Part shown: in pieces, positions 1 through 64,000 of the stretch
Position numbering within the stretch: position 1 is the stretch's first letter
Layout: each line of letters opens with the position of its first letter
IMG/VR virus record: IMGVR_UViG_3300033153_005812
Span: 1 to 64,000 of that record
Source of the DNA: a virus
Reading direction: 5' to 3' (one strand)
DNA length: 64,000 nt
Notes under the pieces: generated by a model
The model's input: only the letters and a program-made list of their open reading frames with translations
What the model was told of the DNA's origin: nothing
Database searches by the model: none
Program-made: the position numbers and the translations under genes

Positions 1-2880
1 CAGTCTGGTGCTGATGCAACTCTCCGTGAATGGAATGACATAGTCGGCTCCTCTGCTGGACAGTCCGCTGCGTCTGCACATCTTACAAGACATGACACTC
101 AATTAGTTGGTTCCTCCGTAGGACAGAGCGGAGCTGATGCACATCTCACAAGATATGATACTCAGTTAGTAAGCGGAATCGAGGCGATATCTGGAGTTTC
201 TGCTGTTCTCGGTACTCTTGAGGAATGGAATGATCTTGTTGGTTCCTCCGCTGGACAGTCCGCTGCGTCTGCACATCTCACAAGATACGATACTCAGTTG
301 ATCGGTTCTTCCGCAGGGCAGAGTGGAGCCGATGCGGATCTCCACGAATGGAATGATATTGTAGGCTCTATTACCGCTCAGTCTGCTGCTGATGCTTATT
401 TAACTGTAAAACATTGGCGTATATTTTCGCAATATACTATTGTTCCTGGGGACGCTTACGCAAAATTAGATAATTCAAATAAAAAATATGCTCAAACTTT
501 CCCAGTCTACTTTAGACACAATGCTTATAAATTAGAATTACGCCTAAAGAGGACTGGAAATCCTGGCTCTCTTCATATTGAAATCAGAGAGAACAATCCA
601 AATACTCAGGAATATTATCCTACGGGAGATCTTATAGCTTCAACAGATTTCGATACGTCTGGTGTTGATACAGAAGCGGAGTGGGTAACAATCTATTTAG
701 AAAATCCAGGTTGGCTTGAAGAAACGCTCGGGATGTATAATCCAGGAGCGTCGGATGAAGAAAGGATACCGAGGACTTATGGTATTATATTATCTTGTTC
801 TGGAGCAAGCGATAGTCATTATATCGAATGGAGTTACGGGAGTACAGAGCCAACATTAGAGAACGGGCGGTATTGTTATTTCAACGGTGCTGAATGGAGT
901 AATAATCCTAATGTAGATTTCTTATTTATACAATACGGTTATCGAGCAGATTTAGGGTCTGCAATTTCACCCGAATCACTTCAAATGATAAACTCAGACT
1001 TGACTTGCTCTCTCACCTTGCAGAATTACAAACCTGTAGTTCCTTTTGGTAGGTTGAAGTACGAAGTTACGGTCCCAATAGAGGACACAACTTATAATAA
1101 TAACGCTCCTATCACTCTCTTCGAAGTCGAACATGTAGGAGCAACAGCGACGAGATATTTAGATGACTTTTATTATAGGATTCACATCTATGAAAATCCA
1201 ATAAATCTTGGACTTGTATTTGCAGATACCGAACAAGATCTCTGGGTCTGGAATGCGTTTTTCGATACAAAAACATTGGATGACATTACAATAAATGGAG
1301 TCTTAACTCTTGTAGGTCCGGAAGCTCCTTATAATTTTAGACCATTAGAGGCTCGAGAATATATAGCTGAAATAGCAAAAGAAGGTGAGTTAGATTACAG
1401 GGTTGAAATAACTTTCGATTTCGAAGAACCTTTGAATGATATAGTCGTTGTCATAACAGGAACAAGAGCTACAATTTTAAGTTGGAAGCCAGAAAATAAA
1501 ATTAAAGAAATATTAGAATGGCGTACTGAAATATTAAGGTCTTATAGCGGTGTTGAACAGAGAATCAGACTGAGACAAACACCGAGGCAGTCTTTTAGAT
1601 TACAATTTATTTTCGATACAAACAAACTGAATACTCAATTCGACGCTATGTTACATAGATGGCAAAAGAGATCTTGGATTATTCCAATTTGGACCGAAGT
1701 TGCGATTCACTCTGGGATCTTGGTAGAAGACACTATGATTATTAGTGTCGATACAAAATATGCAGATTTTAGAGATAATAGTAGTGTGATGATTTGGCAA
1801 TCTAATTCAAAGTTTGAAGTTGTTACTGTCGAATCTGTCGAGGAAGATAAGCTGAATCTGAAATTTGGAATCGTGAATAATTATACAGGAAATCAATATA
1901 TCGTACCTTTAAGAGTTGGTCACATGACTTCCAAAAATATAAAGCAAAAATTTAATTCTCCAGCTTCGATGATAGAGACTGCATTTATTGTCTCTGATAA
2001 TACTGATATTAGTGGCTACATCTCAGAAAGAACCTTAGAATTTATAGCAGCTAAATCTACTAATGATGGTGATGGTGATGTAAGCGATATTTTACCTGAA
2101 GAGGGTGAACCTACAGAGATTTGGAATCTGACATGTATAGTTGCAGGGGGGATCTATGTTAGTAAGTTTTCTGTCGTAGGTTCTATTAGTGGTGAGATGG
2201 AAGATGCAACTGTTGGCCACTTTTACAACAACGGGAAAATTGCATTCAAAATAAATGCTGGTGAAAACGATTTTGTAGTTGGAGATAATTTTCAGACTAT
2301 CGAAGTATTGTTTCAACCATCTTATATGGTTGAAACACATCAGGAAGAAAGCGATGGACTACTCGAAATTAACGATTTTGAGACAGGAGTTTTTAGTTTA
2401 CGGAGTACTAAAGAATATAATCTTGTTACTCAAAATCACATATTCTACAATGATACAAAAAAGGCTTGTTGGGAATTGAGGCAATTATTACATTGGTTGA
2501 ACGGGAGACAGAGATCTGTTCTTGTCCCTACTTATAGAGAAGATTTAATTCAGACAGACTCAATAGGAGCAGCAGAGAAATATCTCTTTGTAGAGAATAT
2601 CGCTTTAGCAGATAATTTAGGAGTTAATGAGTTAAGAACTTATGTAGGATTTTATTTCCCCGATAATACTTTGTTGATCAGGAAAATTACAACTATAGTC
2701 GCAGTGAGTGATACGAAAGAAAAAATTGAGATCAATAATTCATTGGGGAGAACAGTGAATGTCGGCGACTGTAAAATTTGTTTTGTGGATAAATGTAGAT
2801 TAGCTTCAGATCGTGTTGAAATAGAATGGCCGTTTGCTCATCAAAATGAATGTAGACCTAATTTAGTGAGAGTGGTGTAA
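1..2880 (+). CDS. Tail-tip/distal-tail structural protein, 5'-truncated; N-terminal ~20-22 aa repeats
   Basis: Frame +1 is open from base 1 (QSGADATLREWNDIVGSSAGQS...), so the 298 start in the track is not the real start. The C-terminal part (LEWRTEILRSYSGVEQRIRLRQTPR; CRLASDRVEIEW) resembles siphovirus tail-tip proteins found upstream of BR0599-type genes. Confidence 0.75.
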   Translation, partial: QSGADATLREWNDIVGSSAGQSAASAHLTRHDTQLVGSSVGQSGADAHLTRYDTQLVSGIEAISGVSAVLGTLEEWNDLVGSSAGQSAASAHLTRYDTQLIGSSAGQSGADADLHEWNDIVGSITAQSAADAYLTVKHWRIFSQYTIVPGDAYAKLDNSNKKYAQTFPVYFRHNAYKLELRLKRTGNPGSLHIEIRENNPNTQEYYPTGDLIASTDFDTSGVDTEAEWVTIYLENPGWLEETLGMYNPGASDEERIPRTYGIILSCSGASDSHYIEWSYGSTEPTLENGRYCYFNGAEWSNNPNVDFLFIQYGYRADLGSAISPESLQMINSDLTCSLTLQNYKPVVPFGRLKYEVTVPIEDTTYNNNAPITLFEVEHVGATATRYLDDFYYRIHIYENPINLGLVFADTEQDLWVWNAFFDTKTLDDITINGVLTLVGPEAPYNFRPLEAREYIAEIAKEGELDYRVEITFDFEEPLNDIVVVITGTRATILSWKPENKIKEILEWRTEILRSYSGVEQRIRLRQTPRQSFRLQFIFDTNKLNTQFDAMLHRWQKRSWIIPIWTEVAIHSGILVEDTMIISVDTKYADFRDNSSVMIWQSNSKFEVVTVESVEEDKLNLKFGIVNNYTGNQYIVPLRVGHMTSKNIKQKFNSPASMIETAFIVSDNTDISGYISERTLEFIAAKSTNDGDGDVSDILPEEGEPTEIWNLTCIVAGGIYVSKFSVVGSISGEMEDATVGHFYNNGKIAFKINAGENDFVVGDNFQTIEVLFQPSYMVETHQEESDGLLEINDFETGVFSLRSTKEYNLVTQNHIFYNDTKKACWELRQLLHWLNGRQRSVLVPTYREDLIQTDSIGAAEKYLFVENIALADNLGVNELRTYVGFYFPDNTLLIRKITTIVAVSDTKEKIEINNSLGRTVNVGDCKICFVDKCRLASDRVEIEWPFAHQNECRPNLVRVV

Positions 2881-3683
2881 TGGATTATTTTGAAAGAGAG
2901 CGGAGTTTGGTTTGGGGTGAACCGATAGAATTATATCGGTTTAGGCGAGGTTTTGAATATTGGACTTATAATAATACTGCCAGAGCTATTACGTATGAAA
3001 CGAGAATTTATGAGCCTGTCTTAATCAGTGGAGGTGATATTGAATTAACTACTAATTCTCTAAAAAATTTACTGAGAATAAAGGTTGATCGGGAGAATCC
3101 ATTCGCTATTAGCTTTATTTCGACTCCAGTTGAACATATCACAGAGTTAGTGATTTTTAGAGGGCAGGGTGGTGAGTCTTCTAATTTCGTGGAATATTGG
3201 AAAGGCTATGTTTATGCAGTAGAATTTTTGCCGAAGATTGTTGAAATCATAGCCAGTCCAAAGACTAATAGTTTGAAGCGATCTGGTTTGATGCGAAAGT
3301 ATCAGCGTTCTTGTGGTTATCAAATATATTCTCGAAGATGCACACTATTAAAAACAAACTATGAAAAATCTGGAACAATTATAAGTATAGAAGGTACGAA
3401 GATTGAAGCTACAATTTTCGGTACTGAAGCGAATAATTGGTTCACTGGTGGATTGTTTGAAGCTGATAATCGGAGTCAGATGGTGATTTGGCATGAAGGT
3501 AATTTTGTGAGAATTGCTCACAGAATTGTTTCTTTAGAAGTGGGGATGTCTTTCAAAGTGTATGCTGGTTGTGATCATTCCAGTTCTACTTGTAAAGACA
3601 AGTTCGGTAATAAAATCAATTATGGTGGACAAGAATTCATTCCTGATAAAAATCCTTTTGTTGGGGATTCGGTGGCTACATAG
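2880..3683 (+). CDS. Phage BR0599/DUF2163-type baseplate hub/tail-tip protein
   Basis: C-terminal GCDHSSSTCKDKFGNKINYGGQEFIP Cys motif; tail context. Confidence 0.85.
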   Translation: MDYFERERSLVWGEPIELYRFRRGFEYWTYNNTARAITYETRIYEPVLISGGDIELTTNSLKNLLRIKVDRENPFAISFISTPVEHITELVIFRGQGGESSNFVEYWKGYVYAVEFLPKIVEIIASPKTNSLKRSGLMRKYQRSCGYQIYSRRCTLLKTNYEKSGTIISIEGTKIEATIFGTEANNWFTGGLFEADNRSQMVIWHEGNFVRIAHRIVSLEVGMSFKVYAGCDHSSSTCKDKFGNKINYGGQEFIPDKNPFVGDSVAT

Positions 3684-3709
3684 ATAACTGAACTAAGGAG
3701 TAGATTTAG

Positions 3710-3940
3710 ATGTGGGCATTTCTGGTAAAATTAGCAGTGATGGTCGTATTAGCTTATGTCTTGCGACCGAAGCCGCCAACAGGATCAAGAGGAACTCAAA
3801 AACCTTCAGGATTAGAAGACTTCGATCTTCCAACAGCAGAAGAAGGACGATCCATACAGGTTCTTTTCGGGAAGAAACGCATGAAAGGACCGAACGTTGT
3901 CTGGTATGGTGATCTAAAGTCAGACGCAATTTGGAGATAA
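3710..3940 (+). CDS. Small tail assembly protein
   Basis: PTAEEGRSIQVLFG...GPNVVWYGDL motif typical of the gene preceding the central tail protein; AAGGAG RBS. Confidence 0.75.
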   Translation: MWAFLVKLAVMVVLAYVLRPKPPTGSRGTQKPSGLEDFDLPTAEEGRSIQVLFGKKRMKGPNVVWYGDLKSDAIWR

Positions 3941-3944
3941 GATC

Positions 3945-6371
3945 GTGGGTTTTTTTGGTGGCGGTAGTAAAAAGGCGAAGCCGCAGATTGTGGGTTATAA
4001 GTATAGTCTGGGGATACACTTTATTCTCGGTTATGCGAATGCCGATGGAATAAAGCAGATCTGGGTTGGTGAGAAATGCGTCTGGCCTGCTCCTAACGAG
4101 TCAGATGTAGAAGCTGCGGATGCAAGTGCAAATGAGGAGACAATAAACATAGATGCAGAAAATATCTTCGGCGGGGACGCTACTGGTAAAGAAGGAGGTG
4201 TTTCTGGCTCAGTTGATATTCAGTATGGAGCTTGTGATCAACAACGGAATAGCTATCTTGTAGCAAGACTTGGTGAGCATATATCTGCATATAGAGGTCT
4301 TCTTAGTGTGATTTTGAAACAAGTTTATGTCGGTATGAGTGCTTATATTAAACCATGGAGTTTTTTGATAAAACGCACGGATAAACTTGTTAGTGGAGAT
4401 GATCAATGGTACACGATAGACGATAAGCATATAATTCATCCTGGAGAGCTTAATGGTGATGATCTTAACGCAGTCCATATAATACGGGAATGTTTGATAG
4501 ATAAGGAATGGGGTTTAGGATTCAAAGAGGGAGATATCAATGATGCTAATTTCAAAACTTGTGCTGATACTTTGAAGGAAGAGGGTTTTGGCCTCTCTAT
4601 TATTTGGGATAATAGCTCTCCTGTGGAAGAGTTTATTGATGAAATTTTAGCGATCATCGCTGGTTCTCTCTATCAAAATTTATCGACAGGAAAATGGGAG
4701 ATAGCATTAACACGTGAAGATTATGTAGTCGAGGATTTAGAGTGTTTTGATGAAGATCAAATTATTGAAGTTGAAAACTTTAGTAGATCAGGATACGGAG
4801 AGGTTACAGATCAAGTGACTATAAATTGGCATGATAAGATCTGGAATAAAAATAGGTCTATAACTATTTCTGATCCTGCTATGATAACAAAACAGGGAGG
4901 TAGGATAATAGAGAAGACTTATAATTATTTTGCTATTTGTAATAAAGATCTTGCGAATAGAGTAGCGAGTCGAGAGTTACAATTAGCTACATCTATGTTA
5001 GCTAACATACGAATAAAAGCTAATCGTCAGATGTCACACCTAAAACCAAACGATGTATTTAAGTTTTCGTGGGAGAATTTAGGTATTACGAACATGGTGG
5101 TAAGGGTGTTAGAAGTTAATTACGGCAACTTAACTAAAAATGAAATTGAGTTGAATTGTTGTGAAGATGTTTTTGGTACAGTTTATACCAGTTACGAAGC
5201 TCCCCCTGATACACAATGGGAAGATCCTGTTCATGATCCAGTAGATACAACTCACAGATTCTTAATGGAGATCCCTTATTGGTATCGGTGTAATTACGGA
5301 GTCGGACAAGACCTTGTAGATGTTTTAGATGACGATAATGCTTCGATGTTCGCGATGGCGGCGAAGCCCGACGCAACACCGGATTCTCACGAGTTTGATT
5401 TATTGGTGAAATTCGATGCAGTATCTGATTTTGACGATGAGGGTTACGGTGGCTACACTTCTACTGCGACTTTGAAAAATGATTTAGAACTTATAGGTTC
5501 TGAAGATGATTGGGTAGATTTAGAAAACGTCCAGGGTCTTGATCTAATTTCTGAGAATACCTGTGCAGTTATAGAAAATTCTGGAGACGATGAAGAAAGC
5601 GAGATTGTACGTTTGTTGGTAGTAGATGACACAGTAGGAGCAGAAAGAATTAAAATCGCAAGAGGGATTTTAGATACAAAACCTTCTGCTCATTCTATCG
5701 GTGATAGGATTTGGTTTATAAGTCTTGTAGATTACACTATTCCCATGGTTAGTAAAGACTTCACTAAATTTGAAAGTCCCCGAGTGAAATTTCTAACAAA
5801 AACCGGACGAGGGATATTAGCAGAAGAAGATGCAACTGAAGAAAACACTCTTCCCACTTATCTTGCTTTTAATAGTAGAATGATTCGCCCTTATTTACCG
5901 GGGAATCTTAAAATAAATACCGAAAGATTCCCGGAATATTTATATGGACAACCAACTTTAACTTGGAATCATCGAGATCGTACTAATTCAGATCAAATAA
6001 GGACTTTAGTGAAACATACTTATAGTGGGGATTACGGTCCAGAAACTGATGTAACTTACACCATACAATTCTTGACCGAAGCCGGAGTTGTGAAAAGGAC
6101 AATAACTGGTCTATCAGGAAAAACATATACATATCCTGCAGGTGAAGAAGTAACAGATTTCGGAAAGATACAGCATAAACTAAGAATTAAACTTTGGGCT
6201 GTCCGTGCTGGTTACGATTCTTGGCAGGTATATGATATCATACTCGAGAGGCCACTTCGCGGATCCTCTGCTGGACAATCTATTGTATCCGGAACACTCT
6301 CTGAATGGAATAACCTTGTAGGGAGTTTGACAGGACAGTCCGTAGTATCTGGGACACTCGTAGTGATATGA
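3945..6371 (+). CDS. Central tail/tip attachment protein
   Basis: VGYKYSLGIHF, DLNAVHIIRECL..KEWGLG, RGILDT motifs; ends in two copies of the ~20-aa repeat (SEWNNLVGSLTGQS). Confidence 0.8.
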   Translation: MGFFGGGSKKAKPQIVGYKYSLGIHFILGYANADGIKQIWVGEKCVWPAPNESDVEAADASANEETINIDAENIFGGDATGKEGGVSGSVDIQYGACDQQRNSYLVARLGEHISAYRGLLSVILKQVYVGMSAYIKPWSFLIKRTDKLVSGDDQWYTIDDKHIIHPGELNGDDLNAVHIIRECLIDKEWGLGFKEGDINDANFKTCADTLKEEGFGLSIIWDNSSPVEEFIDEILAIIAGSLYQNLSTGKWEIALTREDYVVEDLECFDEDQIIEVENFSRSGYGEVTDQVTINWHDKIWNKNRSITISDPAMITKQGGRIIEKTYNYFAICNKDLANRVASRELQLATSMLANIRIKANRQMSHLKPNDVFKFSWENLGITNMVVRVLEVNYGNLTKNEIELNCCEDVFGTVYTSYEAPPDTQWEDPVHDPVDTTHRFLMEIPYWYRCNYGVGQDLVDVLDDDNASMFAMAAKPDATPDSHEFDLLVKFDAVSDFDDEGYGGYTSTATLKNDLELIGSEDDWVDLENVQGLDLISENTCAVIENSGDDEESEIVRLLVVDDTVGAERIKIARGILDTKPSAHSIGDRIWFISLVDYTIPMVSKDFTKFESPRVKFLTKTGRGILAEEDATEENTLPTYLAFNSRMIRPYLPGNLKINTERFPEYLYGQPTLTWNHRDRTNSDQIRTLVKHTYSGDYGPETDVTYTIQFLTEAGVVKRTITGLSGKTYTYPAGEEVTDFGKIQHKLRIKLWAVRAGYDSWQVYDIILERPLRGSSAGQSIVSGTLSEWNNLVGSLTGQSVVSGTLVVI

Positions 6372-6375
6372 TGAA

Positions 6376-6404
6376 AAAAGCTGGAGCGAGGTACTCCAGC
6401 TTTT
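6376..6404. terminator. Bidirectional intrinsic terminator
   Basis: AAAAGCTGGAG-7nt-CTCCAGCTTTT perfect stem between convergent genes. Confidence 0.85.
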
Positions 6405-6424
6405 CGAGGAAAATTATCGAAGTG

Positions 6425-6517
6425 CTATAGAAGCGATAAGAATGCGAAGAACGCTATGATTGCGACTTCATATTCAATACCGGCTTTATTGCAGAACCAT
6501 TTGATTATCATTTTCAT
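6425..6517 (-). CDS. 30-aa peptide with hydrophobic C-terminus (MKMIIKWFCNKAGIEYEVAIIAFFAFLSLL)
   Basis: AAGGAGAATGAAAATG RBS/start identical to early genes at 35226 and 35862; own promoter upstream and terminator downstream; below the ORF-track cutoff. Confidence 0.65.
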   Translation of the reverse strand: MKMIIKWFCNKAGIEYEVAIIAFFAFLSLL

Positions 6518-6540
6518 TCTCCTTGTTATTAACTTTCATT

Positions 6541-6582
6541 TAACTATATAAAGCATAGCATATATTAAACGAAATGCAAATT
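6541..6582 (-). promoter_or_regulatory. Sigma70-like promoter (TTGCAT-16-TATGCT, extended -10 TG)
   Basis: Reverse complement reads TTTGCATTTCGTTTAATATATGCTATGCTTTATATAGTTA, same architecture as the three + strand promoters. Confidence 0.6.
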
Positions 6583-6650
6583 TTTGAAACAAATTTTATA
6601 GATTGTCTCAAAAATTAAGATGAAGGAAGAAATGCAGGGATAGGTGTAAA

Positions 6651-6720
6651 ATAGTCTAATATCGGCTTCCCCAGCGATCGCTCAGAGCCTCTGCGGGAGT
6701 GAGCTGACACTATAGGGCCC
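6651..6720 (+). repeat. Dispersed structured repeat, copy A
   Basis: 6659-6703 is the exact reverse complement of 13899-13943; contains the AGCGATCGCT palindrome. Confidence 0.95.
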
Positions 6721-6820
6721 GGTATCTCAGGTCAGAGCAACCAGGAGTCTGTAGGGAATGGCTCTCATAAGTGCTTATAAACACTGGACTTATAACGATA
6801 GAAAAAATGATTATTTTTTC

Positions 6821-6861
6821 ATTTGCGTTATTCTAAAAATATGCTATACTTAACATAGTTA
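6821..6861 (+). promoter_or_regulatory. Sigma70-like promoter (TTGCGT-16-TATACT)
   Basis: ATTTGCGTTATTCTAAAAATATGCTATACTTAACATAGTTA, conserved with 20915 and 35023. Confidence 0.75.
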
Positions 6862-6890
6862 ATGATTTAAGAAGAGTAACAAAAACAGAA

Positions 6891-8996
6891 ATGAGAAAAA
6901 TGGAACATAAAATCCCCGCTTTTCCAATTCTTGAACCTCTATCTCGGGCAACAGCAACGACGCTCAAAGAAGTTCCGCTCCAAGATACAGATTTTCTCGA
7001 GATTGATGTAGATAAAGAAGGGGATCATTTCATCGTAGAAGCTGTTTGTCTCAAAAAATGCCCTGCAAATAGTCTTCCAAGTGATGAAGTTGTTTACGTC
7101 ACGACACCGAACGGAGCCTATTATAAGGACGATGCTTATTATCATTATCCTTCTTACGATGCGACTGCTCTTTGGGTCCGTCGGGTTCCAGAACGTGAGC
7201 AGAAAGGTTATGGGAAGTGGCGATTAGCAGGAACTGATTTTACTGTTCTGATAATTCATCACGTCTGGCCTCACCATAATTTGATTTTCAAGTCTGAAGA
7301 GGCTGTTCTTCTTTATACATTTTTGCTGAAGAGATTCCTCACTCAAAGTAAGAATACAATTCTTGCCGCAGAATGGAGCTTACACAAAAAGTCTCCTGAG
7401 ATGCCAGATGATTTTATCGAGCATCCGACACTTCCGCTTACAGGCTATCAAAAAACTGCTTTGCTTTCGAGTTTGAATCAAAGTGCGTATGCTCTGTTTA
7501 TGGAACAAAGAACCGGAAAGACTCCTATTGTCGTTAATAGAGTCTGTTTGGAAGGAGCAAGGAAGAGAGCTGGTAAACTAATAGGTGCTGAGAAAGGGAT
7601 GTACCGAGCTTTAATTATAGTCCCCCAACAAACAAGAATAAACTGGGAACGGGAGTTTGAAAGATTCGCTACTGTTCCAGGTAAAACTTCCATTCTTCGC
7701 GGAAATAACATCACTAAAGTAAGAACACTGATAGACGCTATTCGTTCTGAAGATGATTGTGCATGGTCTGCATGTATTTTATCTCTTGATTCTGTGAGTT
7801 CTATCTGGGATGCATTGAAGCAAATGAAATGGGATCTTGTAGTGATAGATGAATCCCATAAAATTAAGAATCCCAGAACTCGTCGTTATAAAAGTGTCAG
7901 TGAAATCAACGATGTTCGAGCAAAAGCTAAAATGATTCTCACTGGAACTCCAGTTACAAACGTGATCTTTGATCTATGGAGTCAATTTGAATGGCTGGGA
8001 AAAGGTTTATCTGGGTTCTCCACTTTTGAGAATTTTAGGTCTTTTCATGGTAAATGGAAAACCTCTAAAGATGGTTCTGGTGTTCGGATATTAGCAGGAT
8101 TCAAAAACGTTCCACTTATCCAAGAGAGGCTTGCAAGATTAGCTTTCACTATTTTAAGAAAAGATACTGGTTTGAATCTACCTACGAAGGTCTATGATTT
8201 ATACGAAGTCGATATGAAGCCTGAACAGGCAAAGATGTATAAACAGATGGCGACGAAATTAGTTATCGAAATCGATGACATGATGGCTGTTGCAGAAGCG
8301 GAAGGAAAGCGAGTTACTGTAGATCATATTCTTACAAAACTAATTCGTCTCGCTCAGATTTGTTCTGGGTTTATAAAAATAGACGATGCAATTGATTTTG
8401 AATTAGAGACAACAACGACAGGCGCGATAATTCAAATTAGCGATCGTAATCCTAAGATAGAAGCTCTTATAAAGATACTCCGAGAAGATTGGGAAAATGA
8501 TCCTAACAGCAAGATTATAGTCTGGGCAACATTCATTGAAGACATTCGTGCTATTAGTCAGAGGCTTGCAGAAGAAGGAATCAACCATACCGGATATCAT
8601 AAAGCAGTTCATCCTGATTATAGAGCTAAAGACGCTCAGACTTCTGAGGATATTATCAACCGTGACAGAGATTGTAAAGTCCTCGTAGCTAATCCGGCTT
8701 CGGCTGGACTTGGTCAAGGATTTTACGGTTATGATGTCGAGGATATAGAAAACTACGACACTCGTGTTGATCACGAAATCTATTTTAGTAGCAACTGGTC
8801 GATGGTTGATAGAAGTCAATCTGAAGATCGCCCTATACATAAAGCAGGAAAGCCTCATTTACGAATTACCGATCTTCTTATTCCTATGACAATAGATCAA
8901 GAAATACGAATGAGAGTAAATGATAAAAGAATAGCGGCAATGACAATTCAAGACGTTCGTCAAATTCTTGATAGTGTTGTTCGGGGGTATCAGTAA
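6891..8996 (+). CDS. SNF2-family (SF2) helicase/ATPase
   Basis: Walker A MEQRTGKT, DESH box, LTGTP, QSEDR motif VI. Confidence 0.9.
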   Translation: MRKMEHKIPAFPILEPLSRATATTLKEVPLQDTDFLEIDVDKEGDHFIVEAVCLKKCPANSLPSDEVVYVTTPNGAYYKDDAYYHYPSYDATALWVRRVPEREQKGYGKWRLAGTDFTVLIIHHVWPHHNLIFKSEEAVLLYTFLLKRFLTQSKNTILAAEWSLHKKSPEMPDDFIEHPTLPLTGYQKTALLSSLNQSAYALFMEQRTGKTPIVVNRVCLEGARKRAGKLIGAEKGMYRALIIVPQQTRINWEREFERFATVPGKTSILRGNNITKVRTLIDAIRSEDDCAWSACILSLDSVSSIWDALKQMKWDLVVIDESHKIKNPRTRRYKSVSEINDVRAKAKMILTGTPVTNVIFDLWSQFEWLGKGLSGFSTFENFRSFHGKWKTSKDGSGVRILAGFKNVPLIQERLARLAFTILRKDTGLNLPTKVYDLYEVDMKPEQAKMYKQMATKLVIEIDDMMAVAEAEGKRVTVDHILTKLIRLAQICSGFIKIDDAIDFELETTTTGAIIQISDRNPKIEALIKILREDWENDPNSKIIVWATFIEDIRAISQRLAEEGINHTGYHKAVHPDYRAKDAQTSEDIINRDRDCKVLVANPASAGLGQGFYGYDVEDIENYDTRVDHEIYFSSNWSMVDRSQSEDRPIHKAGKPHLRITDLLIPMTIDQEIRMRVNDKRIAAMTIQDVRQILDSVVRGYQ

Positions 8997-9265
8997 TGGA
9001 ACATGAAAATAGTTTAGCTGATTGGACTGAAGCGATCGAAGAAAGTACACGACAAGATAACGAAGACAGAAGTCAATGGCAAGAGCAGATGGGTAGGCCG
9101 AACCAGATAATTGAGATAGATGAGTACAAGTATGGCTTCTGGTATTGTATAGAAGGTGTCATTGTCTATAAAATTGATAAGCGAGGACCGAATCCTGCGA
9201 CACGGCAATTTTACAGTGTAGAATTCATTGAAAAATTAGTGAAGACTCTGGAGATAAAGAAATGA
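8996..9265 (+). CDS. Hypothetical protein
   Basis: ORF translationally coupled to neighbours. Confidence 0.6.
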   Translation: MEHENSLADWTEAIEESTRQDNEDRSQWQEQMGRPNQIIEIDEYKYGFWYCIEGVIVYKIDKRGPNPATRQFYSVEFIEKLVKTLEIKK

Positions 9266-9771
9266 AAAAGAGACCTAAAAAATACACAGAAGAGGAGCAG
9301 TTGCAAAGGCGAAAAGAAGATAGGGCTGCAATAATGAGGGCAGATTTTGCAACCTCAGAAAAGAAAGAAATGGATGTACAGAATATGGATTTCGCAGAAG
9401 CAGAGAGCAGAGTGCTCGCAAGTCAAAATCCTACAGAAGGTGACTTGCAATTGATACAGAGTCCGAAGCATCCTGGTGATATCTTTGTAAAAGTGAGAGG
9501 AACAAAGAACACTTTTATTTGCAAGTTTTACGGCGGGAACAGTGGAGTTTCAGTGGCTCAAGCTATTATCAATGTTCATCATTTCTTAGAGTGTTGGAAT
9601 AGTTATGATAAGTTGTCAACTGAGAATGAACAGTTGAAAGAATGTCTTCATGAAATCGAAGCTGTATCTTGCGGTAAAGAACAAGTTGCAGAAGATGATT
9701 CTGAAGGAATGGGTTGGGTCTATAAGAGGATCCAAGCTCTACATAAAGAAATCGAACGGAGAAAGAAATGA
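9262..9771 (+). CDS. Hypothetical protein
   Basis: ATGA overlap, GGAG RBS. Confidence 0.65.
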   Translation: MKKRPKKYTEEEQLQRRKEDRAAIMRADFATSEKKEMDVQNMDFAEAESRVLASQNPTEGDLQLIQSPKHPGDIFVKVRGTKNTFICKFYGGNSGVSVAQAIINVHHFLECWNSYDKLSTENEQLKECLHEIEAVSCGKEQVAEDDSEGMGWVYKRIQALHKEIERRKK

Positions 9772-10313
9772 AAAATGATCTAAGTCCAAAAGAAGAACAA
9801 AATGCTACGAGGTGCGAAAGCATTAAAGAATCACAAAAGCGTGGTGTCTTTGTAGATGAGTTCGGCGGAGAAAATCCTGCGGTTGCGGTAGGTAGTTGTA
9901 AACCTGCTACAAAGGGAGTATTAGCGGAACCGGAAAAAAGAAAATTAGCTGTTGATTTTATTGACGGTATCGCGGTTAAATTCAGTGAAGAATTTGTCAG
10001 AATGTTTCGGATGCTTGAAAAGAAATACAATAGAGTCATCGCTTTGCAATTTATCGACGATGAGTTCGGGGATTATGTGAAAAAGGTTTTCGGGTTGGTT
10101 ATAGATACGCAGATTCCATTAATTCATACATTGTCTGGAGAGGAGAAGTCAACTCAGTTAGATGACGATATTCGTGATCAAATCGGAACACCAGATGGAC
10201 AATATTCTCCTTATAAGGAAAAGGTGCTTTGCGATAATTGTGGCTCCAAAATTATTCGCAATGGAACTTGTATTAAATGTTTGAATTGCGGTGAGTCGAT
10301 TGGGTGTTCATAA
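9768..10313 (+). CDS. Hypothetical protein with NrdJ-like C-terminal Zn ribbon
   Basis: Ends CDNCGSKIIRNGTCIKCLNCGESIGCS. Confidence 0.7.
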   Translation: MKNDLSPKEEQNATRCESIKESQKRGVFVDEFGGENPAVAVGSCKPATKGVLAEPEKRKLAVDFIDGIAVKFSEEFVRMFRMLEKKYNRVIALQFIDDEFGDYVKKVFGLVIDTQIPLIHTLSGEEKSTQLDDDIRDQIGTPDGQYSPYKEKVLCDNCGSKIIRNGTCIKCLNCGESIGCS

Positions 10314-10318
10314 GGAGA

Positions 10319-10534
10319 ATGATGAAGACAAAAAATCAACAGCTTCAAGCACTTAAACTTGTTCAGAAGCAGATGACTGCTTCTCTTAATGGAGATAGAG
10401 TGTATCGAGAAGTCCATATTCCGGTTTGGCAATTTAGGATGTGGGGTGGTAACATAAAGTCTGCAGCTAATTTTCTGGAGAGAGAATTAAGAAAGGATAA
10501 AGTAAATGCGAAGAAGAAGAGATGCGGAATTTGA
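10319..10534 (+). CDS. Hypothetical protein
   Basis: AAGGAG directly before ATGATG at 10319. Confidence 0.55.
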
Positions 10535-10934
10535 TTACTATGCAATTTTAGGCTTAACGACAGATGCTACTGCTGGTGATATTAAGAGAGCTTATCGTCG
10601 AATGGCGATAAAATATCATCCCGATAAAAATCCAGATGATAAAGAAGCAGAAAGGATGTTCAAACTTTGCACACAGGCGTATGAAATTCTAAGTGATCCG
10701 GAACAACGGGATACGTATGATCATTATGAGCATCCTAAAGTTAAAACGAAAGCGTCTACTGGGAAACCTGATCCTAATTTAGATTCAGATTTCATAGACT
10801 GGTTGCGTGATTCTGATTTCTCGCCAGATGATTTTAAGAAAGCTGATCCTCCTTTTACAAGGTACAACAAAAATGAACAACGCAGAGTAGTTAAGACAAA
10901 TCTATGGCGAGATAAAGATTCACACAAAGAATAA
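10506..10934 (+). CDS. J-domain (DnaJ-like) co-chaperone
   Basis: DYYAILG...[18 protein letters not shown]...[15 protein letters not shown] with intact HPD. Confidence 0.93.
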
Positions 10935-10947
10935 TGGATGTAGTGAA

Positions 10948-11277
10948 ATGACAACCGTCGTTAACATACGCAAAGAGCCTTACGATGTCTGTATAATGCG
11001 TCCGTCGATATACGGGAATCCCTTCGCGATTGGACGTGACGGGACCAGAGAAGAAGTAATTGAAAAATTTCGTATATATTTTTATGAAAGAATTAAACGA
11101 GACGAAGCATTTTCGGTAGCTGTTGTAAAACTCAGAGATCAAAGAATTGGCTGTTGTTGTGCTCCGCTTCCTTGTCATGGGGATATCTATGCAGAGTTCT
11201 TAGATAACCCTCCGGAAGACAAATATCTTGAAGGGACATTGAATCGAAATGGAACCAACGATAATAGAACCGAATAG
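10948..11277 (+). CDS. DUF4326-like protein
   Basis: RPSIYGNPF...IGCCCAPLPCHGD. Confidence 0.8.
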   Translation: MTTVVNIRKEPYDVCIMRPSIYGNPFAIGRDGTREEVIEKFRIYFYERIKRDEAFSVAVVKLRDQRIGCCCAPLPCHGDIYAEFLDNPPEDKYLEGTLNRNGTNDNRTE

Positions 11278-11494
11278 AGGTTTTGAACCCGACATGGCTT
11301 ATCCGCAATATGCTGATAAATATCGTAGGAATATTGTCGTGATTTCAACCAACACGTGGATCAAACTACAAGAGTATGTTTTAGATAAAGCGAATGATCC
11401 TCTAATAGGAGCGGATCAAACAATTCGAAAACATTGGGATAGTATTCTTACCGGAGTAATTCCATTCGGTATGCGGATTGTGAAAGGGAAGTGA
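11249..11494 (+). CDS. Hypothetical protein
   Basis: ORF in co-oriented operon. Confidence 0.55.
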   Translation: MEPTIIEPNRGFEPDMAYPQYADKYRRNIVVISTNTWIKLQEYVLDKANDPLIGADQTIRKHWDSILTGVIPFGMRIVKGK

Positions 11495-11670
11495 ATCGAA
11501 ATGCGTAATATACCGATAAAAGAAAAGAAAGATCGTAAACCTAATCCTTATTATGATAAGAATAGCGTTCCTCCGTTAGAAGACGATTATTCTGAAGAGT
11601 CCGGTCCGGATTCGGTTTGTGACGATAATTCCGTTTCAACTAATCGCTAAGGCAATTTAAGAAATTTGAA

Positions 11671-11883
11671 ATGACTCCTCCGTTTGTAGTTGATGAAATA
11701 GTTATAGATGATCTCACTCAAGAATCACACAGAGTGCTTGGGATAAGCTATGAAAATGGACGTTGTGAAGATAAGAAAGTAAGTTGTTATCATTGTTGGG
11801 GTATTTGGATTGATAGCGATTATTTAGGTGGAGCTCGTTATCCTTGGGAATTGACAAAAATTGAAGACATAAGGAGTAGTTAA
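11671..11883 (+). CDS. Hypothetical protein
   Basis: ORF in co-oriented operon. Confidence 0.55.
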   Translation: MTPPFVVDEIVIDDLTQESHRVLGISYENGRCEDKKVSCYHCWGIWIDSDYLGGARYPWELTKIEDIRSS

Positions 11884-11884
11884 T

Positions 11885-12190
11885 ATGAGAGTTTTTCTTT
11901 TACAAAAATCAAATAAATACGATGTATCTGCAGCGGAAGCTTACGGTAAAATAATTTATCTTATCGATGATTATCTACCACCGTTCGATCCAGATAAAAC
12001 TATTGAGCGTATAAGGTTTGAATTAGATCAAGCAAAATTTAATCCTAATCAAGATGCGATAGTTCTCACCGGAGCATCGATTCTTGTTTCGATGTTCTTA
12101 GCTGTACTCACTTTTGATTATGGAAAAGTAAAGACCTTGCTTTTCGACGCACGAACAGGACGTTATAAGTTAGTCGTTATAGAAATGTAA
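11885..12190 (+). CDS. Hypothetical phage protein
   Basis: AAGGAG RBS; YDVSAAEAYGKI...FNPNQDAIVLTG. Confidence 0.7.
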   Translation: MRVFLLQKSNKYDVSAAEAYGKIIYLIDDYLPPFDPDKTIERIRFELDQAKFNPNQDAIVLTGASILVSMFLAVLTFDYGKVKTLLFDARTGRYKLVVIEM

Positions 12191-12269
12191 AGGTGAAACA
12201 ACTATAAAAGTTCTTGATGTTCAACCATACGCTATTTTAGGAAATTATAGTTAAAGGAGAAAAAGAACA

Positions 12270-12854
12270 ATGTTTTCAGTCATCACAAAATATCTACCAA
12301 AGCCAATACGTATCAAAAAAGGTGTTGCGAAAAAACTTCAAAGTGTATTCGGAGAATGTCAACTCTTATATAATTTGGTTTACGGTTTCTTGAGTGAATC
12401 AACTCCTGCTATAAAATCTAAGGCTCTAAGCAACGAAGAGCTCACAGATTTTGGTTTTCTTTGTAGGGAATTGGAGAAATTATTCGATGAGCTACGAAAA
12501 GAATGCAAAGCTCGAAAAGAACTTTGTGGGAGTGTAATTGCTTATCGATTGATTCAAGAATCTTTGACAGATCCTACAATTACTATGAAGTCGAAAGGGG
12601 AATTAGCGACTGGGACGCCAAATCTAAAAATGGAAGTTCAGTTACCGAAGAAGTTTACAGATGAATATTTTCAACTGACAGATTTCTTCGGTGTTCCCAG
12701 AGAAGTTGCGGAGACCGGTATTTTACGTCTTGATTGGAAAATGGTCACAACATATTGTACGAAACTCTTAGAGGATGGGAAATCAATCCCAGAAGGTTTT
12801 GGGAAAAAATATCCCCGGTATGTAACAACATACAGAAGAACGAAGGGAGGTTGA
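12270..12854 (+). CDS. Hypothetical protein in replication module
   Basis: AAGGAG RBS, 194 aa. Confidence 0.7.
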   Translation: MFSVITKYLPKPIRIKKGVAKKLQSVFGECQLLYNLVYGFLSESTPAIKSKALSNEELTDFGFLCRELEKLFDELRKECKARKELCGSVIAYRLIQESLTDPTITMKSKGELATGTPNLKMEVQLPKKFTDEYFQLTDFFGVPREVAETGILRLDWKMVTTYCTKLLEDGKSIPEGFGKKYPRYVTTYRRTKGG

Positions 12855-12928
12855 AACAAAAAAGAAAACCCTGATAATTGTTGGTGAGAGAATCAATGTA
12901 AATTAATCTAAATTTTGGAGACCTGATT

Positions 12929-13816
12929 ATGAGTGAAAATGGTAACGGTCAGAACGGCCAAAGTAAAAAGGCAAGCAGAACGGAAACTGCGATCAACAAA
13001 GTTGAGGGGATAGATCCAAACTATCTTCAGAAGTACATCGAAGATGATAAGAGTTTGGACACCCTCAAAGAACAGCGTGTGGTTCCGCGGTTGAAGATTA
13101 TTCAGGCGACATCGGAGACTGAGCTGAAGAGTCACTTTGGCGAGGGTACTGTTATTGTTCGTCCTGGCGATGCTATGATCTGCAAATTTAACGACGATCC
13201 ACGTTCGTTCGACTTTGTCCCTCTGTTCTTTTTCATAGAGTGGGCGAAGTGGGCAGATCTTCGAGCCGGTTCCGGACCAATGATCTTAGATCGAACTCAC
13301 GACGCTTCCAGTGAGATCGCTATCAAATCGAAAAACTTTGAGACGCGTACAGAGGTTTATCCGGGGCACGCACAACTCCCAGAGCCCGATAAGCATTATT
13401 ATCGCTATGTCGAACATCTCAGGTTCATCGGGCTTATCTACGGCGATCATCCTTTGGCAGGGACTCCGGTGACGTTGTCTTTCGAACGTGGTGAATGGGG
13501 TCAAGGAAAGAATTTCATCTCTGCCGTAACATTGCGAAGGCAAACGATAGGTGATACTCCTCGCCCAGTTCCGCTCTGGGCTCAGGTATGGAGACTCTCA
13601 CCGAAGTTTAGAGAGCCTGATGCAAGCAGAAAATGGTATGGCTTCGGTTTCGAGCCTGCTGATCCGTCTCTTATAAGAGAAGATGAGGCAGAAGCTATGT
13701 CGGCTTTGCACACCGAATTCAAAGAGCTCTTTAAGCAATCGAGGTTGATGGTTCAGGATGAACCGACCGAGCAGACCGTCGACGAAGCTGAGACAAAAGC
13801 CCATAAAGACTTCTAA
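12929..13816 (+). CDS. Putative single-stranded DNA-binding protein
   Basis: VPRLKIIQATS and KWYGF motifs, acidic tail, replication context, followed by terminator. Confidence 0.55.
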   Translation: MSENGNGQNGQSKKASRTETAINKVEGIDPNYLQKYIEDDKSLDTLKEQRVVPRLKIIQATSETELKSHFGEGTVIVRPGDAMICKFNDDPRSFDFVPLFFFIEWAKWADLRAGSGPMILDRTHDASSEIAIKSKNFETRTEVYPGHAQLPEPDKHYYRYVEHLRFIGLIYGDHPLAGTPVTLSFERGEWGQGKNFISAVTLRRQTIGDTPRPVPLWAQVWRLSPKFREPDASRKWYGFGFEPADPSLIREDEAEAMSALHTEFKELFKQSRLMVQDEPTEQTVDEAETKAHKDF

Positions 13817-13843
13817 ATTTGAACCTTGTTTTTACTAACTAAT

Positions 13844-13879
13844 TAGCAGCGGGATGTGAATATGTTCCGCTGCTATTTT
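13844..13879 (+). terminator. Intrinsic terminator
   Basis: TAGCAGCGG...CCGCTGCTA then TTTT. Confidence 0.8.
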
Positions 13880-13882
13880 GCT

Positions 13883-13954
13883 CAGCCTATAACACCGACT
13901 CACTCCCGCAGAGGCTCTGAGCGATCGCTGGGGAAGCCGATATCAGGCTGTAAA
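13883..13954 (-). repeat. Dispersed structured repeat, copy B
   Basis: 45-nt core identical to copy A (inverted); flanks CAGCCT/AGGCTG close a long stem. Confidence 0.95.
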
Positions 13955-13993
13955 TCACGTTTTAGACGTTATCAGCCTTTTCAGGAAAATTAA

Positions 13994-16867
13994 GTGTCGT
14001 ACAACATCAAAGCCATAAATGCTTTAGCTGAATTAGAAAGATATGGTTGGACGTATCAACCGTCTGGATCAGATGAAGTTAGATGTCTTTGTCCAGTGCA
14101 CGACGATGAACATCCCAGTCTTTTCCTTAACATAGAAAAAAATGTTTGGATCTGTCATGCTTCGCAATGTAGAGCTCATGGCGATATAATCGCACTTCTT
14201 GCTCACATCGGTAAAGTTCAACGAAAAACAATCATCGCAGATTTATTGACAAGATACCCGGATCTACAAGACATTAAAATTGTAGATCAAAAACGAATAG
14301 AAAAATTTCATCAGGCGATTTGGAAATCTGGTTCTTTCTTACAAGAATTATATAAGAGAGGAGTGACGGATGACGATATAAGAGAACAGAGAATTGGTTT
14401 CAATGGCGAGCGAATAATTATTCCTGTTTATAATTTGCAGAAGCAAGTGATCAATCTTCGTAAATATATGCCAGGAGCTCCCGGTCATGAGAAGATGAGA
14501 AATCTTAAAGGATACAGCACTTTAGCTTTATATATGCCAGAACAGTTAAAGTATGAAACAATATGGATTTGCGGTGGAGAATTGAAAGCTCTCGTAGCTA
14601 AGAGATTATTAAATCCTGAGAATATTGGAGCGACATCGGTAACTGGAGCAGAGGGTGCTTGGCATAAAACTTTTATCCCGTTCTTCAAAGACAAATTTGT
14701 TTTTATCTGTATGGATATTGATGTTGGTGGTGTAACAGCAGCGAAAACTGTTGCTCAACAAATTCTTCGAGTTGCGAAGGCTGTCTTTATAGTACATTTA
14801 CCGTTAGACGAACGAAAATATCCGAAAGGTGATATCAATGATTGGGTGGGAAGTGAGAAAGCTACTACTCAAGATTTCTTAGCTTTAATGAAAAATGCTA
14901 AGAAATATATGCCTCAAGAAATCTTAGATGAGGTAGATAATTCTGAACCCAAAAGATGTAGGTTGATAGAAGCAGGGAAAGCAAATAACATAGGGATTAA
15001 AATTCAATGCGATGCAGTTATTTCAACTATAAGTGAAGATACTCTTATAATAACGAAAGAAGTAGATATAGCTTGTACGCGAGATACTAAATTCTGTGCG
15101 TTGTGTCTTGTAAATTCTAAAGAACCAGATGAAGAAACTGGTTTAACTCGAATCAAAATACAAGCTACAAATCCGGCGATATTAGAAATGCTGAATTCAT
15201 CGCCCTCGAAATTGAAATCTGCTGTGCTATCATCTCTGAATGTTCCAGACTGTAAGTCTGCAAAAGTTAAACCATTTTCGTATTATAACATCGTGGATAC
15301 AAGGCTGACTAATCCTTTAGAAATACACAGTGAGGAAAGTGAGCATATTGTTCAACCTGCATATATAATCACCGATAAGATTTTAGATCTAAATATTCCT
15401 TACACAATTATTGGTAAGGCATATCCTCATCCCATAAATTGGGCCGGTGTTCTTCTTATTGACGCGGTAGAAGAAAAAGAAGATAGTTTATCATCTTATG
15501 TTTTCAACGATGAAGATTATGAACAATTGAAAATTTTCCGACCTGAAGAATGGTCTTATGAAGGTTTGGAAGAAAAGCTGAATTGCATTTATAAAGATTT
15601 CGCTTATAATGTAACTCGCATTTTTCAACGTCAAGACTTACATCTTGCAATGGACTTGGCTTATCATTCAGTTTTACATTTTAACTTTGAAGGTCAAGTT
15701 CAGAATGGATTGATAGATTGTCTTGTGTCTGGAGATAGTTCTCAAGGTAAAAGTGAAGTCGCTATTCGTCTCATACAACATTATAAATTAGGAATGAGAC
15801 ACGATTGTGGAGGTGCTACGATATCTGGTCTTCTTGGAGGAGTAGAACAGATGGGAAACAAGTGGTTCGTTAAGTGGGGTATAATTCCAATCTATGATAT
15901 GCAATTGGTTATCTTAGAAGAAATAAAAGGAGCCAGTGTTGAAGTTTTAGGTAAGCTGCGTGATATGAGAACCTCTAAAATCGCTGAGATAATGAAAATA
16001 GCACGGCGAAAAACTCATGCAAGAACTCGTATAATAATGATCTCTAATCCACGTAGTGATAGAGCTGTATCTTCTTATAGTTATGGAATAACTATTGTAA
16101 AAGAACTAATGGGTAATCTGGAAGATGTTCGCCGCTTTGATTTCGCTTTAATATTAGCTCAACAGGAAATAGATAGAAAAGTTATAAATGATTTTCAGCG
16201 AAATCAAAATATGGTAGAACCATATTATTCTTCAAAAATTTGTAAGAAAAATGTTTTATATGCGTGGACTCGAAAAGTGGATCAAATAAAGTTTGAAGAC
16301 AAATTCCGTAATTTGTGTTTAGACTATGCAAATAAATTGTGCTCCAAATTTTCTGAGTCATTGCCTCTTTGTGACAAAGGGACTATGAGACATAAATTAG
16401 CCAGGATAGCTATCGCTTTAGCTTGTAGAACTTTTAGCACTACCGATGATTACAGAATAGTATTAGTGAGAGAGTGTCATATTAAATACGCCTATAGATT
16501 TCTAAATAGAATTTATAGTGCTCCTTACTGCGGCTACGATGGTTATTCTAAAGCAGAACGACAACATTCGCAATTACAAAATACGGATAAGATAAAATCA
16601 GCATTAAAAGAGACAAAACATCCACGAACTTTACTCGAACAGATATTATACGCAGAGAGAATAAGTCTTGTAGATCTTCAATCGTGGTGTGAAATAGATC
16701 GAGATAACGCTCAAAGATTGTTATCTTTATTAGATCGCAATGGAGCTCTACATAGAGATTCAGGTGGATTTGAATATGTAAAATCAGCAGGCTTTATAAG
16801 TGCGTTGAAAGAAATGCTGATAGACAAAACTTTTACAGATAATGTTGCTGAAAGTTCGGAGTTCTAA
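13994..16867 (+). CDS. DNA primase (CHC2 Zn finger + TOPRIM) fused to MCM-like AAA+ helicase
   Basis: CPVHDDEHPS...CHASQC; GGELK, MDIDVGG, GDINDW; CxxxxxxCxxC Zn motif; GDSSQGKS, ATISGLLGG, ILEEI, ARTRIIMISNP, RRFD. Confidence 0.85.
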   Translation: MSYNIKAINALAELERYGWTYQPSGSDEVRCLCPVHDDEHPSLFLNIEKNVWICHASQCRAHGDIIALLAHIGKVQRKTIIADLLTRYPDLQDIKIVDQKRIEKFHQAIWKSGSFLQELYKRGVTDDDIREQRIGFNGERIIIPVYNLQKQVINLRKYMPGAPGHEKMRNLKGYSTLALYMPEQLKYETIWICGGELKALVAKRLLNPENIGATSVTGAEGAWHKTFIPFFKDKFVFICMDIDVGGVTAAKTVAQQILRVAKAVFIVHLPLDERKYPKGDINDWVGSEKATTQDFLALMKNAKKYMPQEILDEVDNSEPKRCRLIEAGKANNIGIKIQCDAVISTISEDTLIITKEVDIACTRDTKFCALCLVNSKEPDEETGLTRIKIQATNPAILEMLNSSPSKLKSAVLSSLNVPDCKSAKVKPFSYYNIVDTRLTNPLEIHSEESEHIVQPAYIITDKILDLNIPYTIIGKAYPHPINWAGVLLIDAVEEKEDSLSSYVFNDEDYEQLKIFRPEEWSYEGLEEKLNCIYKDFAYNVTRIFQRQDLHLAMDLAYHSVLHFNFEGQVQNGLIDCLVSGDSSQGKSEVAIRLIQHYKLGMRHDCGGATISGLLGGVEQMGNKWFVKWGIIPIYDMQLVILEEIKGASVEVLGKLRDMRTSKIAEIMKIARRKTHARTRIIMISNPRSDRAVSSYSYGITIVKELMGNLEDVRRFDFALILAQQEIDRKVINDFQRNQNMVEPYYSSKICKKNVLYAWTRKVDQIKFEDKFRNLCLDYANKLCSKFSESLPLCDKGTMRHKLARIAIALACRTFSTTDDYRIVLVRECHIKYAYRFLNRIYSAPYCGYDGYSKAERQHSQLQNTDKIKSALKETKHPRTLLEQILYAERISLVDLQSWCEIDRDNAQRLLSLLDRNGALHRDSGGFEYVKSAGFISALKEMLIDKTFTDNVAESSEF

Positions 16868-16868
16868 G

Positions 16869-17402
16869 ATGAGAAATCTACAAGATTTAGTGCGTGAATT
16901 TAATGAAGCAAATGGATTTCCAGTCAATAGTTTGTTGCTGGATAAAAATGGACCGGCGAAAGGTCCTCTTTGGGTTTTATGGTATGTAAAGATTATAGGT
17001 TACATACTTTTGATTCTTGGTAGAATCAGTGTCTGGCTCGACAAGCTGACAACAAAATTAGGACATAGAGATCCGAGGATCTTCAGGTGTCATATTATGG
17101 TAGATGAATTGGGAGAAACTTTGGTTGCTATCTCTAATAATGATGAGATAGAAGTTGCAGATGGATTAGCTGATTTAGCTTATGTTCTATTCGGGACAGC
17201 CGTCTTACACAATATACCTTTAGAAACAATCTTCAGGGAGGTTCATCGTTCGAATTTAACGAAAGGATTTATTCCTGGCCAAGACGGTAGAATTAAAGGT
17301 CTTTATAGAACAAAGAAATATTCGCCACCGAATATCAAAGCTGCTATCTATGTTGGCAGAAAAATGAATGATGGAGGTACTACTGATGTCGTTGATAATT
17401 GA
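16869..17402 (+). CDS. MazG/PRA-PH-like NTP pyrophosphohydrolase
   Basis: LVREFNEA, DELGET, EVADGLADLAYV, EVHRSNLTK; start moved to ATG 16869. Confidence 0.8.
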   Translation: MRNLQDLVREFNEANGFPVNSLLLDKNGPAKGPLWVLWYVKIIGYILLILGRISVWLDKLTTKLGHRDPRIFRCHIMVDELGETLVAISNNDEIEVADGLADLAYVLFGTAVLHNIPLETIFREVHRSNLTKGFIPGQDGRIKGLYRTKKYSPPNIKAAIYVGRKMNDGGTTDVVDN

Positions 17403-17952
17403 AGGTTCTGATAATTTAGGTAAAACTACTTTCGCCAAGAAACTTATAAGGTATGTTTGGGATCATGATAGATATCCTTGTATGTATTCTTGGATGACAA
17501 GGCCAAATGAAGAGACATTCGACTTCTTCGAAAGTTATAAGATGATGATCAATCCTTATACAGTACAGGATAGATTTCATCTTGGGGCTTTAGCTTATCA
17601 CGAAGATAGAATCTCAAATAGCAATTTGATTAAGATCGAAGAATGGATTCGAGATATAGGTGGGTTTGTAGTTTTATTCTATGCTAAGGATGAGGACTGG
17701 TATAAAGATCAAATTGCTAAAGATAGAAGAGGCAACTTGCTTGCGAACGAAATTCTATGCAAAGGTAATTCTATTTTCACAGCTATCACTACTGGTCTTC
17801 ATCCACTACGTCCAGATTTCAAATATGCTTTTGATATTAGTGGAGGGAATTATGTTAGCGATGAAAATATCGCACGTATTGCAGAAACTTGGATGAGATA
17901 CAGACAAAGAGCAATGGAACAACTTGTTAGGATCCAGAATGAATTGGTTTGA
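17386..17952 (+). CDS. dNMP kinase-like P-loop protein
   Basis: IIEGSDNLGKTT and DRF motifs; GGAGG RBS before ATG 17386. Confidence 0.75.
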   Translation: MSLIIEGSDNLGKTTFAKKLIRYVWDHDRYPCMYSWMTRPNEETFDFFESYKMMINPYTVQDRFHLGALAYHEDRISNSNLIKIEEWIRDIGGFVVLFYAKDEDWYKDQIAKDRRGNLLANEILCKGNSIFTAITTGLHPLRPDFKYAFDISGGNYVSDENIARIAETWMRYRQRAMEQLVRIQNELV

Positions 17953-18175
17953 ACTTTTAGGTATAATTAGTTTGATTTTTGCAATAGCAGGGTCTCTATT
18001 AAATAATCGTAAAATGATTGTTTGTTTCCCTATTTGGATGATTGCAAATTTAATATGTTTTGGAATGCATCTTCAAATTATTATAACTTTAGGTCAAGGT
18101 TGGTCGCTCGCTGCGAAAGATGTGGCTTTCATGTATATTTGTATCGACGGTTATTTTCGGTGGAGAAAAAAGTAG
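17939..18175 (+). CDS. Small multi-pass membrane protein (PnuC-like half)
   Basis: Three hydrophobic segments, CFPIWMIAN, GYFRW terminus. Confidence 0.55.
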   Translation: MNWFELLGIISLIFAIAGSLLNNRKMIVCFPIWMIANLICFGMHLQIIITLGQGWSLAAKDVAFMYICIDGYFRWRKK

Positions 18176-18176
18176 A

Positions 18177-18752
18177 ATGGAATCGCATTTACAATTACAA
18201 CTTTTAGAAGCTTTTGTAGGAGCTACAAAAGGAGACAAGACAATGGAAGATCTAATTAAGAGAGTAATTCTGCAGTCTTTTAGAGACATCAAGAAAGCGG
18301 CGAGGAAAAATCAGAAGTGTCAGAGAAAAGGATGCGGCTGTGTTATTTTAGAAATCAACCTTCGAGAAAGTTTGATTCAACATTTCGCAGCCGTAAATGG
18401 ACCCTCTGGTCCTAAGAATAAATGTTCTAATATCAAAGGAGCCTGCGGCTGTTCACATGCTGAACCGAGAGCTATTATGAAGTATCTAAAGCAACGAAAG
18501 CCCAGAATTAAGAGGGATTATATTAAGACTATTCTACTCACAACTTTTTCTTCGTGTGTGAATTGTGCTAATATCATCGTTGATTCTGGCGTCATAGATG
18601 TAGTTATATATGAGTTCCTTGCTACTCACTGGGCGACTCCGCCTCACGATGCAAAAAGTATGCTTGATCGTAGTCTTTTGCATTGGTCGAAGAAAGAGAT
18701 TATAAAAGACAAGGATAATAAGTTGATTAAAAAATGGCTTTTCGAGAATTAA
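18177..18752 (+). CDS. dCMP deaminase-family protein
   Basis: HAE and SCVNC Zn motifs; start uncertain. Confidence 0.8.
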   Translation: MESHLQLQLLEAFVGATKGDKTMEDLIKRVILQSFRDIKKAARKNQKCQRKGCGCVILEINLRESLIQHFAAVNGPSGPKNKCSNIKGACGCSHAEPRAIMKYLKQRKPRIKRDYIKTILLTTFSSCVNCANIIVDSGVIDVVIYEFLATHWATPPHDAKSMLDRSLLHWSKKEIIKDKDNKLIKKWLFEN

Positions 18753-18753
18753 G

Positions 18754-20745
18754 ATGATTGACATACGTGGAAATTTTCATATTATTGAAGAGCTCTCGGA
18801 GCTTCCTAATCTGCAGAATCGCAAAGAAATTTTTTGCGATGTAGAAACAAAACGAGTCTTCGATAATGATAAAGTCGGCGGTCTCTACCCATGGAAAGGA
18901 GATAAGATCTGTGGTTTTAGTGTAACTGCAGATAACATCAAAGATATTTGGTATCTCCCCGTTAGACATACGAGTCCGAATGCAAAGAATCTCCCTTTAG
19001 AACCTGCAATGAATTGGATTCGAGATATCCTACAAAGTTGTGGCGATTGGATCAATCACTTTGTAAAATTCGACGCTCTAATGTTCAGTGTTGGAGATAG
19101 CGTAGAATTTGATTGTCGCCTCATAGACACTTGTGTTTTCGCGAAAGTTTATTACAGTGATAGATTCGGCTATAGTCTAAAACCGCTCTGCCGAGACTGG
19201 TTGAATTACGATACAGGAAGTTTAGACAGAGTTACGACTTATTTAGATAGCCTGAGACCTAAATCTAAATCTTATGCAGATGTACCTATCGATCTTCTTG
19301 GTGAATACTGTTGTGATGATGTACAAATGAACCGAGAATTATATCGTTATCTACAGATAAAAATGCCAGAACAAGTGAAAGGTGTTATAGAGACAGAAAT
19401 AAAGTTGACTCCGGTTCTATTCGATATAGAGAAAAGAGGTTTGTGCGTTGATACAACCGAATGTAAAATAGCTTCTGCAAAATCTTTGAGAACAATGATA
19501 AGTTCTTCTTCAGAACTTGTCGAGTTAACTGGGCGAGAATTTGTCAATTCTAATGCTTGTATCTATGATATCTTAGTAACACAGTTCGGTCTTCCTATTT
19601 TAGCGACGATAAAGAAAAAGGACAAAGAATCCCACCAGACTTTTGACACTGGCCGTCCTACTTTCGATAAAGACTCTTTATTATTGTATCAAATTTGTCC
19701 TGAAGTTCTCAATGATCCAAAGTTGACTCGAATAGTAGAACTCATCCAAACATATCGTAGAGAATCACAGTTCAAAAGTCTATATCTCGATACGTTTTTA
19801 GAACTCAATGCAGATGGAATTATTCATCCTAACTACAATCAAGTTGTACGAACAGGAAGATTGTCTTGCAGTAAGCCGAGTTCACAGCAACAAAATAGTC
19901 GTTCGAAAGCTCTTATTCATCCTTATCCGGGTTATGGTTTTCTTTCTAAAGATTATTCGCAAATTGAATATCGCTTGATTGTCCATTATATAAAAGATGA
20001 AAAAGCGATAAAAGCATATAACGATGATCCTAATACAGACTTCCATAAATGGGTGTCTGAGTTACTAATGATAGATAGAAAATCTGGTAAGACATTGAAT
20101 TTCGGTATGGCTTATGGAGCGGGAAAGCCTCGTGTAATGAAAGGGCTCATGTCTAATGAACATATAATTGAAATTATGACAAACAAGGTCGATGAACTAA
20201 TAGAGAGTGGAAAGTTAGATCCAAACTTAAGAGGTGTGAAATTTCAAGAGTTATGTCGAACTCACGCAAACGAAAGTTATGAAAAGTATCATCTTCAAAT
20301 GCCTGGGATTAAAAGAACTTCAAAAAAGGCTGTAGAAGTTGCTTCTATGAGAGGATTTGTTTTCAATGCTTATGGTCGTCGCCGTTATTTACCTGGAAGA
20401 GCTTCCTACAAAGCATTCAATACAATCGTTCAAAGTGGGGCCGCAGATATAATGAAAGAGCGAATTATAGCTATTTCTCCTCGTTATAATTCTGAGTCAA
20501 AAAAGTGGGGTATAGAACTTGATGCTAATGTTCACGACGAGTTATTGGATTCGGTTCCTCTGGATGTTTTATATAATCCCGAATTGCATAAGTTCGCATG
20601 TGATTTGATGGAAGAGACCACAGTGAAATTTAGAGTACCTATAAAAATAGGTTTAGGGATAAGTCCAAATAATTGGAGTGAAGCTGCTGGAGATAACACG
20701 ATATGTGATGATAATGGTGAATTCATAGCGGGAAAATTCATATAG
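18754..20745 (+). CDS. polA: DNA polymerase family A with 3'-5' exonuclease
   Basis: DVET exonuclease motif, TGRLS, motif A DYSQIEYR, motif B RKSGKTLNFGMAYG, motif C VHDE. Confidence 0.95.
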   Translation: MIDIRGNFHIIEELSELPNLQNRKEIFCDVETKRVFDNDKVGGLYPWKGDKICGFSVTADNIKDIWYLPVRHTSPNAKNLPLEPAMNWIRDILQSCGDWINHFVKFDALMFSVGDSVEFDCRLIDTCVFAKVYYSDRFGYSLKPLCRDWLNYDTGSLDRVTTYLDSLRPKSKSYADVPIDLLGEYCCDDVQMNRELYRYLQIKMPEQVKGVIETEIKLTPVLFDIEKRGLCVDTTECKIASAKSLRTMISSSSELVELTGREFVNSNACIYDILVTQFGLPILATIKKKDKESHQTFDTGRPTFDKDSLLLYQICPEVLNDPKLTRIVELIQTYRRESQFKSLYLDTFLELNADGIIHPNYNQVVRTGRLSCSKPSSQQQNSRSKALIHPYPGYGFLSKDYSQIEYRLIVHYIKDEKAIKAYNDDPNTDFHKWVSELLMIDRKSGKTLNFGMAYGAGKPRVMKGLMSNEHIIEIMTNKVDELIESGKLDPNLRGVKFQELCRTHANESYEKYHLQMPGIKRTSKKAVEVASMRGFVFNAYGRRRYLPGRASYKAFNTIVQSGAADIMKERIIAISPRYNSESKKWGIELDANVHDELLDSVPLDVLYNPELHKFACDLMEETTVKFRVPIKIGLGISPNNWSEAAGDNTICDDNGEFIAGKFI

Positions 20746-20756
20746 CCTAAAAACGA

Positions 20757-20839
20757 GCTCTCAGTTCGCTCTCAGTGAGCCAAACGAGACGACTCCGGCC
20801 CTATAGTACCCCGTATCTCAGGTCAGAGCAACTGAGAGC
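20757..20839 (+). repeat. Long hairpin / second repeat family
   Basis: GCTCTCAGTT(C)GCTCT pairs with AGAGCAACTGAGAGC; 20813-20832 identical to 6722-6741; 20759-20786 matches 39868-39895 inverted (26/28). Confidence 0.8.
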
Positions 20840-20914
20840 CCTGTAAGTTATCACAGTTACTGGAGTTATGTAAAGTAGGAATTTTTCACAATTTTGTAGG
20901 ATTTTTATTTTTTC

Positions 20915-20955
20915 ATTTGCTTTGTTCTAAAAATAGGTTATACTTAATATAGTTA
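20915..20955 (+). promoter_or_regulatory. Sigma70-like promoter (TTGCTT-16-TATACT)
   Basis: ATTTGCTTTGTTCTAAAAATAGGTTATACTTAATATAGTTA. Confidence 0.75.
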
Positions 20956-20999
20956 GTGAAAATCAATATCACAAGGTTAAATTTTTAGGAGACAAAGAA

Positions 21000-21353
21000 A
21001 TGGGAAAATCGAAAAGCAAAGTTAGGGCCTCTGTGAAGAAGGCGAAGACGGTTAAAATCGCTATGAATAAAGAACTTGCGGCTTCTATCGCTGCTCTCGA
21101 GAAAGTCGTCGTGCCAACGAATCTTGTCGATTGCAGGGATCGGCTGATCGTCTCGCTTACTAAGTTGAACGATCGCATTCATACTGAGGCCAGAAAAGCT
21201 GTTAAGACCGCCGAGCGTGAAGCTGCGAAAGTCATTCGCGAAAAGGCGAAGGCCGAGCGGGCTGCGGCGAAGGCCGAGCGGAATAAAGCCAAAGCCGTAA
21301 AGCTCCAAGAGCAGATTAGAAAGCTCCAGGCTCAGGTTAGTTCGCTCAGCTAA
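21000..21353 (+). CDS. Lys/Ala-rich basic coiled-coil protein
   Basis: KAERAAAKAERNKAKA composition; AGGAG RBS. Confidence 0.75.
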   Translation: MGKSKSKVRASVKKAKTVKIAMNKELAASIAALEKVVVPTNLVDCRDRLIVSLTKLNDRIHTEARKAVKTAEREAAKVIREKAKAERAAAKAERNKAKAVKLQEQIRKLQAQVSSLS

Positions 21354-21435
21354 AAGACGGTGAGCAAGTTTATCATAGATCGTTCTATGATACTGACGAG
21401 ATAACGTAAAAATCAAATTTCTATGGAGACCAAAA

Positions 21436-21930
21436 ATGGCGAAATCAAATTCAAATGTCACAAAAGTAGGAGGAGCAGGAGCAGAGAAGTCGATCACCAC
21501 AAAGGAAATCCCGGAAAAGGCAAAAGGCCGTGTTGACTTCCCGAAGAAATCTGCGATGTATCGAGACAAGGACGGAAACGTAATAACAGCATTGAACGCA
21601 GAAGGTTTACTACTTGCCGTGCCAGCGACAATCCTCGACGGGGAGAAAGTCGTATATTCCGGCTTTGATCCTCGGAAGCATAATCCGCTTAAGAAAAGCG
21701 ATTTCGTTTCTATGGCGACATTTTTGCAATATCAAGGTTACGTCGCTCGTTCTCGTGCCGCTCGCCTTATCAAGGTCGCTGAGACCAAAGAAGCCGCAGC
21801 AAGTCGGCTTCTGAAATTCGGCGATGAGCAGACTCGCAAGAAGGCCGCAAAAATCGCCAAGATGCGTGATCAGCTCAAAGCTCTGGAAATGCAGCTCATG
21901 GAAGAGGGTATCGATGTCTCGGACATCTAA
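21436..21930 (+). CDS. Basic hypothetical protein
   Basis: GGAG RBS; followed by terminator. Confidence 0.75.
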   Translation: MAKSNSNVTKVGGAGAEKSITTKEIPEKAKGRVDFPKKSAMYRDKDGNVITALNAEGLLLAVPATILDGEKVVYSGFDPRKHNPLKKSDFVSMATFLQYQGYVARSRAARLIKVAETKEAAASRLLKFGDEQTRKKAAKIAKMRDQLKALEMQLMEEGIDVSDI

Positions 21931-21944
21931 AAGCTATACTTGGA

Positions 21945-21978
21945 AACCAGAGGGTATGGAAACCCTCTGGTTATTTTT
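21945..21978 (+). terminator. Intrinsic terminator
   Basis: AACCAGAGGGT-6-ACCCTCTGGTT then ATTTTT. Confidence 0.85.
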
Positions 21979-22013
21979 GTCGTTGTTATTGTAAAAGTAA
22001 GGTATAAAGGAGA

Positions 22014-22412
22014 ATGAGAATGTCATTGAGTGAAAAAGACCGAAAACTCAAAGATATGGCAGATATGAAAAAAATTATTAAGCATCAACAAGCTCATTTC
22101 GCTCAAGTCCTTACTCATTTCGATGAACAAATCGCTCGCATTGATGAGCAGATTGTAGAGCATGATTTAGAAATCGTAGCTTTACAAGAAAGAAAAGCTG
22201 TAGTAGCTCGGCACTTTATTGAAGCTCCAGAACAGCTTATAGTTTTGGCTCAACATCTGAGAGATGTTGAAAAGAAGGAAAGTCTTCTTAAAACCGATGG
22301 AAAAAGTAAGGTGAAAAAAGTCGCTCGAATCAAAAAACGTATCGAAAAATTACGTGAGAAGTTGAGTCGAATGGATCCCGATGGAAGAAATCAAAACAAA
22401 ACAACTCCTTGA
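22014..22412 (+). CDS. Coiled-coil hypothetical protein
   Basis: AAGGAG RBS, heptad pattern. Confidence 0.7.
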   Translation: MRMSLSEKDRKLKDMADMKKIIKHQQAHFAQVLTHFDEQIARIDEQIVEHDLEIVALQERKAVVARHFIEAPEQLIVLAQHLRDVEKKESLLKTDGKSKVKKVARIKKRIEKLREKLSRMDPDGRNQNKTTP

Positions 22413-22668
22413 ACTAATCGAGCAATGGACACGAGCTGAAATTATGGCTCGTCATGCTCCGCTCATTGGTTTAGATTTCACTAATTATGCTGAAGTTCAA
22501 ATTGAGAAAGAAAATGAGATAAGGCGATTAGTTTTTGGGACAGATAACCTAATTCAGTTAGGACTCAAGTGGAAGTTATTGAAAGATAAGAAAACTCAGA
22601 ATAAAGAAAATGCAATAAAGCAATTCCAGCGACTACAAAAAGAGTTAGCTGAGATGATGAAAACATAA
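22381..22668 (+). CDS. Hypothetical protein
   Basis: ORF in operon. Confidence 0.6.
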   Translation: MEEIKTKQLLELIEQWTRAEIMARHAPLIGLDFTNYAEVQIEKENEIRRLVFGTDNLIQLGLKWKLLKDKKTQNKENAIKQFQRLQKELAEMMKT

Positions 22669-22811
22669 GTGTTATTGTACTGATTCAATACCATCACTGT
22701 AAAAGAAAGAACTGACTTTTTCTCTCTTCTCCCGTATCGGTCGACAACCTGAGAGTAAGAAACTCTCAGGTTGTTTGGCCGGTATTACTGAAAAATTAAG
22801 AAAGGTGAAAA

Positions 22812-23882
22812 ATGGATTATGTAGATCTAAACAAGTTATGGCATGAGACACTTTTCGACGTTAATCTTCGCGGCCATATACTTAACAGCAGAGTCGGATA
22901 TTGTAAAGAGATTATAGGTTTTCAAACAACGCTAACTTATCCTCTTCATAATATCCTCTTTGCTCCAAAGCGAAAATTTTCGTTGGCCTATGCTTGTGCT
23001 GAAATGCTCTGGTATCTTTCTGGTACTGGTAGTATCAAAATGATTCAGGCTTATGCTCCACAGTATGAGAAATTTGCTGAAGATGGATGGGCCTACGGAG
23101 CATACGGACATCGATGGAATCATAATCCTGGCTTTGTAAATGCGAAAGCCTCTCTAATAGAAGGTCTTACGAGGCAAGATTGCGAAATCGACATCGAAAA
23201 TCAACTCTCTGCTTTGGTGCATCTATTGAGGGCAGATCCAAATACCCGTCAAGCTATCATGACGATGTGGGATAGCGGTGATCTTATTCATGCAATCGCA
23301 AGGGATCATAAAGACCTCCCTTGTACTCTTTCATTGATGTTTTTTGTCCGAGACAACAGACTTCATCTTGTAGCTACAATGAGATCTAACGATGCGTGGC
23401 TCGGTCTTCCGTATGATATCTTTTGCTTCACAACTCTACAAAGGATTATTGCAGCGGAGCTTGGATTAGAATTAGGAGCTTATATTCACCAAGCTGGAAG
23501 TGAGCACATCTACGAAAAGAATCAGGAGAAGATAGATGAAATCCTTAGGATAGAAAGTGAATCGAAGTGGTCCGGTGAAGGAGCGATTCTGCTATATCCT
23601 TATCCTCTAAACTGGAATCACAAACGGCGAGACTACGATTTGCAGCACAATGTTAAAGCTGCTCTTTCATTGGAAAAGGAGATTCGAAAAGCGACAATGG
23701 ATGAACATTGTTTAGCGAAAGGTATTGCAGGGAATCAAAAAGCATGGAAAGAAATTGATCCTCTTTTCAAAGATCTTGTTCTTGGTTGTGCAACGAAATG
23801 GACTCATGTTCCGAATGATTGGTTTGATAATCCCCTCTACGCAAGTTGTCAACGATATACGGAGAATCTAAATGAAGCTTGA
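22812..23882 (+). CDS. Thymidylate-synthase-family enzyme, probably dCMP hydroxymethylase/methylase
   Basis: TRQA, DLPC, MRSND, GLPYD (Asp in place of the TS Asn), GSEHIY. Confidence 0.85.
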   Translation: MDYVDLNKLWHETLFDVNLRGHILNSRVGYCKEIIGFQTTLTYPLHNILFAPKRKFSLAYACAEMLWYLSGTGSIKMIQAYAPQYEKFAEDGWAYGAYGHRWNHNPGFVNAKASLIEGLTRQDCEIDIENQLSALVHLLRADPNTRQAIMTMWDSGDLIHAIARDHKDLPCTLSLMFFVRDNRLHLVATMRSNDAWLGLPYDIFCFTTLQRIIAAELGLELGAYIHQAGSEHIYEKNQEKIDEILRIESESKWSGEGAILLYPYPLNWNHKRRDYDLQHNVKAALSLEKEIRKATMDEHCLAKGIAGNQKAWKEIDPLFKDLVLGCATKWTHVPNDWFDNPLYASCQRYTENLNEA

Positions 23883-24726
23883 TAAAATTCCATTCGGAGA
23901 ATGCACGTCTAAAGATCTCGCCGATTATATGAATGAGCGACACAGTATTTGGATGAGGAGAGATAAAGGTGAATGGAAACCATGGACAACCGATGTGATT
24001 CTCCAACAATATAAATTCACTAACGTATTTCGACAGCTCGACAAAGGTACTGTTGCTCTACGAAAAATGTTAAAGAGTCAAACAGATCCTATTCTTATTC
24101 TTTTCAATATTATTTGGTATAGATATTTTAACTGGTACAAACATGCTGAAGAGCTCGGCTTCGTCAATGATTATTCACAACTTGAAGACTTCATAATAAC
24201 CAAAGGGAGAAGATGCGATAAAATTTTTACTGGAGCTTGGATGACAACTGGAGTTTCTTGTGAAGATAAACATATAACCTATCTTCGAGCTTGTAAAGAA
24301 GCTTGGGATAAACGAGATATGCTCTATCATCTTGTTTCTTCTTCTTCTAAATTAGAAACGGTTTGCGTACTCCTCAAAGATTTATATATGGTGGGTAGAT
24401 TCTTAGCTTATGAATTAGCTTGTGATTTAAGGTTCACAAAACTTCTTGATGAAGCGACAGATATATTGACGTTCGCAAATCTTGGTCCTGGAGCTCAAAG
24501 AGGACTTCGGCGATTAGGAATGCCGCATAAAAATCAAAAAGAAGGTCTTACTTCTATGCGAAAATTATACGATGTTCTTATGGAGCATTATCTCAGCTAT
24601 TATATTGTTAACGCTTCTTGGCCGTTTGAACTGCGAGAGGTAGAACATAATCTTTGTGAGTTTGATAAATATATGCGAACAAAAAATGGAGAGGGACATC
24701 CACGAAGTAAGTTTCCTGGAGTGTAA
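23872..24726 (+). CDS. aGPT-Pplase1 / 5-hydroxymethyl-pyrimidine DNA kinase-like helical protein
   Basis: ERHSIW..R..G...PWTTDVILQQYKFTNVFRQLD, GRFLAYELACDL, GPGAQRGL, EHNLCEFDKY. Confidence 0.8.
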   Translation: MKLDKIPFGECTSKDLADYMNERHSIWMRRDKGEWKPWTTDVILQQYKFTNVFRQLDKGTVALRKMLKSQTDPILILFNIIWYRYFNWYKHAEELGFVNDYSQLEDFIITKGRRCDKIFTGAWMTTGVSCEDKHITYLRACKEAWDKRDMLYHLVSSSSKLETVCVLLKDLYMVGRFLAYELACDLRFTKLLDEATDILTFANLGPGAQRGLRRLGMPHKNQKEGLTSMRKLYDVLMEHYLSYYIVNASWPFELREVEHNLCEFDKYMRTKNGEGHPRSKFPGV

Positions 24727-24727
24727 A

Positions 24728-24904
24728 ATGGATATCGATGAAGTTAAAAAATGGTTGCAAAGTTATTTGAGGTTAGAAAATCATGGTCATGCCGGTCGTC
24801 TTTTATCTGAAGAATATAAAGAATATCGGAAAGAAGATCCAAAACCAGATTGTAATTTAATGACATGGTGCGTGAAAAAAGCATTGGAAAAATTAAATAG
24901 TTGA
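24728..24904 (+). CDS. Small hypothetical protein
   Basis: GGAG RBS then ATG 24728. Confidence 0.45.
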   Translation: MDIDEVKKWLQSYLRLENHGHAGRLLSEEYKEYRKEDPKPDCNLMTWCVKKALEKLNS

Positions 24905-24912
24905 GGTGTAAT

Positions 24913-25704
24913 ATGAACATAGGAATAATCGGTTGCGGTGTTGTTGGAACTGCTTTGAAAAATGGTTTTAGATTCTTAGAACACGAAGTGTCTATCGCAG
25001 ATCCTAAGTTTGGTACGAGCACTTTAGATGTCTGCCATACTGAAATAGTATTTATTTGTGTTCCTACAAACTGTAACTTAAATGGGAGTTGTGATCTTTC
25101 TATTGTTAAGAGAGTTCTACAACATCTCAGAGCTTATCGGTATAACGGAATCGTAGTGTTAAAATCTACTGTAGTACCGGGAACAACTGAAAAGCTATCG
25201 AAAGAATTCAATAGAGAAATAGTTTTTGTCCCAGAGTTTCTTCACGAAAGATATGCTACAGAAGATTTTATTTATCACCAAGATATATTGGTGATAGGAA
25301 CTGATGATAAAGAGTTAAGAAAGGTAGTTGCGAATATTCATAAAGACCTACCAAAGAGAGTTGTGACTTGTTCTAAAACAGAAGCAGAATTGGTTAAGTA
25401 TTTCAATAATGTTTACAACGCAACTCTGATAACTTTCGCTAATAGTTTTTACGAAGTGTGTGTTGGACTCGGTGTTAATTACGACAATGTTAAATCGATC
25501 GTTACATTGAGGGATCATATAAACGATGTGTATCTCGATTGTAATAATTCGTTAAGAGGATTTGGCGGCCCTTGTTTACCTAAAGATACGAAAGCATTAG
25601 CTTTTCTTGCAGAACAATTGAATACCGATGTTAAGTTTTTTGATATGCTTTTATCAGAAAATGTTAAGTACGAAACAACAGTGTTGAAAGGAATGCGATC
25701 ATGA
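24913..25704 (+). CDS. UDP-glucose/GDP-mannose dehydrogenase family (short form)
   Basis: GCGVVG, ICVPT, KSTVVPGT, PEFL, AELVKY, GFGGPCLPKD. Confidence 0.92.
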   Translation: MNIGIIGCGVVGTALKNGFRFLEHEVSIADPKFGTSTLDVCHTEIVFICVPTNCNLNGSCDLSIVKRVLQHLRAYRYNGIVVLKSTVVPGTTEKLSKEFNREIVFVPEFLHERYATEDFIYHQDILVIGTDDKELRKVVANIHKDLPKRVVTCSKTEAELVKYFNNVYNATLITFANSFYEVCVGLGVNYDNVKSIVTLRDHINDVYLDCNNSLRGFGGPCLPKDTKALAFLAEQLNTDVKFFDMLLSENVKYETTVLKGMRS

Positions 25705-26648
25705 ATATATTAGTAACAGGTAGTGAAGGTTCTTTGATGCAATTTGTCATTCCTCTGTTGGTTACTAAGAAATACAATGTAACTGGTATAGATATCAATG
25801 AAGGCGGTGGATCAAAAACCAAACGCAATTATGAGTTTATTAACGCAGATTGTAGAGAGATTACAGAACTCGAAGATGTTTTTCATAATAGATTTTTCGA
25901 TTATGTAATTCATAGTGCTGCTACTATTTACGGTGTTGTAGGATTTAATAAATTCGGTGCAGATATAATTTCTAATGATCTTATTTCTACTGCGAATACG
26001 CTACGATGTAGTCTTACACATGAAATAAAAAAGTTCGTCTTCATAAGTTCTTCGATAGTCTATGAGCAAGTACCGAAAAATTATAATAACATAGATCAAT
26101 TTCCAGCTCCGAAAACCTATTATGGTCTTTCAAAATTTGTTGGTGAAAAATTATGTCGAGCATATCGAGAGCAATATAATCTGCCTTATATTATATGGAG
26201 ACCGTTTAATATAATTACTCCATACGAGAAAGCTCAAGCGACACAGGGATTTAGTCATGTCTTTGCAGATTTTATTCAACAAATTGTAATTGATCGCAAA
26301 GAAACTATCGGTATTCTTGGCGATGGTAGACAAGTTAGATGCTTCACTTGGATAAAAGATGTGGCTGAAGCTATTGCAGATTTATCTTTTGGCTCTGAAC
26401 AAGGCGAATTCAATCTTGGGAATGTCGAACCTCTAACTATGACCGATTTGGCTGTATTGATTTATGTGACTGCTCAACGTTTGAACTTGATACCTAAAGA
26501 ACAAGATCTGAAATTCTATCATACACCGCCTATGGTCAACGATGTTAGATATAGAGTACCTTACATGGAAAGAACTGAAAAGGTGTTCAATTGGCGAGCA
26601 AAATTGAAGATCAAAGATTCAATTGAAAAATGTTTGAAGGAAATGTGA
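25701..26648 (+). CDS. NAD-dependent nucleotide-sugar epimerase/dehydratase/decarboxylase (extended SDR)
   Basis: ILVTGSEG, SSS..VY, YGLSK, GDGRQVRCFTWIKD. Confidence 0.9.
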   Translation: MNILVTGSEGSLMQFVIPLLVTKKYNVTGIDINEGGGSKTKRNYEFINADCREITELEDVFHNRFFDYVIHSAATIYGVVGFNKFGADIISNDLISTANTLRCSLTHEIKKFVFISSSIVYEQVPKNYNNIDQFPAPKTYYGLSKFVGEKLCRAYREQYNLPYIIWRPFNIITPYEKAQATQGFSHVFADFIQQIVIDRKETIGILGDGRQVRCFTWIKDVAEAIADLSFGSEQGEFNLGNVEPLTMTDLAVLIYVTAQRLNLIPKEQDLKFYHTPPMVNDVRYRVPYMERTEKVFNWRAKLKIKDSIEKCLKEM

Positions 26649-26651
26649 TCG

Positions 26652-27437
26652 ATGGATAATCAAAATCTAATACTCTCATTAAATGAAGCTATATCGTCTT
26701 CAAATATAAGATTAGGAGTTTTAGACTTTAGAAAATTGCAAAGTTTAGTGGGAGCAACCCCAATTCAAATGTCTGTAAAAGTTTTTTGGGGTGAAGATAT
26801 AACTGTAATTTTACCAGAATATATTTCTTGTCGCCTTTTCTTAGATGAATTTTTTGAAAAAGACTTAACAAAGTTTATCATAGAACACTTAAATTCTGGT
26901 ATGACTTTCATCGATGTAGGAGCTCATATCGGTTACTTTTCTTTATTAAGTTCAGTTTTAGTTGGAAATACAGGTCAAGTCCATTCATTCGAGCCTACGA
27001 AAGATGTGTTTCAGATTTTACAAAAGAATTGTTCAAACAAAGAAAATATCACAATGAATAGTGAAGCAGTTTTTTCGAAAGTCGAAAGACTTGTATTGAA
27101 CACCTACGGACTAAAATGGTCGGCGTTCAATTCTTTATTCGTTCCGAGAATATTAGGGATCTTATCAAAAGTGAAGTGTAAAAGAATGGAGGTTCAAACA
27201 ACTACGTTAGATCAATACTGTGATGATAAACATATTCAGCCTGATTTTATTAAAATCGATGCAGAGAAATCGGAATTGAATATTTTAATAGGAGCAGAAA
27301 AAACGCTTAAAAAAGACCATCCGATTATTTCTGTAGAAAGCGGGGATGAAGAAAATGATGCACAGATTATAGACTTTATGCGAGCCTTGAATTATTCATA
27401 TCAAAAGGTCTTAAACAGTAATTTAATTTTCGTTTGA
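26652..27437 (+). CDS. FkbM-family SAM methyltransferase
   Basis: FIDVGAHIGYFS, VHSFEP, TTLD, FIKIDAE. Confidence 0.9.
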   Translation: MDNQNLILSLNEAISSSNIRLGVLDFRKLQSLVGATPIQMSVKVFWGEDITVILPEYISCRLFLDEFFEKDLTKFIIEHLNSGMTFIDVGAHIGYFSLLSSVLVGNTGQVHSFEPTKDVFQILQKNCSNKENITMNSEAVFSKVERLVLNTYGLKWSAFNSLFVPRILGILSKVKCKRMEVQTTTLDQYCDDKHIQPDFIKIDAEKSELNILIGAEKTLKKDHPIISVESGDEENDAQIIDFMRALNYSYQKVLNSNLIFV

Positions 27438-27476
27438 ACTAATATAAGTTCTGCATAAAAATAAGGATTTCTGATT

Positions 27477-28316
27477 ATGAAAATTATTATTCCTACAAAA
27501 TCAAGAACAGATCTTCAATTTACTGCTAATCAACTTATGAGAGCAAATATACCTGATCAATACGAATGCTTTCTGGTAGTTCCTCGAAACGAAAAGGACA
27601 ACTACGCAAAAAATTCTATAAGCGGTTTTCGAACTATCTCTGTAGATTGTGAGGGAATTAACAATGTTCGTCAATATATCATGGAACATTGTAAGGTCGA
27701 AGATAATAAGATACTAATGATAGATGATGATTTGAGATTCTTTTATCGACCTTGCATAGAAGATGTTTCATTGTTCCAAGCTACTGGGGATCAAGTACTT
27801 GAAATGATTCAATGGTTAGAAAGCCAACTTGATAAATTCGCTCATTGTAGTATCCCTGCTCGGACACAAAATTTTCAATTGACCCGTCGTATAGAACGAG
27901 CAGAAAGTTTCGAACTACAAACAGTTCGCCCTTATCGCCTTTACGGTTTTCGCCAAGACATAGTGTTAGGAGAAGAGTTAGATTTTCATGCTGGATTGCG
28001 AATAAATACGATGGATGATTTCCACATGACTCTTAACCTTTTAGAACTCGGTTATCCTAACATCATATCTTGTAGATGGGCACACGATCAATGCACTTCT
28101 AATTCTCGTGGTGGGTGTTCTACTTATCGTGATTTGGAATTATTAAGAGTGTGTGCTTTGAATCTTAAAGAAAACCATCCTCAAGTTGTTAAGATTGTGC
28201 ACAAAGAAACAAGCTCTTCTTGGGGAGGGACACCTAATAATCCAGTAACAAGAACAGACGTTAGAATACAATGGCAAAAGGCTTTAGGAATAAGAGCAAC
28301 TGAGAGCAAACTATAA
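27477..28316 (+). CDS. GT-A glycosyltransferase, TET/JBP-associated (TAGT/GREB1-like) type
   Basis: IIIPTKSR, MIDDDLRF, DDFHMTL..LELGYPN, SRGGCSTYR, VRIQWQKA. Confidence 0.75.
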   Translation: MKIIIPTKSRTDLQFTANQLMRANIPDQYECFLVVPRNEKDNYAKNSISGFRTISVDCEGINNVRQYIMEHCKVEDNKILMIDDDLRFFYRPCIEDVSLFQATGDQVLEMIQWLESQLDKFAHCSIPARTQNFQLTRRIERAESFELQTVRPYRLYGFRQDIVLGEELDFHAGLRINTMDDFHMTLNLLELGYPNIISCRWAHDQCTSNSRGGCSTYRDLELLRVCALNLKENHPQVVKIVHKETSSSWGGTPNNPVTRTDVRIQWQKALGIRATESKL

Positions 28317-28322
28317 CACTCA

Positions 28323-28391
28323 CCTATAGGGTCGGCCTACTCCCGCAGAGGCTCTGAGCGATCGCTGGGGAAGCCGATATTAGGCTGTAAA
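28323..28391 (-). repeat. Dispersed structured repeat, copy C
   Basis: 28339-28380 identical to the cores of copies A and B. Confidence 0.95.
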
Positions 28392-28393
28392 CT

Positions 28394-29317
28394 ATGCTTT
28401 ACATACTAATCTCAAAAATCGAGCTTAGAACCTTCAAAATTTGGGCAGGACACTTAACTGCTATCAGAGAGGTTTTAGACATAAATGGAAGTCGTTATCG
28501 ACAAATAGATATACTCCATGCAAAGCAAAAGACATTCAAAACAAACGATATTATCATCAATATTGGAAATCACCAATACGCTGGTTCTCAATTCTTAAAT
28601 GAATTAGCCGAGAGTGTTTCAAAAGCAGGTAGAACAGTTTTCTTTATGGATGATTACACGGCTCCTCCAGCAACACAATTACGTAAAGCTCTCACTAAAA
28701 GTTCTAATCTTTTAGTGACAAACATCAAAGATTTGAGCATCTTAACGCAACGAAAATCTCTTCAGCATTTTGAACCTGTCTATGTAAATCTAAACAAAGC
28801 TTCTTTCAAAAAACTCCCTCTCAAAGCTCCACAAGTTCCTGGCAGCTTTATTTATTGGGGTTCTTGTCGACGAGGAAGAGAACAAAGTTTCTATCGTTAT
28901 TTCAAACCAAATCTTTATCCGCTTTATATTTCTTCGAGTGATAGGGGGCACAATAAGTATTGTAATTTATACATAAATTATAGACCGTTAGAAAAAATGC
29001 TGCTACCTGAGGACTTACAAAAATATGGATTCACAGTAAATATTCGTGATAAGAAGCAACCAAAGATGGCTCCAGCAAATAGATTTTATGAAGCTATAGG
29101 TGCTGGACTTCCAATTTTCTTTGACCATGAATGTATTCCACGAATTGAAACTCCACTCTGCGTAAAAGACTATATTGTTTCTGAAGCAGAACAACTGCTT
29201 GAAAAAGATCTGCAAAGAACACAAGTAGAACAACGGAAGCTCTGGGGGCAACGTAATTATCGAATAGAGTTAGTGAATGAATTAACCGAAATATTTTTTA
29301 AGCATGGTATTTCATAA
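28394..29317 (+). CDS. GT-B glycosyltransferase resembling T4 DNA beta-glucosyltransferase
   Basis: VFFMDDY, FIYWGSCRRGRE, NRFYEAIGAGLPIFFD parallel the T4 BGT motifs (YLFTD, IYGGSFRSGQRE, LRVWE...MLID), recalled from memory. Confidence 0.65.
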   Translation: MLYILISKIELRTFKIWAGHLTAIREVLDINGSRYRQIDILHAKQKTFKTNDIIINIGNHQYAGSQFLNELAESVSKAGRTVFFMDDYTAPPATQLRKALTKSSNLLVTNIKDLSILTQRKSLQHFEPVYVNLNKASFKKLPLKAPQVPGSFIYWGSCRRGREQSFYRYFKPNLYPLYISSSDRGHNKYCNLYINYRPLEKMLLPEDLQKYGFTVNIRDKKQPKMAPANRFYEAIGAGLPIFFDHECIPRIETPLCVKDYIVSEAEQLLEKDLQRTQVEQRKLWGQRNYRIELVNELTEIFFKHGIS

Positions 29318-29853
29318 TGAATTATGGACTCAACTATTTTGAACACACATTACGCAAAATGAGCATGACAGCAGAAGATATTTGTCAACGAAGATGGAAA
29401 TTTATAACTCCTACGAAAGCAATACGAATTTTAGACTATGGTTGTGGAGTAGGTTGGTTCCGTGCTTTCAAACCAGATAAGAACCTCATTGTAGATACTT
29501 ACGATGTAGGGAATTACCCTCAAACGGGTATAAATGAAATGGAATATGATCTTATTTGTTTTTGGGACTCTTTAGAGCATATTCCAAATTTAGATGAAAT
29601 AAATTGGCTATTAACAAGAACCGAATTTGTTGCCATTTCAATCCCTATATTTCTTGGTGATATGCAGCAAGAAGAATTTAGAAAATGGAAGCATTATCGC
29701 CCAAATGAACACTTACATTATTTCACACTACAGACATTAGCGAATTTCTTTGAAGAACGTGGGTTTGAAATGTTCGAGAAAAATCAAAACGAATGTCCTC
29801 CACGAGAAGATGTTTGGTCAATTTTGTATAGGAGAAAACGTAATGCAAGTTAG
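29317..29853 (+). CDS. Class I SAM-dependent methyltransferase
   Basis: ILDYGCGVG, FWDSLEHIP, EHLHYFT. Confidence 0.85.
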   Translation: MNYGLNYFEHTLRKMSMTAEDICQRRWKFITPTKAIRILDYGCGVGWFRAFKPDKNLIVDTYDVGNYPQTGINEMEYDLICFWDSLEHIPNLDEINWLLTRTEFVAISIPIFLGDMQQEEFRKWKHYRPNEHLHYFTLQTLANFFEERGFEMFEKNQNECPPREDVWSILYRRKRNAS

Positions 29854-32209
29854 AAAACGTGACGGACGAATTGTTGACTTCGACTCATATCGTATTCTCA
29901 AAGCTATGAAAGGAGCTTTTACTGAACTTAACATCGATATTCTTTCAGGTGGAAAAATAGATGCTCTAACTGCAAAAGTGATTGACTTTCTTCCAAGTGT
30001 GAAAATCATAGATATTGAAGTGATTCAAAACACTGTAGAGAAGATCTTAATGGAAGAAGGATATTACGAAGTTGCAAAAGCATATATTCTTTATCGTCAA
30101 CAAAGAACCTCGCTTCGAGAGATAGAACCAGATCCAAATGCTATTTCAGATTACATTCATGCCGCGAAATACGCTCGTTACATCCCAAGTAAAAAGCGAA
30201 GAGAGACTTATCACGAAACCATTAAAAGAGTCGAAATAATGCACAAGAAAAAGTATCCTCATCTCACAGCAGAAATTGGAGATGCTTTTCAATTTGTTCA
30301 TGATAAATTTGTCCTCCCGTCTATGCGGAGTATGCAATTTGGAGGCAAAGCTATCGAGAGACGAAATGCTCGGATGTATAATTGTAGTTTCACTCTCGTA
30401 GATCGGCCTCGTGTTTTTGGCGATATGATGTACTTGCTTCTTTGTGGATGTGGAGTAGGATTCAGTGTTCAAAAGCGACATGTCGCAAGACTTCCATTAC
30501 TCAAAGTAATAGATTTCAACTTAACTTATTTTCATGATGTTAAAGATTCAATCGAAGGATGGGCAGATGCGGTGAACGCTCTAATAGATTCTTTTCTACG
30601 AGGGTATCATATAGAATTTAATTTTGAAGCAATACGTCCACCCGGAAGTATTCTTAATAGTGGTGGAAAAGCTCCTGGGCATGTTTCGTTAAAAGAATCT
30701 CTCGAAGCTACAAGACAGATTTTGCTTTTAGCTCAAGGGAGAAAATTGAAGCCAATAGAATGTCACGATATTATCTGTCATCTGAGTAAAGCAGTTCTTG
30801 CAGGCGGAATTCGACGAAGCAGTTTAATTTCATTGTTCTCTGCAGATGATGACGATATGTTGTACTGTAAAGATAGAGCTAATTTTGATTTTCAACTTAA
30901 GAATCCACAGCGAGCTTTAGCGAATAACAGTGTTGTCTTAGACAGAGAGAATTACACCTTTGCAGATTTCGCAAGAATTCTACATTTGAATAAAGTAAAT
31001 CATGGTGATCCAGGCTTTGTATTCTTAGAAGATTTCGATACTGGTGTTAATCCTTGCGGGGAGATTGGCATCGACCCTGTCTTAAAAGTAGCTATGAGAG
31101 ATACCTATGACGATGTATGGTCGAAGAAAAATAAAGATTCGGCTCTCGTAAATCAATGCAAGACAGGTTTTGGATTTTGCAACCTTGTAGAAGTCAACGC
31201 TGCAAAGTGTCGAACTTACGAACAATTTTTAGAGGCTTGTAAAGCTGCGAGTTTCATCGCTACTTTGCAAGCGGGTTATACGGACTTTCCTTATCTCGGA
31301 GAAGTAACTGAAAAAATCGTACAACGGGATGCTCTTATCGGTGTAAGTATAACAGGGATGATGGACAATTCTTGGATCTTTGATGAGGGTTATTTAGAAG
31401 GAGGAGCTGAAATAGTAAAAGCTACGAATGCGAAGACAGCAAAATCGATTGGAATCAATCCTGCGAAACGATGCACTTGTATAAAACCAAGTGGAACAGC
31501 GAGCTTAGAACTCGGATGCGTAGGGAGCGGAATCCATCCCCATCATTCAAAGCGATACTTTCGGAGGATTACTGCAAATCCTTTGGAGCCAGTCGTACAG
31601 TATTTCAGAAAAGCTAATCCCCAGATGGTCGAGACAAAACCAAACGGAGATCTCTGTATAACGTTCCCGGTTAAAACAGATGGTCTAACTGTGAATAATA
31701 TATCAGCAAGAGAATTTCTTGATAAGGTCTTTCGCACTTATAAAGGCTGGATTCTTACTGGTCACAGACAAGGTCAAACGCACAATGTAAGTTGTACTCT
31801 TGTTGTTGACGATCAAGAATGGGAAGAAGCTTTTGATTATATTTGGAATCACAGAGATAAAATCAGTTCGATGACTTTTTTACCAAAACAAAGCGATAAA
31901 CAAATTCCGTTCTGCCCCAGAGAATCAGTTACGACAGTCAAAGATATCGCTCACTTCGATTCTTTAGTAAAAGGCTATAAACCTGTAGACTATTCTAAAA
32001 TGATCGAAGAAGAAGATGTGACTGTGAAAGACGCCGCCTGTAGTGGTATGGTTTGCGATTTAGGTCTCGATTTTTGTAGTGGAATTGGCCTACGCGTCTT
32101 TCAAAATGAATTTGATTCTCGTATAAAGACCTTCACATATCGAGGTTTGACATTTGAACTATATGAACAAAGAAACGGATATTTTATTGCTAAGCGAATT
32201 ATGGAGTGA
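29843..32209 (+). CDS. nrdJ: Class II (B12) ribonucleotide reductase, RTPR-like, with N-terminal ATP cone
   Basis: MQVRKRDG ATP cone (GGAG RBS at 29831), MYNCS, GCGVGFSV, GGIRRSS, NPCGEI, CNLVE, TCIKPSGT, CSGMVC. Confidence 0.92.
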   Translation: MQVRKRDGRIVDFDSYRILKAMKGAFTELNIDILSGGKIDALTAKVIDFLPSVKIIDIEVIQNTVEKILMEEGYYEVAKAYILYRQQRTSLREIEPDPNAISDYIHAAKYARYIPSKKRRETYHETIKRVEIMHKKKYPHLTAEIGDAFQFVHDKFVLPSMRSMQFGGKAIERRNARMYNCSFTLVDRPRVFGDMMYLLLCGCGVGFSVQKRHVARLPLLKVIDFNLTYFHDVKDSIEGWADAVNALIDSFLRGYHIEFNFEAIRPPGSILNSGGKAPGHVSLKESLEATRQILLLAQGRKLKPIECHDIICHLSKAVLAGGIRRSSLISLFSADDDDMLYCKDRANFDFQLKNPQRALANNSVVLDRENYTFADFARILHLNKVNHGDPGFVFLEDFDTGVNPCGEIGIDPVLKVAMRDTYDDVWSKKNKDSALVNQCKTGFGFCNLVEVNAAKCRTYEQFLEACKAASFIATLQAGYTDFPYLGEVTEKIVQRDALIGVSITGMMDNSWIFDEGYLEGGAEIVKATNAKTAKSIGINPAKRCTCIKPSGTASLELGCVGSGIHPHHSKRYFRRITANPLEPVVQYFRKANPQMVETKPNGDLCITFPVKTDGLTVNNISAREFLDKVFRTYKGWILTGHRQGQTHNVSCTLVVDDQEWEEAFDYIWNHRDKISSMTFLPKQSDKQIPFCPRESVTTVKDIAHFDSLVKGYKPVDYSKMIEEEDVTVKDAACSGMVCDLGLDFCSGIGLRVFQNEFDSRIKTFTYRGLTFELYEQRNGYFIAKRIME

Positions 32210-33837
32210 AGATGAAACTTAATCAAGTGATTTATGGTGATAATAGAGAGAAGCTCAAAGAGTACCCCGATAATTTCTTTGATGGAATTATCACTGATCC
32301 TCCTTACGGTATGGGGTTTATGGGGAAGACATGGGATACTTTTAATTCTCAGATAATTCAAGAATCAAAAGAAAACTATGATAATACGCCGTCCAAAAAT
32401 CTACAAGGAATAGGACCAGATGGAAAAGTTAGACGAATAAATAAGCCAAGAGGTTCTATCGCAGAAGTAGCTGGTTCTTATGATTTATCAGTTAATGGAC
32501 AGATTCGGTTTCAACAATGGTTTTACGGAATAGCTGTTGAGATGTTAAGAGTGGCTAAACCCGGAAGTTTCTTATTTTGTTTTGGTGGAACACGAACTTA
32601 TCACAGAGTTGCTTGTGCAATAGAAGATGCCGGATGGATTATCAGAGATCAAATAATGTGGCTCCATGGAATGGGTTTTCCAAAATCTACAGATATAAGT
32701 AAAGCTATTGATAAAGAAGCTGGAGCAGAACGAAAAGTTATTGGTGAATATAAAGTTGGTGGAAATGCTTTGACTCCTCTTAATGAAAAAGGAGGGATGA
32801 CTTTTTCAACAGGAGCAAAAAATAGTCCTTCTGGTTATCTGCCAACAACTGTGCCAGCAACGAATGACGCAAAACGATGGGACGGATATGGAACAGGATT
32901 AAAACCAGCATGGGAACCGATTATCGTTGCGATGAAGCCGTTAGAAAAAGGATTAACGTATGCACAAAACGCTAAGAAGTGGGGTGTTGCTGGATTGAAT
33001 ATTGATGGTGGCCGGGTTGGAACGAATCCAGGTTATAAATACAACGCAGATAAAAACGGTGTAACTTTTCATGGACAACAAGGAGAAAGGATAAAACAAA
33101 CAGCAGAGAAAAAAGGTCAACAATTTATTGAGAGCACAAAAGGTCGTTGGCCAGCGAACGTAATTCTAAGTCATTCACCAAATTGTGTTTGTATCGGTGA
33201 AAAAGAAATTGGAGATGGGAATAGCAAAACACGCATAGTAAAAGATGCAAAATCTTCTTGGGCTAATAGTTGTCAAGATATAAATGTAATAGCTTACGGA
33301 AAAGAAACTATAGAAATTTGGGCTTGTGTGCCTAATTGCCCTATACGGATTATGGATAATCAAAGTGGACAAGCTGGTGGAGGTAGTCATAAATATCATA
33401 AAGAAACCTCCAGCAAAACTTGTCATACAAACAATGTAAGAAAAGATAGCTTTATAGGACAAGAAATTGGTATAGGTGATTCAGGTGGAGCGTCGCGATT
33501 CTTTTATTGTGCGAAAGCAAGTAAAGCGGAGAAGGAAGAAGGTTTGATGGGATTTATTGAATGTGCGAAGTGTGAAAGATTCGAGTCTAAAACACATACA
33601 AGAAAAGGTGTCAAAGAAAAGTGTTATCGTAATAATCATCCAACCGTAAAACCCCTCGCTCTTATAAAATATCTTTGTACTCTATTAAACATGCCGAATA
33701 GAGATCAAGTTATCCTTGATCCATTTTGTGGGAGTGGTACGACGCTCGTAGCTTGTAAAAATCTTGGTATAAATTATGTCGGTATTGAACAAGATATGAA
33801 TTTTTGTTTAATAGCGACAGCCAGAACCGGAGACTAA
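32206..33837 (+). CDS. DNA N6-adenine/N4-cytosine methyltransferase (beta class)
   Basis: TDPPY near the N-terminus; HPTVKP and LDPFCGSGTT near the C-terminus. Confidence 0.93.
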   Translation: MKMKLNQVIYGDNREKLKEYPDNFFDGIITDPPYGMGFMGKTWDTFNSQIIQESKENYDNTPSKNLQGIGPDGKVRRINKPRGSIAEVAGSYDLSVNGQIRFQQWFYGIAVEMLRVAKPGSFLFCFGGTRTYHRVACAIEDAGWIIRDQIMWLHGMGFPKSTDISKAIDKEAGAERKVIGEYKVGGNALTPLNEKGGMTFSTGAKNSPSGYLPTTVPATNDAKRWDGYGTGLKPAWEPIIVAMKPLEKGLTYAQNAKKWGVAGLNIDGGRVGTNPGYKYNADKNGVTFHGQQGERIKQTAEKKGQQFIESTKGRWPANVILSHSPNCVCIGEKEIGDGNSKTRIVKDAKSSWANSCQDINVIAYGKETIEIWACVPNCPIRIMDNQSGQAGGGSHKYHKETSSKTCHTNNVRKDSFIGQEIGIGDSGGASRFFYCAKASKAEKEEGLMGFIECAKCERFESKTHTRKGVKEKCYRNNHPTVKPLALIKYLCTLLNMPNRDQVILDPFCGSGTTLVACKNLGINYVGIEQDMNFCLIATARTGD

Positions 33838-33838
33838 A

Positions 33839-34744
33839 ATGAAGATCCTCGTAGATGCTTTTCTTATCATACATCGAGCTAAATACAAGTTAGATTTTCT
33901 CGAGAATACAGCCGGTCGAAAAACAGGAATGGAATACGGTTTTATCAAACTTTGTGAAGCTCTTGAACGAGAATTTGCAGGTGGAGATATAGTTTTGTGC
34001 TGGGAAGGTAAGAACAATTTTCGCAAGGAGCTTTATCCAGACTATAAGGGAAATCGTAAACCAAGTACGAATCCTCTTGCAAAACTCGACTGGGATCGCG
34101 TCGCCGATCTTAAAAACTTTTTAAGACAACCTTATATCAACGCAGAAGCTGAAGGCTACGAAGCAGACGATACGATAGCCAGTCTTGTAGATCACTACAA
34201 AGATCAAGAAGAGGTTATAATTTGGTCGAATGATAAAGATCTACTTCAACTTGTTAGAAAAGGTGTAACGGTTTGGAGAAGTTTTCAAGAGTTGCATAAG
34301 AAGTATAAGTGGACACCGAGGACAATTGAAGAAAAGTATGATGGATTATTTCCAAATGAGCTTCCAATTTATTTTGCTTTTGCTGGCGACAAGGTTGACA
34401 ATATTCCTGGTGTTCCAAAGATAAGAAAACCTGTTTTAATAAATGCAATTATCAACGCTCGTCGATTGATAAAGCCTGGATCGTTTATTTTCAAAGGGTG
34501 CTTGATTCAAGATATTTTGAATTACGAACTTTGGTCTGGGCCTGAATTATTAAGGTTAGAAAATTTTATTGAAGCTGGTCATTATCAAAGAAATATGGAG
34601 TTAGTAGTTCTAAGAAGACCAGACGTCATTATACAAGAACCAATAAAGAATGAAGAAATAATAAGAGAGTGGCTTGAAGAGTTAGAGCTTAGAAGTTTGA
34701 AAATGTCTGAAGAAACAGGAGTGTTAGATAATGCAGAATTCTAA
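33839..34744 (+). CDS. 5'-3' exonuclease/flap endonuclease
   Basis: YKGNR, EADD, DKDLLQL, GDKVDNIPGV. Confidence 0.92.
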   Translation: MKILVDAFLIIHRAKYKLDFLENTAGRKTGMEYGFIKLCEALEREFAGGDIVLCWEGKNNFRKELYPDYKGNRKPSTNPLAKLDWDRVADLKNFLRQPYINAEAEGYEADDTIASLVDHYKDQEEVIIWSNDKDLLQLVRKGVTVWRSFQELHKKYKWTPRTIEEKYDGLFPNELPIYFAFAGDKVDNIPGVPKIRKPVLINAIINARRLIKPGSFIFKGCLIQDILNYELWSGPELLRLENFIEAGHYQRNMELVVLRRPDVIIQEPIKNEEIIREWLEELELRSLKMSEETGVLDNAEF

Positions 34745-34745
34745 G

Positions 34746-34955
34746 ATGTCAAATCCAGAAGAAAATGATCTGTCAAAATTACTGAAGCTCAGAAGAAAAA
34801 CTAATAAGAATTTTCTTATGTTATTAAACGAATTACAGACCTCTATAGAATCTCTTCGAATCATGGTGAAGTATATGCAATTTGATTTAGAAGCTACGAG
34901 GCGAGAAAACATGGTTCTCAAAGAACAATTACGACAATATGAGGAAGGTGGTTAA
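34746..34955 (+). CDS. Small coiled-coil protein
   Basis: ORF closing the operon; start uncertain. Confidence 0.55.
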   Translation: MSNPEENDLSKLLKLRRKTNKNFLMLLNELQTSIESLRIMVKYMQFDLEATRRENMVLKEQLRQYEEGG

Positions 34956-35022
34956 AATAAAGTAGAATTCGTTATTTTAGAATAAATAAGCTGGTTATTA
35001 TAGGTTATAAAAAATGGATTTT

Positions 35023-35063
35023 ATTTGCTTTATTCTAAAAATACGTTATACTTTAGGTAGTTA
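35023..35063 (+). promoter_or_regulatory. Sigma70-like promoter (TTGCTT-16-TATACT) heading the cassette array
   Basis: ATTTGCTTTATTCTAAAAATACGTTATACTTTAGGTAGTTA. Confidence 0.75.
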
Positions 35064-35152
35064 AGTTAATTGACAATTGAATCGGGCTGAAACGGAGAAA
35101 ACAGGGGTGTCGGTAGGGCTAACCTTTCAAGGCTGACGGCTGAGGACGTAAT

Positions 35153-35207
35153 GGAAAACTTGTGGAGCCGCGACGTTGCGACGTTGCGGATCCGTGTGTT
35201 TTCTTAA
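35153..35207 (+). repeat. Cassette hairpin repeat, copy 0 (divergent left arm)
   Basis: Right arm GCGGATCCGTGTGTT(TT)CTTAA shared with copies 1-5; folds with its own left arm. Confidence 0.75.
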
Positions 35208-35225
35208 TACAATAAAGTAAGGAGA

Positions 35226-35468
35226 ATGAAAATGATTACTGCAACTCAAGTTCAAAAGGCAAGTCGTTCGGCGAGAAGAAATGCGTTCTACTTGGTGAAA
35301 GAAAACGATGTCACTATTGGCATGATTGAAAAACCATATCACAATAAGGACTATCGTGCTCAAGTTGATGGTAGGACTGTTGAGGTGTGTTCAACAAAGA
35401 AGCAAGCGATACGAACGATACTACGAAGAAAAGGTATATTCGGGGAGTGGATAATTCTCAATAACTAA
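35226..35468 (+). CDS. Cassette gene 1, hypothetical
   Basis: AAAGTAAGGAG RBS; stop TAA begins the repeat. Confidence 0.8.
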   Translation: MKMITATQVQKASRSARRNAFYLVKENDVTIGMIEKPYHNKDYRAQVDGRTVEVCSTKKQAIRTILRRKGIFGEWIILNN

Positions 35469-35520
35469 GAACGCAAGTCACCGTCCCGTTTCACAACGGG
35501 GCGGACACGTGTGTTCTTAA
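35466..35520 (+). repeat. Cassette hairpin repeat, copy 1
   Basis: TAAGAACGCAAGTCACCG...CGGACACGTGTGTTCTTAA. Confidence 0.95.
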
Positions 35521-35552
35521 AATTAAGTGGTGTAAAGTAAGAGGTGTGAAAA

Positions 35553-35777
35553 ATGGATGCTGTTAAAACCCAAATCTTGAAAAGTTTACAAGAACAAGGG
35601 TATAAAGTTTTATATGTCAAAGGTATTTATGTTTTCAAAGACGGTAAAAGATTATCAACAGCCAAAGCAATAAAGTTAGCAGGTATTAAAGTGAAACCAA
35701 AATCACGAAAGACTAAAACATCACAACCGTTGTATGGTGATTTCGCTTGGCTGGCTGGTATCAACCGTATCAACTAA
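35553..35777 (+). CDS. Cassette gene 2, basic hypothetical
   Basis: GAGGT RBS; stop TAA begins the repeat. Confidence 0.8.
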   Translation: MDAVKTQILKSLQEQGYKVLYVKGIYVFKDGKRLSTAKAIKLAGIKVKPKSRKTKTSQPLYGDFAWLAGINRIN

Positions 35778-35837
35778 GAACGCAAGTTACCGCCTCGTTT
35801 TGAGAAACCACGACGGGGCGGATCCGTGTGTTCTTAA
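35775..35837 (+). repeat. Cassette hairpin repeat, copy 2
   Basis: TAAGAACGCAAGTTACCG...CGGATCCGTGTGTTCTTAA. Confidence 0.95.
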
Positions 35838-35861
35838 AGTAAAGGCTGTAAAGTAAGGAGA

Positions 35862-36071
35862 ATGAAAATGACTACGATAGCACAATTAAAAACTGACATC
35901 AAAGACTTGAGTGGTCGCTTGTACTATTGCAGTAACACTGGTGAAGGCCGCAAGATGAGACGTGAGATTGAAAAGGCTATTCATCAAAAAGAACAGCAAC
36001 TTGAACAAATCTTTGTTGAAGAAGGATGTTTAGATTATCAACATCAAGCTGGTCGAGTAGTGAGGAGCTAA
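35862..36071 (+). CDS. Cassette gene 3, hypothetical
   Basis: AAAGTAAGGAG RBS; stop TAA begins the repeat. Confidence 0.8.
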   Translation: MKMTTIAQLKTDIKDLSGRLYYCSNTGEGRKMRREIEKAIHQKEQQLEQIFVEEGCLDYQHQAGRVVRS

Positions 36072-36123
36072 GAACGCAAGTTACCGCCCCGTCGTGAGAC
36101 GGGGCGGACACGTGAGTTCTTAA
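36069..36123 (+). repeat. Cassette hairpin repeat, copy 3
   Basis: CCGCCCCGTC-GTGA-GACGGGGCGG inner stem with GNRA loop. Confidence 0.95.
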
Positions 36124-36155
36124 ACAAAACAAAGTAAGTAAAGTAGAGGTGTAAG

Positions 36156-36347
36156 ATGGAAAAGCTAATTATAATTAAAGCGACAATGAACGATGGTCGA
36201 GAAAAAGAATATCGAGCTACAAATTTCACAGTGAAGCCTCTTCGTGATGGTACAGGGCTATGTATCAAAGTAGCTACTGACCACTCTATCATTTGTAGGA
36301 GTATCGCTGTTGAGCAAAAAGAAGTTGAGCCAGCTATTTGTTTGTAA
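36156..36347 (+). CDS. Cassette gene 4, hypothetical
   Basis: GAGGT RBS; stop TAA begins the repeat. Confidence 0.8.
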   Translation: MEKLIIIKATMNDGREKEYRATNFTVKPLRDGTGLCIKVATDHSIICRSIAVEQKEVEPAICL

Positions 36348-36466
36348 GAACGCAAGTCACCGCTCAGTATAGAGATAATGACACGTTGTACCGGGAAATC
36401 AGTTGTTTGTGCTACTAACGACCTGGGAATCAACACTCTTTGCTGAGCGGATCCGTGTGTTCTTAA
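36345..36466 (+). repeat. Cassette hairpin repeat, copy 4 (long insert)
   Basis: Same arms, inner stem CCGCTCAG/CTGAGCGG, 122 nt total. Confidence 0.93.
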
Positions 36467-36498
36467 AGTAAAGCGGTATAAAGTAATAGGAGTATGAA

Positions 36499-36903
36499 AT
36501 GATAAAGTGGACAGAAGAATCAGTTCTCGCTGTTATAGCGGAAGCAAGAAAACTTGGTGCTGAATTCGCTGCTAAGAAGTTAGCAGAATTGCAAAGAAAT
36601 GGACCTCAATATGAAGTGACTTCTGGTAGTACAACAGTTGGTACGCTGCTCGATGTCTGTGGATCTGCTCACTTGAAGATTTCAGCGAGAGGCAAGTTTT
36701 ATCAGATCGCTAAGAAATTATCTGCTGATAAAGGGATATATAGATTTCTTTGTGATCGTGCTTATCATGGTGGAGGAATGCTGTGCATTTTTGACAGCAC
36801 GATGCGACAAGAAATGTCAGTGAATGTTGCCGCTTGTAAAGGACAACAAAGTATCTTAGAAACTTATGGAATCGATGCGACAATAAAAAGTCGCATCGAC
36901 TAA
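36499..36903 (+). CDS. Cassette gene 5, hypothetical
   Basis: AGGAG RBS; stop TAA begins the repeat. Confidence 0.82.
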   Translation: MIKWTEESVLAVIAEARKLGAEFAAKKLAELQRNGPQYEVTSGSTTVGTLLDVCGSAHLKISARGKFYQIAKKLSADKGIYRFLCDRAYHGGGMLCIFDSTMRQEMSVNVAACKGQQSILETYGIDATIKSRID

Positions 36904-36962
36904 GAACGCAAGTCACCGTCCCGTTTTGAGAGCCACGACGGGGCGGATCCGTGTGTTCTTAA
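36901..36962 (+). repeat. Cassette hairpin repeat, copy 5
   Basis: TAAGAACGCAAGTCACCG...CGGATCCGTGTGTTCTTAA. Confidence 0.95.
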
Positions 36963-36976
36963 CAAAGTAACGGAGA

Positions 36977-37198
36977 ATGAGAATGGCGAAACGCAAATTA
37001 AAATTCAAACCTCGTCGGGCTCTGCTTAGATCAGATTTTAGAAAAACTCCAAAGCAAGAACCCCTCGCAGGAATGATTCTAATTGAGGGTGATGGTTGCA
37101 TCGCCGTAGATAAAATCAATAACTCGTTTCCTGATAAAGCAGAACGATTAGCGTACATCCGTGCTCTTATTGTAGGTATGGGCGGCTCACTTGAATAA
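36977..37198 (+). CDS. Cassette gene 6, hypothetical
   Basis: AAAGTAACGGAG RBS after the last repeat. Confidence 0.75.
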   Translation: MRMAKRKLKFKPRRALLRSDFRKTPKQEPLAGMILIEGDGCIAVDKINNSFPDKAERLAYIRALIVGMGGSLE

Positions 37199-37213
37199 AG
37201 TAAGGAGAACAAA

Positions 37214-37360
37214 ATGACAGAATATTATCTAAGACAAGCAGACCTTCGCAAAGATATTCCACTTCCAGATATGACAGATCTGATGGATTTTTGCGAGCAG
37301 GTTGATCGTAAAGAAAGAGCAAAAGAAAATCAGCGTAAAAAACAGGAGGAAGACAAATGA
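37214..37360 (+). CDS. Small hypothetical protein (48 aa)
   Basis: AAAGTAAGGAG RBS; ATGA overlap with the next gene. Confidence 0.6.
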   Translation: MTEYYLRQADLRKDIPLPDMTDLMDFCEQVDRKERAKENQRKKQEEDK

Positions 37361-37668
37361 CTAAAGTATATTACAGAGTTGTGAAGCCGATTAGTCCTAT
37401 ACACGAATTGAGAAAAGGTTCTACAGGTGAGCTTCTTTCTATTGAAGCTAACGGTCTGGAAAACGAGTATTTGACCTTACGATTTGAAGATGGAGTAGAA
37501 TTCTTTCATTCCAGTGAGGTTAAAATAGTAGGTATGCTCGTTCATACTATTTTAGGTGATCTATACCTTCTCAATTCTACTTCAAATTGGTGGTATCGCA
37601 CAGAACAGAATCCTTTTAGAAATCATAAGGAAGATACGAACACTGAGTCCTTAAATACCGGAGAATGA
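37357..37668 (+). CDS. Hypothetical protein
   Basis: GGAGG RBS. Confidence 0.65.
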   Translation: MTKVYYRVVKPISPIHELRKGSTGELLSIEANGLENEYLTLRFEDGVEFFHSSEVKIVGMLVHTILGDLYLLNSTSNWWYRTEQNPFRNHKEDTNTESLNTGE

Positions 37669-37669
37669 A

Positions 37670-37891
37670 ATGCTGCTTACATTACATGAAGATATGAATC
37701 CTCTTGCTGAGATTCACACACAAGGAGAAAATGAAAACAGAACAGCACGACTGAGACAACATCGAGTTGTGCTGAGAATACGTCAATTGCAAAGCGAAAA
37801 GAATCTACGAGGTTCTTTGAGTCTAATTCAAGATACTGAAATGATAACATTACAGGACGAGGCAAACAAGAACAATTGGCTCTACTGGTGA
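37670..37891 (+). CDS. Hypothetical protein
   Basis: ORF in operon. Confidence 0.55.
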   Translation: MLLTLHEDMNPLAEIHTQGENENRTARLRQHRVVLRIRQLQSEKNLRGSLSLIQDTEMITLQDEANKNNWLYW

Positions 37892-37915
37892 GAAGAAATT
37901 TATGGAGATAAGATA

Positions 37916-38137
37916 ATGCTATATGCAGAAATAACAATTAAGATTTCTGTTGACGAGAGTAAACTAACTGCAGAACAACAAGAACAAGCTAAGAAAGGGG
38001 ATGTAGATGTAACAGTTGAACATCCTCTTGAGAATGGTGTCGATGATTTACGCAATACCATCGAGAATATTGCTTTAGCTCGCTTTGAATATCTTGGTAA
38101 TGGTATTAAAGCAATAAAGATTGAAACGGAAGAGTAA
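37916..38137 (+). CDS. Acidic hypothetical protein
   Basis: GGAG RBS. Confidence 0.6.
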   Translation: MLYAEITIKISVDESKLTAEQQEQAKKGDVDVTVEHPLENGVDDLRNTIENIALARFEYLGNGIKAIKIETEE

Positions 38138-38257
38138 AGGAGAAAAGAAATGGCAAAAAAGAAATCAAGATACGAGAGAAAACTACAACGAAGAAAGATG
38201 AATAAAAATCTTACTTCTAATAGACTCACAAAACGCCATAAATAGGAAGATCGAAAA

Positions 38258-38695
38258 ATGAAAACAATAGACAATACTTTATTGAATTTCGAAGATATTC
38301 AAATCTATGCTGATAATCTAATAGATTCAGGTAGAGCAGAAAATGAGCCGCCTTTAACACAGAAAGAACGTTCTGAGCTTATTCTAAGATATCTTCATAC
38401 ATTCTTAGAATGGAATCTGTTAGATAAATATGTCTATTCATCTGTTTGGGTGTTAAACTATGTATCTATAAAAGATAATAGTCATAACGCCCTTACTACA
38501 ACTATAAAAACTGGAACTCAAAAAGAGGCTAAGAAAATAGCTATAGAAAAAATTAGTCGCTATTTGAGAACACCGATTCATTTCGAATATGACGATCAGG
38601 ACAATCTGGAAGAAGATCTTTACATGGTGGTTGATTCAAGAGGTGTTTATCGAGGAATGGTGGAGATTCAATTGGAGAAAATTGAAACAAGATGA
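38258..38695 (+). CDS. Hypothetical protein
   Basis: ORF in operon. Confidence 0.65.
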   Translation: MKTIDNTLLNFEDIQIYADNLIDSGRAENEPPLTQKERSELILRYLHTFLEWNLLDKYVYSSVWVLNYVSIKDNSHNALTTTIKTGTQKEAKKIAIEKISRYLRTPIHFEYDDQDNLEEDLYMVVDSRGVYRGMVEIQLEKIETR

Positions 38696-38913
38696 AAGAT
38701 CCTCACAGAAACAAACATAGCAGACACGTTAAAAGAACTGAGCCGAAATCAAACAAGCGAAGAGAACGTGCCGAAAATGTTAAAAAGCGATACACCGCAA
38801 CGGTCATGGATGTCTTATTTCGAAATAAACTACAAGATATGGACTTCGAAAAGTTGTTAAAACAAGGTATAATCAAAGAAATCAAAGACAATACGACAGG
38901 AGTGATCAAATGA
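38692..38913 (+). CDS. Basic hypothetical protein
   Basis: ATGA overlaps on both sides. Confidence 0.6.
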   Translation: MKDPHRNKHSRHVKRTEPKSNKRRERAENVKKRYTATVMDVLFRNKLQDMDFEKLLKQGIIKEIKDNTTGVIK

Positions 38914-39335
38914 TTAAAGTTTACATAGGTGCGAGTTTTCCCAGACAAAAAGAAGCTCAACTACTGGCTCTAAGACTTTCCCCCATAGTAGAAATTGTCT
39001 CTACTTGGCATAGAGATGATTTGAAAGCTGTCCCGAGAGATGGCGAAGAATGTTTTCACAGAGTAATGAGGGATCTCTCCCAAGTTAAAGATTCAGATTT
39101 AGTTATCATCTTTATCGGAGATGAACTCACTGGTGGAGGGAGACATACAGAGTTAGGTATAGCTATTGGAATGGGAAAGAATATAGCTATCATCGGAGAG
39201 TATGATTCTAATCCGTTCGAGCTTCTTCCTTATCTACATCCTTTCAGTTCAGCAGATAGTTTTGTAAAAGAACTGTTTTGTTTTCAAGATGATCTACAGA
39301 CGCATCTCGATAATTGGAGTCCAAAATTCAACTAA
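38910..39335 (+). CDS. Nucleoside 2-deoxyribosyltransferase-like protein
   Basis: KVYIGAS, RDLSQVKDSD, GRHTELGIA. Confidence 0.75.
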   Translation: MIKVYIGASFPRQKEAQLLALRLSPIVEIVSTWHRDDLKAVPRDGEECFHRVMRDLSQVKDSDLVIIFIGDELTGGGRHTELGIAIGMGKNIAIIGEYDSNPFELLPYLHPFSSADSFVKELFCFQDDLQTHLDNWSPKFN

Positions 39336-39524
39336 AGTGGGAGAACAAAATGAAAGAACAATTTTTGTGTGCTTGCGGAACCAACCTGAAGTGTAATGGA
39401 ATTTGTAGGGAGACAAATTTGTTTCGTAAAAGGAGCAATCTAACTCGTATGAATCGTTGTCCTGCCGCTTATAAAGTGAGTAAGTTGCAAAGAAGAATCA
39501 AAAAATAAAATATCGGAGAACAAA

Positions 39525-39860
39525 ATGGAAAAGTTAACACGAGCAGAAAGAAAAGAACGCAAAAAAGCTGATCGAGTTCGAAGCGATGCTGTTGGTATAT
39601 TCGCCGAAGCGATGCTGAGAAGATTGAAACGGCAAAATGAAAAAGACCAGCAAGGTGCTCTCCTCGGCCAGAAGAAAGACCACGATATTTGGTTCTACTT
39701 CAAAAGAATAAATGGAGAGCTCGGAGAACTGCGAGGAGCTTTGAAAAGATACGATATCAATCCTAACAGTGTGACCCGCGATGCTGTGTTAAGCGAATGC
39801 TGTGACATCGCTAACTTCGCAGCCGCTGTCGCGGAGAAGGTCGCTGAAGGTATAAGCTGA
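39525..39860 (+). CDS. All-alpha NTP pyrophosphatase-like (MazG fold) protein
   Basis: ELGEL..AL...ECCDIANFA. Confidence 0.55.
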   Translation: MEKLTRAERKERKKADRVRSDAVGIFAEAMLRRLKRQNEKDQQGALLGQKKDHDIWFYFKRINGELGELRGALKRYDINPNSVTRDAVLSECCDIANFAAAVAEKVAEGIS

Positions 39861-39867
39861 CCAAAGC

Positions 39868-39895
39868 CGTTCGGCTCACTGAGAGCAAACTGAGA
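39868..39895 (-). repeat. Inverted partial copy of the 20759-20786 element
   Basis: CGTTCGGCTCACTGAGAGCAAACTGAGA, 26/28 identity. Confidence 0.75.
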
Positions 39896-39946
39896 ACCCT
39901 GATGGTAGATGTGAGAGGCAACTGGGAGGCCTAAAAGGGGATTAAA

Positions 39947-40570
39947 ATGAAGCAAGAAAGAGATAAATCATTCGTCTGGATTTCGTGGCTTGCAAAGTTA
40001 CTCGCTGGAGAAATTCAATGCGAATTCGCGTGTTGGTTCAAATGCCATTATAAGTACGATAAAATCCCAAATGATTTTAACCTTGTTCGTTGGACGATGG
40101 ATCATAATCAGTTGGTTCATAAGACACGTGATGAATTAGAAAAGCAAGGTTATAAAGTCTTTATAGAAGACCAGAATGCTCTCAAGGTAGATATGCACGG
40201 AACTTGCGTTTCTGCAAAACCAGATATCGTAGCCATTAAAGACGACGAAAAGCTGGTTGTAGATTGTAAGACAGGCCGTTCGAAGAACAGCGATCACGTC
40301 CAAGTGATGCTCTATATGATGTTCCTCGAAGGTGAAGATTGGAAGGGGCGGATAGTCTACAAGACGACCAGCATTCCAATACCGAGTGTAGCTTTGAACA
40401 AGAGTTTTACAGATCTCGTAGAGAACACTGTTAAAAAACTTGGCTTTAATAACTCGACTCTTTCAAGGAGGGTTCCAAGCGAGAATGAATGTAGAAGGTG
40501 TGATATCACAAAGGAAGATTGTCCTGAGAGATTAGAGGATGATGGACAAGAACGCAAGCGATTCTTTTAA
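39947..40570 (+). CDS. Cas4-like PD-(D/E)XK nuclease
   Basis: KPDIV...VDCKTG, QVMLY, terminal CRRC....C Fe-S motif. Confidence 0.85.
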   Translation: MKQERDKSFVWISWLAKLLAGEIQCEFACWFKCHYKYDKIPNDFNLVRWTMDHNQLVHKTRDELEKQGYKVFIEDQNALKVDMHGTCVSAKPDIVAIKDDEKLVVDCKTGRSKNSDHVQVMLYMMFLEGEDWKGRIVYKTTSIPIPSVALNKSFTDLVENTVKKLGFNNSTLSRRVPSENECRRCDITKEDCPERLEDDGQERKRFF

Positions 40571-40817
40571 TAGGGGATTATGATGAGAATTTTCGGTTTT
40601 ATCTGTTTATCAGTTTTTGTTTTATCATTGACAGCAGTTGCAATTCTCTCTAATCGGAAGGAGAGAAAGAAAAGGAGACATAGAAAATGAAAGTAAAAAA
40701 GTTGAAACTTAAAAGGATGAAGGGACATAAATGGCGGAAGAAAATAGGCTGTTTTTTCTTTGGTCATCTATGGACTTTAGCACCTGATGGAAGTGGTGAT
40801 GTATTCTGTGAAAGGGG

Positions 40818-41075
40818 ATGTGGAAAATGAAACCGATAATTCTAAATGAGTATGGCGAGTACGTATTACCTCTAAATGATACAGAGGAAAAACTTTCCTT
40901 CGGTTGTGCAACTCACGGTGTTTGTGGGGGATTTGCAGATCTTAGTCGGGTGTCTAAAACTCATCAGGCTTTTCATTGCCGAATATGCAATTTTCGATTT
41001 GTATTTCCAATACAAATCGGTACGTGGAGAAAATTAAGACAGTATGCAGAAAAGATCGCACATTCCTGGTCGTGA
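40818..41075 (+). CDS. Hypothetical Cys/His protein
   Basis: CATHGVC, HCRIC. Confidence 0.55.
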   Translation: MWKMKPIILNEYGEYVLPLNDTEEKLSFGCATHGVCGGFADLSRVSKTHQAFHCRICNFRFVFPIQIGTWRKLRQYAEKIAHSWS

Positions 41076-41135
41076 ATACCAACAACATAATACAACTGAA
41101 TCGCCCTCCGAGATATTAACAGAAAGGAGATCAGA

Positions 41136-41492
41136 ATGACACCTGAAGAATTAGCAGAACTCTATCATAAATCTTATGAAGAACTGGCTCCTCATTTCAA
41201 TTACGAGACAAGAAATGAGAGTAAGAAACCTTGGAATGAGGTTCCTGAAAATAATAGAGAGTTGATGATCGCAGCCGCAAGAAGAGTTCTCTCTGTAATA
41301 AAGAGACAACAAAAGTTGACAGACTGTATGAGCGAATGTCATCTCATGGCGGAGCATGAACAATTAAAAAGGGATTTTATACTTTATGTTCAACACGCGG
41401 TTCTTTGCGAAAGTCGACTTAAAGATGCAGAGAACAACTCCTGTCCTTGCACCTGCGGTTTGGAAGAGATCTTACAGAGACTGAAAGGATAA
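41136..41492 (+). CDS. Hypothetical phage protein
   Basis: AAGGAG RBS; AELYHKSYEELAP..YETR..PW.EVPENNRELM. Confidence 0.7.
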   Translation: MTPEELAELYHKSYEELAPHFNYETRNESKKPWNEVPENNRELMIAAARRVLSVIKRQQKLTDCMSECHLMAEHEQLKRDFILYVQHAVLCESRLKDAENNSCPCTCGLEEILQRLKG

Positions 41493-41697
41493 GAGATGGA
41501 CCAAGAAGTGGAAATAGCAAGGATGAAAATGTTAGAATACAAAGCAGATCCTAAAACTGCTAAGACAGAAGAGTGCAAAATGTGGACTGTTCGTTATTTG
41601 CAGTTAAGCATATTGCACAAGAGTTGGGTGTAGATTAAGAGCCATAAGAGGGGGTACTGGGTTTGAGAGCTGTTATCGGGGGTGATAGGGAATAAAA

Positions 41698-41790
41698 CGG
41701 CTTCCCCAGCGATCGCTCAGAGGTCGTACAGGAGTAAGTCGATATAATAAGGCCAACTCATCAGAGCACGAGGCTTGTGGGAGCGGGTTA
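41698..41790 (+). repeat. Dispersed structured repeat, copy D (degenerate)
   Basis: CGGCTTCCCCAGCGATCGCTCAGAG (41698-41722) identical to copy A, with patchy similarity beyond. Confidence 0.85.
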
Positions 41791-41809
41791 TTACACCCGG
41801 AGAAAAAGA

Positions 41810-41968
41810 ATGACAAAGAAAGAGTTAATTAAGCAGTTGCAAGAATTCAGTGATGATGACAAAATATGGCTTCATCATAAGTTGTTAGGTGAAGTTATGC
41901 CAGAAGAAATTTTCGTTCTATTAGAAGAAGTTGAATTTACCGCAGATGGAATCTTGTTAGAGGGTTGA
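41810..41968 (+). CDS. Small hypothetical protein
   Basis: GGAG RBS, MTKKELIKQLQEF start. Confidence 0.55.
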   Translation: MTKKELIKQLQEFSDDDKIWLHHKLLGEVMPEEIFVLLEEVEFTADGILLEG

Positions 41969-41969
41969 A

Positions 41970-42257
41970 ATGAAAGTCAGGGAGAAAGAAAATCCAGAAG
42001 TAGTATTCTTCTCGTGTCTATTCAATGTTCACGCATACGGAGAGATATTAGGCTACGATGAAACATTCGGTTGTGATCTGTTCTATATCGAAGATCTCGA
42101 AGTCCTTCTTGAGAACAGTACGTGCAATATGATGAATGGTGTATGGAAAGATATGCGACAGGCGTTCAAAGATCATGATCTAATTACAGATAATCACAAT
42201 ACTCGCTTCTTTGAGCCTGCAAATGAAGAGGATAGAAAGAGAGGCTTTACGATATGA
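41970..42257 (+). CDS. Hypothetical protein
   Basis: ORF in operon. Confidence 0.6.
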   Translation: MKVREKENPEVVFFSCLFNVHAYGEILGYDETFGCDLFYIEDLEVLLENSTCNMMNGVWKDMRQAFKDHDLITDNHNTRFFEPANEEDRKRGFTI

Positions 42258-42958
42258 GCGATGAAACAGCAGCAGCAAAGTTAGCACGAGTTAGAAAACA
42301 GTTCAGTAAGGATGTTTGTCAAGGAAATCGCTTTGACGTCGGTTCTATCTGTCGAAATAAACCTCCTGAAACTACAAATTTTATGAACGCTTGTTTGTCT
42401 TGCCGTCTGCTGGAGACTTGCAGATTGTTGTTTGTAGACAAAGGAAGGACTAAGATGGAAGATTCTAAGCGAGAAGAGAGGGATAAGAATATAAGGCGAA
42501 TAGATGCACTTCTTGAAGAAGGTCAAAACCAAGAACAAGTAGTAAGTTCGCCCACCTATGCAGTATTGGAAAAGTACGGTTATCCGTGTAAACCATGTTT
42601 TCTGTGCATGTATTCGAATCCGAGTGATAATGGTAATTGTCTTCAGCGGCACTGGATGGATCAGTGTAACTTGCTTCAACTTTGGGAGAAACGGACAGCG
42701 ATAGACAAACAACAGGCGAGAGAAGCTGAAAGACTACAAGAGTTTGAAAAGTGGTTCGCCGAAGCTGAGTTTCCAAGTTGGTATGAGCAGTATTATGGGA
42801 GAGGTGTGAAAGATATACATCGTAAGATTGTCGAGAAGGGATGGGAAGCCGCGTTAATATGGGTGATGAAATTAGGGATGAAGTATTATGGAAATGATTT
42901 TCTCACTGATATGACAGAAATAAGCGACGATATAAGAAAAGAATTAGGAGAAGAATAA
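42254..42958 (+). CDS. Cys-rich hypothetical protein with C-terminal FEKW module
   Basis: CLSC, CFLC motifs; EFEKWF...WEAAL...KELGEE. Confidence 0.65.
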   Translation: MSDETAAAKLARVRKQFSKDVCQGNRFDVGSICRNKPPETTNFMNACLSCRLLETCRLLFVDKGRTKMEDSKREERDKNIRRIDALLEEGQNQEQVVSSPTYAVLEKYGYPCKPCFLCMYSNPSDNGNCLQRHWMDQCNLLQLWEKRTAIDKQQAREAERLQEFEKWFAEAEFPSWYEQYYGRGVKDIHRKIVEKGWEAALIWVMKLGMKYYGNDFLTDMTEISDDIRKELGEE

Positions 42959-43165
42959 GATGGAAGCCTTTGAAAAGTGGTTTGAAGAAGTCTATCGCGT
43001 TGACGACGTGAGTTATATAGATGCTAAAGCAGCGTGGAAAGCTGCGTTAAGATGGGTCTTAGAAGATATTGAATCTTTTCAGTGTCTTTATGATAGATGG
43101 CTTGTAATGAAACGCATTGAAAAAGAATTAGGAGAAGAATAAAATGGAAGCCTTTGAAAAGTGGT
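42937..43165 (+). repeat. 45-bp direct repeat (42937-42981, 43121-43165)
   Basis: AAAAGAATTAGGAGAAGAATAA(G/A)ATGGAAGCCTTTGAAAAGTGGT, one mismatch. Confidence 0.95.
42960..43142 (+). CDS. FEKW-module protein
   Basis: MEAFEKWF...WKAAL...KELGEE. Confidence 0.7.
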   Translation: MEAFEKWFEEVYRVDDVSYIDAKAAWKAALRWVLEDIESFQCLYDRWLVMKRIEKELGEE

Positions 43166-43470
43166 GGTCTGAAGCTGAATCTCAAATCAACCCAGATAGT
43201 TGCGAATCATTTATTGATAAGTGGTTAGAAGAGATAGCGAAAAAAGCATGGGACGCTGCGATAGACAATTGTAATTTGGTGTCCGATGCAATTCGCAAGT
43301 CAGCGTTCACCGGTGAAGAAGTTCTGGAGATCTTAGATAACTTACAAAGAACACTGGAGAGAACCAGATTTCCAAAGGCGTTCTTCCTAAAGGCTGTCTT
43401 CAAAATAATGAAAACCATGCCTACCGTCGAAAATATGATGAATGTAGCGAACAAAGATGAAGGAAAATAA
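43144..43470 (+). CDS. FEKW-module protein
   Basis: MEAFEKWW...WDAAI. Confidence 0.7.
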   Translation: MEAFEKWWSEAESQINPDSCESFIDKWLEEIAKKAWDAAIDNCNLVSDAIRKSAFTGEEVLEILDNLQRTLERTRFPKAFFLKAVFKIMKTMPTVENMMNVANKDEGK

Positions 43471-43843
43471 GATGAATCATAGTGATTTTCAAAAGAAAGT
43501 AAGTGAGTTATTGAAAAACAAAGGATGCTGGCTCTTCAACATTCATGGTCATAGAATGCAAAAGAGAGGTGTCCCAGATCTATTAGTTATTGGTTTAAGG
43601 TGGAAGGGTTTTTTAGAGTTCAAAATCGGGCGAGATAAATGTTCGAGAGTCCAGCAAAATGAAATGGAAAAAATCGAGAGGAGAGGAATGCCATGTTACG
43701 TTCTACGATACGATGAAGAAAACGATGCAATTCAAATAGAGAATAAGGGCGGTGATGAGCTGAATCTTGTAGTATGGGATGCGTTGTGGGACTGGCTAAA
43801 GAAGCACATCGGTGATCCTAATTATCATTGGGAATTACCGTGA
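43457..43843 (+). CDS. VRR-NUC-type nuclease (Holliday junction resolvase-like)
   Basis: GVPDLL...FLEFK...SRVQ. Confidence 0.85.
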   Translation: MKENKMNHSDFQKKVSELLKNKGCWLFNIHGHRMQKRGVPDLLVIGLRWKGFLEFKIGRDKCSRVQQNEMEKIERRGMPCYVLRYDEENDAIQIENKGGDELNLVVWDALWDWLKKHIGDPNYHWELP

Positions 43844-44109
43844 AAATTATCGGCTCACTTAATATTAGTGTTGAGATTCTTTATAATTGGATTAGCGTTC
43901 GTAGAGCAATTTCGTTATGTAATCCTCGAAGCCAAAAAACTCTTCGTCATCTTTGGATTTTTGTTTTTCCGTTGTTCGTTGTTCATTTTTGGGTGAATCA
44001 AAAATGTAATGTCTGCGACGGTCAAGGTCACAGAGAAAGATATGACTTAGGAGCTTCGTTTGAAGGTCCTTGTCCAAATTGTAATGGAACTGGAAGGCAA
44101 ACAAAATGA
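43828..44109 (+). CDS. Hypothetical protein with CxxCxGxG Zn-finger repeats
   Basis: CNVCDGQG...CPNCNGTG. Confidence 0.6.
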   Translation: MGITVKIIGSLNISVEILYNWISVRRAISLCNPRSQKTLRHLWIFVFPLFVVHFWVNQKCNVCDGQGHRERYDLGASFEGPCPNCNGTGRQTK

Positions 44110-44636
44110 AGAATTATGTACTGGGATTTTTGTTTAACAAATCTCAAAAGACAGTCCTACTTATTGAAAAGAAAAGACCAAAATGGCAAGCCGGTCGTTG
44201 GAACGGAATCGGCGGTAAGATTGAGGAGACAGATACTACTCCCTTAGAAGCAATGAAAAGAGAAGCCTGGGAAGAAATTGGTCACGATGTTGATTGGACA
44301 CACGTGCTTACAGTGGAACTGTTTCATCTGTCCGTCTTCGTCTATAAAGCTATCGATATTCCCGAACATGAAGCAATCTTCTTCGAGCAAAAAGAAGATG
44401 AATTACTAAAAGTTTGGCCGATAGATGCTCTTCCAGATGAAGTGATAAGCGATGTGAAATGGATGATACCTATCTGTCTTTCACCTCTCCAATTTCCGTT
44501 GATCATTCAGCAGGACACTCCGGGATCTGAGTGTCAAGGTTCAACAGAAAAATGGACGTGTCCGAAATGCAATTATAAAAATTCTCCTGAAGATAAGATC
44601 TGTAAGGGTCATACAGATTTTAGTACGATTAAGTAG
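44106..44636 (+). CDS. NUDIX hydrolase with C-terminal Zn finger
   Basis: GGKIE...AMKREAWEEIG; WTCPKCNYKN. Confidence 0.88.
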   Translation: MKNYVLGFLFNKSQKTVLLIEKKRPKWQAGRWNGIGGKIEETDTTPLEAMKREAWEEIGHDVDWTHVLTVELFHLSVFVYKAIDIPEHEAIFFEQKEDELLKVWPIDALPDEVISDVKWMIPICLSPLQFPLIIQQDTPGSECQGSTEKWTCPKCNYKNSPEDKICKGHTDFSTIK

Positions 44637-44792
44637 GATTTTTCTAAAATCAATGAAAGAAGTTGAAGACAGTAGTCCACGATGTCTGGATCTATATCAT
44701 TCCGTTGTTCGTTGTTCATATTTGGTAGGAGGTGAAAGATAACTTTTAGATCAACCAAACGTGCATCGACGATGAAAACCCGTAATTCTACA

Positions 44793-45009
44793 AGATTGCG
44801 GTTTACACGCAACGAGGTTTTAGATCTTGATTAGGCTTGGTAAACTACAAATAAAAAGAGGAAGTTGATGTAACTACTAATAACTGAACAATTTATAAAG
44901 ATATGCGAGTCTGTTTGTGTGTGTGTGTTATACATAAGGGGATAAAGTTGGAGAAGAGATGGTAAGCTCTGGGGAGATTGAGAATGTCGCTGCGTGTAAA
45001 CCGCAATCT
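44793..45009. repeat. 23-bp inverted repeat pair flanking 171 bp
   Basis: AGATTGCGGTTTACACGCAACGA (44793-44815) vs TCGCTGCGTGTAAACCGCAATCT (44987-45009), one mismatch. Confidence 0.9.
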
Positions 45010-45029
45010 ATGAAAAGTGGGGTGTTAGT

Positions 45030-45773
45030 ATGAATTACATTGAAGAAATATTCAGAGAAGCTGAACGAAAAAGAAAAGTTAATAATGAAGAACAATTAAG
45101 ACTGCAATCTTATCTTGATGAAGAAGGAATGCCAGATATGACCTGTCCATCCTGCAGATGTTATATCGGCGATGATATGAAGAAATGGGTGAAAGGGATG
45201 CACGGTGTTTCTTATGTTTGTAGAAAGTGTTATGAGAGGTTTGATAATTTACGGAAGACTCTACAAAGTAAACAAGGATTAAATGTAGGATCTCGTAGAA
45301 AAGAAAGTCAACCTCTATTTATATGTCCGTCTTGTAATAAAGAACGATCTCCTATTGTGGATAAGAAATTGACGATGAGAAAATGGTTAATAGATCCTGA
45401 AGACGGTTGGATCTGTATTTCTTGTAAGATAAGAAAGTATAGACAGATAAATGAAACAATAGGTTATACAAGTCAAATAGTTCTTCCTTATAATTTTTTG
45501 ATAAATGGATGGTGTCTTAGAGTTGCACGGATGAGATTACAAGAACTATTGATGAAAGAAGAAGATCCAAAAGATAGGTTGAAGAAGATCAGTGTGGAAA
45601 TCCTTGCTCAAGAAGCAGGAATGAAATCTAAATTCGACTGGTATCATTTAGAGAACGGTTCAACAAAGACGATAAAAAGATTAACTTGGGAACGCATTAA
45701 GTACGTTTTTCATAAGCACGGTCATGAAATAGAGGATTTAATGGAGAATTATAATGTGGCTGGAGACGAATAA
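45030..45773 (+). CDS. Zn-finger + XRE-like HTH regulator
   Basis: Four CxxC pairs; ISVEILAQEAGM...WYHLENGSTKTI. Confidence 0.65.
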   Translation: MNYIEEIFREAERKRKVNNEEQLRLQSYLDEEGMPDMTCPSCRCYIGDDMKKWVKGMHGVSYVCRKCYERFDNLRKTLQSKQGLNVGSRRKESQPLFICPSCNKERSPIVDKKLTMRKWLIDPEDGWICISCKIRKYRQINETIGYTSQIVLPYNFLINGWCLRVARMRLQELLMKEEDPKDRLKKISVEILAQEAGMKSKFDWYHLENGSTKTIKRLTWERIKYVFHKHGHEIEDLMENYNVAGDE

Positions 45774-45950
45774 AAGGTCTCTTAAAAATTTTCCCGCACG
45801 AGCGAGAATCTTAGAAAGTCTTCTTCTCTTGTAGATCTTTTATCGTAGATTATAAATCTTCGAAAGGAAAATGATGAAAGATTATCACTCAGAAGAGGGA
45901 GAATAGATATAAAATGATCTATCAAGACGACGTGAATCTTCAAAAGGAGG

Positions 45951-46184
45951 ATGACAATGTTAACACACTACGAATCGTTCTTTCATTATTTTGTAGGGTT
46001 GATCGTAGGAGGTTGGATCTGTCTTAGACATCTTTTTCCTATGATAGGAAGATGGAGTATCAATCGAATGGTTAGGCACTATTATCAAAAGGATGAGAAG
46101 AAACGATCATTATATCATGAAAGATGGACTCAACAAGAAGATTGGGAGGTTGATGTAGGTAGAGAGGAGAGGGGTAAGTTGTAA
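45951..46184 (+). CDS. Small membrane protein
   Basis: N-terminal hydrophobic segment; AAGGAGG RBS. Confidence 0.55.
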   Translation: MTMLTHYESFFHYFVGLIVGGWICLRHLFPMIGRWSINRMVRHYYQKDEKKRSLYHERWTQQEDWEVDVGREERGKL

Positions 46185-46312
46185 GGATATAGAATTTTAG
46201 AAGGAAGATATAACTCCAGTAATAATAGGTACTTATGTCTTAGAAAAAATTATATTTTTGTCCAAACTTTTTCTTCTGGGGGACGTATAACGCAACAGGT
46301 AACTTACAAATC

Positions 46313-46837
46313 ATGTCTGATACTCACTTAGTTTGTGACTTAGTAATAGACGCTGTTGTAGAATGGCTGGGAATGAAATACAGAAAGTCGCAGATTAAAG
46401 CAGAGCTCGCAGAGATAAATGGCGGAGAACCATTAAACATCTGGACTTTCAATGCGATTGTAAAAGCTGCAAAAAAGAAGATACGAGATATCTATCATAT
46501 AGACGCTGTTGAGTCAAAAGGAAGCTCTATTGAGTTTTATTCTGTAATTATTCGTAACCCTAAGATGCCTATAAAGTATAAGCTCATCGCTCAACAACGT
46601 CTTGATGCTCTTCTTGGTCTTGAGCATTTGGCGACAGATGATCCAAAGGTCTACGCTGAAAAGGTTACAGAAGCAATGAAAGCGATGGACGCTTCTGTTG
46701 ATGGATCAGTGAAAGAAGATGAGAAAGTTAAATCTTCAAGTCCGTCTAAAGATGAGACACATAATGATCCTGGATTAGCTGAAGGTCTTAAAGACGTGGA
46801 GCTTAGTAACGATGGCCTTTCTTTGAAGAAGAGGTGA
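46313..46837 (+). CDS. Putative terminase small subunit
   Basis: Position upstream of TerL; helical N-terminus, RLDALLGLE. Confidence 0.55.
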   Translation: MSDTHLVCDLVIDAVVEWLGMKYRKSQIKAELAEINGGEPLNIWTFNAIVKAAKKKIRDIYHIDAVESKGSSIEFYSVIIRNPKMPIKYKLIAQQRLDALLGLEHLATDDPKVYAEKVTEAMKAMDASVDGSVKEDEKVKSSSPSKDETHNDPGLAEGLKDVELSNDGLSLKKR

Positions 46838-46838
46838 G

Positions 46839-47018
46839 ATGAAAGTAATACCAGCACCATTAACGACTGAGGAACAAGAAGCTGTTGTTCAATCTAATTG
46901 TTTACCAGTTGAACAGCGATGGCTTTTGGTTTTTGAAAGTGAGTTAGAAGCTCAGGATTTCATAGAGTACTTACGAAGACAGATGTATAACGAGGATGGT
47001 TCTTTGAAAACTGAATAG
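46839..47018 (+). CDS. Small hypothetical protein (59 aa)
   Basis: GAGGT RBS; fills the gap before TerL. Confidence 0.5.
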   Translation: MKVIPAPLTTEEQEAVVQSNCLPVEQRWLLVFESELEAQDFIEYLRRQMYNEDGSLKTE

Positions 47019-47033
47019 CGAGGTTGTGGGACG

Positions 47034-48374
47034 ATGTCTGAGATCTTAACTCCAAGATGGACTCCGCTCATCCCACATAAAGAACAGATTAGGTTCTACA
47101 ATTCACCGGCCCGTTTTAACATCGCTCACGCCGGACGTAGAGGAGGGAAGACAGAGCTCAGTAAGCGGAAGCTGATTAAGAGAGCGATAAAATGCACTCG
47201 TGGAGATGGCCGATATGTTTTCGGTGCTCCTACTCACATGCAGGCTGTAAAGATCTTTTGGGACGATACGGTTGCGATGGTTCCAAGATGGGCTTTACAA
47301 AACGGTCTACGATCTATTTCAAAATCCTTTAGACACGTTCAGTTGATGAACGGAGCAACGATTGAAGTTGCTGGTTTGGATAGACCGGAACGTATTGAAG
47401 GTCCTCCGCTTGATGGATTTGTAGGTGATGAGTATGGAAACTTTAGGCGAGAGGTTTGGACTCAGCATGTTCGTCCTGCATTGTCTACTCTTGACCGCCC
47501 TGGATGGGCAGATCTTATTGGCGTCCCTGAAGGAAGGAACCACTACTTTCAATTAACACAAGATGTTAAGGACAAAGAAGACTGGGATATCTTCACTTGG
47601 AATACAGCGGAGATAAACCCTGAAGAAGCTGAGTCTGCTCGTGGGGACTTAGATGAGTTGACTTATTCTCAGGAGTATGAGGGAGCTTTTGTATCTTTCA
47701 AAGGGAAAGCATATTATGCGTTTGATCAAGAGTTGAGTTGTCCTCCAGACGGTGTGAGGGTAATATACGATTCACGTTATCCATTGATCTTTTGTCATGA
47801 CTTTAATCGTGTCCCAGGAACATGCCTTATTGCTCAAGAGCTTCCTTGTCCTGATTGGTTGGTGAAAAGAAATAATGGACAGAATAGAGGAACCGTGACT
47901 TGTGCGATCGATGAAATCTTTCTACGACAAGATTCTAATACGGAGAAGGTGTGTGACATCTTAATTCAACGCTGGTCTCATCATACAGGTATTGTCTATC
48001 TACACGGGGATGCAACTGGTGGAGCGAAGGTCTCGTCTGGTATTGCTGGGAGCGACTGGGACATTATAAAGAGTAAGTTGTCTTCTGTCTTTAATCTAAA
48101 AGAACGTTATCCTAAAGCTAATCCATCTATAAGAGTAAGAATCAATTCAACTAATTCCAGGTTACGATCGGCGGACGGATATGTAGGATGTATCGTCGAT
48201 AAAAAAGGTTGTCCAATGTTGATACGAGACTTTGAAGCTGTAACTTGCAACGACGCAGGGGAAATAGAGAAGACTGAAGCTCTATTGACTCACATCTCAG
48301 ATGCTTTTACGTATTATCTTACAGAAGAGTATCCTTGTGGGGGTGGTCACAAATTCAGTAGTCAGTCTATTTAA
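47034..48374 (+). CDS. terL: Terminase large subunit
   Basis: AGRRGGKT, FVGDEY, IGVPEGRN, CHDFN, HISDAFTY. Confidence 0.95.
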   Translation: MSEILTPRWTPLIPHKEQIRFYNSPARFNIAHAGRRGGKTELSKRKLIKRAIKCTRGDGRYVFGAPTHMQAVKIFWDDTVAMVPRWALQNGLRSISKSFRHVQLMNGATIEVAGLDRPERIEGPPLDGFVGDEYGNFRREVWTQHVRPALSTLDRPGWADLIGVPEGRNHYFQLTQDVKDKEDWDIFTWNTAEINPEEAESARGDLDELTYSQEYEGAFVSFKGKAYYAFDQELSCPPDGVRVIYDSRYPLIFCHDFNRVPGTCLIAQELPCPDWLVKRNNGQNRGTVTCAIDEIFLRQDSNTEKVCDILIQRWSHHTGIVYLHGDATGGAKVSSGIAGSDWDIIKSKLSSVFNLKERYPKANPSIRVRINSTNSRLRSADGYVGCIVDKKGCPMLIRDFEAVTCNDAGEIEKTEALLTHISDAFTYYLTEEYPCGGGHKFSSQSI

Positions 48375-48442
48375 CATAATGAAAAAGGGAAAAGATAAAC
48401 AAGAATTCATCAGAGCTAAGAAAGCTCTAAAACAATGTATGT

Positions 48443-48832
48443 ATGATCATGAAAAGACGAACTGTAGTGACTGCCGCTATAGTCGCTTTCAGCATTGTCA
48501 AGTTCTTTACGAGTATGAGGAAGCGTGCAAAAAGGTTCGACGTGGTTGATGATAATCAGACAATCTTTGTAGGGCCGATCTACTCTATTATCCGCAGAGT
48601 TGGAGAAACGATTCGAGTATTCAATGTCTTTGCGGAAAATGAGATAAGTCTTCATATCTTTATGACTCGTTTCGTTGAGAATCGTGATGGTTTTCGTTAT
48701 GATACATTCTTTCCGCACTATGTTATGTTAGAGACAAGACGAGTTGAGATAATCGAAGGTGGAGCAGTTGCAGTAAGTAAAGAGGGTGAGGAGAGTTGTA
48801 TTCATGATTGGTTGATGAAAGCATTAGAATAA
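48443..48832 (+). CDS. Hypothetical protein (start uncertain)
   Basis: ORF; overlaps a short Cys-rich ORF 48379-48549. Confidence 0.45.
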   Translation: MIMKRRTVVTAAIVAFSIVKFFTSMRKRAKRFDVVDDNQTIFVGPIYSIIRRVGETIRVFNVFAENEISLHIFMTRFVENRDGFRYDTFFPHYVMLETRRVEIIEGGAVAVSKEGEESCIHDWLMKALE

Positions 48833-48845
48833 AGGTTTATGTAAG

Positions 48846-49247
48846 ATGAGAGTTAATGGAAAAGAATACTTTGATGATGCGACAATAACCAGAGCCGCTG
48901 ATTTGATAGAAGCAGCGGAGCTCTCTCTTTCAGCTATTTGTAAAGAGCTACATACATCGCTCCCAGTTTTGACAAGAAGTATGAACTTACACTTTCGTAT
49001 TTCTAAAGATGAACCTAATTGGCGAGAGATTTATAAAGCAAAACGGTTAATACTCAAACGGAAGAAGGATGTACGGATTGTCTGGGAATGCCAATCTTGC
49101 AGTTACGAAGCGAAGATAAAATTTGAACGCTGTGCAAAGTGTGGCTCAAATAGTGTAGAGAAGAGGGAGCTAAGAAACAAAATAAGACCAGATGAGATGC
49201 GAGCTATTAAAAAGATAGGATGTGAGTGGAGTAAAGATCATGAGTAG
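48846..49247 (+). CDS. HTH + Zn-ribbon protein
   Basis: LSLSAICKELHTS; WECQSC...CAKCGS. Confidence 0.6.
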   Translation: MRVNGKEYFDDATITRAADLIEAAELSLSAICKELHTSLPVLTRSMNLHFRISKDEPNWREIYKAKRLILKRKKDVRIVWECQSCSYEAKIKFERCAKCGSNSVEKRELRNKIRPDEMRAIKKIGCEWSKDHE

Positions 49248-49384
49248 AACAATTCGTGGGAAGCGTGATGGGACTGGTCCTTATAAAGATTCTTATCAAC
49301 GAAAACGATCTGGGAATAGAGGTAAGCGAAAACAAAGTGGACAAAGATGTCCAAAACGATAATAATACTTGAAAGGATAATGAA

Positions 49385-49837
49385 ATGACGTATGATGAAT
49401 TAAAAGCAAAGATAGACGAGAAAAGAAAGCATTTCGTTTCTGTGCCTGTCTTCGTTCCGGCTGATGCTGCGAATGGAACAATGAGTCCACCGGTTATAAT
49501 GGACGACGCAGTTGAAGAGACTTGGACTGTGACGGCGAAAGCAAATCCGGCGACATTCACGGTGACAGGATCAGTGAGTGGTCTTGACGCTAATGAAGCT
49601 ACTCCTGGGGAGATATATGTTACCGCAGATGGTAAGGTTAGTTTTCTTCTCACCGATGGATCCGTTACGTTCGAGGAAAATGACGAATTTACATTCAGCA
49701 TCGAACATAAGACTTCCGGCGTGGAGGGTGCAACTATAATTCGAGAGCTCAATTTTATAGTGCATTCTCAAGCGGATGATGTCAAGGTCGGCTACGATGT
49801 GGAGAACAACGCAATTCGTGTTATTAAAATGACCTAA
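49385..49837 (+). CDS. Putative virion structural/decoration protein
   Basis: ETWTVT...FTVTGSVSG...KVSF..TDG...FEENDEFTF, similar to an internal segment of the 1-2880 tail protein. Confidence 0.6.
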   Translation: MTYDELKAKIDEKRKHFVSVPVFVPADAANGTMSPPVIMDDAVEETWTVTAKANPATFTVTGSVSGLDANEATPGEIYVTADGKVSFLLTDGSVTFEENDEFTFSIEHKTSGVEGATIIRELNFIVHSQADDVKVGYDVENNAIRVIKMT

Positions 49838-49928
49838 GAGTTAATATGTTTTGGGAATCACTATTTCTGGTAACTTATGCGATGTGTTATATCGCAGTTT
49901 GGATTATCCCTTATTGGAGGTCAGTACG

Positions 49929-50384
49929 ATGCGTAAAATAATGTGTATATGGATTTTAATGGTTTTGTTCTCTCTCGGCGGATGTCTTATGACACAGAAC
50001 GAGGATGGGGATTCGCAGTATAATTTGGATCCTAATGTGGCTCAGAAGATAGAAGAGGGTGGAGAAGCTACTCTCGGTCTATTAGATTTATTGGCTCCTC
50101 TTTTCGGCCCTGCTGGTGGAGTGGTAGTTGGAGCATTTGCTTCGGCTCTGGCAGTTTTCAGGAAGATGCATCCAAAGTTGGAGATAGCACAAAATAAATA
50201 CGAATTATCTAATACCATCGCTTTGATCGTGGTTGAGGAAATTGAACACTTAAAGAAAGAACATCCACAGATTTGGAAGAAGATGGCTAAGAAGTTAGCT
50301 ATCGAATGTGAAGCGTCTGGGATTGATACAAAGATCATAGAGAATGCAATTCGAGGTCTACGTGGACTACCAGCGAAGAAGTAA
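49929..50384 (+). CDS. Lipoprotein with internal TM segment
   Basis: GGAGG RBS, MRKIM..LFSLGGC lipobox, hydrophobic GPAGGVVVGAFASALAVF. Confidence 0.65.
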   Translation: MRKIMCIWILMVLFSLGGCLMTQNEDGDSQYNLDPNVAQKIEEGGEATLGLLDLLAPLFGPAGGVVVGAFASALAVFRKMHPKLEIAQNKYELSNTIALIVVEEIEHLKKEHPQIWKKMAKKLAIECEASGIDTKIIENAIRGLRGLPAKK

Positions 50385-50407
50385 GCCGGACTCCTCAAGA
50401 GCCTATA

Positions 50408-50445
50408 CACCTCCTTGGTCAAAAGCTGCGGCTGACAGGGAGGTG
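50408..50445 (+). other. Intergenic stem-loop
   Basis: CACCTCCTT(G)GTCA / TGACAGGGAGGTG; no U-tract. Confidence 0.55.
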
Positions 50446-50472
50446 CAATCATAAGATAGGATTATTATTATT

Positions 50473-50691
50473 ATGGCAAAGAAAAAAGCTAAAAAGAAAG
50501 TAAAGAGAACAAAGAAAAGAGCTAAGAATTTAACAGCGACAAATTCTAATACCAGCTATGTCGTAGAGAATGCTGCTGATACGCTAATGAGAGCGAGTGA
50601 GATCAATGCAAATCCAAATCTCAAACGACGAGCAAAGGCTTTGTTGAAACAGCGTCAAAGGCTTATTGGAAAAACTATCAACGGGAAATAA
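50473..50691 (+). CDS. Small basic protein
   Basis: MAKKKAKKKVKR; VENAADTLMRASEI. Confidence 0.65.
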   Translation: MAKKKAKKKVKRTKKRAKNLTATNSNTSYVVENAADTLMRASEINANPNLKRRAKALLKQRQRLIGKTINGK

Positions 50692-50693
50692 AA

Positions 50694-51047
50694 ATGGCTC
50701 CTTCATATCCGTCTGACGAAGAGTTGTTGAATATACATTTTGAGGATGAGGATGATGATAGGATAGACGCCGTATTGTGTATAATTGATTTTGAAAATGT
50801 CGATGAAGCGATAGCTTTTGCATTAGAGCATTGGCCAGATCAGACAGCGAAAAACATAGAAACAATGCGAGTAATTCAAGCTGAGGAGCTCGAAGAGGGG
50901 GATGCTTGGCTCTGCATGATCGGTGTTTGTGATATTTGTGGTGCTGAAGGGATTAACTTTCTTCCGGCTGCCGTTTTTGAAGACGAGATAGTTGGAACAG
51001 AGTGCTTTTGTTGTGGGAATATGTCAATGTATCCAAAGGAAAGGTAG
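50694..51047 (+). CDS. Acidic Zn-ribbon protein
   Basis: CDIC...CFCC. Confidence 0.6.
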   Translation: MAPSYPSDEELLNIHFEDEDDDRIDAVLCIIDFENVDEAIAFALEHWPDQTAKNIETMRVIQAEELEEGDAWLCMIGVCDICGAEGINFLPAAVFEDEIVGTECFCCGNMSMYPKER

Positions 51048-51054
51048 ACTTACG

Positions 51055-51738
51055 ATGAATCATAAGACTATAAAAATTATTATACTTATGCTGGGACTGA
51101 TATCTCTTTCTTGCAGTCCTAATCTTTCAAAATTACAACAAGGAGCTTTGGTGTATCAACAGACACTACCTTCAGTTGTGATGGTGAAAGGCGAAGTGAT
51201 GAATAACTGGAGGGGGAGTGAGATACAAGGTATTGGGACAGGCTTCTTTATCAATAAAGAATATGTTCTTACGAATCATCATATCGCATCTATAATAGCC
51301 GACGGCACAATAAAGCTACGCCTTTGGAATGGAGAGATGATCTCGGCTAAAAAGATAGCGTTAGATGAGAAATACGATTTAGCACTTCTTCAAGTTGATG
51401 TTGAAGATACTCGGTTTTATGATTTACCTGAGTTGAATCTTGAAACTATTCCGCAGATCGGTGACGAGGTTTATATAATCGGTTCTCCTCGGTTATACTA
51501 CAATACGATGACAAAAGGAATTTTATCAAGAAAGTCAACAACAGGGAATTCTGCAGGATGGCTTTGGAATTGTAAAATTTATTTTGTCGATGCTCCTATT
51601 CAAGGAGGGAACTCTGGTAGTCCAGTTCTTGATATAGATTCTGGTGTGATTGGGATTGTGTCAGGTATGGGTGGTAATTTAACGATAGTAATTCCGTCAT
51701 ATAGTATCCTTTCTTTCTTAAAAGAACAAGGTATCTAA
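51055..51738 (+). CDS. Trypsin-like (HtrA-type, no PDZ) serine protease with lipoprotein signal
   Basis: LISLSC lipobox; GTGF, TNHH, DLALL, GNSGSP triad motifs. Confidence 0.9.
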   Translation: MNHKTIKIIILMLGLISLSCSPNLSKLQQGALVYQQTLPSVVMVKGEVMNNWRGSEIQGIGTGFFINKEYVLTNHHIASIIADGTIKLRLWNGEMISAKKIALDEKYDLALLQVDVEDTRFYDLPELNLETIPQIGDEVYIIGSPRLYYNTMTKGILSRKSTTGNSAGWLWNCKIYFVDAPIQGGNSGSPVLDIDSGVIGIVSGMGGNLTIVIPSYSILSFLKEQGI

Positions 51739-51739
51739 T

Positions 51740-53191
51740 ATGGCTAACGATATTGCGATTCCGTGTGTCGGTTATGATGTGATGTCTCCAGATTGGGATC
51801 TTCTCCACGATCTTTTAGGAGGCACAAGAGCAATGAGATTAACTGGTGAGAAATGGCTCCCCAGAGAACCTCGAGAGGAAGGTTATAATGCACGATTGAA
51901 TCGGTCTATACTATACAATGCCTATCGAGATACTTTGAGTAAACTTGCAAACAGACCGTTCGCTCATCCTATACAATTTACAGATTTACCAGATGAGTTG
52001 ACATACTTAATAGACGATGTTGATGCTACTGGTAAGTCTTTTGAGTCTTTTGCAAGAGAGGTCTTAAAAGATCTGATAAATTACGGTCTTGCTCATATCT
52101 TTGTAGATCATAGCGAATTACCGGAAGTTGTAGAAGGTGAAACTCTTACGAAAGCAGATGAGGAAAGATTAGGAGCAAGAGTTCTTCTAAATGTTATTCA
52201 TCCTCCTAATCTTATCGGTTGGCAGACAGAGATTGTTGATAAACGGGTGACACTAACACAGATAAGAGTAAAAGAAATTATAACAGAAGCTTTTGGAGAT
52301 TATGGTGATGCAGATATAAATTATATAAGAGTCTATACTCGAACTGGTTGGGAAGTTCATCAAGAGTTTGATTCAGAGAATAAAGAAGGTGAAAAAGTTT
52401 GGAAAATAGTTGAATCAGGGGAGCACACTTTTGGTAGTATTTCTTTAGTGACAATCTATGCAAATAGAGTCGGGTTTATGATGGCCGAACCTTCGTTAAT
52501 GGATTTAGCATGGCTTAATCTTGCTCATTGGCAATCTTATTCAGATCAAAGAAACATTTTGCGTCTTTCACGGTTTGGTCTTCTTTTCGGTAAAGGTTTT
52601 CCTAAAGATATGGTTGGACAATCGCTCGATATTGGACCGAGTAAGGCTTTCTTAACAACAGATACGAATGCGGATTTGAAATATGTTGAACATACTGGAG
52701 CGTCAATTGAGGCTGGAGCAAAGGATATCGAAGACATTGAAATTAAGATGGAGATCCTTGGTCAGCAGCCTTTGATGCGGAGTACTTCGCTTAGCACCGC
52801 AACAGCAAAACGAATCGATGAGAGTAGAAATGTCAGTCAACTTCAATCTTGGGTGAGAAGTCTTGAAAGAGGATTATTGCAAGCTATTGAAATGGCTTGT
52901 GAATGGCGAAAAATTGAGATGCCGGAAACTACAAAGATCGATATCTTTAGTGATTTTGAAGTTGCGATTTCTGGATCTACAGATAAAGAGTTACTTTTGA
53001 AAGCACGAACGGAGGGCGAGATCACAAGGGAAAGGTTCTTAAGGGAGGAACAGCGTAGAGGTGTGTTCTCTGGTGATATGGATCCTGAGGAAGAAGCTAA
53101 AGCTGCGGAGAAGGAGAGCGTAGATGATTTGAGTAATTATATTGAACCAGAAAAAGATAAAGAAGAGGAGAATGAAGAAGAGGAAGACTAA
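51740..53191 (+). CDS. Portal protein (DUF4055-type)
   Basis: GGTRAMR..G..WLP.EP.E..YNARL.RS; LMDLAWLNLAHWQSYSDQ. Confidence 0.9.
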   Translation: MANDIAIPCVGYDVMSPDWDLLHDLLGGTRAMRLTGEKWLPREPREEGYNARLNRSILYNAYRDTLSKLANRPFAHPIQFTDLPDELTYLIDDVDATGKSFESFAREVLKDLINYGLAHIFVDHSELPEVVEGETLTKADEERLGARVLLNVIHPPNLIGWQTEIVDKRVTLTQIRVKEIITEAFGDYGDADINYIRVYTRTGWEVHQEFDSENKEGEKVWKIVESGEHTFGSISLVTIYANRVGFMMAEPSLMDLAWLNLAHWQSYSDQRNILRLSRFGLLFGKGFPKDMVGQSLDIGPSKAFLTTDTNADLKYVEHTGASIEAGAKDIEDIEIKMEILGQQPLMRSTSLSTATAKRIDESRNVSQLQSWVRSLERGLLQAIEMACEWRKIEMPETTKIDIFSDFEVAISGSTDKELLLKARTEGEITRERFLREEQRRGVFSGDMDPEEEAKAAEKESVDDLSNYIEPEKDKEEENEEEED

Positions 53192-53233
53192 TCTGAAAGG
53201 AATGTAGAAATTAAGCCTGTAAATCAAGAACTA

Positions 53234-55480
53234 ATGGATCGCTATATTCGACATGCTGTCTATGTTGAGAGATTCAAAGCTGGAGAAGCTAAGAAGATAG
53301 CACAACATTTGAATAAAGAAGTTTTTCCAGAGCTCATTGACAAGTTAATGGCTAAACTCAAAGCTATAGATCCCAGCAAATTAAGTAAGACTTGGACTAC
53401 GAAACGTCTCAAGGGTCTAATAGCTGCTACAGATAGAATTATTACAACAGGAATGATGCGAGCAGAAGAAACGACTGTGAATAATTTAATGGATTTGGCG
53501 GAGTGGGAAGCGAGATGGAATAAAAATGTAATCGAGAATACTGTTCCATTAGATATCGATATGACAATGCCGAATCCTGAAGTTCTACGTCAATCTGTTT
53601 TATCATCTTCTTTTGAAGGTCATAAACTTAAGACGTGGTTCAAGGCTTATAGTAAGTCTGTTCGTGTAGGGATGATGGGAGCGGTGAGAAAAGGTATTGC
53701 AGGTGGCGAATCTATACCTGATATTGGAAGACGTCTTCGTAAAGTTGCATCTTTGAAACGAAAACAAGCAGAAGCCATCGCAAGAACGGCTGTTAGTAGT
53801 GTCGTGAATAATGCCAGAGATGCTGTTTATGAACAAAATACGGATCTTGTAAAAGCTGTTCAGTTCGTCGCGACTTTAGATACCAGAACTACTTTAACTT
53901 GCATAGGTTTAGACGGTAAAGTTTTTCCAACCGGAGAAGGACCACGACCACCGATGCACTTCGCTTGCAGAAGTACGACAATTCCTATTATCTCTTCTTG
54001 GAAAGAGTTTGGAATTAAAGATCCACCTCCTGCGACTCGTGCCTCGATGACAGGAGCGGTCCCTGCAAAGACAACATATAAGTCTTGGCTGAAGAAACAG
54101 AACAAAGCAACACAAATAAAAGTTCTTGGAAAGAAACGTGCTGAGCTTTATCGTAGCGGTCAAGTTACGATTGATAAATTTGTAGGTAAGGATTACAAAC
54201 CGCTGACGCTGAAGCAGATTGCAAAGAGAGAAGGTGTCGGTGTACCTGCTCCTCGTGCTGTTAAGACGATTGAAGCTATACCGATAAAAGGAACTGGAGA
54301 GCCACTTACATCTGTAGAAAAAACTTTGATAAAAGAATATACAGATATAAGTGGGACTTATACGGAAATAATTCCTCGACAATTAGGGAAAGTTCCTGCA
54401 TATTCTTATTGGACTAAAAAACAGGCTCTTGGATATGCTGGACAAATAGAAGATGCGTTGAAAAAATTGCCCGGACAAAAAGTAACATCTTATCGTGCAA
54501 TGGATTTTGCTACAGCAAAATCTAAAGCCAAGTTTATGAAAGAATTAACATCCGGTGAGGTTTGGCGTTCAAAAACATTTTTGTCTACTTCGACAATGGA
54601 GAAGAAGGTTAATTTCTTTATAGATGCGAGGACAGGAGTGTATGGTGAGGGTCATAATTTAGTGATGGTTATCAAAGGGAGAACTGGTCGTGATATAGCG
54701 AAGTGGTCAGCAGAAAAGGCAGAGAGGGAAATTTTATTCATAAAGGGGACTACGTTCAAAATTGATAAAATTGTTGGTAATAAAGTTTTCATGACGGAAA
54801 TAACAAAACAGACTCAATTAAAGAAAGTTCGACCTATTTCATCGGTCACAACTACATCGAAAGTCGGTACATCTTATGTAGGTACGACATCAAAAGAATT
54901 TAGAAAGCTGGTCGACGATACAATTGAAGCTTATCCCGAGAAAGTAAAACTGGCTTTGAATGATAACGGTATTTCATATAAGGTTGGAAATAAATTAACT
55001 GAAATATTCCCAGACTTCAAAGGTAAGCATCCAAGAGGATGGCCTTCTGGGACAACTTGGGATTCTGTCAATGGAGTATATATCAAATCAACCAAATCTA
55101 TCACTGTGGCTGAAACTTATCGTCCAGTTAGAAGTAAGGTTTTCACGGATACACCTAAAAGTCAGATAAAAGGAATTTTGAATCACGAAACTGGTCATGG
55201 ATTTAATCGGACTCTACGTATAAGAGAGAAAATTCTAACTGAATACTGCAACACAGGTGAATTCAAAACAGCCTATGCAAAAGATTTCGGTGCGATGACT
55301 AAAGATGAGATAAAGCGTAAAGGCTTACAATACTACCATCAAGCTGGTGAAGCTGGTAGGAGTGAAACCTTCGCTGAAGTTTTTGCTGATATAATGGGAC
55401 AAGGTGCTCAACCTGAAGGAATAGATATTAGCGAGTATTTTCCTAACTGTAGAAAGTATATTGAGGATTTGTTAAAGTGA
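53234..55480 (+). CDS. MuF minor head protein fused to ADP-ribosyltransferase-like and zincin metallopeptidase-like domains
   Basis: ATLDTRTT..C..LDG...PPMHFACRS (MuF); YR, FLSTS, EREILF (ART R-S-E); HETGH, ETFAE. Confidence 0.88.
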   Translation: MDRYIRHAVYVERFKAGEAKKIAQHLNKEVFPELIDKLMAKLKAIDPSKLSKTWTTKRLKGLIAATDRIITTGMMRAEETTVNNLMDLAEWEARWNKNVIENTVPLDIDMTMPNPEVLRQSVLSSSFEGHKLKTWFKAYSKSVRVGMMGAVRKGIAGGESIPDIGRRLRKVASLKRKQAEAIARTAVSSVVNNARDAVYEQNTDLVKAVQFVATLDTRTTLTCIGLDGKVFPTGEGPRPPMHFACRSTTIPIISSWKEFGIKDPPPATRASMTGAVPAKTTYKSWLKKQNKATQIKVLGKKRAELYRSGQVTIDKFVGKDYKPLTLKQIAKREGVGVPAPRAVKTIEAIPIKGTGEPLTSVEKTLIKEYTDISGTYTEIIPRQLGKVPAYSYWTKKQALGYAGQIEDALKKLPGQKVTSYRAMDFATAKSKAKFMKELTSGEVWRSKTFLSTSTMEKKVNFFIDARTGVYGEGHNLVMVIKGRTGRDIAKWSAEKAEREILFIKGTTFKIDKIVGNKVFMTEITKQTQLKKVRPISSVTTTSKVGTSYVGTTSKEFRKLVDDTIEAYPEKVKLALNDNGISYKVGNKLTEIFPDFKGKHPRGWPSGTTWDSVNGVYIKSTKSITVAETYRPVRSKVFTDTPKSQIKGILNHETGHGFNRTLRIREKILTEYCNTGEFKTAYAKDFGAMTKDEIKRKGLQYYHQAGEAGRSETFAEVFADIMGQGAQPEGIDISEYFPNCRKYIEDLLK

Positions 55481-55707
55481 AAATCAAACAAACGATAGTT
55501 CCAGCCTACGGGGACGGTGTAGTCGGAGACACAATAATCGCTATGTCTGTTCAATGTTTATCTTGTAGACATCTTCATAATAATATGACGACTTGTAAGG
55601 CGTTCCCAGACGGGATTCCTTCAAAGATTTTATTAGGGCGATGGGATCATATAGAATCATTCAAAAATGATAATGGAATTCGTTTCGAGAAAGTGGAAGG
55701 TCTATAA
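55477..55707 (+). CDS. Small Cys/His protein, candidate MuF-toxin immunity/partner
   Basis: CLSCRH...CKAFPDGIP..IL.G..DH...DNGIRFE; GTGA overlap with muF. Confidence 0.65.
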   Translation: MKIKQTIVPAYGDGVVGDTIIAMSVQCLSCRHLHNNMTTCKAFPDGIPSKILLGRWDHIESFKNDNGIRFEKVEGL

Positions 55708-55810
55708 TGACTGAAGAATTAGAAGTTTTTAATAGATTCATGGGTATCCCTGAGGAATTTGAATTTGTAGGGATGGAAGAGGAAGTTGAAGTTAGTGAGG
55801 TTGAAGAGTA

Positions 55811-56059
55811 ATGCCATATCCAAATTTCCATTCTGCTCGTATTCGCCAGCCAGGAAGATTCGTGAGGATTAGAGTTCTTCGAATACTTTCAAATGGCATT
55901 ATGATTTATGGCGGTCCATTAAAGAGTGATTCTCGTGGATTAAGTAAAACGCAGTCTTATCGTTTTCCAGTAAAGAAATGGACTGTTGCTCAGGCGAAAG
56001 CATGGCTCAGAAAACATAAAATTAAGTGGCTTTTGTTTGAAAAAGCTACAAAGAAATAA
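55811..56059 (+). CDS. Hypothetical head-module protein
   Basis: MPYPNFHSARIRQP...QSYRFP..KWT..QAKAWL. Confidence 0.7.
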   Translation: MPYPNFHSARIRQPGRFVRIRVLRILSNGIMIYGGPLKSDSRGLSKTQSYRFPVKKWTVAQAKAWLRKHKIKWLLFEKATKK

Positions 56060-56081
56060 AAACCTTTTTGGAGACCTAACT

Positions 56082-56879
56082 ATGTTGGAAGCAATTCGTG
56101 ATTCAATTGAGGAACTTACTGAAGCAGAGCAGGGACATTATGAGGAGCGAGATGGTAGATTCTACTTGGTTGTAGGATCTGTTGATGGAGTGGCGTTGGA
56201 GGATGTTCAAGGATTGAAAACTACGGTGGAAACTTTACGAGCAACTGAAAGAAAGCTCAAAAGCTCTCTTGAGCGGATTGAGCAAAAGTTTGAAGATATC
56301 GATCCTGAGGAGGCAAGGAACGCTATAAAGAAGTTCGACGAGGTTAAGAACTGGGATGGTGACACGAAAATTCGTGAAGCACAGGAAGCTGTGAAACGCG
56401 AGTTGGTAAAACAGCACACAAAGCAAGTGGAAGAGTTACAGGATGAGTTAAGTGACACTCAGACGCAACTAACAGATGCGATTGTTAATACGAAGATCGT
56501 TGAGGCTTTGCAAGCTGAAGAAGGTAATGTTGAGCTTTTGCTTCCTCATGTTAAGAGACACGTGAGAATGGTGAAGAATTCAGCAGGAAAATGGATGCCA
56601 GAGGTCACGAATGAGGCCAATGAGCCAAGAGTTGGAGACAGTGATGGCAATCCTATGACTATTGTTCAGTATATTCAAGAAATGAAAAGCCAGAAGACTT
56701 TCGCCGCAGCATTTCCAGGTGCTAACGCCACGGGAAGTGGTGTTAGCGGTTCTTCAGAGAGCGGGAAGCTCAAGAGGACTGACGGAAGTAAGACCATCGC
56801 AGCGTCGGATGGTCGAGCGATGTCTGCCAGTATAGATGATATCGCTACTGGTAAAACAAAAGTCGATATGAATAGATAA
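56082..56879 (+). CDS. Capsid scaffolding protein
   Basis: Coiled coil, GANATGSG linker, directly upstream of MCP; GGAG RBS before ATG 56082. Confidence 0.8.
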   Translation: MLEAIRDSIEELTEAEQGHYEERDGRFYLVVGSVDGVALEDVQGLKTTVETLRATERKLKSSLERIEQKFEDIDPEEARNAIKKFDEVKNWDGDTKIREAQEAVKRELVKQHTKQVEELQDELSDTQTQLTDAIVNTKIVEALQAEEGNVELLLPHVKRHVRMVKNSAGKWMPEVTNEANEPRVGDSDGNPMTIVQYIQEMKSQKTFAAAFPGANATGSGVSGSSESGKLKRTDGSKTIAASDGRAMSASIDDIATGKTKVDMNR

Positions 56880-56978
56880 TCATATCGATTTTTGTAGACG
56901 TAGTACGGGATGTGCGATTCAGCGGGACGCTGTCTTAAGATCTTAACTACAATTTAATTAAATTTAAGAGGTGCTATC

Positions 56979-58211
56979 GTGAGTTTGGATCCAAATGTAT
57001 TAACAAACATAGTTCCTAAAATTCTTGCCAGAGCTTTACTCGTTCTTCGTTCAAAATGTATTATGCCGCGTCTTGTGAATAGCGATTATAGCTCTGAGGC
57101 AGCGAAGAAGGGAACTACAATTGACGTGCCGATTCCTGTCGCAGTTGAGACTATGCCCGTTGTTCCTTTGGAAACTCACACGGATGGAGATTCTGTCGGT
57201 ATAACTCCAGGTTTTGTTCAAGTTCCTTTGAATAATTGGGTGCAGAACAAGCCGATTCATTTGACCGACAAAGATATGGCAGAGATCGACGTGAATGAAA
57301 ACTTTCTTCCTATGCAGTTGGAAGAGGCAATCAAAGGATTGGCCAGCGATGTGAATCAAGATATTCTTGCCGAGTATCTTGGTATTTATGGCTTCGTTGG
57401 TACTGCTGCGACAACTCCATTCGGTACGGACGTCGGTGTTTCTTCAGCAACTCAAGTTCGCAAAGTCCTGAACAAGCAAAAGTGTCCGCTGACCGACCGA
57501 CGTGGTGTTCTTGATTATGATGCTGAAGCGAATGCTCTCGACCTTTCTGCTTTCAGTGATGCGGAAAAGATTATGTCCGCAGTCGTGAAGATGGAAGGTG
57601 AGATCGGTCGAAAGTTTGGTATCGATTGGGTCGCCGATGACGATATCCCGCTACATACCGCCGGAACTCTTGGGACTGGGGGAGCAGTTACAATTACTGG
57701 AACTGCTGGTGAATCAACTATTCAGGTCAATGGTGAAGCTGCAAACGAGAATGAGACACTTCTTGTAGGTGATGTTTTCACTTTCGCAGATGATACTCAG
57801 ACTTACGTTGTGAAGCCTGGAACCGAAGGTGCTTCTGGATATCTTGCTGCAACAGGTGACAACGGGGGGTACACTGTTCCTTCGACTCCCTACGATCTTA
57901 CCGCTGTTGTTATCGCTCCTGCTTTGAAGACTTCTCCTACTACGAAGGCTTTTACACCGAAGGGGACACATCGCGTCAATCTCGTTTTTCATCGTGATGC
58001 TTTCGCGTTTGCAACTCGTTCTCTCGACGATGCAAATTCTTTGGCTAAGACTTTGGGTGGAAGTCAGATTCTCAGTATGCAGGATGCAAAGACAGGTTTG
58101 ATTCTTCGATTGGAGATCAGTCGTCGGCATAAGTTAACCTGCTGGGAATTTGATATACTTTGGGGTACGAAGTTGGTGAGACCTGAATTGGCTTGCCGTC
58201 TGGCAGGATAG
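56979..58211 (+). CDS. Major capsid protein (P22 coat-like, HK97 fold)
   Basis: RLVNSDY...KKGTTIDVP, LLVGDVFTF insertion, NLVFHRDAFAFATR, FDILWGTK.VRPELACRL. Confidence 0.9.
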   Translation: MSLDPNVLTNIVPKILARALLVLRSKCIMPRLVNSDYSSEAAKKGTTIDVPIPVAVETMPVVPLETHTDGDSVGITPGFVQVPLNNWVQNKPIHLTDKDMAEIDVNENFLPMQLEEAIKGLASDVNQDILAEYLGIYGFVGTAATTPFGTDVGVSSATQVRKVLNKQKCPLTDRRGVLDYDAEANALDLSAFSDAEKIMSAVVKMEGEIGRKFGIDWVADDDIPLHTAGTLGTGGAVTITGTAGESTIQVNGEAANENETLLVGDVFTFADDTQTYVVKPGTEGASGYLAATGDNGGYTVPSTPYDLTAVVIAPALKTSPTTKAFTPKGTHRVNLVFHRDAFAFATRSLDDANSLAKTLGGSQILSMQDAKTGLILRLEISRRHKLTCWEFDILWGTKLVRPELACRLAG

Positions 58212-58252
58212 AAAGTTTTTCTGAGCCGGAATGTTAAGGCCTCCGCTTGTGT

Positions 58253-58293
58253 TGGTAGTGGCGGACACCTGATCCGTCACTACCAGTTATTTT
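58253..58293 (+). terminator. Intrinsic terminator after MCP
   Basis: TGGTAGTGGCGGA-7-TCCGTCACTACCA then GTTATTTT. Confidence 0.8.
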
Positions 58294-58326
58294 CAATTGC
58301 GATTAAGATTACGAAAGGGAACTCTT

Positions 58327-58716
58327 ATGTTAATTAGGATGATGGGTCCCACAGGTAACATAGAAAAGATTCGAGATGAGGACGAGCAGCATTATGTGAG
58401 TCTCGGCTATAAGCATGTAGTTGAACCTGAGACCATCGAATTGATGAGTCCTGCCGGTAGAGTAGTCGTCAATGTAAAGGATGCTGAGGATTGTTTGCAG
58501 CGAGACGGTTGGAGCTACTTAGAAGAGGGTTCAATTCGTGATTGTGATGCAGAGGCTGTTGAGCTGGAAGTTTCTGCTGAGCCGGAAGTTCCTGAGCCTG
58601 AGGTTCTTGAGAATGATGATACGGAAGCTGCTGAGCAGCAAGAGCCGGAAATTCTTGAAGACGAACCGGAGATTTCTGAGGAAGACGAAGTGAACGACGC
58701 TCAACTGGATCAGTAG
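58327..58716 (+). CDS. Head-associated protein with acidic tail
   Basis: Duplicated M.P.G...(I/V) unit, E/D/P-rich C-terminus. Confidence 0.6.
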   Translation: MLIRMMGPTGNIEKIRDEDEQHYVSLGYKHVVEPETIELMSPAGRVVVNVKDAEDCLQRDGWSYLEEGSIRDCDAEAVELEVSAEPEVPEPEVLENDDTEAAEQQEPEILEDEPEISEEDEVNDAQLDQ

Positions 58717-58780
58717 TTTTGAGAGTACAAAGCAGAGGCGTATGATTGTCTCTGCTCGCAATAATTTATAAGAGGTAAAA

Positions 58781-59305
58781 ATGGCTACTACGTTTATAGT
58801 TGAAGACGGTTCTGGCAAAGGCGATGCTAATGCTTTTCTTTCAGTTGTAGAAGCAGATCAAATTATGGAGAATTACGGAGCTTCTGCGGATTGGAGTGCG
58901 GCAGATAACACCGTGAAAGAAAATGGAATAAGAGAAGCAACACGATTTATGAATATGCAGTATGTTTGGAAAGGATGGCGAGTTTATACAACACAATCTC
59001 TTCAGTGGCCAAGATCAGAATGTTATGATGATGAAGATAATATAGTTAATTCTGAAATCGTACCTGAAAGAGTAAAAGAAGCTTGTGCATATCTTGCTTT
59101 GAAAGTCGTAGAAGGTCGGACGTTGCTCGAAGATCTTGAGAATGCTGCGACAGTGAAAAGAACAAAAGATGTGATCGGCCCTTTAACAGAGGAGATAGAG
59201 TATGTAAAAGGTGAAGAGGCTGGCGTGAATTGGCAAGTCGCTGATAAGTTAGTGATGCCATATATAGAGAAGAAATCTTTCTTGTCTAATTTGTATAGGG
59301 TGTGA
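58781..59305 (+). CDS. Head-tail adaptor (DnaT-like family)
   Basis: FIVEDGSG..DANAF.SV.EAD, QSLQWPR, VPERVKEACAYLA, IGPL...Y. Confidence 0.85.
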   Translation: MATTFIVEDGSGKGDANAFLSVVEADQIMENYGASADWSAADNTVKENGIREATRFMNMQYVWKGWRVYTTQSLQWPRSECYDDEDNIVNSEIVPERVKEACAYLALKVVEGRTLLEDLENAATVKRTKDVIGPLTEEIEYVKGEEAGVNWQVADKLVMPYIEKKSFLSNLYRV

Positions 59306-59306
59306 A

Positions 59307-59495
59307 ATGAATCAAGAAAAACGTTCTACTCGAGATATTGTGATTTCTGTTGAACAACAGATCGATGATCTTAAAGAGCAGTTCAATAATCACCTAACAC
59401 ACCATTGGGGGATAACTGTGATCGCTCTTTCAGCGGGCTTCATAGGTTCAGTAAATCTACTCGTTGGTTTGATATTGATTTTCATGAGTAAATGA
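59307..59495 (+). CDS. Small membrane protein (holin-like)
   Basis: Coiled coil, NHLTH, C-terminal TM. Confidence 0.5.
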   Translation: MNQEKRSTRDIVISVEQQIDDLKEQFNNHLTHHWGITVIALSAGFIGSVNLLVGLILIFMSK

Positions 59496-59496
59496 A

Positions 59497-59859
59497 ATGG
59501 CTTTGACCGTAGAAAAATTGAATGCTCTTCTGCAAAGAAAAGGTTTAGACGCAATAGTGAGAGTCTATCCTGATGCGACGTTTGATCCTACTACAAATAG
59601 AACAACGCCGGGGGACGTAGTCGAATACGATGTAAAAATAATCCCTCCATATAAGAATCTTGAAGGATATAAGAAGACTGAACTTGTAACAGCAGGAAAA
59701 GGATGGACAGGGATTGCAAATAAGGACTTAGAATTCACAGTGAAAGCTGGTCTCATACTGGTTATAAGTGAGAAGATATGGACAGTAACGAGTACACAAC
59801 CGTTGTCTAATAAGACGGGAGTCTTGTTCTATCTGATGCAAATTGAGAGTGGTGATTAG
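59497..59859 (+). CDS. Head closure/stopper protein
   Basis: FDPTT motif, size and synteny. Confidence 0.6.
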   Translation: MALTVEKLNALLQRKGLDAIVRVYPDATFDPTTNRTTPGDVVEYDVKIIPPYKNLEGYKKTELVTAGKGWTGIANKDLEFTVKAGLILVISEKIWTVTSTQPLSNKTGVLFYLMQIESGD

Positions 59860-60254
59860 TGGCTTCAACTAATGTTCAACAATTCAATACAGCTTTGACA
59901 GCCGCATCTAAGAAAATTGGTGGGGATATTCAAAAGTTTATAAAGCAAGTTTGTATTGAGATATTCAAACGATTTATAATGCGAACTCCTGTTGATACAG
60001 GACGGGCGAGAGGTAATTGGCAAGTTGAAATAAATCGTCCAGCTTCAGGAACGGTTGAAGAAAGTATGTGGGATCAAGTTTTCGAAAGAGGAGCTGCGAA
60101 GCTCGCACAACTCCCTCCATTTAGTATCGTTCATATTACAAATAATGTTGAATATGTTTATTATCTGGAATATGTGCGTCCGAGTCAACAACATCCAGAA
60201 GGAATGGTTGAGATTACATTACAAGAAATGAAAACGTGGTTATCAAAAATATAA
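59859..60254 (+). CDS. HK97 gp10-like neck/tail completion protein
   Basis: TPVDTGRARGNW, NNVEY..YLEY, PEGMV. Confidence 0.88.
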   Translation: MASTNVQQFNTALTAASKKIGGDIQKFIKQVCIEIFKRFIMRTPVDTGRARGNWQVEINRPASGTVEESMWDQVFERGAAKLAQLPPFSIVHITNNVEYVYYLEYVRPSQQHPEGMVEITLQEMKTWLSKI

Positions 60255-60716
60255 ATGGGACTATTAGCTGGAAATTCTGTTATACAATCTACAGTGACGG
60301 GTTTATGCACTATTCACGACACCCGTGGATTCGCAGGTATAACTAATAGTATCACAGCTTTTTTCCACAACTTTGCAGAAGAGAATAATTTTGTAGTTCG
60401 TTATGATAATGATCCACGAGAAACTCCTGTGAGCGGAGTTTGGATGAATGTAAGTGTCGGTTTCGGGTCTTCTTATCAGGTGGAAATCGGAGTTCCGACT
60501 TTTCGTAATATTGGTATTTTCAATGTAAGGATTAAAGTTGCTATAGGTGGAGGTTTAGCGGGTATTTTGAATATCGCTGATGAGATAGCTGAGAAATTTA
60601 AGACAGTGATTATCGACGAGATTATCAGCTTTCAAACTCCTCGTATTGAGATTGTAGGTAGAGTTGAAGATAATTATCAAGTGAATGTAATTTGTCCATT
60701 TCAAGTAGATAATTAA
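60255..60716 (+). CDS. Tail terminator-like protein
   Basis: YDND, RNIGIF, ADEIAEKF, YQVNV.CPF; synteny. Confidence 0.7.
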   Translation: MGLLAGNSVIQSTVTGLCTIHDTRGFAGITNSITAFFHNFAEENNFVVRYDNDPRETPVSGVWMNVSVGFGSSYQVEIGVPTFRNIGIFNVRIKVAIGGGLAGILNIADEIAEKFKTVIIDEIISFQTPRIEIVGRVEDNYQVNVICPFQVDN

Positions 60717-60727
60717 GGGATGTAAAA

Positions 60728-61060
60728 ATGGGTCAATTAGCTGAGATATACAATGCTGTGAAAGATTTATTCAGTTCTTCGAGTTTGATTCAGCAGAGCA
60801 CAGCAGGTGGGACGCAGAAATTAACGGTAACGACCAACGCGGCTGTAGGATCAGATCAAGCCTGTAGAAGTTGTTTGATTCATTGTCCAACGGGGAATCT
60901 TGGAGACATCCATTTAACTATTGCGAATGAAGCCGCGGATGTTAATGATTTTCTAATTACTAAGGGAATACCGATGCCGGTTCCTGTAGATAATCTTAGC
61001 GATTTGCATTTCTACGGTGCAAATAACGGTGATCTAATTTACGTCCTCTGGAGAAACTAA
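60728..61060 (+). CDS. Small beta-rich structural protein
   Basis: ORF coupled (TAATG) to the giant repeat gene. Confidence 0.6.
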   Translation: MGQLAEIYNAVKDLFSSSSLIQQSTAGGTQKLTVTTNAAVGSDQACRSCLIHCPTGNLGDIHLTIANEAADVNDFLITKGIPMPVPVDNLSDLHFYGANNGDLIYVLWRN

Positions 61061-64000
61061 TGGCTGACGTGAAATTATATGGTGGGACAATTGGAGCGGG
61101 GAGATTATTCGAGTGGAATAATGTAGACACTTGGATAAGCGTAGCTCTACAATTAAATGAACAAGTTCAAATTTACTCTTTAGCAGTTTTTAATGATAAA
61201 TTATATGGGGGGACTGCTTTTGGAGGAAGATTATTTGAATGGAATGGAGTCGATGCTTGGATTCAAAAAGCTCCGCAATTAAATGATCAAACTACAATTC
61301 GTTCTTTGAAAGTTTTTAATAATAAATTATACGGTGCGACATCTCCTGAAGGAAGATTATTCGAATGGAATGGAGTCGATGCCTGGATTCAAAAAGCTCC
61401 AGAATTAGAAGATCAAGGTACAATTTACTCTTTAATAGTTTTTGATGGCAAATTATATGGTGGAACAGGTGCAGGAGGAAGATTATTTGAATGGAATGGA
61501 GTCGATGCCTGGATTCAAAAAGCTTCAAAATTAGAAGATCAAGGTGCAATTTTCTCTTTAATAGTTTTTGATGGTAAATTATACGGCGGAACAGGTGCAG
61601 GAGGAAGATTATTTGAATGGAATGGAGTCGATGCCTGGATTCAAAAAGCTCCACAATTAAATGGTCAGGCTGTAATTTACTCTTTAATAATTTTCAATAG
61701 TAAATTATACGGCGGAACAGGTGCAGGAGGAAGATTATTTGAATGGAATGGAGTCGATGCCTGGATTCAAAAAGCTCCACAATTAGAAGATCAAGGTGAT
61801 ATTCGTTCTTTAATGGGTTTTAATAATAAATTATATGGAGGGACTCATAATGAAGGGTTGTTGTTTGAGTGGAATGGAATTGATGCTTGGGTTCAAAAAG
61901 CTTCGCAATTGAGTGGAGAGACTTCAATTCGTTCTCTAATAAGTTTTGAAGTAGGAATTAAGAGTTTGAGCAGTTTTCTTGTTGCACAGTCTGTCACTTC
62001 TGCACATTTTACGAGATATGATACACAGTTAATTGGTTCTCTCGCCGTACAGTCTGATACCCCAGATGCAATTCTCCAAGAGTGGAACTTTCTTGCAGGA
62101 ACGATAGTTGTACAATCCACTGTTCCGAATGTCGCAATAAAATCCACACAGTTTGTAAACGGTTATATCTCTTTTCAGTCGGGAGTAACTGGGACACTTA
62201 ACGAATGGAACGATATTGTTGGGACTGTATCTGCTTTATCTACGGTTGATGCGGATCTTAAAGGTACGCAGGAAATTGTGGGAACCATCGCTGCGACAGC
62301 CGGAGCCGATGCAACTCTTCAACAATGGAATTATATCGCCGGTTCTCTCACTGGACAATCTAATGTCCCTACTACAACACTTCTAAGATATGATACTCAA
62401 TTAGTAAGTGGAGTGGAAGCTGTATCTGGAGTTTCCGGTGTTCTTGGTATTCTTCAAGAATGGAACGATTTCGCAGGGATTATAGACGGCCAGAGCGGAA
62501 CTTCCGCGGTCTTAAAATCAACGCAGGCTTTGAGCGGGTTTATTTCTGTTCAATCAGGGTCTGATGCGGCTCTTCAACAATGGAATTATATTGCAGGGAC
62601 AATAGATGTTCAATCTGATGTTCCTAACACGACGCTTTTGAGATATGATACGCAGTTAGTTGGCTCTTCCGTTGTGATGGTTGGAGCTGACGCACATCTT
62701 ACAAGATATGATACGCAGTTAGCTGGAGCTCTTGCAGTGATAGCTGGAGCTGATGCAGAGATTACTTTCCGAGAATGGAATTATTTTGTAGGGACTATAT
62801 CTGCGTTATCTACGGTTGACGCAAATCTTAAAGGTACACAGTTTATAATTGGTTATATGTCCATTCAATCAACAGCGGATGGTGAACTTTATGAGGAAAC
62901 TGAATTTGCGGGAACTATTGCTGGTCAGTCTAATGTTCCTGATACAACACTTCTAAGATACGATACGCAGTTGGTCGGTTCTCTCACTGTACAGAGTGAA
63001 GCAGATGCGACTCTTCGTGACTGGAATGATATTGTAGGCTTTGTCGCTGGACAATCTAATGTTTTAGATACAAAATTAACAAGGTATGCTACAAAATTAC
63101 ACGGTAATATATCTATTCAAGGCGGGGATGAAGGTGCATTACATTCGACACAACTTATAGCTGCGAATGTAGCTGTTCAATCAACCACATCTGTATATCT
63201 AACAAGATACGATACACAGTTGATTGGATCTGCGATTATTCAAAGTGGAGTCGATGGTTTATTGCGGGCGATAGTGTATCTGAGAGGGAATATAAGTATT
63301 CAATCTACGACGACAGGCACACTTAATGAATGGAACGATATAGTTGGCTCTCTTGCTGGCCAATCTACAGTGTCGGCACAGTTTACAAGATACGAGACTC
63401 GGTTAATCGTTGGGGTTACAGAGGCACAATCTACAACTTCTGCGGATCTTAAAGGATTACAGAAAATAGTTGGTTTATCTGAAGGGCAGAGCGGAGTCGA
63501 CGCAGCTTTACAAGAATGGGATTACATCGCTGGTTCTTTGGTAGGACAATCTGTTGTTTCAAATGCAGAATTAACAAGGTATGATACGCAGTTTGTTGGT
63601 AGTCTTGCTGCACAATCTACGGTAGATGCAACTCTCCGCGAATGGAATGACATCGTTGGCTCCTCCGCGGGGCAGTCCACTGTCTCTGCACATCTCATAA
63701 GACATGATACGCAGTTAGTCGGTAGTTTTGCTGTACAGAGCGGAGCCGGTGCGGATCTTAAAGTGGCTTCGAGAATAGTTGGGACTATTACTGTACAATC
63801 AGGAGCAGATGCAACTCTCTATGAATACAACTATCTTGCAGGAATTATATCTGCTCAATCTAATACTCCGGATACAATACTTTTAAGATACGATACACAG
63901 TTGGTTGGGAGTTTTGCTGCAATAGATGGGACTGATGTTCATCTTACAAGACACGATACGCAGTTAATGAGTGATGTTGGTGCTGTGTCTGGTCTTGCTG
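61060..64000 (+). CDS. Giant repeat virion protein, 3'-truncated: 7-bladed beta-propeller followed by a 20-22 aa repeat stalk
   Basis: Frame +1 open from ATG 61060 to the window end (absent from the ORF track); 7 x 42-aa KLYGGT..GRLFEWNG.DAW repeats, then LTRYDTQLVGS / L.EWNDIVGS / LKGTQ units. Confidence 0.88.
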   Translation, partial: MADVKLYGGTIGAGRLFEWNNVDTWISVALQLNEQVQIYSLAVFNDKLYGGTAFGGRLFEWNGVDAWIQKAPQLNDQTTIRSLKVFNNKLYGATSPEGRLFEWNGVDAWIQKAPELEDQGTIYSLIVFDGKLYGGTGAGGRLFEWNGVDAWIQKASKLEDQGAIFSLIVFDGKLYGGTGAGGRLFEWNGVDAWIQKAPQLNGQAVIYSLIIFNSKLYGGTGAGGRLFEWNGVDAWIQKAPQLEDQGDIRSLMGFNNKLYGGTHNEGLLFEWNGIDAWVQKASQLSGETSIRSLISFEVGIKSLSSFLVAQSVTSAHFTRYDTQLIGSLAVQSDTPDAILQEWNFLAGTIVVQSTVPNVAIKSTQFVNGYISFQSGVTGTLNEWNDIVGTVSALSTVDADLKGTQEIVGTIAATAGADATLQQWNYIAGSLTGQSNVPTTTLLRYDTQLVSGVEAVSGVSGVLGILQEWNDFAGIIDGQSGTSAVLKSTQALSGFISVQSGSDAALQQWNYIAGTIDVQSDVPNTTLLRYDTQLVGSSVVMVGADAHLTRYDTQLAGALAVIAGADAEITFREWNYFVGTISALSTVDANLKGTQFIIGYMSIQSTADGELYEETEFAGTIAGQSNVPDTTLLRYDTQLVGSLTVQSEADATLRDWNDIVGFVAGQSNVLDTKLTRYATKLHGNISIQGGDEGALHSTQLIAANVAVQSTTSVYLTRYDTQLIGSAIIQSGVDGLLRAIVYLRGNISIQSTTTGTLNEWNDIVGSLAGQSTVSAQFTRYETRLIVGVTEAQSTTSADLKGLQKIVGLSEGQSGVDAALQEWDYIAGSLVGQSVVSNAELTRYDTQFVGSLAAQSTVDATLREWNDIVGSSAGQSTVSAHLIRHDTQLVGSFAVQSGAGADLKVASRIVGTITVQSGADATLYEYNYLAGIISAQSNTPDTILLRYDTQLVGSFAAIDGTDVHLTRHDTQLMSDVGAVSGLA
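61072..61953 (+). repeat. Seven tandem 126-bp repeats
   Basis: Near-identical GGAAGATTATTTGAATGGAATGGAGTCGATGCCTGGATTCAAAAAGCT core in the central units. Confidence 0.95.

Follow-up and report, generated by a model that had tools for sequence, protein, structure and literature searches.

What does this phage make of its cytosines or thymines, and does it supply the decorating sugar itself? The question is raised by eight genes at 22812-29853 of the window, the 64,000-nt stretch analysed here from a complete 75.9 kb (~76 kb) phage genome. All eight genes named in an earlier note, which read them as a DNA hypermodification island with phage sugar tailoring, were found on reading the sequence. 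They are contiguous and co-oriented on the plus strand, and their coordinates are correct (Table 1). The island is placed among DNA-replication genes; neighbouring genes overlap or are separated by 77 bp or less, except where an extra 58-aa ORF intervenes, a homolog of which is absent from 74 related loci. The layout is tightly packed and operon-like, with a strong terminator-like hairpin upstream and none within the cluster. The tailoring genes are flanked by those for base synthesis on one side and by two DNA-type glycosyltransferases on the other, in keeping with the proposed island. Elsewhere, a tape-measure gene is present, the genome is siphovirus-like and its last 12.9 kb hold tail genes only.

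From sequence, fold and gene context, we consider it on balance probable that the island is a T4-style cytosine-replacement and DNA-glycosylation system to which the phage has added sugar-tailoring genes of its own. Given T4-like 5hmC genes, two DNA-type sugar transferases and tailoring enzymes, its DNA is probably decorated with an uncommon sugar, perhaps an acidic or methylated one. If this is true, cytosines would bear bulky glycans, possibly methylated and with negative charge, as a barrier to restriction enzymes and to other defences that target DNA.

Table 1. Positions in the window of the island genes (g1-g8) and of features close to them
Feature	Position	Strand	Assignment	Support
MazG-like gene	16842-17402	+	MazG-like NTP pyrophosphohydrolase	Pfam PRA-PH, E 1.6e-13; phrog_671 nucleotide pyrophosphohydrolase, E 5e-18
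P-loop gene	17368-17952	+	P-loop protein, Walker A GSDNLGKTT	phrog_761 thymidylate kinase, E 9e-6, residues 2-81
Deaminase gene	18120-18752	+	dCMP deaminase	Pfam dCMP_cyt_deam_1, E 1.2e-7; phrog_174
Hairpin	21945-21972		Terminator-like	
g1	22812-23882	+	Thymidylate-synthase homolog, predicted dCMP hydroxymethylase (5hm-dCMP synthase)	Pfam Thymidylat_synt, E 1.3e-28
g2	23872-24726	+	aGPT-Pplase clade-1 protein, helix-hairpin-helix DNA-glycosylase-like fold	PF18723 HMUDK_hel, E 7.6e-45, whole protein
58-aa ORF	24729-24904	+	Between g2 and g3	Read from sequence
g3	ORF 24901-25704, likely start ATG 24913	+	Short NDP-sugar 6-dehydrogenase (UDP-glucose dehydrogenase family)	PF03721 and PF00984 (UDPG_MGDP_dh N-terminal, central)
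g4	25701-26648	+	Extended SDR on nucleotide sugars, 4-epimerase-like	Pfam Epimerase, E 7e-40
g5	26652-27437	+	FkbM-family SAM methyltransferase, candidate sugar O-methyltransferase	PF05050 (Methyltransf_21), E 5e-21; TIGR01444, E 1.7e-26
g6	27477-28316	+	TAGT-family GT-A DNA glycosyltransferase, DDD motif in MIDDDLRF	PF20691 (TAGT), E 3.4e-8
g7	28394-29317	+	GT-B glycosyltransferase, T4 beta-glucosyltransferase (BGT) fold	AF2 model against structures
g8	29317-29853	+	Small class-I SAM methyltransferase	PF13489 (Methyltransf_23), E 1.5e-15; phrog_6564

Identity of the base and role of g2

The thymidylate synthase (TS) homolog g1 has the CMP hydroxymethylase MilA as its top PDB match (E 2.3e-29). 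Its alignment places the catalytic Cys in an LPC motif, shows Asp at the E. coli N177 (LGLPYDI) and L143 (HKDLPC) positions, and retains D169 as Asp (MRSND). Among TS homologs, Asp at N177 is the signature of dCMP, Asp at L143 that of hydroxymethyl transfer and Asp169 that of an enzyme other than a 5hoC synthase (PMC13326640). The modified base is accordingly predicted to be 5hmC, not 5hmU or 5-hydroxyC, which keeps the hydroxymethyl-pyrimidine of the earlier note and narrows it to cytosine. Since no C5-DNA methyltransferase was found in the genome, the hydroxymethyl group would be made before replication. The TS family is chemically versatile, 5hoC synthases having been recognised only recently (PMC13326640), and g1 might instead leave cytosine with a C5 methyl, known from Xp12, or a C5 hydroxyl, known from RB69, with the glycosyltransferases acting on that group or elsewhere. 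However, position 169 keeps the Asp that 5hoC synthases replace by their diagnostic Asn, the T4 and MilA hydroxymethylases share the Asp at L143, and a methyl group is no acceptor for two DNA glycosyltransferases; we hold this to be the least probable reading.

Just upstream of the island lies a T4-like accessory set of MazG-like enzyme, P-loop protein, dCMP deaminase and PolA. The MazG-like enzyme, conserved in the relatives L004/L005, L009 and G001, is a candidate dCTPase that would deplete dCTP in the role of T4 gp56. The P-loop protein, whose homologs are 38-58% identical and share its position in relatives, is a weak candidate for the dNMP kinase acting on 5hm-dCMP; it gave no Pfam, NCBIfam or PDB sequence match and shows no similarity to PaMx11 gp49, a 5-hmdU DNA kinase (5-HMUDK). 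Judging from these signatures and from T4, dCTP would be lowered by the MazG-like enzyme, dCMP converted to 5-hydroxymethyl-dCMP by g1 and then raised to the triphosphate by the P-loop protein and host kinases. 5hmC would enter DNA via the phage family-A polymerase, while the dCMP deaminase would sustain dTTP supply.

The product of g2 had been described as aGPT-Pplase1/hm-DNA-kinase-like, of which the kinase part did not survive: a kinase is ruled out by the absence of a P-loop or Walker A motif, and the fold is glycosylase-like instead. The AF2 model (pLDDT 93.0) has PaMx11 gp46/PUGT (8z2n) as its top PDB match (Z 12.5, 221 residues aligned). Matches by tblastn were M6 ORF055, PaMx11 gp50 and a gene of phage AN14 annotated 'aGPT-Pplase clade 1', and M6 gp55 and PaMx11 gp50 are its homologs by sequence. 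The stretch L-C262-E263-F-D-K-Y-x-R is invariant across 76 homologs, and PUGT attacks C6 through Cys247 (PMC11472151). A conserved companion of the TS homolog, g2 keeps the Cys-Glu motif of the aGPT-Pplase superfamily; it would most likely flip a 5-substituted pyrimidine out of DNA and attack C6. The family has been characterised in thymidine-modifying phages only, and M6 gp55 is dispensable in vitro. Because g2 has no P-loop, the phospho-linked sugar once suggested for this locus is unsupported, the sole nearby P-loop protein being the one dissimilar to PaMx11 gp49.

The g2 family occurs in M6/PaMx11-type phages, which opens a thymidine-based alternative: the base would be 5hmU, g2 would work with a DNA kinase, and, on the model of M6, PaMx11 and ViI, a sugar or other group would be attached either through a phosphorylated intermediate or at a later step. 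In the known thymidine clusters (M6, PaMx11, ViI, SP10, PhiW-14), a 5-HMUDK kinase is paired with an aGPT-Pplase clade-2 amino-acid:DNA transferase; they share with the island the g2 homolog (M6 gp55, PaMx11 gp50), which in PaMx11 adjoins the TS homolog (gp50-gp51), as here. A uracil-type enzyme with Asn at the N177 position is also what 64 TS homologs beside g2 homologs show, PaMx11 gp51 included. In contrast, Asp occurs there only in the window and four close relatives, and the TS homolog of the fifth relative, G001, is of the Asp type too. The tailoring here is by glycosyltransferases; the island lacks a P-loop 5-HMUDK homolog, and both it and the wider window lack a clade-2 aGPT-Pplase and any PLP, radical-SAM or FAD tailoring partner. 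The genome does encode a P-loop protein and a dCMP deaminase, as this alternative would have it. T4 encodes a dCMP deaminase as well, so that gene is no pointer to uracil. We regard a thymidine modification as improbable.

Two DNA-type glycosyltransferases and their donor sugar

The two glycosyltransferases had been called TAGT-like and T4-BGT-like, and both assignments were borne out. In addition to the TAGT family, g6 matches phrog_842 'beta-glucosyl-HMC-alpha-glucosyltransferase' (E 1.9e-34), and tblastn paired it with genes for that enzyme in T-even-like phages and with PhiJL001 gp22. For g7, no match was found in Pfam, PHROG, NCBIfam or the phage records, and the assignment is by fold: T4 BGT fills Foldseek ranks 1-6 (E 2.5e-8) for its AlphaFold2 model (pLDDT 93.8, pTM 0.90), and VIA gave Z 21.0 with T4 BGT (rmsd 3.4, 295 residues aligned), next T4 AGT at 17.8 and other GT-B structures at 17.3 or below. 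These are the sole glycosyltransferases detected across the complete genome, and a search of its 75.9 kb with positive controls included found no GT1, GT2 or NDP-sugar pyrophosphorylase. Going by fold and family, g6 and g7 would put sugars on the 5-CH2OH group after replication, yielding two kinds of monoglycosylated 5hmC, as with the alpha- and beta-glucosyltransferases of T4, or a disaccharide, as in T2/T6.

The weakest step is the donor, which is probably other than plain host UDP-glucose. The UDP-sugar dehydrogenase assignment of g3 holds at the level of family. The catalytic motif GGPCLPKD is present; the C-terminal UDP-binding domain is absent, and the match to TIGR03026 covers 73-302 of its 413 profile positions. 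The database copy has 263 aa, and every one of the top 120 homologs listed, at 51-63% identity, is short as well (~260-317 aa); in a 17-sequence alignment the catalytic Cys, Lys and Asp of the short dehydrogenase are invariant. The substrate is putative because the UDP-binding domain of characterised UDP-glucose dehydrogenases is missing. The best PDB sequence matches of g4 are Pal (6bwl), the T. maritima UDP-hexose 4-epimerase 4zrm, and 6zl6, which we take to be the B. cereus UDP-glucuronate 4-epimerase. A Glu in the T-S/D-E motif typically marks SDR decarboxylases and dehydratases; the aligned motifs of g4 are ISSSIVY and YGLSK, with no Glu following Ser. Of the epimerase or decarboxylase formerly proposed, the former is thus favoured and the latter unsupported, and with it the xylose-type pentose. 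No NCBIfam equivalog reached its cut-off, and no curated model settles the specificity of g4. Under our preferred reading, g3 would oxidise a host NDP-hexose to a uronic acid, g4 would epimerise it (for example, UDP-GlcA to UDP-GalA) and g5, which weakly matches V. cholerae RfbT (E 2.7e-4), would O-methylate the sugar while it is still nucleotide-bound or once it is on DNA.

We also considered a division of labour in which g1, g2, g6 and g7 make ordinary glucosyl-5hmC from host UDP-glucose, and g3, g4, g5 and g8 form an unrelated acquired cassette that happens to have landed here and alters virion proteins, the surface glycans of the host or its pools of nucleotide sugars. Viral and metagenome contigs often carry the short dehydrogenase paired with an SDR in polysaccharide-type surroundings, without DNA-modification genes; at 160 other loci the short dehydrogenase has SDRs, GT1/GT2 enzymes, aminotransferases and carbamoyltransferases as neighbours. 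GC is 0.32-0.35 over g3-g5 against ~0.37-0.40 over most of the genome, which fits recent insertion. The closest homolog of g5 (58%) lies outside the DNA-modification cluster of G001, ~10 kb from its TS-g2-TAGT genes, and both dehydrogenase and SDR are absent from that relative; an FkbM gene can therefore occur apart from uronic-acid synthesis, and its product may have a target other than DNA sugars. On the other side, the genome has no glycosyltransferase besides the two DNA-type ones to use a tailored sugar, no terminator-like site separates cassette from cluster, the cassette occupies the exact slot of other tailoring enzymes in relatives, and supply of a DNA-glycosyltransferase donor by an epimerase has experimental precedent. 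Such a division seems to us rather unlikely, though less so than the readings that change the base.

Relatives and known systems

In the five relatives compared (L003, L004, L005, L009 and G001), the slot after g2 holds other tailoring genes or none: a TAGT, a radical SAM/SPASM enzyme, a 315-aa protein and then a g7 homolog in L003; a TAGT, MT-A70 and one further protein in L005; a TAGT and a g7 homolog only in L009; and a TAGT only in G001. Each glycosyltransferase type is found as the sole one among relatives, so each can probably act directly on the base. The earlier note recognised this gene combination from no characterised phage, and we found it nowhere else: megablast of the 7-kb island against 50,697 phage records gave zero matches, and it was unseen in 234 related loci, as sugar genes accompany none of the 74 with the clade-1 (g2) gene, and the DNA-modification core (TS, g2, TAGT or g7 homologs) none of the 160 with the short dehydrogenase.

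The T-even glucosyl-5hmC system (T4 gp42 dCMP hydroxymethylase, gp56 dCTPase, gp1 dNMP kinase, alpha- and beta-glucosyltransferases) shares a TS homolog of cytosine and hydroxymethylase type, near which lie genes for a dCMP deaminase, a MazG-like pyrophosphatase and a putative kinase, as well as a BGT-fold transferase (g7) and a member of the T2/T6 second-sugar transferase family (g6). It differs in belonging to T4-like myoviruses, whereas the genome here is a 76-kb siphovirus-like one, and the match of g7 to BGT is by fold only, sequence similarity being undetectable. Unlike T-even phages, this one encodes an aGPT-Pplase clade-1 protein, an SDR, a dehydrogenase for nucleotide sugars and one or two methyltransferases; the donor is thus probably not plain UDP-glucose.

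Pyle et al. described phage glycosyltransferase clusters acting on 5hmC, some beside ThyS genes, of which subclass II (sugar epimerase plus glycosyltransferase) gave hexuronic-acid-5hmC (bioRxiv 10.1101/2023.12.21.572611). These share TAGT-like GT-A and T4-BGT-like GT-B DNA glycosyltransferases and an SDR epimerase alongside, the presumed source of the donor, making a uronic-acid sugar on 5hmC plausible in this phage. Their 5hmC arises through a C5-methyltransferase and TET, whereas a pre-replicative TS homolog serves here, and the island adds its own dehydrogenase, an FkbM methyltransferase (FkbM has 0 occurrences in the text of that preprint) and the clade-1 gene. In Bacillus phage SP-15, the DNA-modification cluster includes a UDP-glucose dehydrogenase and the DNA bears a uronic acid, as proposed here; SP-15 modifies uracil via a dihydroxypentyl linker and phosphodiester, with a full sugar-activation gene set and teichoic-acid-type transferases, none of which were found here (PMC5977210). 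To call the pathway new was therefore an overstatement, hexuronic-acid-5hmC, epimerase-dependent DNA glycosyltransferases and the SP-15 dehydrogenase having precedence; what would be new is methylation of the sugar and the action of a clade-1 protein on cytosine. The arabinosyl-5-hydroxycytosine pathway of RB69/DLP3 likewise has a dCMP-acting TS homolog, a thymidylate-kinase-like kinase, phage-encoded nucleotide-sugar donor synthesis and several DNA glycosyltransferases, but the D169N signature of its 5hoC synthases is missing from g1, and its donor route runs through arabinose-5-phosphate isomerase, kinase/uridylyltransferase and phosphatase instead of dehydrogenase and SDR (PMC13326640).

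The last gene, g8, may be unrelated to the pathway. L003, L009 and G001 lack it, their final glycosyltransferase gene directly adjoining the RNR gene, and homologs of g8 lie at 8.6-9.1 kb in the genomes of Pseudomonas phages D3 and PMG1, which would accord with the divided reading above.

Island layout and the predicted base

Eight co-oriented, tightly packed ORFs, accompanied by one ORF of 58 aa, make up the island, and profile searches recovered all the families that had been named earlier from the sequence alone, so that the contiguous eight-gene arrangement stands. The wider reading of the island as a DNA hypermodification pathway held in part: the hydroxymethylated base proposed in the earlier note can now be specified as a predicted 5hmC, but the phospho-link is without evidence and the decarboxylase gives way to a likelier epimerase. 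A megablast search of 50,697 phage records with the 7-kb cluster gave no match. A strong terminator-like hairpin lies just upstream of the cluster-bearing block; over the stretch from 20.5 to 32.7 kb no other looks convincing, with none inside the cluster, and the remaining counts of the promoter and terminator scan were at chance level.

Features of the window phage and of related loci (window coordinates unless a locus is named; families of g1 to g6 and g8 from profile searches)
Feature	Coordinates	Description
MazG-like pyrophosphohydrolase	16842-17402	
P-loop protein	17368-17952	weakly like thymidylate kinase
dCMP deaminase	18120-18752	
Terminator-like hairpin	21945-21972	11-bp stem, 6 GC pairs, T-run
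Island	22812-29853	+ strand
g1	22812-23882	thymidylate synthase (TS)
g2	23872-24726	PF18723
g3	24913-25704	UDP-glucose/GDP-mannose dehydrogenase, N-terminal and central domains
g4	25701-26648	extended SDR epimerase/dehydratase
g5	26652-27437	FkbM methyltransferase
g6	27477-28316	TAGT
g7	28394-29317	no sequence family
g8	29317-29853	Methyltransf_23
N6/N4 DNA methyltransferase	32206-33837	543 aa; Pfam match residues 26-537
MuF-like head-morphogenesis protein	53234-55480	748 aa; MuF match ~residues 2-333
Major capsid protein	56979-58211	41% identical to 76-kb Vibrio Mardecavirus phages
L003, g2-to-g7-homolog slot	L003:3154-5943	IMGVR_UViG_3300029811_000036; radical SAM/SPASM enzyme of 359 aa
L005, slot from TAGT on	L005:11003-13279	IMGVR_UViG_3300042731_002831; short MT-A70 methyltransferase of 131 aa
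G001, minimal core and FkbM gene	L241:2576-3358, L243	IMGVR_UViG_3300032020_000026; 39.7-kb fragment of a related phage

The base chemistry was read from g1. When g1 was compared with solved thymidylate synthases, including M. tuberculosis ThyA and MilA, the catalytic cysteine was found to be kept (LPC). The position of E. coli ThyA N177 is occupied by aspartate (LGLPYDI), as is that of L143 (HKDLPC), three residues before the catalytic cysteine and the same in MilA, and D169 is retained (MRSND). Specificity for dCMP comes with N177D, an acidic residue in place of L143 admits water and goes with a hydroxymethyl rather than a methyl product, as in T4 and MilA, and D169N is the mark of 5-hydroxy-dCMP synthases of the RB69 gp48 type (PMC13326640). 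The best PDB match of g1 is the CMP hydroxymethylase MilA (E 2.3e-29). On the strength of the two aspartates and the retained D169, g1 is predicted to be a T4-type dCMP hydroxymethylase and the base to be 5hmC. A 5hoC chemistry, made by a 5-hydroxy-dCMP synthase, was rejected, since the window keeps D169, as does every one of the 70 homologs aligned.

These 70 TS homologs came from the loci of the g2 scan and from the window itself, with three phages, cultured or from GenBank, added. Asparagine stands at the N177 position in 64, including PaMx11 gp51 and PhiJL001 gp24; aspartate occurs only in the window and in the related loci L003, L004/L005 and L009, within a distinct MilA-like motif. The TS of G001, a relative found via its FkbM gene, is also of the Asp type. 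Just upstream of the island lie genes for a MazG-like pyrophosphohydrolase, a P-loop protein, a dCMP deaminase and a family-A polymerase, and these neighbours would fit the T4 way of working. A search of the whole genome for C5-DNA methyltransferases (PF00145), whose control was positive, found none, which argues that the hydroxymethyl group is made before replication. A Tet_JBP search gave no match, but nor did its control.

The aGPT-Pplase homolog and the two glycosyltransferases

The g2 product (284 aa) is covered over its entire length by the helical domain PF18723 and carries no Walker A motif. The kinase-like character first ascribed to it did not hold for this wholly HhH-like helical protein without a P-loop, and on the same ground g2 was rejected as a 5-HMUDK kinase and source of a phospho-link. 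A phospho-linked sugar likewise gained no support from the P-loop protein upstream of the island, which has no BLASTP similarity to PaMx11 gp49. True 5-hmdU DNA kinases are P-loop proteins, whereas aGPT-Pplases are helix-hairpin-helix and glycosylase-like; in SP10 gp186 both are fused (Lee et al.), and the kinase-type name of PF18723 probably derives from this fusion.

Homologs of g2 recovered by tblastn (E 1e-29 to 5e-38) include M6 ORF055 (gp55), PaMx11 gp50 and PhiJL001 gp19, together with a gene of phage AN14 annotated 'aGPT-Pplase clade 1'. Its AlphaFold2 model (pLDDT 93.0, from a 55-sequence alignment) has as best PDB match the structure 8z2n of PUGT (Foldseek E 4e-3; VIA Z 12.5, rmsd 4.0, 221 residues aligned), followed by HhH DNA glycosylases and queuine-salvage enzymes at Z ~10; Z values of this order, that of PUGT included, are only moderately discriminating for an all-helical protein. 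PUGT, which is PaMx11 gp46, is a clade-2 glycine:DNA transferase with Cys247 as its catalytic residue; in clade 2 a conserved Cys beside a Glu is catalytic. The motif L-C-E-F-D-K-Y-x-R, with C262 and E263, is invariant in 76 g2 homologs, and C262 falls opposite Cys247 of PUGT in a weak pairwise alignment (E 0.21). M6 gp55 is dispensable for the in vitro reaction.

Scanning IMG/VR with g2 returned 74 loci, with a TS homolog nearby in 66, a TAGT homolog in 27 and a g7 homolog in 6; homologs of g3, g4, g5 or g8 were present in none of the 74. Since, among the TS homologs compared, the Asp type is confined to the clade of the window phage, it is this clade that couples a clade-1 aGPT-Pplase with a cytosine-type synthase.

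Both glycosyltransferases resemble DNA-acting enzymes. The g6 product matches PF20691 (TAGT) with 34.1 bits against a cut-off of 27.5, and phrog_842 with E 1.9e-34. For g7, tblastn against phage records and a search of PDB sequences with a profile of its homologs (n=16) both gave no match. Its AlphaFold2 model (pLDDT 93.8, from a 16-sequence alignment) placed T4 beta-glucosyltransferase at Foldseek ranks 1-6, and VIA-align gave Z 21.0 against this enzyme (rmsd 3.4, 295/307 residues aligned), 17.8 against T4 alpha-glucosyltransferase and at most 17.3 against other GT-B enzymes. The description of g7 as a T4-BGT-like GT-B enzyme is thus confirmed at the level of the fold. D87, R159, R162, R230 and E233 are invariant in its homologs and are candidate catalytic residues. 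TAGT is the sole glycosyltransferase in L004/L005 and G001, and a g7-like protein occurs without a TAGT match in four further loci (L012, L015, L024 and L073). Loci with a single type of glycosyltransferase suggest that TAGT and the g7-like enzyme are each probably able to act on the base itself. In ENA, a g7-like protein (P0015, 51% identical) and an FkbM-like protein (P0139, 48%) are each encoded on one 3657-bp contig; this may be the same contig, in which case the arrangement of FkbM beside a glycosyltransferase would recur.

Sugar tailoring and the variable slot

The dehydrogenase encoded by g3 is unusually short. Its database copy has 263 aa, from which the start is probably ATG 24913, a codon preceded by a GAGGTG ribosome-binding site. 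Only PF03721 (Rossmann) and PF00984 (central) were matched; the C-terminal UDP-binding domain is absent, the protein ends ~40 residues past the catalytic cysteine, and the TIGR03026 score (157.7 bits) lies below the cut-off of 189.8. The catalytic motif GGPCLPKD is nevertheless present, and an alignment of 17 homologs shows no change at its Cys, Lys or Asp. A broken gene or a truncation artefact was rejected, since the next gene overlaps the g3 stop and the best 120 homologs listed are all comparably short (~260-317 aa, 51-63% identical). Relatives came from ~490 IMG/VR stretches and ~500 metagenome stretches, and judged by sequence the short dehydrogenase is a large conserved family of aquatic viral and metagenome contigs (loci L079-L239). 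A literature search on it gave nothing useful, and no account of its substrate binding was found.

The surroundings of this family were surveyed in 160 loci, the best 80 of about 500 each from the IMG/VR and metagenome scans. A homolog of the g4-type SDR is present in 95 of these 160 best-scoring loci, often immediately downstream, and homologs of TS, g2, TAGT or g7 in none of them. In 50 of the IMG/VR loci, 137 flanking proteins were sorted by Pfam family; they comprised 46 SDRs along with GT1 and GT2 glycosyltransferases, DegT aminotransferases and carbamoyltransferases, and the flanks are a polysaccharide-type context.

For g4 there was no curated equivalog match, the ArnA and UXS models falling far under their cut-offs, and a single-sequence IMG/VR scan found nothing. 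The best PDB relatives are Pal, the T. maritima UDP-hexose 4-epimerase (4zrm) and 6zl6, which we take to be the B. cereus UDP-glucuronate 4-epimerase. The g4 motifs ISSSIVY and YGLSK align with the catalytic motifs of these relatives (ISTSSVY in 6zl6, FSSTGAIY in 4zrm). Decarboxylases and 4,6-dehydratases carry a glutamate after the catalytic Ser/Thr, a T-S-E motif upstream of YxxxK. This motif is absent from g4, and a UDP-xylose synthase (UDP-glucuronate decarboxylase) was rejected on that account; the SDR decarboxylase and xylose-type sugar suggested at first do not agree with the ISSSIVY motif or the 4-epimerase alignment. Lacking a glutamate after the serine and aligning with 4-epimerases, g4 is more likely an epimerase, converting, for example, UDP-GlcA to UDP-GalA.

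The g5 product belongs clearly to the FkbM methyltransferases and weakly matches RfbT, the V. cholerae O-antigen sugar methyltransferase. A single-sequence IMG/VR scan with g5 found nothing; its closest homolog (58% identical) is that of G001. The G001 FkbM gene lies directly upstream of a helicase, ~10 kb from a minimal core of Asp-type TS, clade-1 aGPT-Pplase, TAGT and RNR, and no dehydrogenase or SDR was found in the fragment. Within this phage clade, FkbM thus appears to recur without a tie to uronic-acid synthesis. We found no literature tying an FkbM methyltransferase to phage DNA modification. Homologs of g8 occur in Pseudomonas phages D3 and PMG1, and g8 may be unrelated to the pathway.

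The position after g2 varies among relatives, and the inserted g3-g5 stretch has a GC content of 0.32-0.35, against ~0.37-0.40 for most of the genome. A hot spot of this kind, with enzymes exchanged beside DNA glycosyltransferases, is the pattern expected of a diversifying DNA-modification island.

Contents of the variable slot in the window phage and its relatives
Locus	Slot
Window	g3, g4 and g5 between g2 and TAGT; g8 between g7 and RNR
L003 (66-79% identical proteins)	divergent TAGT, radical SAM/SPASM, unknown 315-aa protein, g7 homolog, RNR
L005	TAGT, MT-A70 methyltransferase, unknown 297-aa protein
L009	TAGT and g7 homolog only
G001	TAGT only

The slot content of L003, the closest relative, makes it a further candidate for a 5hmC hypermodification not yet described. 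The relatives that carry other slot genes (radical SAM/SPASM, MT-A70 or none) form a natural comparison series.

Possible destination of the sugars and genome setting

That the island makes glycosylated 5hmC is, in our judgement, probable. Whether g3-g5 shape the DNA glycan is close to an even call, perhaps leaning towards yes. Searches of the complete genome for GT1 and GT2 family members and for NDP-sugar pyrophosphorylases found none, all controls being positive, and apart from g6 and g7 it has no recognisable enzyme that would use a tailored donor. The g3-g5 cassette also occupies the tailoring slot. Among phage DNA glycosyltransferases, dependence on a partner epimerase and hexuronic acid on 5hmC have been shown (Pyle et al., bioRxiv 10.1101/2023.12.21.572611), and the SP-15 hypermodification cluster carries a UDP-glucose dehydrogenase (PMC5977210). 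Against transfer to DNA, however, the dehydrogenase and SDR pair is found elsewhere in polysaccharide-type contexts, FkbM is displaced in G001, and the architecture of g3 is unusual.

Taken jointly, the genes could specify 5hmC that carries a mono- or disaccharide of the uronic-acid type with O-methylation, a glycan undescribed on any nucleobase and built in part by a dehydrogenase family that lacks the UDP-binding domain and is widespread in aquatic viruses, with clade-1 aGPT-Pplases acting on cytosine as well as uracil derivatives; we put this forward tentatively and think it rather unlikely to be right. If it were true, the clade-1 step would be general, shared by glycosyl- and amino-acid-type hypermodification pathways.

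Among known systems, the island would work like that of the T-even phages, and it shares some elements with the 5hmC glycosyltransferase clusters in Pyle et al. and one gene with thymidine hypermodification clusters. It lies outside the 5-HMUDK/clade-2 pathway, since it has neither a kinase nor a clade-2 enzyme and its synthase is of the cytosine type; outside 5hoC arabinosylation, with D169 retained; and outside TET-associated clusters, with no C5-methyltransferase and a TS homolog as the hydroxymethyl source. The most novel points would be methylation of the sugar, clade-1 aGPT-Pplase activity on a cytosine route, and the biochemistry of the dehydrogenases of the short family. They raise the questions of phage DNA glycan methylation, of the clade-1 role, and of the activity and substrate of the dehydrogenase. 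Phage DNA hypermodification decides which restriction, CRISPR and type IV defences can be escaped, and its enzymes are a source of 5hmC-labelling tools; the island, an operon-like unit of 7 kb with genes of about 2.3 to 0.5 kb, lends itself to synthesis and expression.

The source record, of which the window covers the first 64 kb, is 75,914 bp long, has direct terminal repeats and is rated 100% complete by IMG/VR. Nearly all genes are on the + strand, and no tRNA genes were found. Tail genes lie at the start of the window and in the last ~12 kb of the genome, the part beyond the window holding tail genes only; a tape-measure gene among them gives the phage a siphovirus-like look. A replication and nucleotide-metabolism block extends over ~6.9-34.7 kb, and packaging and head genes over ~47-58 kb. 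The major capsid protein is related to that of Mardecavirus phages, whereas the Mardecavirus replication genes (ThyX, different polymerases) are unrelated to the replication block here; in its sequence relationships the genome is mosaic. The pairing of TS with a clade-1 aGPT-Pplase resembles that of PaMx11 and PhiJL001 (Mesyanzhinovviridae).

Downstream of the island, the N6/N4 DNA methyltransferase implies a second, separate DNA modification. Its Pfam match spans far more residues than the 221 positions of the profile, which points to a ~300-aa insertion splitting the methyltransferase domain. The MuF-like protein of the head-gene region carries 400 extra residues at its C-terminus.

Follow-up and report, generated by a model that had tools for sequence, protein, structure and literature searches.

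Stop-codon hairpins between small genes of an uncultured phage probably shape mRNA and mark sites of gene exchange

A gene array in an uncultured phage was found to carry five copies of a bipartite hairpin, each starting at the stop codon of one small gene and followed by the ribosome-binding site (RBS) of the next. The window, i.e., the whole stretch of DNA analyzed, comprises 64,000 nt (positions 1 to 64,000 of IMG/VR record IMGVR_UViG_3300033153_005812) and belongs to a complete 75.9-kb genome (75,914 bp) with direct terminal repeats at its ends. The hairpin probably both shapes the mRNA and marks the sites where genes are swapped, and the hairpin array is not an integron. The reading that we favor, to which our analysis gives somewhat more than an even chance, is that the hairpins are T7-like intercistronic processing or stabilizing signals, doubling with the RBS spacer as linkers for homologous recombination. 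The placement of the array as the opening part of an accessory-gene operon in a virulent-type siphovirus is part of this reading and shares its standing.

A sigma70-like promoter lies on the + strand at 35013..35067 (−35 TTGCTT at 35025-35030, a 16-nt spacer, and −10 TATACT at 35047-35052), and the promoter pattern matched exactly at 35025-35054. The sequence-only reading, made before this analysis, had assigned one promoter to the array; a single one does stand ahead of all the genes, with the refinement that the genome has two more copies of it, at 6811 and 20905, besides the one at 35013 (repeat family D10). The same promoter precedes the leader in three related contigs, L006, L120, and L121. 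It is followed by a conserved, structured 5′ leader of 146 nt (35059..35204, + strand), which was aligned with four relatives and occurs at the array promoter only, not at the other two promoter copies. This leader holds a near-invariant AUAGGGCUGAAA[A/C/G]GGAGAA motif from about position 35081 (the window reads AUC.. and ..AAAC..) and ends in a terminal bipartite hairpin at 35153-35205 on the + strand, with a folding energy of −26 kcal/mol. This element had been taken for a lead copy of the repeat that kept the right arm alone, which was wrong: the hairpin is complete, with its own left arm, GAAAACUUGUGGAGCCG. It is kept in the four relatives with compensatory changes, and the RNAalifold consensus of the leader contained six pairs with such changes, mostly in this hairpin. 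No Rfam family matched the leader.

Six small ORFs follow on the + strand, and their comparison with one another bore out the earlier statement that they are mutually unrelated. ORF1 (35226..35468, 80 aa) likely starts at its second ATG, 35232, judging from the GGAG spacing, and had no homologues among the six related loci described below; ORF2 (35553..35777) encodes 74 aa. ORF3 (35862..36071, 69 aa), a predicted coiled-coil-like protein, has homologues in L120 (73% identity) and L006 (51%), which occupy the second position in each, and gave a weak Pfam match to a Mu Gam/Sipho_Gp157-like domain with an E of 1e-4, below the cut-off. ORF4 (36156..36347, 63 aa) showed weak similarity only, at E 0.009, to a 57-aa ORF of L123. 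ORF5 (36499..36903, 134 aa) is a member of a conserved protein family widespread among phages, 55 homologues of which were found and aligned; the homologue in L122 is 56% identical and also has hairpins on both flanks, with other neighbors. The AF2 model of ORF5 had a pLDDT of 93, its Foldseek comparison with the PDB gave no significant fold match, and neither a PDB sequence search nor the ESM Atlas returned an informative one. ORF6 (36977..37198, 73 aa, likely start 36983) is the last gene preceded by a hairpin; none was found 3′ of it, where tightly packed small genes carry the operon on. For the six ORFs, possible host-takeover or anti-defense genes in the sequence-only reading, searches against Pfam, PHROGs, and PADLOC gave no significant matches, and no tRNA or tmRNA genes were found. 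The GCGATCGC palindrome is confined to four copies of one dispersed element, and as a pointer to the host it is a hint at most.

The five hairpin copies, all on the + strand, lie at 35466..35520 (55 nt), 35775..35837 (63 nt), 36069..36123 (55 nt), 36345..36466 (122 nt), and 36901..36962 (62 nt), and each opens with a TAA that ends the ORF before it, ORF1 to ORF5 in that order. Both arm patterns matched five times each with no mismatches, for a chance expectation of about 0.03-0.1 matches, and no shuffle reached five. The positions and lengths, the role of the TAA, and the AAAGTA motifs and RBS (GGAG) after each copy were all as the sequence-only reading had described them; its GNRA loop was found, as GUGA, in the copy at 36069 and in none of the others. 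Scores with the covariance model were 73.7, 74.1, 58.9, and 77.4 bits for the first, second, fourth, and fifth copies, respectively. The arms of the fourth copy are unchanged, and its length comes from a structured insert of about 60 nt that extends the upper stem and has no match in Rfam. When the whole 75,914-bp genome was searched, the copies were unique to the array locus. Against Rfam, nothing in the window passed the gathering thresholds, and 34950-37250 gave only noise (E at least 0.87); a blastn search in distant mode of a phage GenBank collection found no match to the array. A match to AAC_AAD_leader/attI, returned by an Rfam search at E up to 10, was a chance one (E=6.3).

The hairpin folds into a lower stem of 10 bp and an upper stem of 9-10 bp that covaries, separated by a 5x5 internal loop, giving a total helix of about 22-25 bp broken by the loop. 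The five copies, with energies from −31 to −46 kcal/mol and z from −5 to −8.6 (−31.3 kcal/mol and z −6.8 for the first copy, −33.9 and −8.6 for the third, and −45.9 kcal/mol for the fourth), rank among the most stable 70-nt folds of the window. The inner stems had been said to vary while keeping their pairing, and this was the case: 93-94% of the cells were paired and 6-7 pairs had changed on both sides, values that were reached by 0/500 shuffles, and sliding the 3′ partner by 1-3 columns lowered the pairing to 28-50%. Since the upper stems covary, the structure appears to be under selection. On the sense strand, G·U occupied 23 cells and A·C three, where TGA stands in place of TAA a G·U pair is kept, and the sense fold was about 5 kcal/mol better than the antisense one, being the more stable in most copies. 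Both the excess of G·U pairs over A·C mismatches and the better folding of the sense strand point to a hairpin that acts as sense-strand RNA; the covariation, the G·U asymmetry, and the strand-specific stability thus back the RNA-level function suggested earlier.

Arrays with different gene content and order, which the sequence-only reading had proposed to look for in metagenomes, were found. Six related metagenomic phage contigs (L006 and L042, and L120 to L123) add 17 copies, for a total of 22 sense copies in seven phage contigs, all in one orientation and in one operon. The stop codon falls within the first three bases of 16 copies out of 22; in the others it lies 1-5 nt upstream. Among phages with FEN proteins no more than 72% identical, neither the lower stem nor the internal loop varies in sequence. 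This invariance exceeds the needs of RNase III and could reflect a sequence-specific protein or homogenization by recombination.

The earlier suggestion that genes differ in content or order between identical repeats agreed with the six relatives, which carry other genes or the same genes elsewhere. The contigs L120 and L121 share 93.3% identity as far as a start codon and 94.5% from the next hairpin's first base onward, and between these points they hold unrelated ORFs of 72 and 94 aa, respectively. The position after the leader peptide is occupied by at least five different genes in the six relatives, and members of the ORF3 and ORF5 families are found at differing positions and with differing neighbors among the loci. 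The linker of hairpin, spacer, and RBS measures about 90-100 nt and is near-identical at every junction. This comparison of sequences shows that whole ORFs have changed places between related phages at the linker, with only one replacement seen in near-identical contig pairs and the other content differences lying between more diverged phages, to which general mosaicism may add. Because all the linkers of a genome are alike, homologous and site-specific exchange look the same at the junctions. The variable part of the hairpin was found not to move with the gene: homologous ORFs of families F1, F2, F6, and F7 are followed by different upper-stem variants from phage to phage, and the idea of a cassette made of one gene and its own site failed on this point.

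Two further sequence families, B and C, follow this bipartite design and also place the stop codon in the lower stem; one of the phages concerned has a FEN of only 39% identity. In a pattern scan for these families, only contigs already known were real. The alignment of ORF5 homologues led to one distant locus, L126, with per-gene hairpins and a conserved RBS unit; its hairpins are unrelated in sequence, and the hairpin family of the array was absent from it. Among 185,579 prokaryote genomes, the hairpin was absent bar one chance match, which lay inside a coding sequence of a Roseburia MAG. A scan with a 15-mer of the left arm gave about 100 single matches, taken as chance without inspection; relatives were found solely in the two contigs that matched twice. 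Also set aside as chance matches were the metagenome match L124 and L117-L119, which came from a leader-motif scan of IMG/VR and lay in coding DNA.

Under the favored reading, the single sigma70-like promoter would yield a long transcript across the array, in which the leader and each of the first five cistrons would end in the same bipartite hairpin. On the sense mRNA, the hairpins would serve intercistronic processing, protection of 3′ ends, or both, and the cutter would most likely be a double-strand endonuclease of the RNase III type supplied by the host, as it is for T7 early transcripts; no RNase III gene was found in the complete phage genome. Each small gene may in this way gain its own stabilized message. 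Exchange of ORFs would proceed by ordinary homologous recombination at the linkers, like that proposed for the PeSL repeats of T4-type phages, with no part for a site-specific recombinase. The invariant linker sequence can be a product of gene conversion. The placement of the stop codon strictly inside the stem is no feature of T7 sites and is not accounted for by processing alone.

Other functions on RNA were also weighed. The hairpins might be passive barriers to 3′ exonucleases, like REP-type stabilizers, with RNase E or J cutting the A/U-rich AAAGUA spacers and not the helix. The very stable folds and the A-rich single-stranded spacers with repeated AAAGUA between hairpin and RBS suit this account, and the sense-strand evidence fits it equally well; however, such a barrier needs neither an invariant internal loop and lower stem nor a hairpin in the 5′ leader ahead of the first gene, and we regard it as unlikely, with perhaps a minor share of the probability. 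Rather less probable is a dedicated site for an RNA-binding protein or a translation-sensing switch, in which the terminating ribosome would melt the lower stem and so couple termination to mRNA cleavage or to initiation at the next gene. The stop codon placement in the 22 copies, repeated in families B and C, speaks for it, as does the invariance of lower stem and internal loop across phages with FEN proteins so far apart, and in some copies the right arm, once freed by holding the left arm single-stranded, can pair near the next SD. These alternative pairings are, however, weak and inconsistent between copies, the genome yielded no candidate for an RNA-binding protein, and gene conversion between linkers can also give the invariance. 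It is harder still to see the hairpins as PeSL-like attenuators or terminators of transcription that the leader RNA would help the polymerase read through, as in put-like processive antitermination. A structured leader directly after the promoter, at this promoter only, and the G+C-rich upper stems would fit, but a single promoter must serve every downstream gene, and a consensus scan for terminators flagged just a 5-bp sub-stem in two copies. Because no U tract follows the full helix and canonical terminators are used elsewhere in the genome, the hairpins are probably not canonical terminators; this account was judged very improbable.

Readings in which the hairpin is a recombination site or a mobile element were weighed as well. 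In integrons, attC core sites have the form RYYYAAC ... GTTRRRY and fold from the bottom strand, with extrahelical bases setting the strand choice. The array shares with them one folded site after each promoterless ORF, an outer AAC...GTT, an embedded stop, a variable center, and variable genes between conserved sites, and the hairpins could be imagined as attC-like sites from which a host-encoded or unrecognized site-specific recombinase captures and excises cassettes. Nevertheless, the outer 7-mers, TAAGAAC and GTTCTTA, miss the core consensus and agree with it only in AAC and GTT; the internal loop is symmetric (5x5) and extrahelical bases are absent, as the sequence-only reading had noted of the arms; the fold of the antisense (bottom) strand is worse and includes A·C mismatches; and the site is not linked to its ORF. 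The same reading had seen no recombinase, and this now holds for the complete 75.9-kb genome, where PF00589 and PF00239, which were positive in control genomes, had no match; no integrase or resolvase gene, and hence no IntI, tyrosine, or serine recombinase, was found. The integron-type mechanism was thus left unsupported, and we consider it highly doubtful. Equally doubtful is a linker that is a dedicated cassette-exchange module, folding in ssDNA or RNA and read by a phage or host enzyme that is specific for structure and is not an integron integrase, e.g., the adjacent FEN-type or PD-(D/E)XK nucleases; if it were true, integron-like capture and reordering of genes would occur in a phage clade without a tyrosine recombinase. 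The least probable of all these readings is a selfish miniature palindromic element, MITE- or REP-like, spread into intergenic TAA sites. It would explain terminal inverted repeats flanked by TAA/TTAA and a length that varies up to the 122-nt copy, but REP and MITE elements are dispersed in both orientations, and here 22/22 copies share one orientation, one operon, and one precise place relative to the stop and start codons. Moreover, there are none elsewhere in the genome or, bar the one chance match, in prokaryote genomes, and the covarying upper stems indicate selection for structure.

If the hairpins are processing or stabilizing signals, the design of the T7 early region reaches a distant clade of uncultured siphoviruses, and the stop codon within the helix hints at a tie between translation termination and mRNA fate. 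The stop-to-start linker of about 100 nt would be a natural standard gene connector, with which ORFs can be swapped with their expression signals undisturbed, and it would help to account for the turnover of small accessory genes in phages. Such arrays are a possible source of new early or anti-defense proteins and of insulating parts for synthetic operons.

The closest known systems are the RNase III processing signals of the T7 early region (R0.3, R0.5, R1, R1.1, and R1.3) and the sequence-conserved Bs-RNase III sites in the early mRNA of Bacillus phages SP82 and SPO1. The likeness to these sites that had been put forward was borne out in architecture only. Like the T7 early region, the array has its promoter, a hairpin ahead of the first gene, and then hairpins between successive small genes, and as in T7 these are irregular helices of about two turns, at least 20 bp with an internal loop, placed between cistrons of one transcript and probably functional as sense RNA. 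As in SP82, the sites of one phage resemble each other in sequence. In contrast, the array hairpins have no sequence relationship to the T7 or SP82 sites and no Rfam match, and they differ from the T7 sites in building the stop codon into the lower stem and in arms that are identical across copies and phages.

The linkers likewise resemble two phage repeats. Promoter-early stem-loops (PeSLs) of T4-type phages are composite repeats that separate small non-essential ORFs, reaching from the stop codon of one to the SD and start codon of the next, and each contains a strong sigma70 promoter and a terminator stem-loop; they border insertions, deletions, and replacements, for which homologous recombination has been proposed (Arbiol et al. 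2010, PMC2839356; Comeau et al. 2014, PMC4122927). The array linkers are also stop-to-start repeats at the borders of replacements, but the array has one promoter (35013-35067) with nothing promoter-like in the hairpin-spacer units, and its long hairpin has two parts and no U tract. In Cluster K mycobacteriophages, SAS is a conserved asymmetric motif found where translation of some genes begins, in one orientation, and ESAS an imperfect inverted repeat with 17-bp arms and a 4-13 bp spacer, dispersed through the genome (Pope et al. 2011, PMC3203893). The array shares with SAS/ESAS a single orientation and a start-site motif that follows an imperfect inverted repeat whose spacer varies, whereas the SAS/ESAS sequences are others and dispersed, and anchoring to the stop codon is not reported for ESAS (PMC3203893).

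We searched the window with both arm patterns of the hairpin that the sequence-only reading had described between the ORFs of the array (35023-37198). Each pattern gave five matches with zero mismatches, at 35466, 35775, 36069, 36345 and 36901, where about 0.03-0.1 matches were expected by chance, and no hairpin arms were found outside the array in the complete 75,914-bp genome. Each copy (55, 63, 55, 122 and 62 nt, respectively) is predicted to fold strongly into a hairpin (-31 to -46 kcal/mol, z -5 to -8.6), and the copies rank among the most stable local folds of the window. The lower stem has 10 bp (UAAGAACGCA / UGNGUUCUUA) and leads into a 5x5 internal loop, AGUYA / AYMCG, where two internal pairs are possible, and then into an upper stem of 9-10 bp and a loop that are variable in sequence. 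The 122-nt copy at 36345 bears a structured extension of about 60 nt; the extended fold was confirmed, and the extension matched no known RNA family in Rfam. As described earlier, the upstream ORF ends at the first TAA in 5/5 window copies, AAAGTA motifs and a GGAG RBS are found downstream of each of them, and the six ORFs of the array are mutually unrelated in sequence comparison.

A covariance model built on 15 copies recovered 22 full sense-strand copies in seven sequences, i.e., the window and six relatives. In these 22 copies 93-94% of the cells pair. None of the shuffles (0/500) attained the observed values, and when the 3' partner was slid by 1-3 columns, pairing fell to 28-50%. Changes on both sides were observed at seven pairs, mostly in the upper stem, with one in the lower stem. 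Among the non-Watson-Crick cells, 23 were G·U versus 3 A·C, for most copies the sense RNA fold was more stable than the antisense one, with a usual difference of 5-9 kcal/mol, and where TGA replaces TAA as the first codon, the pair becomes G·U. Collectively, these three observations favour hairpins that act as sense-strand RNA, as had been proposed, over a DNA cruciform or a bottom-strand fold. At each junction the fold is conserved, strand-specific and of RNA type, and the stop codon anchors it.

Relatives were sought by pattern scans and a FEN-protein scan, and six related metagenomic phage contigs were obtained: L006, L042 (one contig with L007), L120, L121, L122 and L123. In L042, the FEN is 72% identical and the synteny is the same. 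With H for hairpin, L for leader hairpin, and F2, F6 and F7 for the families of ORF3, ORF4 and ORF5, the gene order of the window is L-ORF1-H-ORF2-H-F2-H-F6-H-F7-H-ORF6 and onwards; that of L006 and L120 is L-F1-H-F2-H and onwards; L121 has F1-H-(94-aa ORF)-H, L042 has L-F1-H-(71-aa ORF)-H, and L122 has F1-H-F7-H and onwards. In L123, F1-H precedes a run of small ORFs, one of them F6-like, in which each of the first six is followed by its own hairpin and the last hairpin follows an ORF pair. F1, a membrane peptide of 41-45 aa, is missing from the window, and the positions and neighbours of F2, F6 and F7 differ between phages. Gene content and order between the repeats thus differ across the window and the six contigs, the kind of variation for which a search of relatives had been suggested, and in the relatives genes are replaced at the linkers (hairpin, spacer and RBS, from stop codon to next start). 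The clearest case is that of L120 and L121. Over the 1.5 kb that end at the start codon following hairpin one, they share 93.3% identity; the intervening ORFs are unrelated (72 vs 94 aa); and where the next hairpin begins, identity resumes from its first base, at 94.5%. This is an ORF replacement bounded exactly by the start codon and the stop/hairpin. In addition, the spacer types, AAAGUA-rich or UUCACAAGUUAAAUUUGGGAG, are uniform inside each genome and different between genomes, suggesting that recombination keeps the linkers of a genome alike.

A hairpin family B, UUGAAAGCUG-AAAUA-CUGGCCA...UGGCCAG-ACUUA-CAGUUUUCAA, was found in L006, L120 and L122, and a third family, C, in a phage with a FEN only 39% identical. 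Bipartite hairpins of these families lie at 10520-10590 in L006, at oriented 4881-4949 in L120 (minus strand), and at 1096-1158 and 1550-1624 in L009. Both families are built likewise from a lower stem, a 5x5 loop and an upper stem, with a stop codon in or adjoining the lower stem, and here too the GGAGAAUGAAAAUG start region comes next. In L126, a still more distant locus that encodes an ORF5 homologue, each small early gene is followed by a hairpin and an RBS unit is repeated, and these hairpins are unalike in sequence. The shared bipartite plan and the per-gene hairpins of L126 show that the design predates the particular hairpin sequence. Families B and C also have common conserved cores, AAUACUGRCC...GGYCAGACUU, and covarying lower stems. 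In L123 (528-728), two hairpins stand only about 90 nt apart with a 19-aa micro-ORF (MRFYIYLTNKFFNWWISSS) between them, and a homologous 17-aa micro-ORF lies upstream of a family B hairpin in L006.

The array is served by one promoter and a conserved leader. This sigma70-like promoter (TTGCTT, 16-nt spacer, TATACT) is the third of three near-identical copies, at 6811-6865, 20905-20959 and 35013-35067 (TTGCNT, 16-nt spacer, TATACT, conserved flanks), one each in front of the replication module, a second block and the hairpin array, and the long leader is present only at the third. A related promoter faces leftwards at 6550-6579. The lead copy at 35153-35205 had been taken for a right arm only; the hairpin is instead complete, having a left arm of its own, its pairs are preserved by compensatory changes, and it closes a 146-nt leader conserved in four relatives. 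The 5' part of the leader (35059-35152) carries a near-invariant AUAGGGCUGAAA[A/C/G]GGAGAA in four relatives, the window reading AUC.. and ..AAAC.., together with a small, weakly supported stem, and matches no Rfam family; it may act as a ribosome standby site or represent a cis-regulatory RNA so far uncatalogued.

When the six ORFs were compared with Pfam, PHROGs and PADLOC, 0/6 gave a significant match. ORF5 (36499-36903) belongs to a widespread, well-conserved phage family with 55 homologues, whose invariant residues include DxCG and GGG motifs, RQE and AAC. Its AF2 model is confident (pLDDT 93), and structure and sequence searches returned no informative match and no known fold or family. 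An anti-defence or host-takeover cargo is plausible, judging from ORF position and size only.

The full record (75,914 bp) has direct terminal repeats and is rated 100% complete, the long ORFs are all on the + strand, and no nucleotide match was found among GenBank phages. Pfam identified tail genes, head genes (portal, DUF4055; MuF/ADP-ribosyltransferase head protein; P22-type coat protein, 41% identical to that of the 76-kb Vibrio siphoviruses of the SSP002 group), and a replication and nucleotide module with SNF2 helicase, primase, family A DNA polymerase, thymidylate-synthase-like protein, sugar epimerase, ATP-cone protein, DNA methylase and a FEN-type 5'-3' exonuclease (33839-34744). Small genes fill a further region of about 10 kb, and the array opens it, preceded directly by a 74-aa ORF and the FEN gene. 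Downstream of the array, the small-gene region also holds a Cas4-like PD-(D/E)XK nuclease (39947-40570), a weak VRR-NUC-like nuclease (43457-43843) and a NUDIX hydrolase carrying a Zn ribbon at its C terminus (44106-44636). A short way upstream of the thymidylate-synthase-like gene, at 22726-22795, is the strongest simple hairpin of the window (-36.5 kcal/mol); its stem, about 23 bp long, is near-perfect and has a single bulge. An intergenic element of about 79 nt, which looks MITE-like, is dispersed in four copies and both orientations, at 13886-13964 (+), 28323-28401 (+), 6663-6719 (-) and 41698-41754 (-). Each copy contains the palindrome GCGATCGC, the cyanobacterial HIP1 sequence; all four window sites of this palindrome fall within the element, and offer no more than a hint that the host is cyanobacterial.

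The array hairpins matched no Rfam family. Canonical intrinsic terminators were rejected because the U tract after the helix is absent; ordinary terminators with a G+C stem and a U tract occur elsewhere in the genome, e.g., at 6376-6405 and 21945-21975. A dispersed element was likewise rejected, as every copy lies in one operon and in one orientation, and 185,579 prokaryote genomes, when scanned, yielded one match to the hairpin, a chance one. The array hairpins do not fit the core consensus of integron attC sites; their loop is symmetric and no site-specific recombinase is encoded, tyrosine and serine recombinase genes being absent from the complete genome, in agreement with the sequence-only reading that no integrase was visible. 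The variable part of the hairpin is not tied to its ORF across phages, which also counts against attC. Of the earlier cassette reading, the RNA element and the swap boundary stand, and the integron-like mechanism does not.

In the T7 early region, a hairpin stands before the first gene and between genes, and forms an irregular helix of two turns that an internal loop interrupts. The array shares these features, and this close parallel leads us to infer that its hairpins would be cut and/or would protect the 3' ends of the mRNA. No phage-encoded RNase III was found in the complete genome. Processing alone does not explain why the stop codon lies strictly within the stem, nor why the sequence of lower stem and loop is invariant, and a switch coupled to translation or a protein dedicated to binding the hairpin might also be at work. 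Gene exchange would take place by homologous recombination across the linkers of about 90-100 nt, as has been described for the promoter-early stem-loops (PeSLs) of T4-type phages (PMC2839356, PMC4122927). We rate the array as a combination of T7-type intercistronic hairpins with PeSL-type recombination linkers, a variant of both known kinds.
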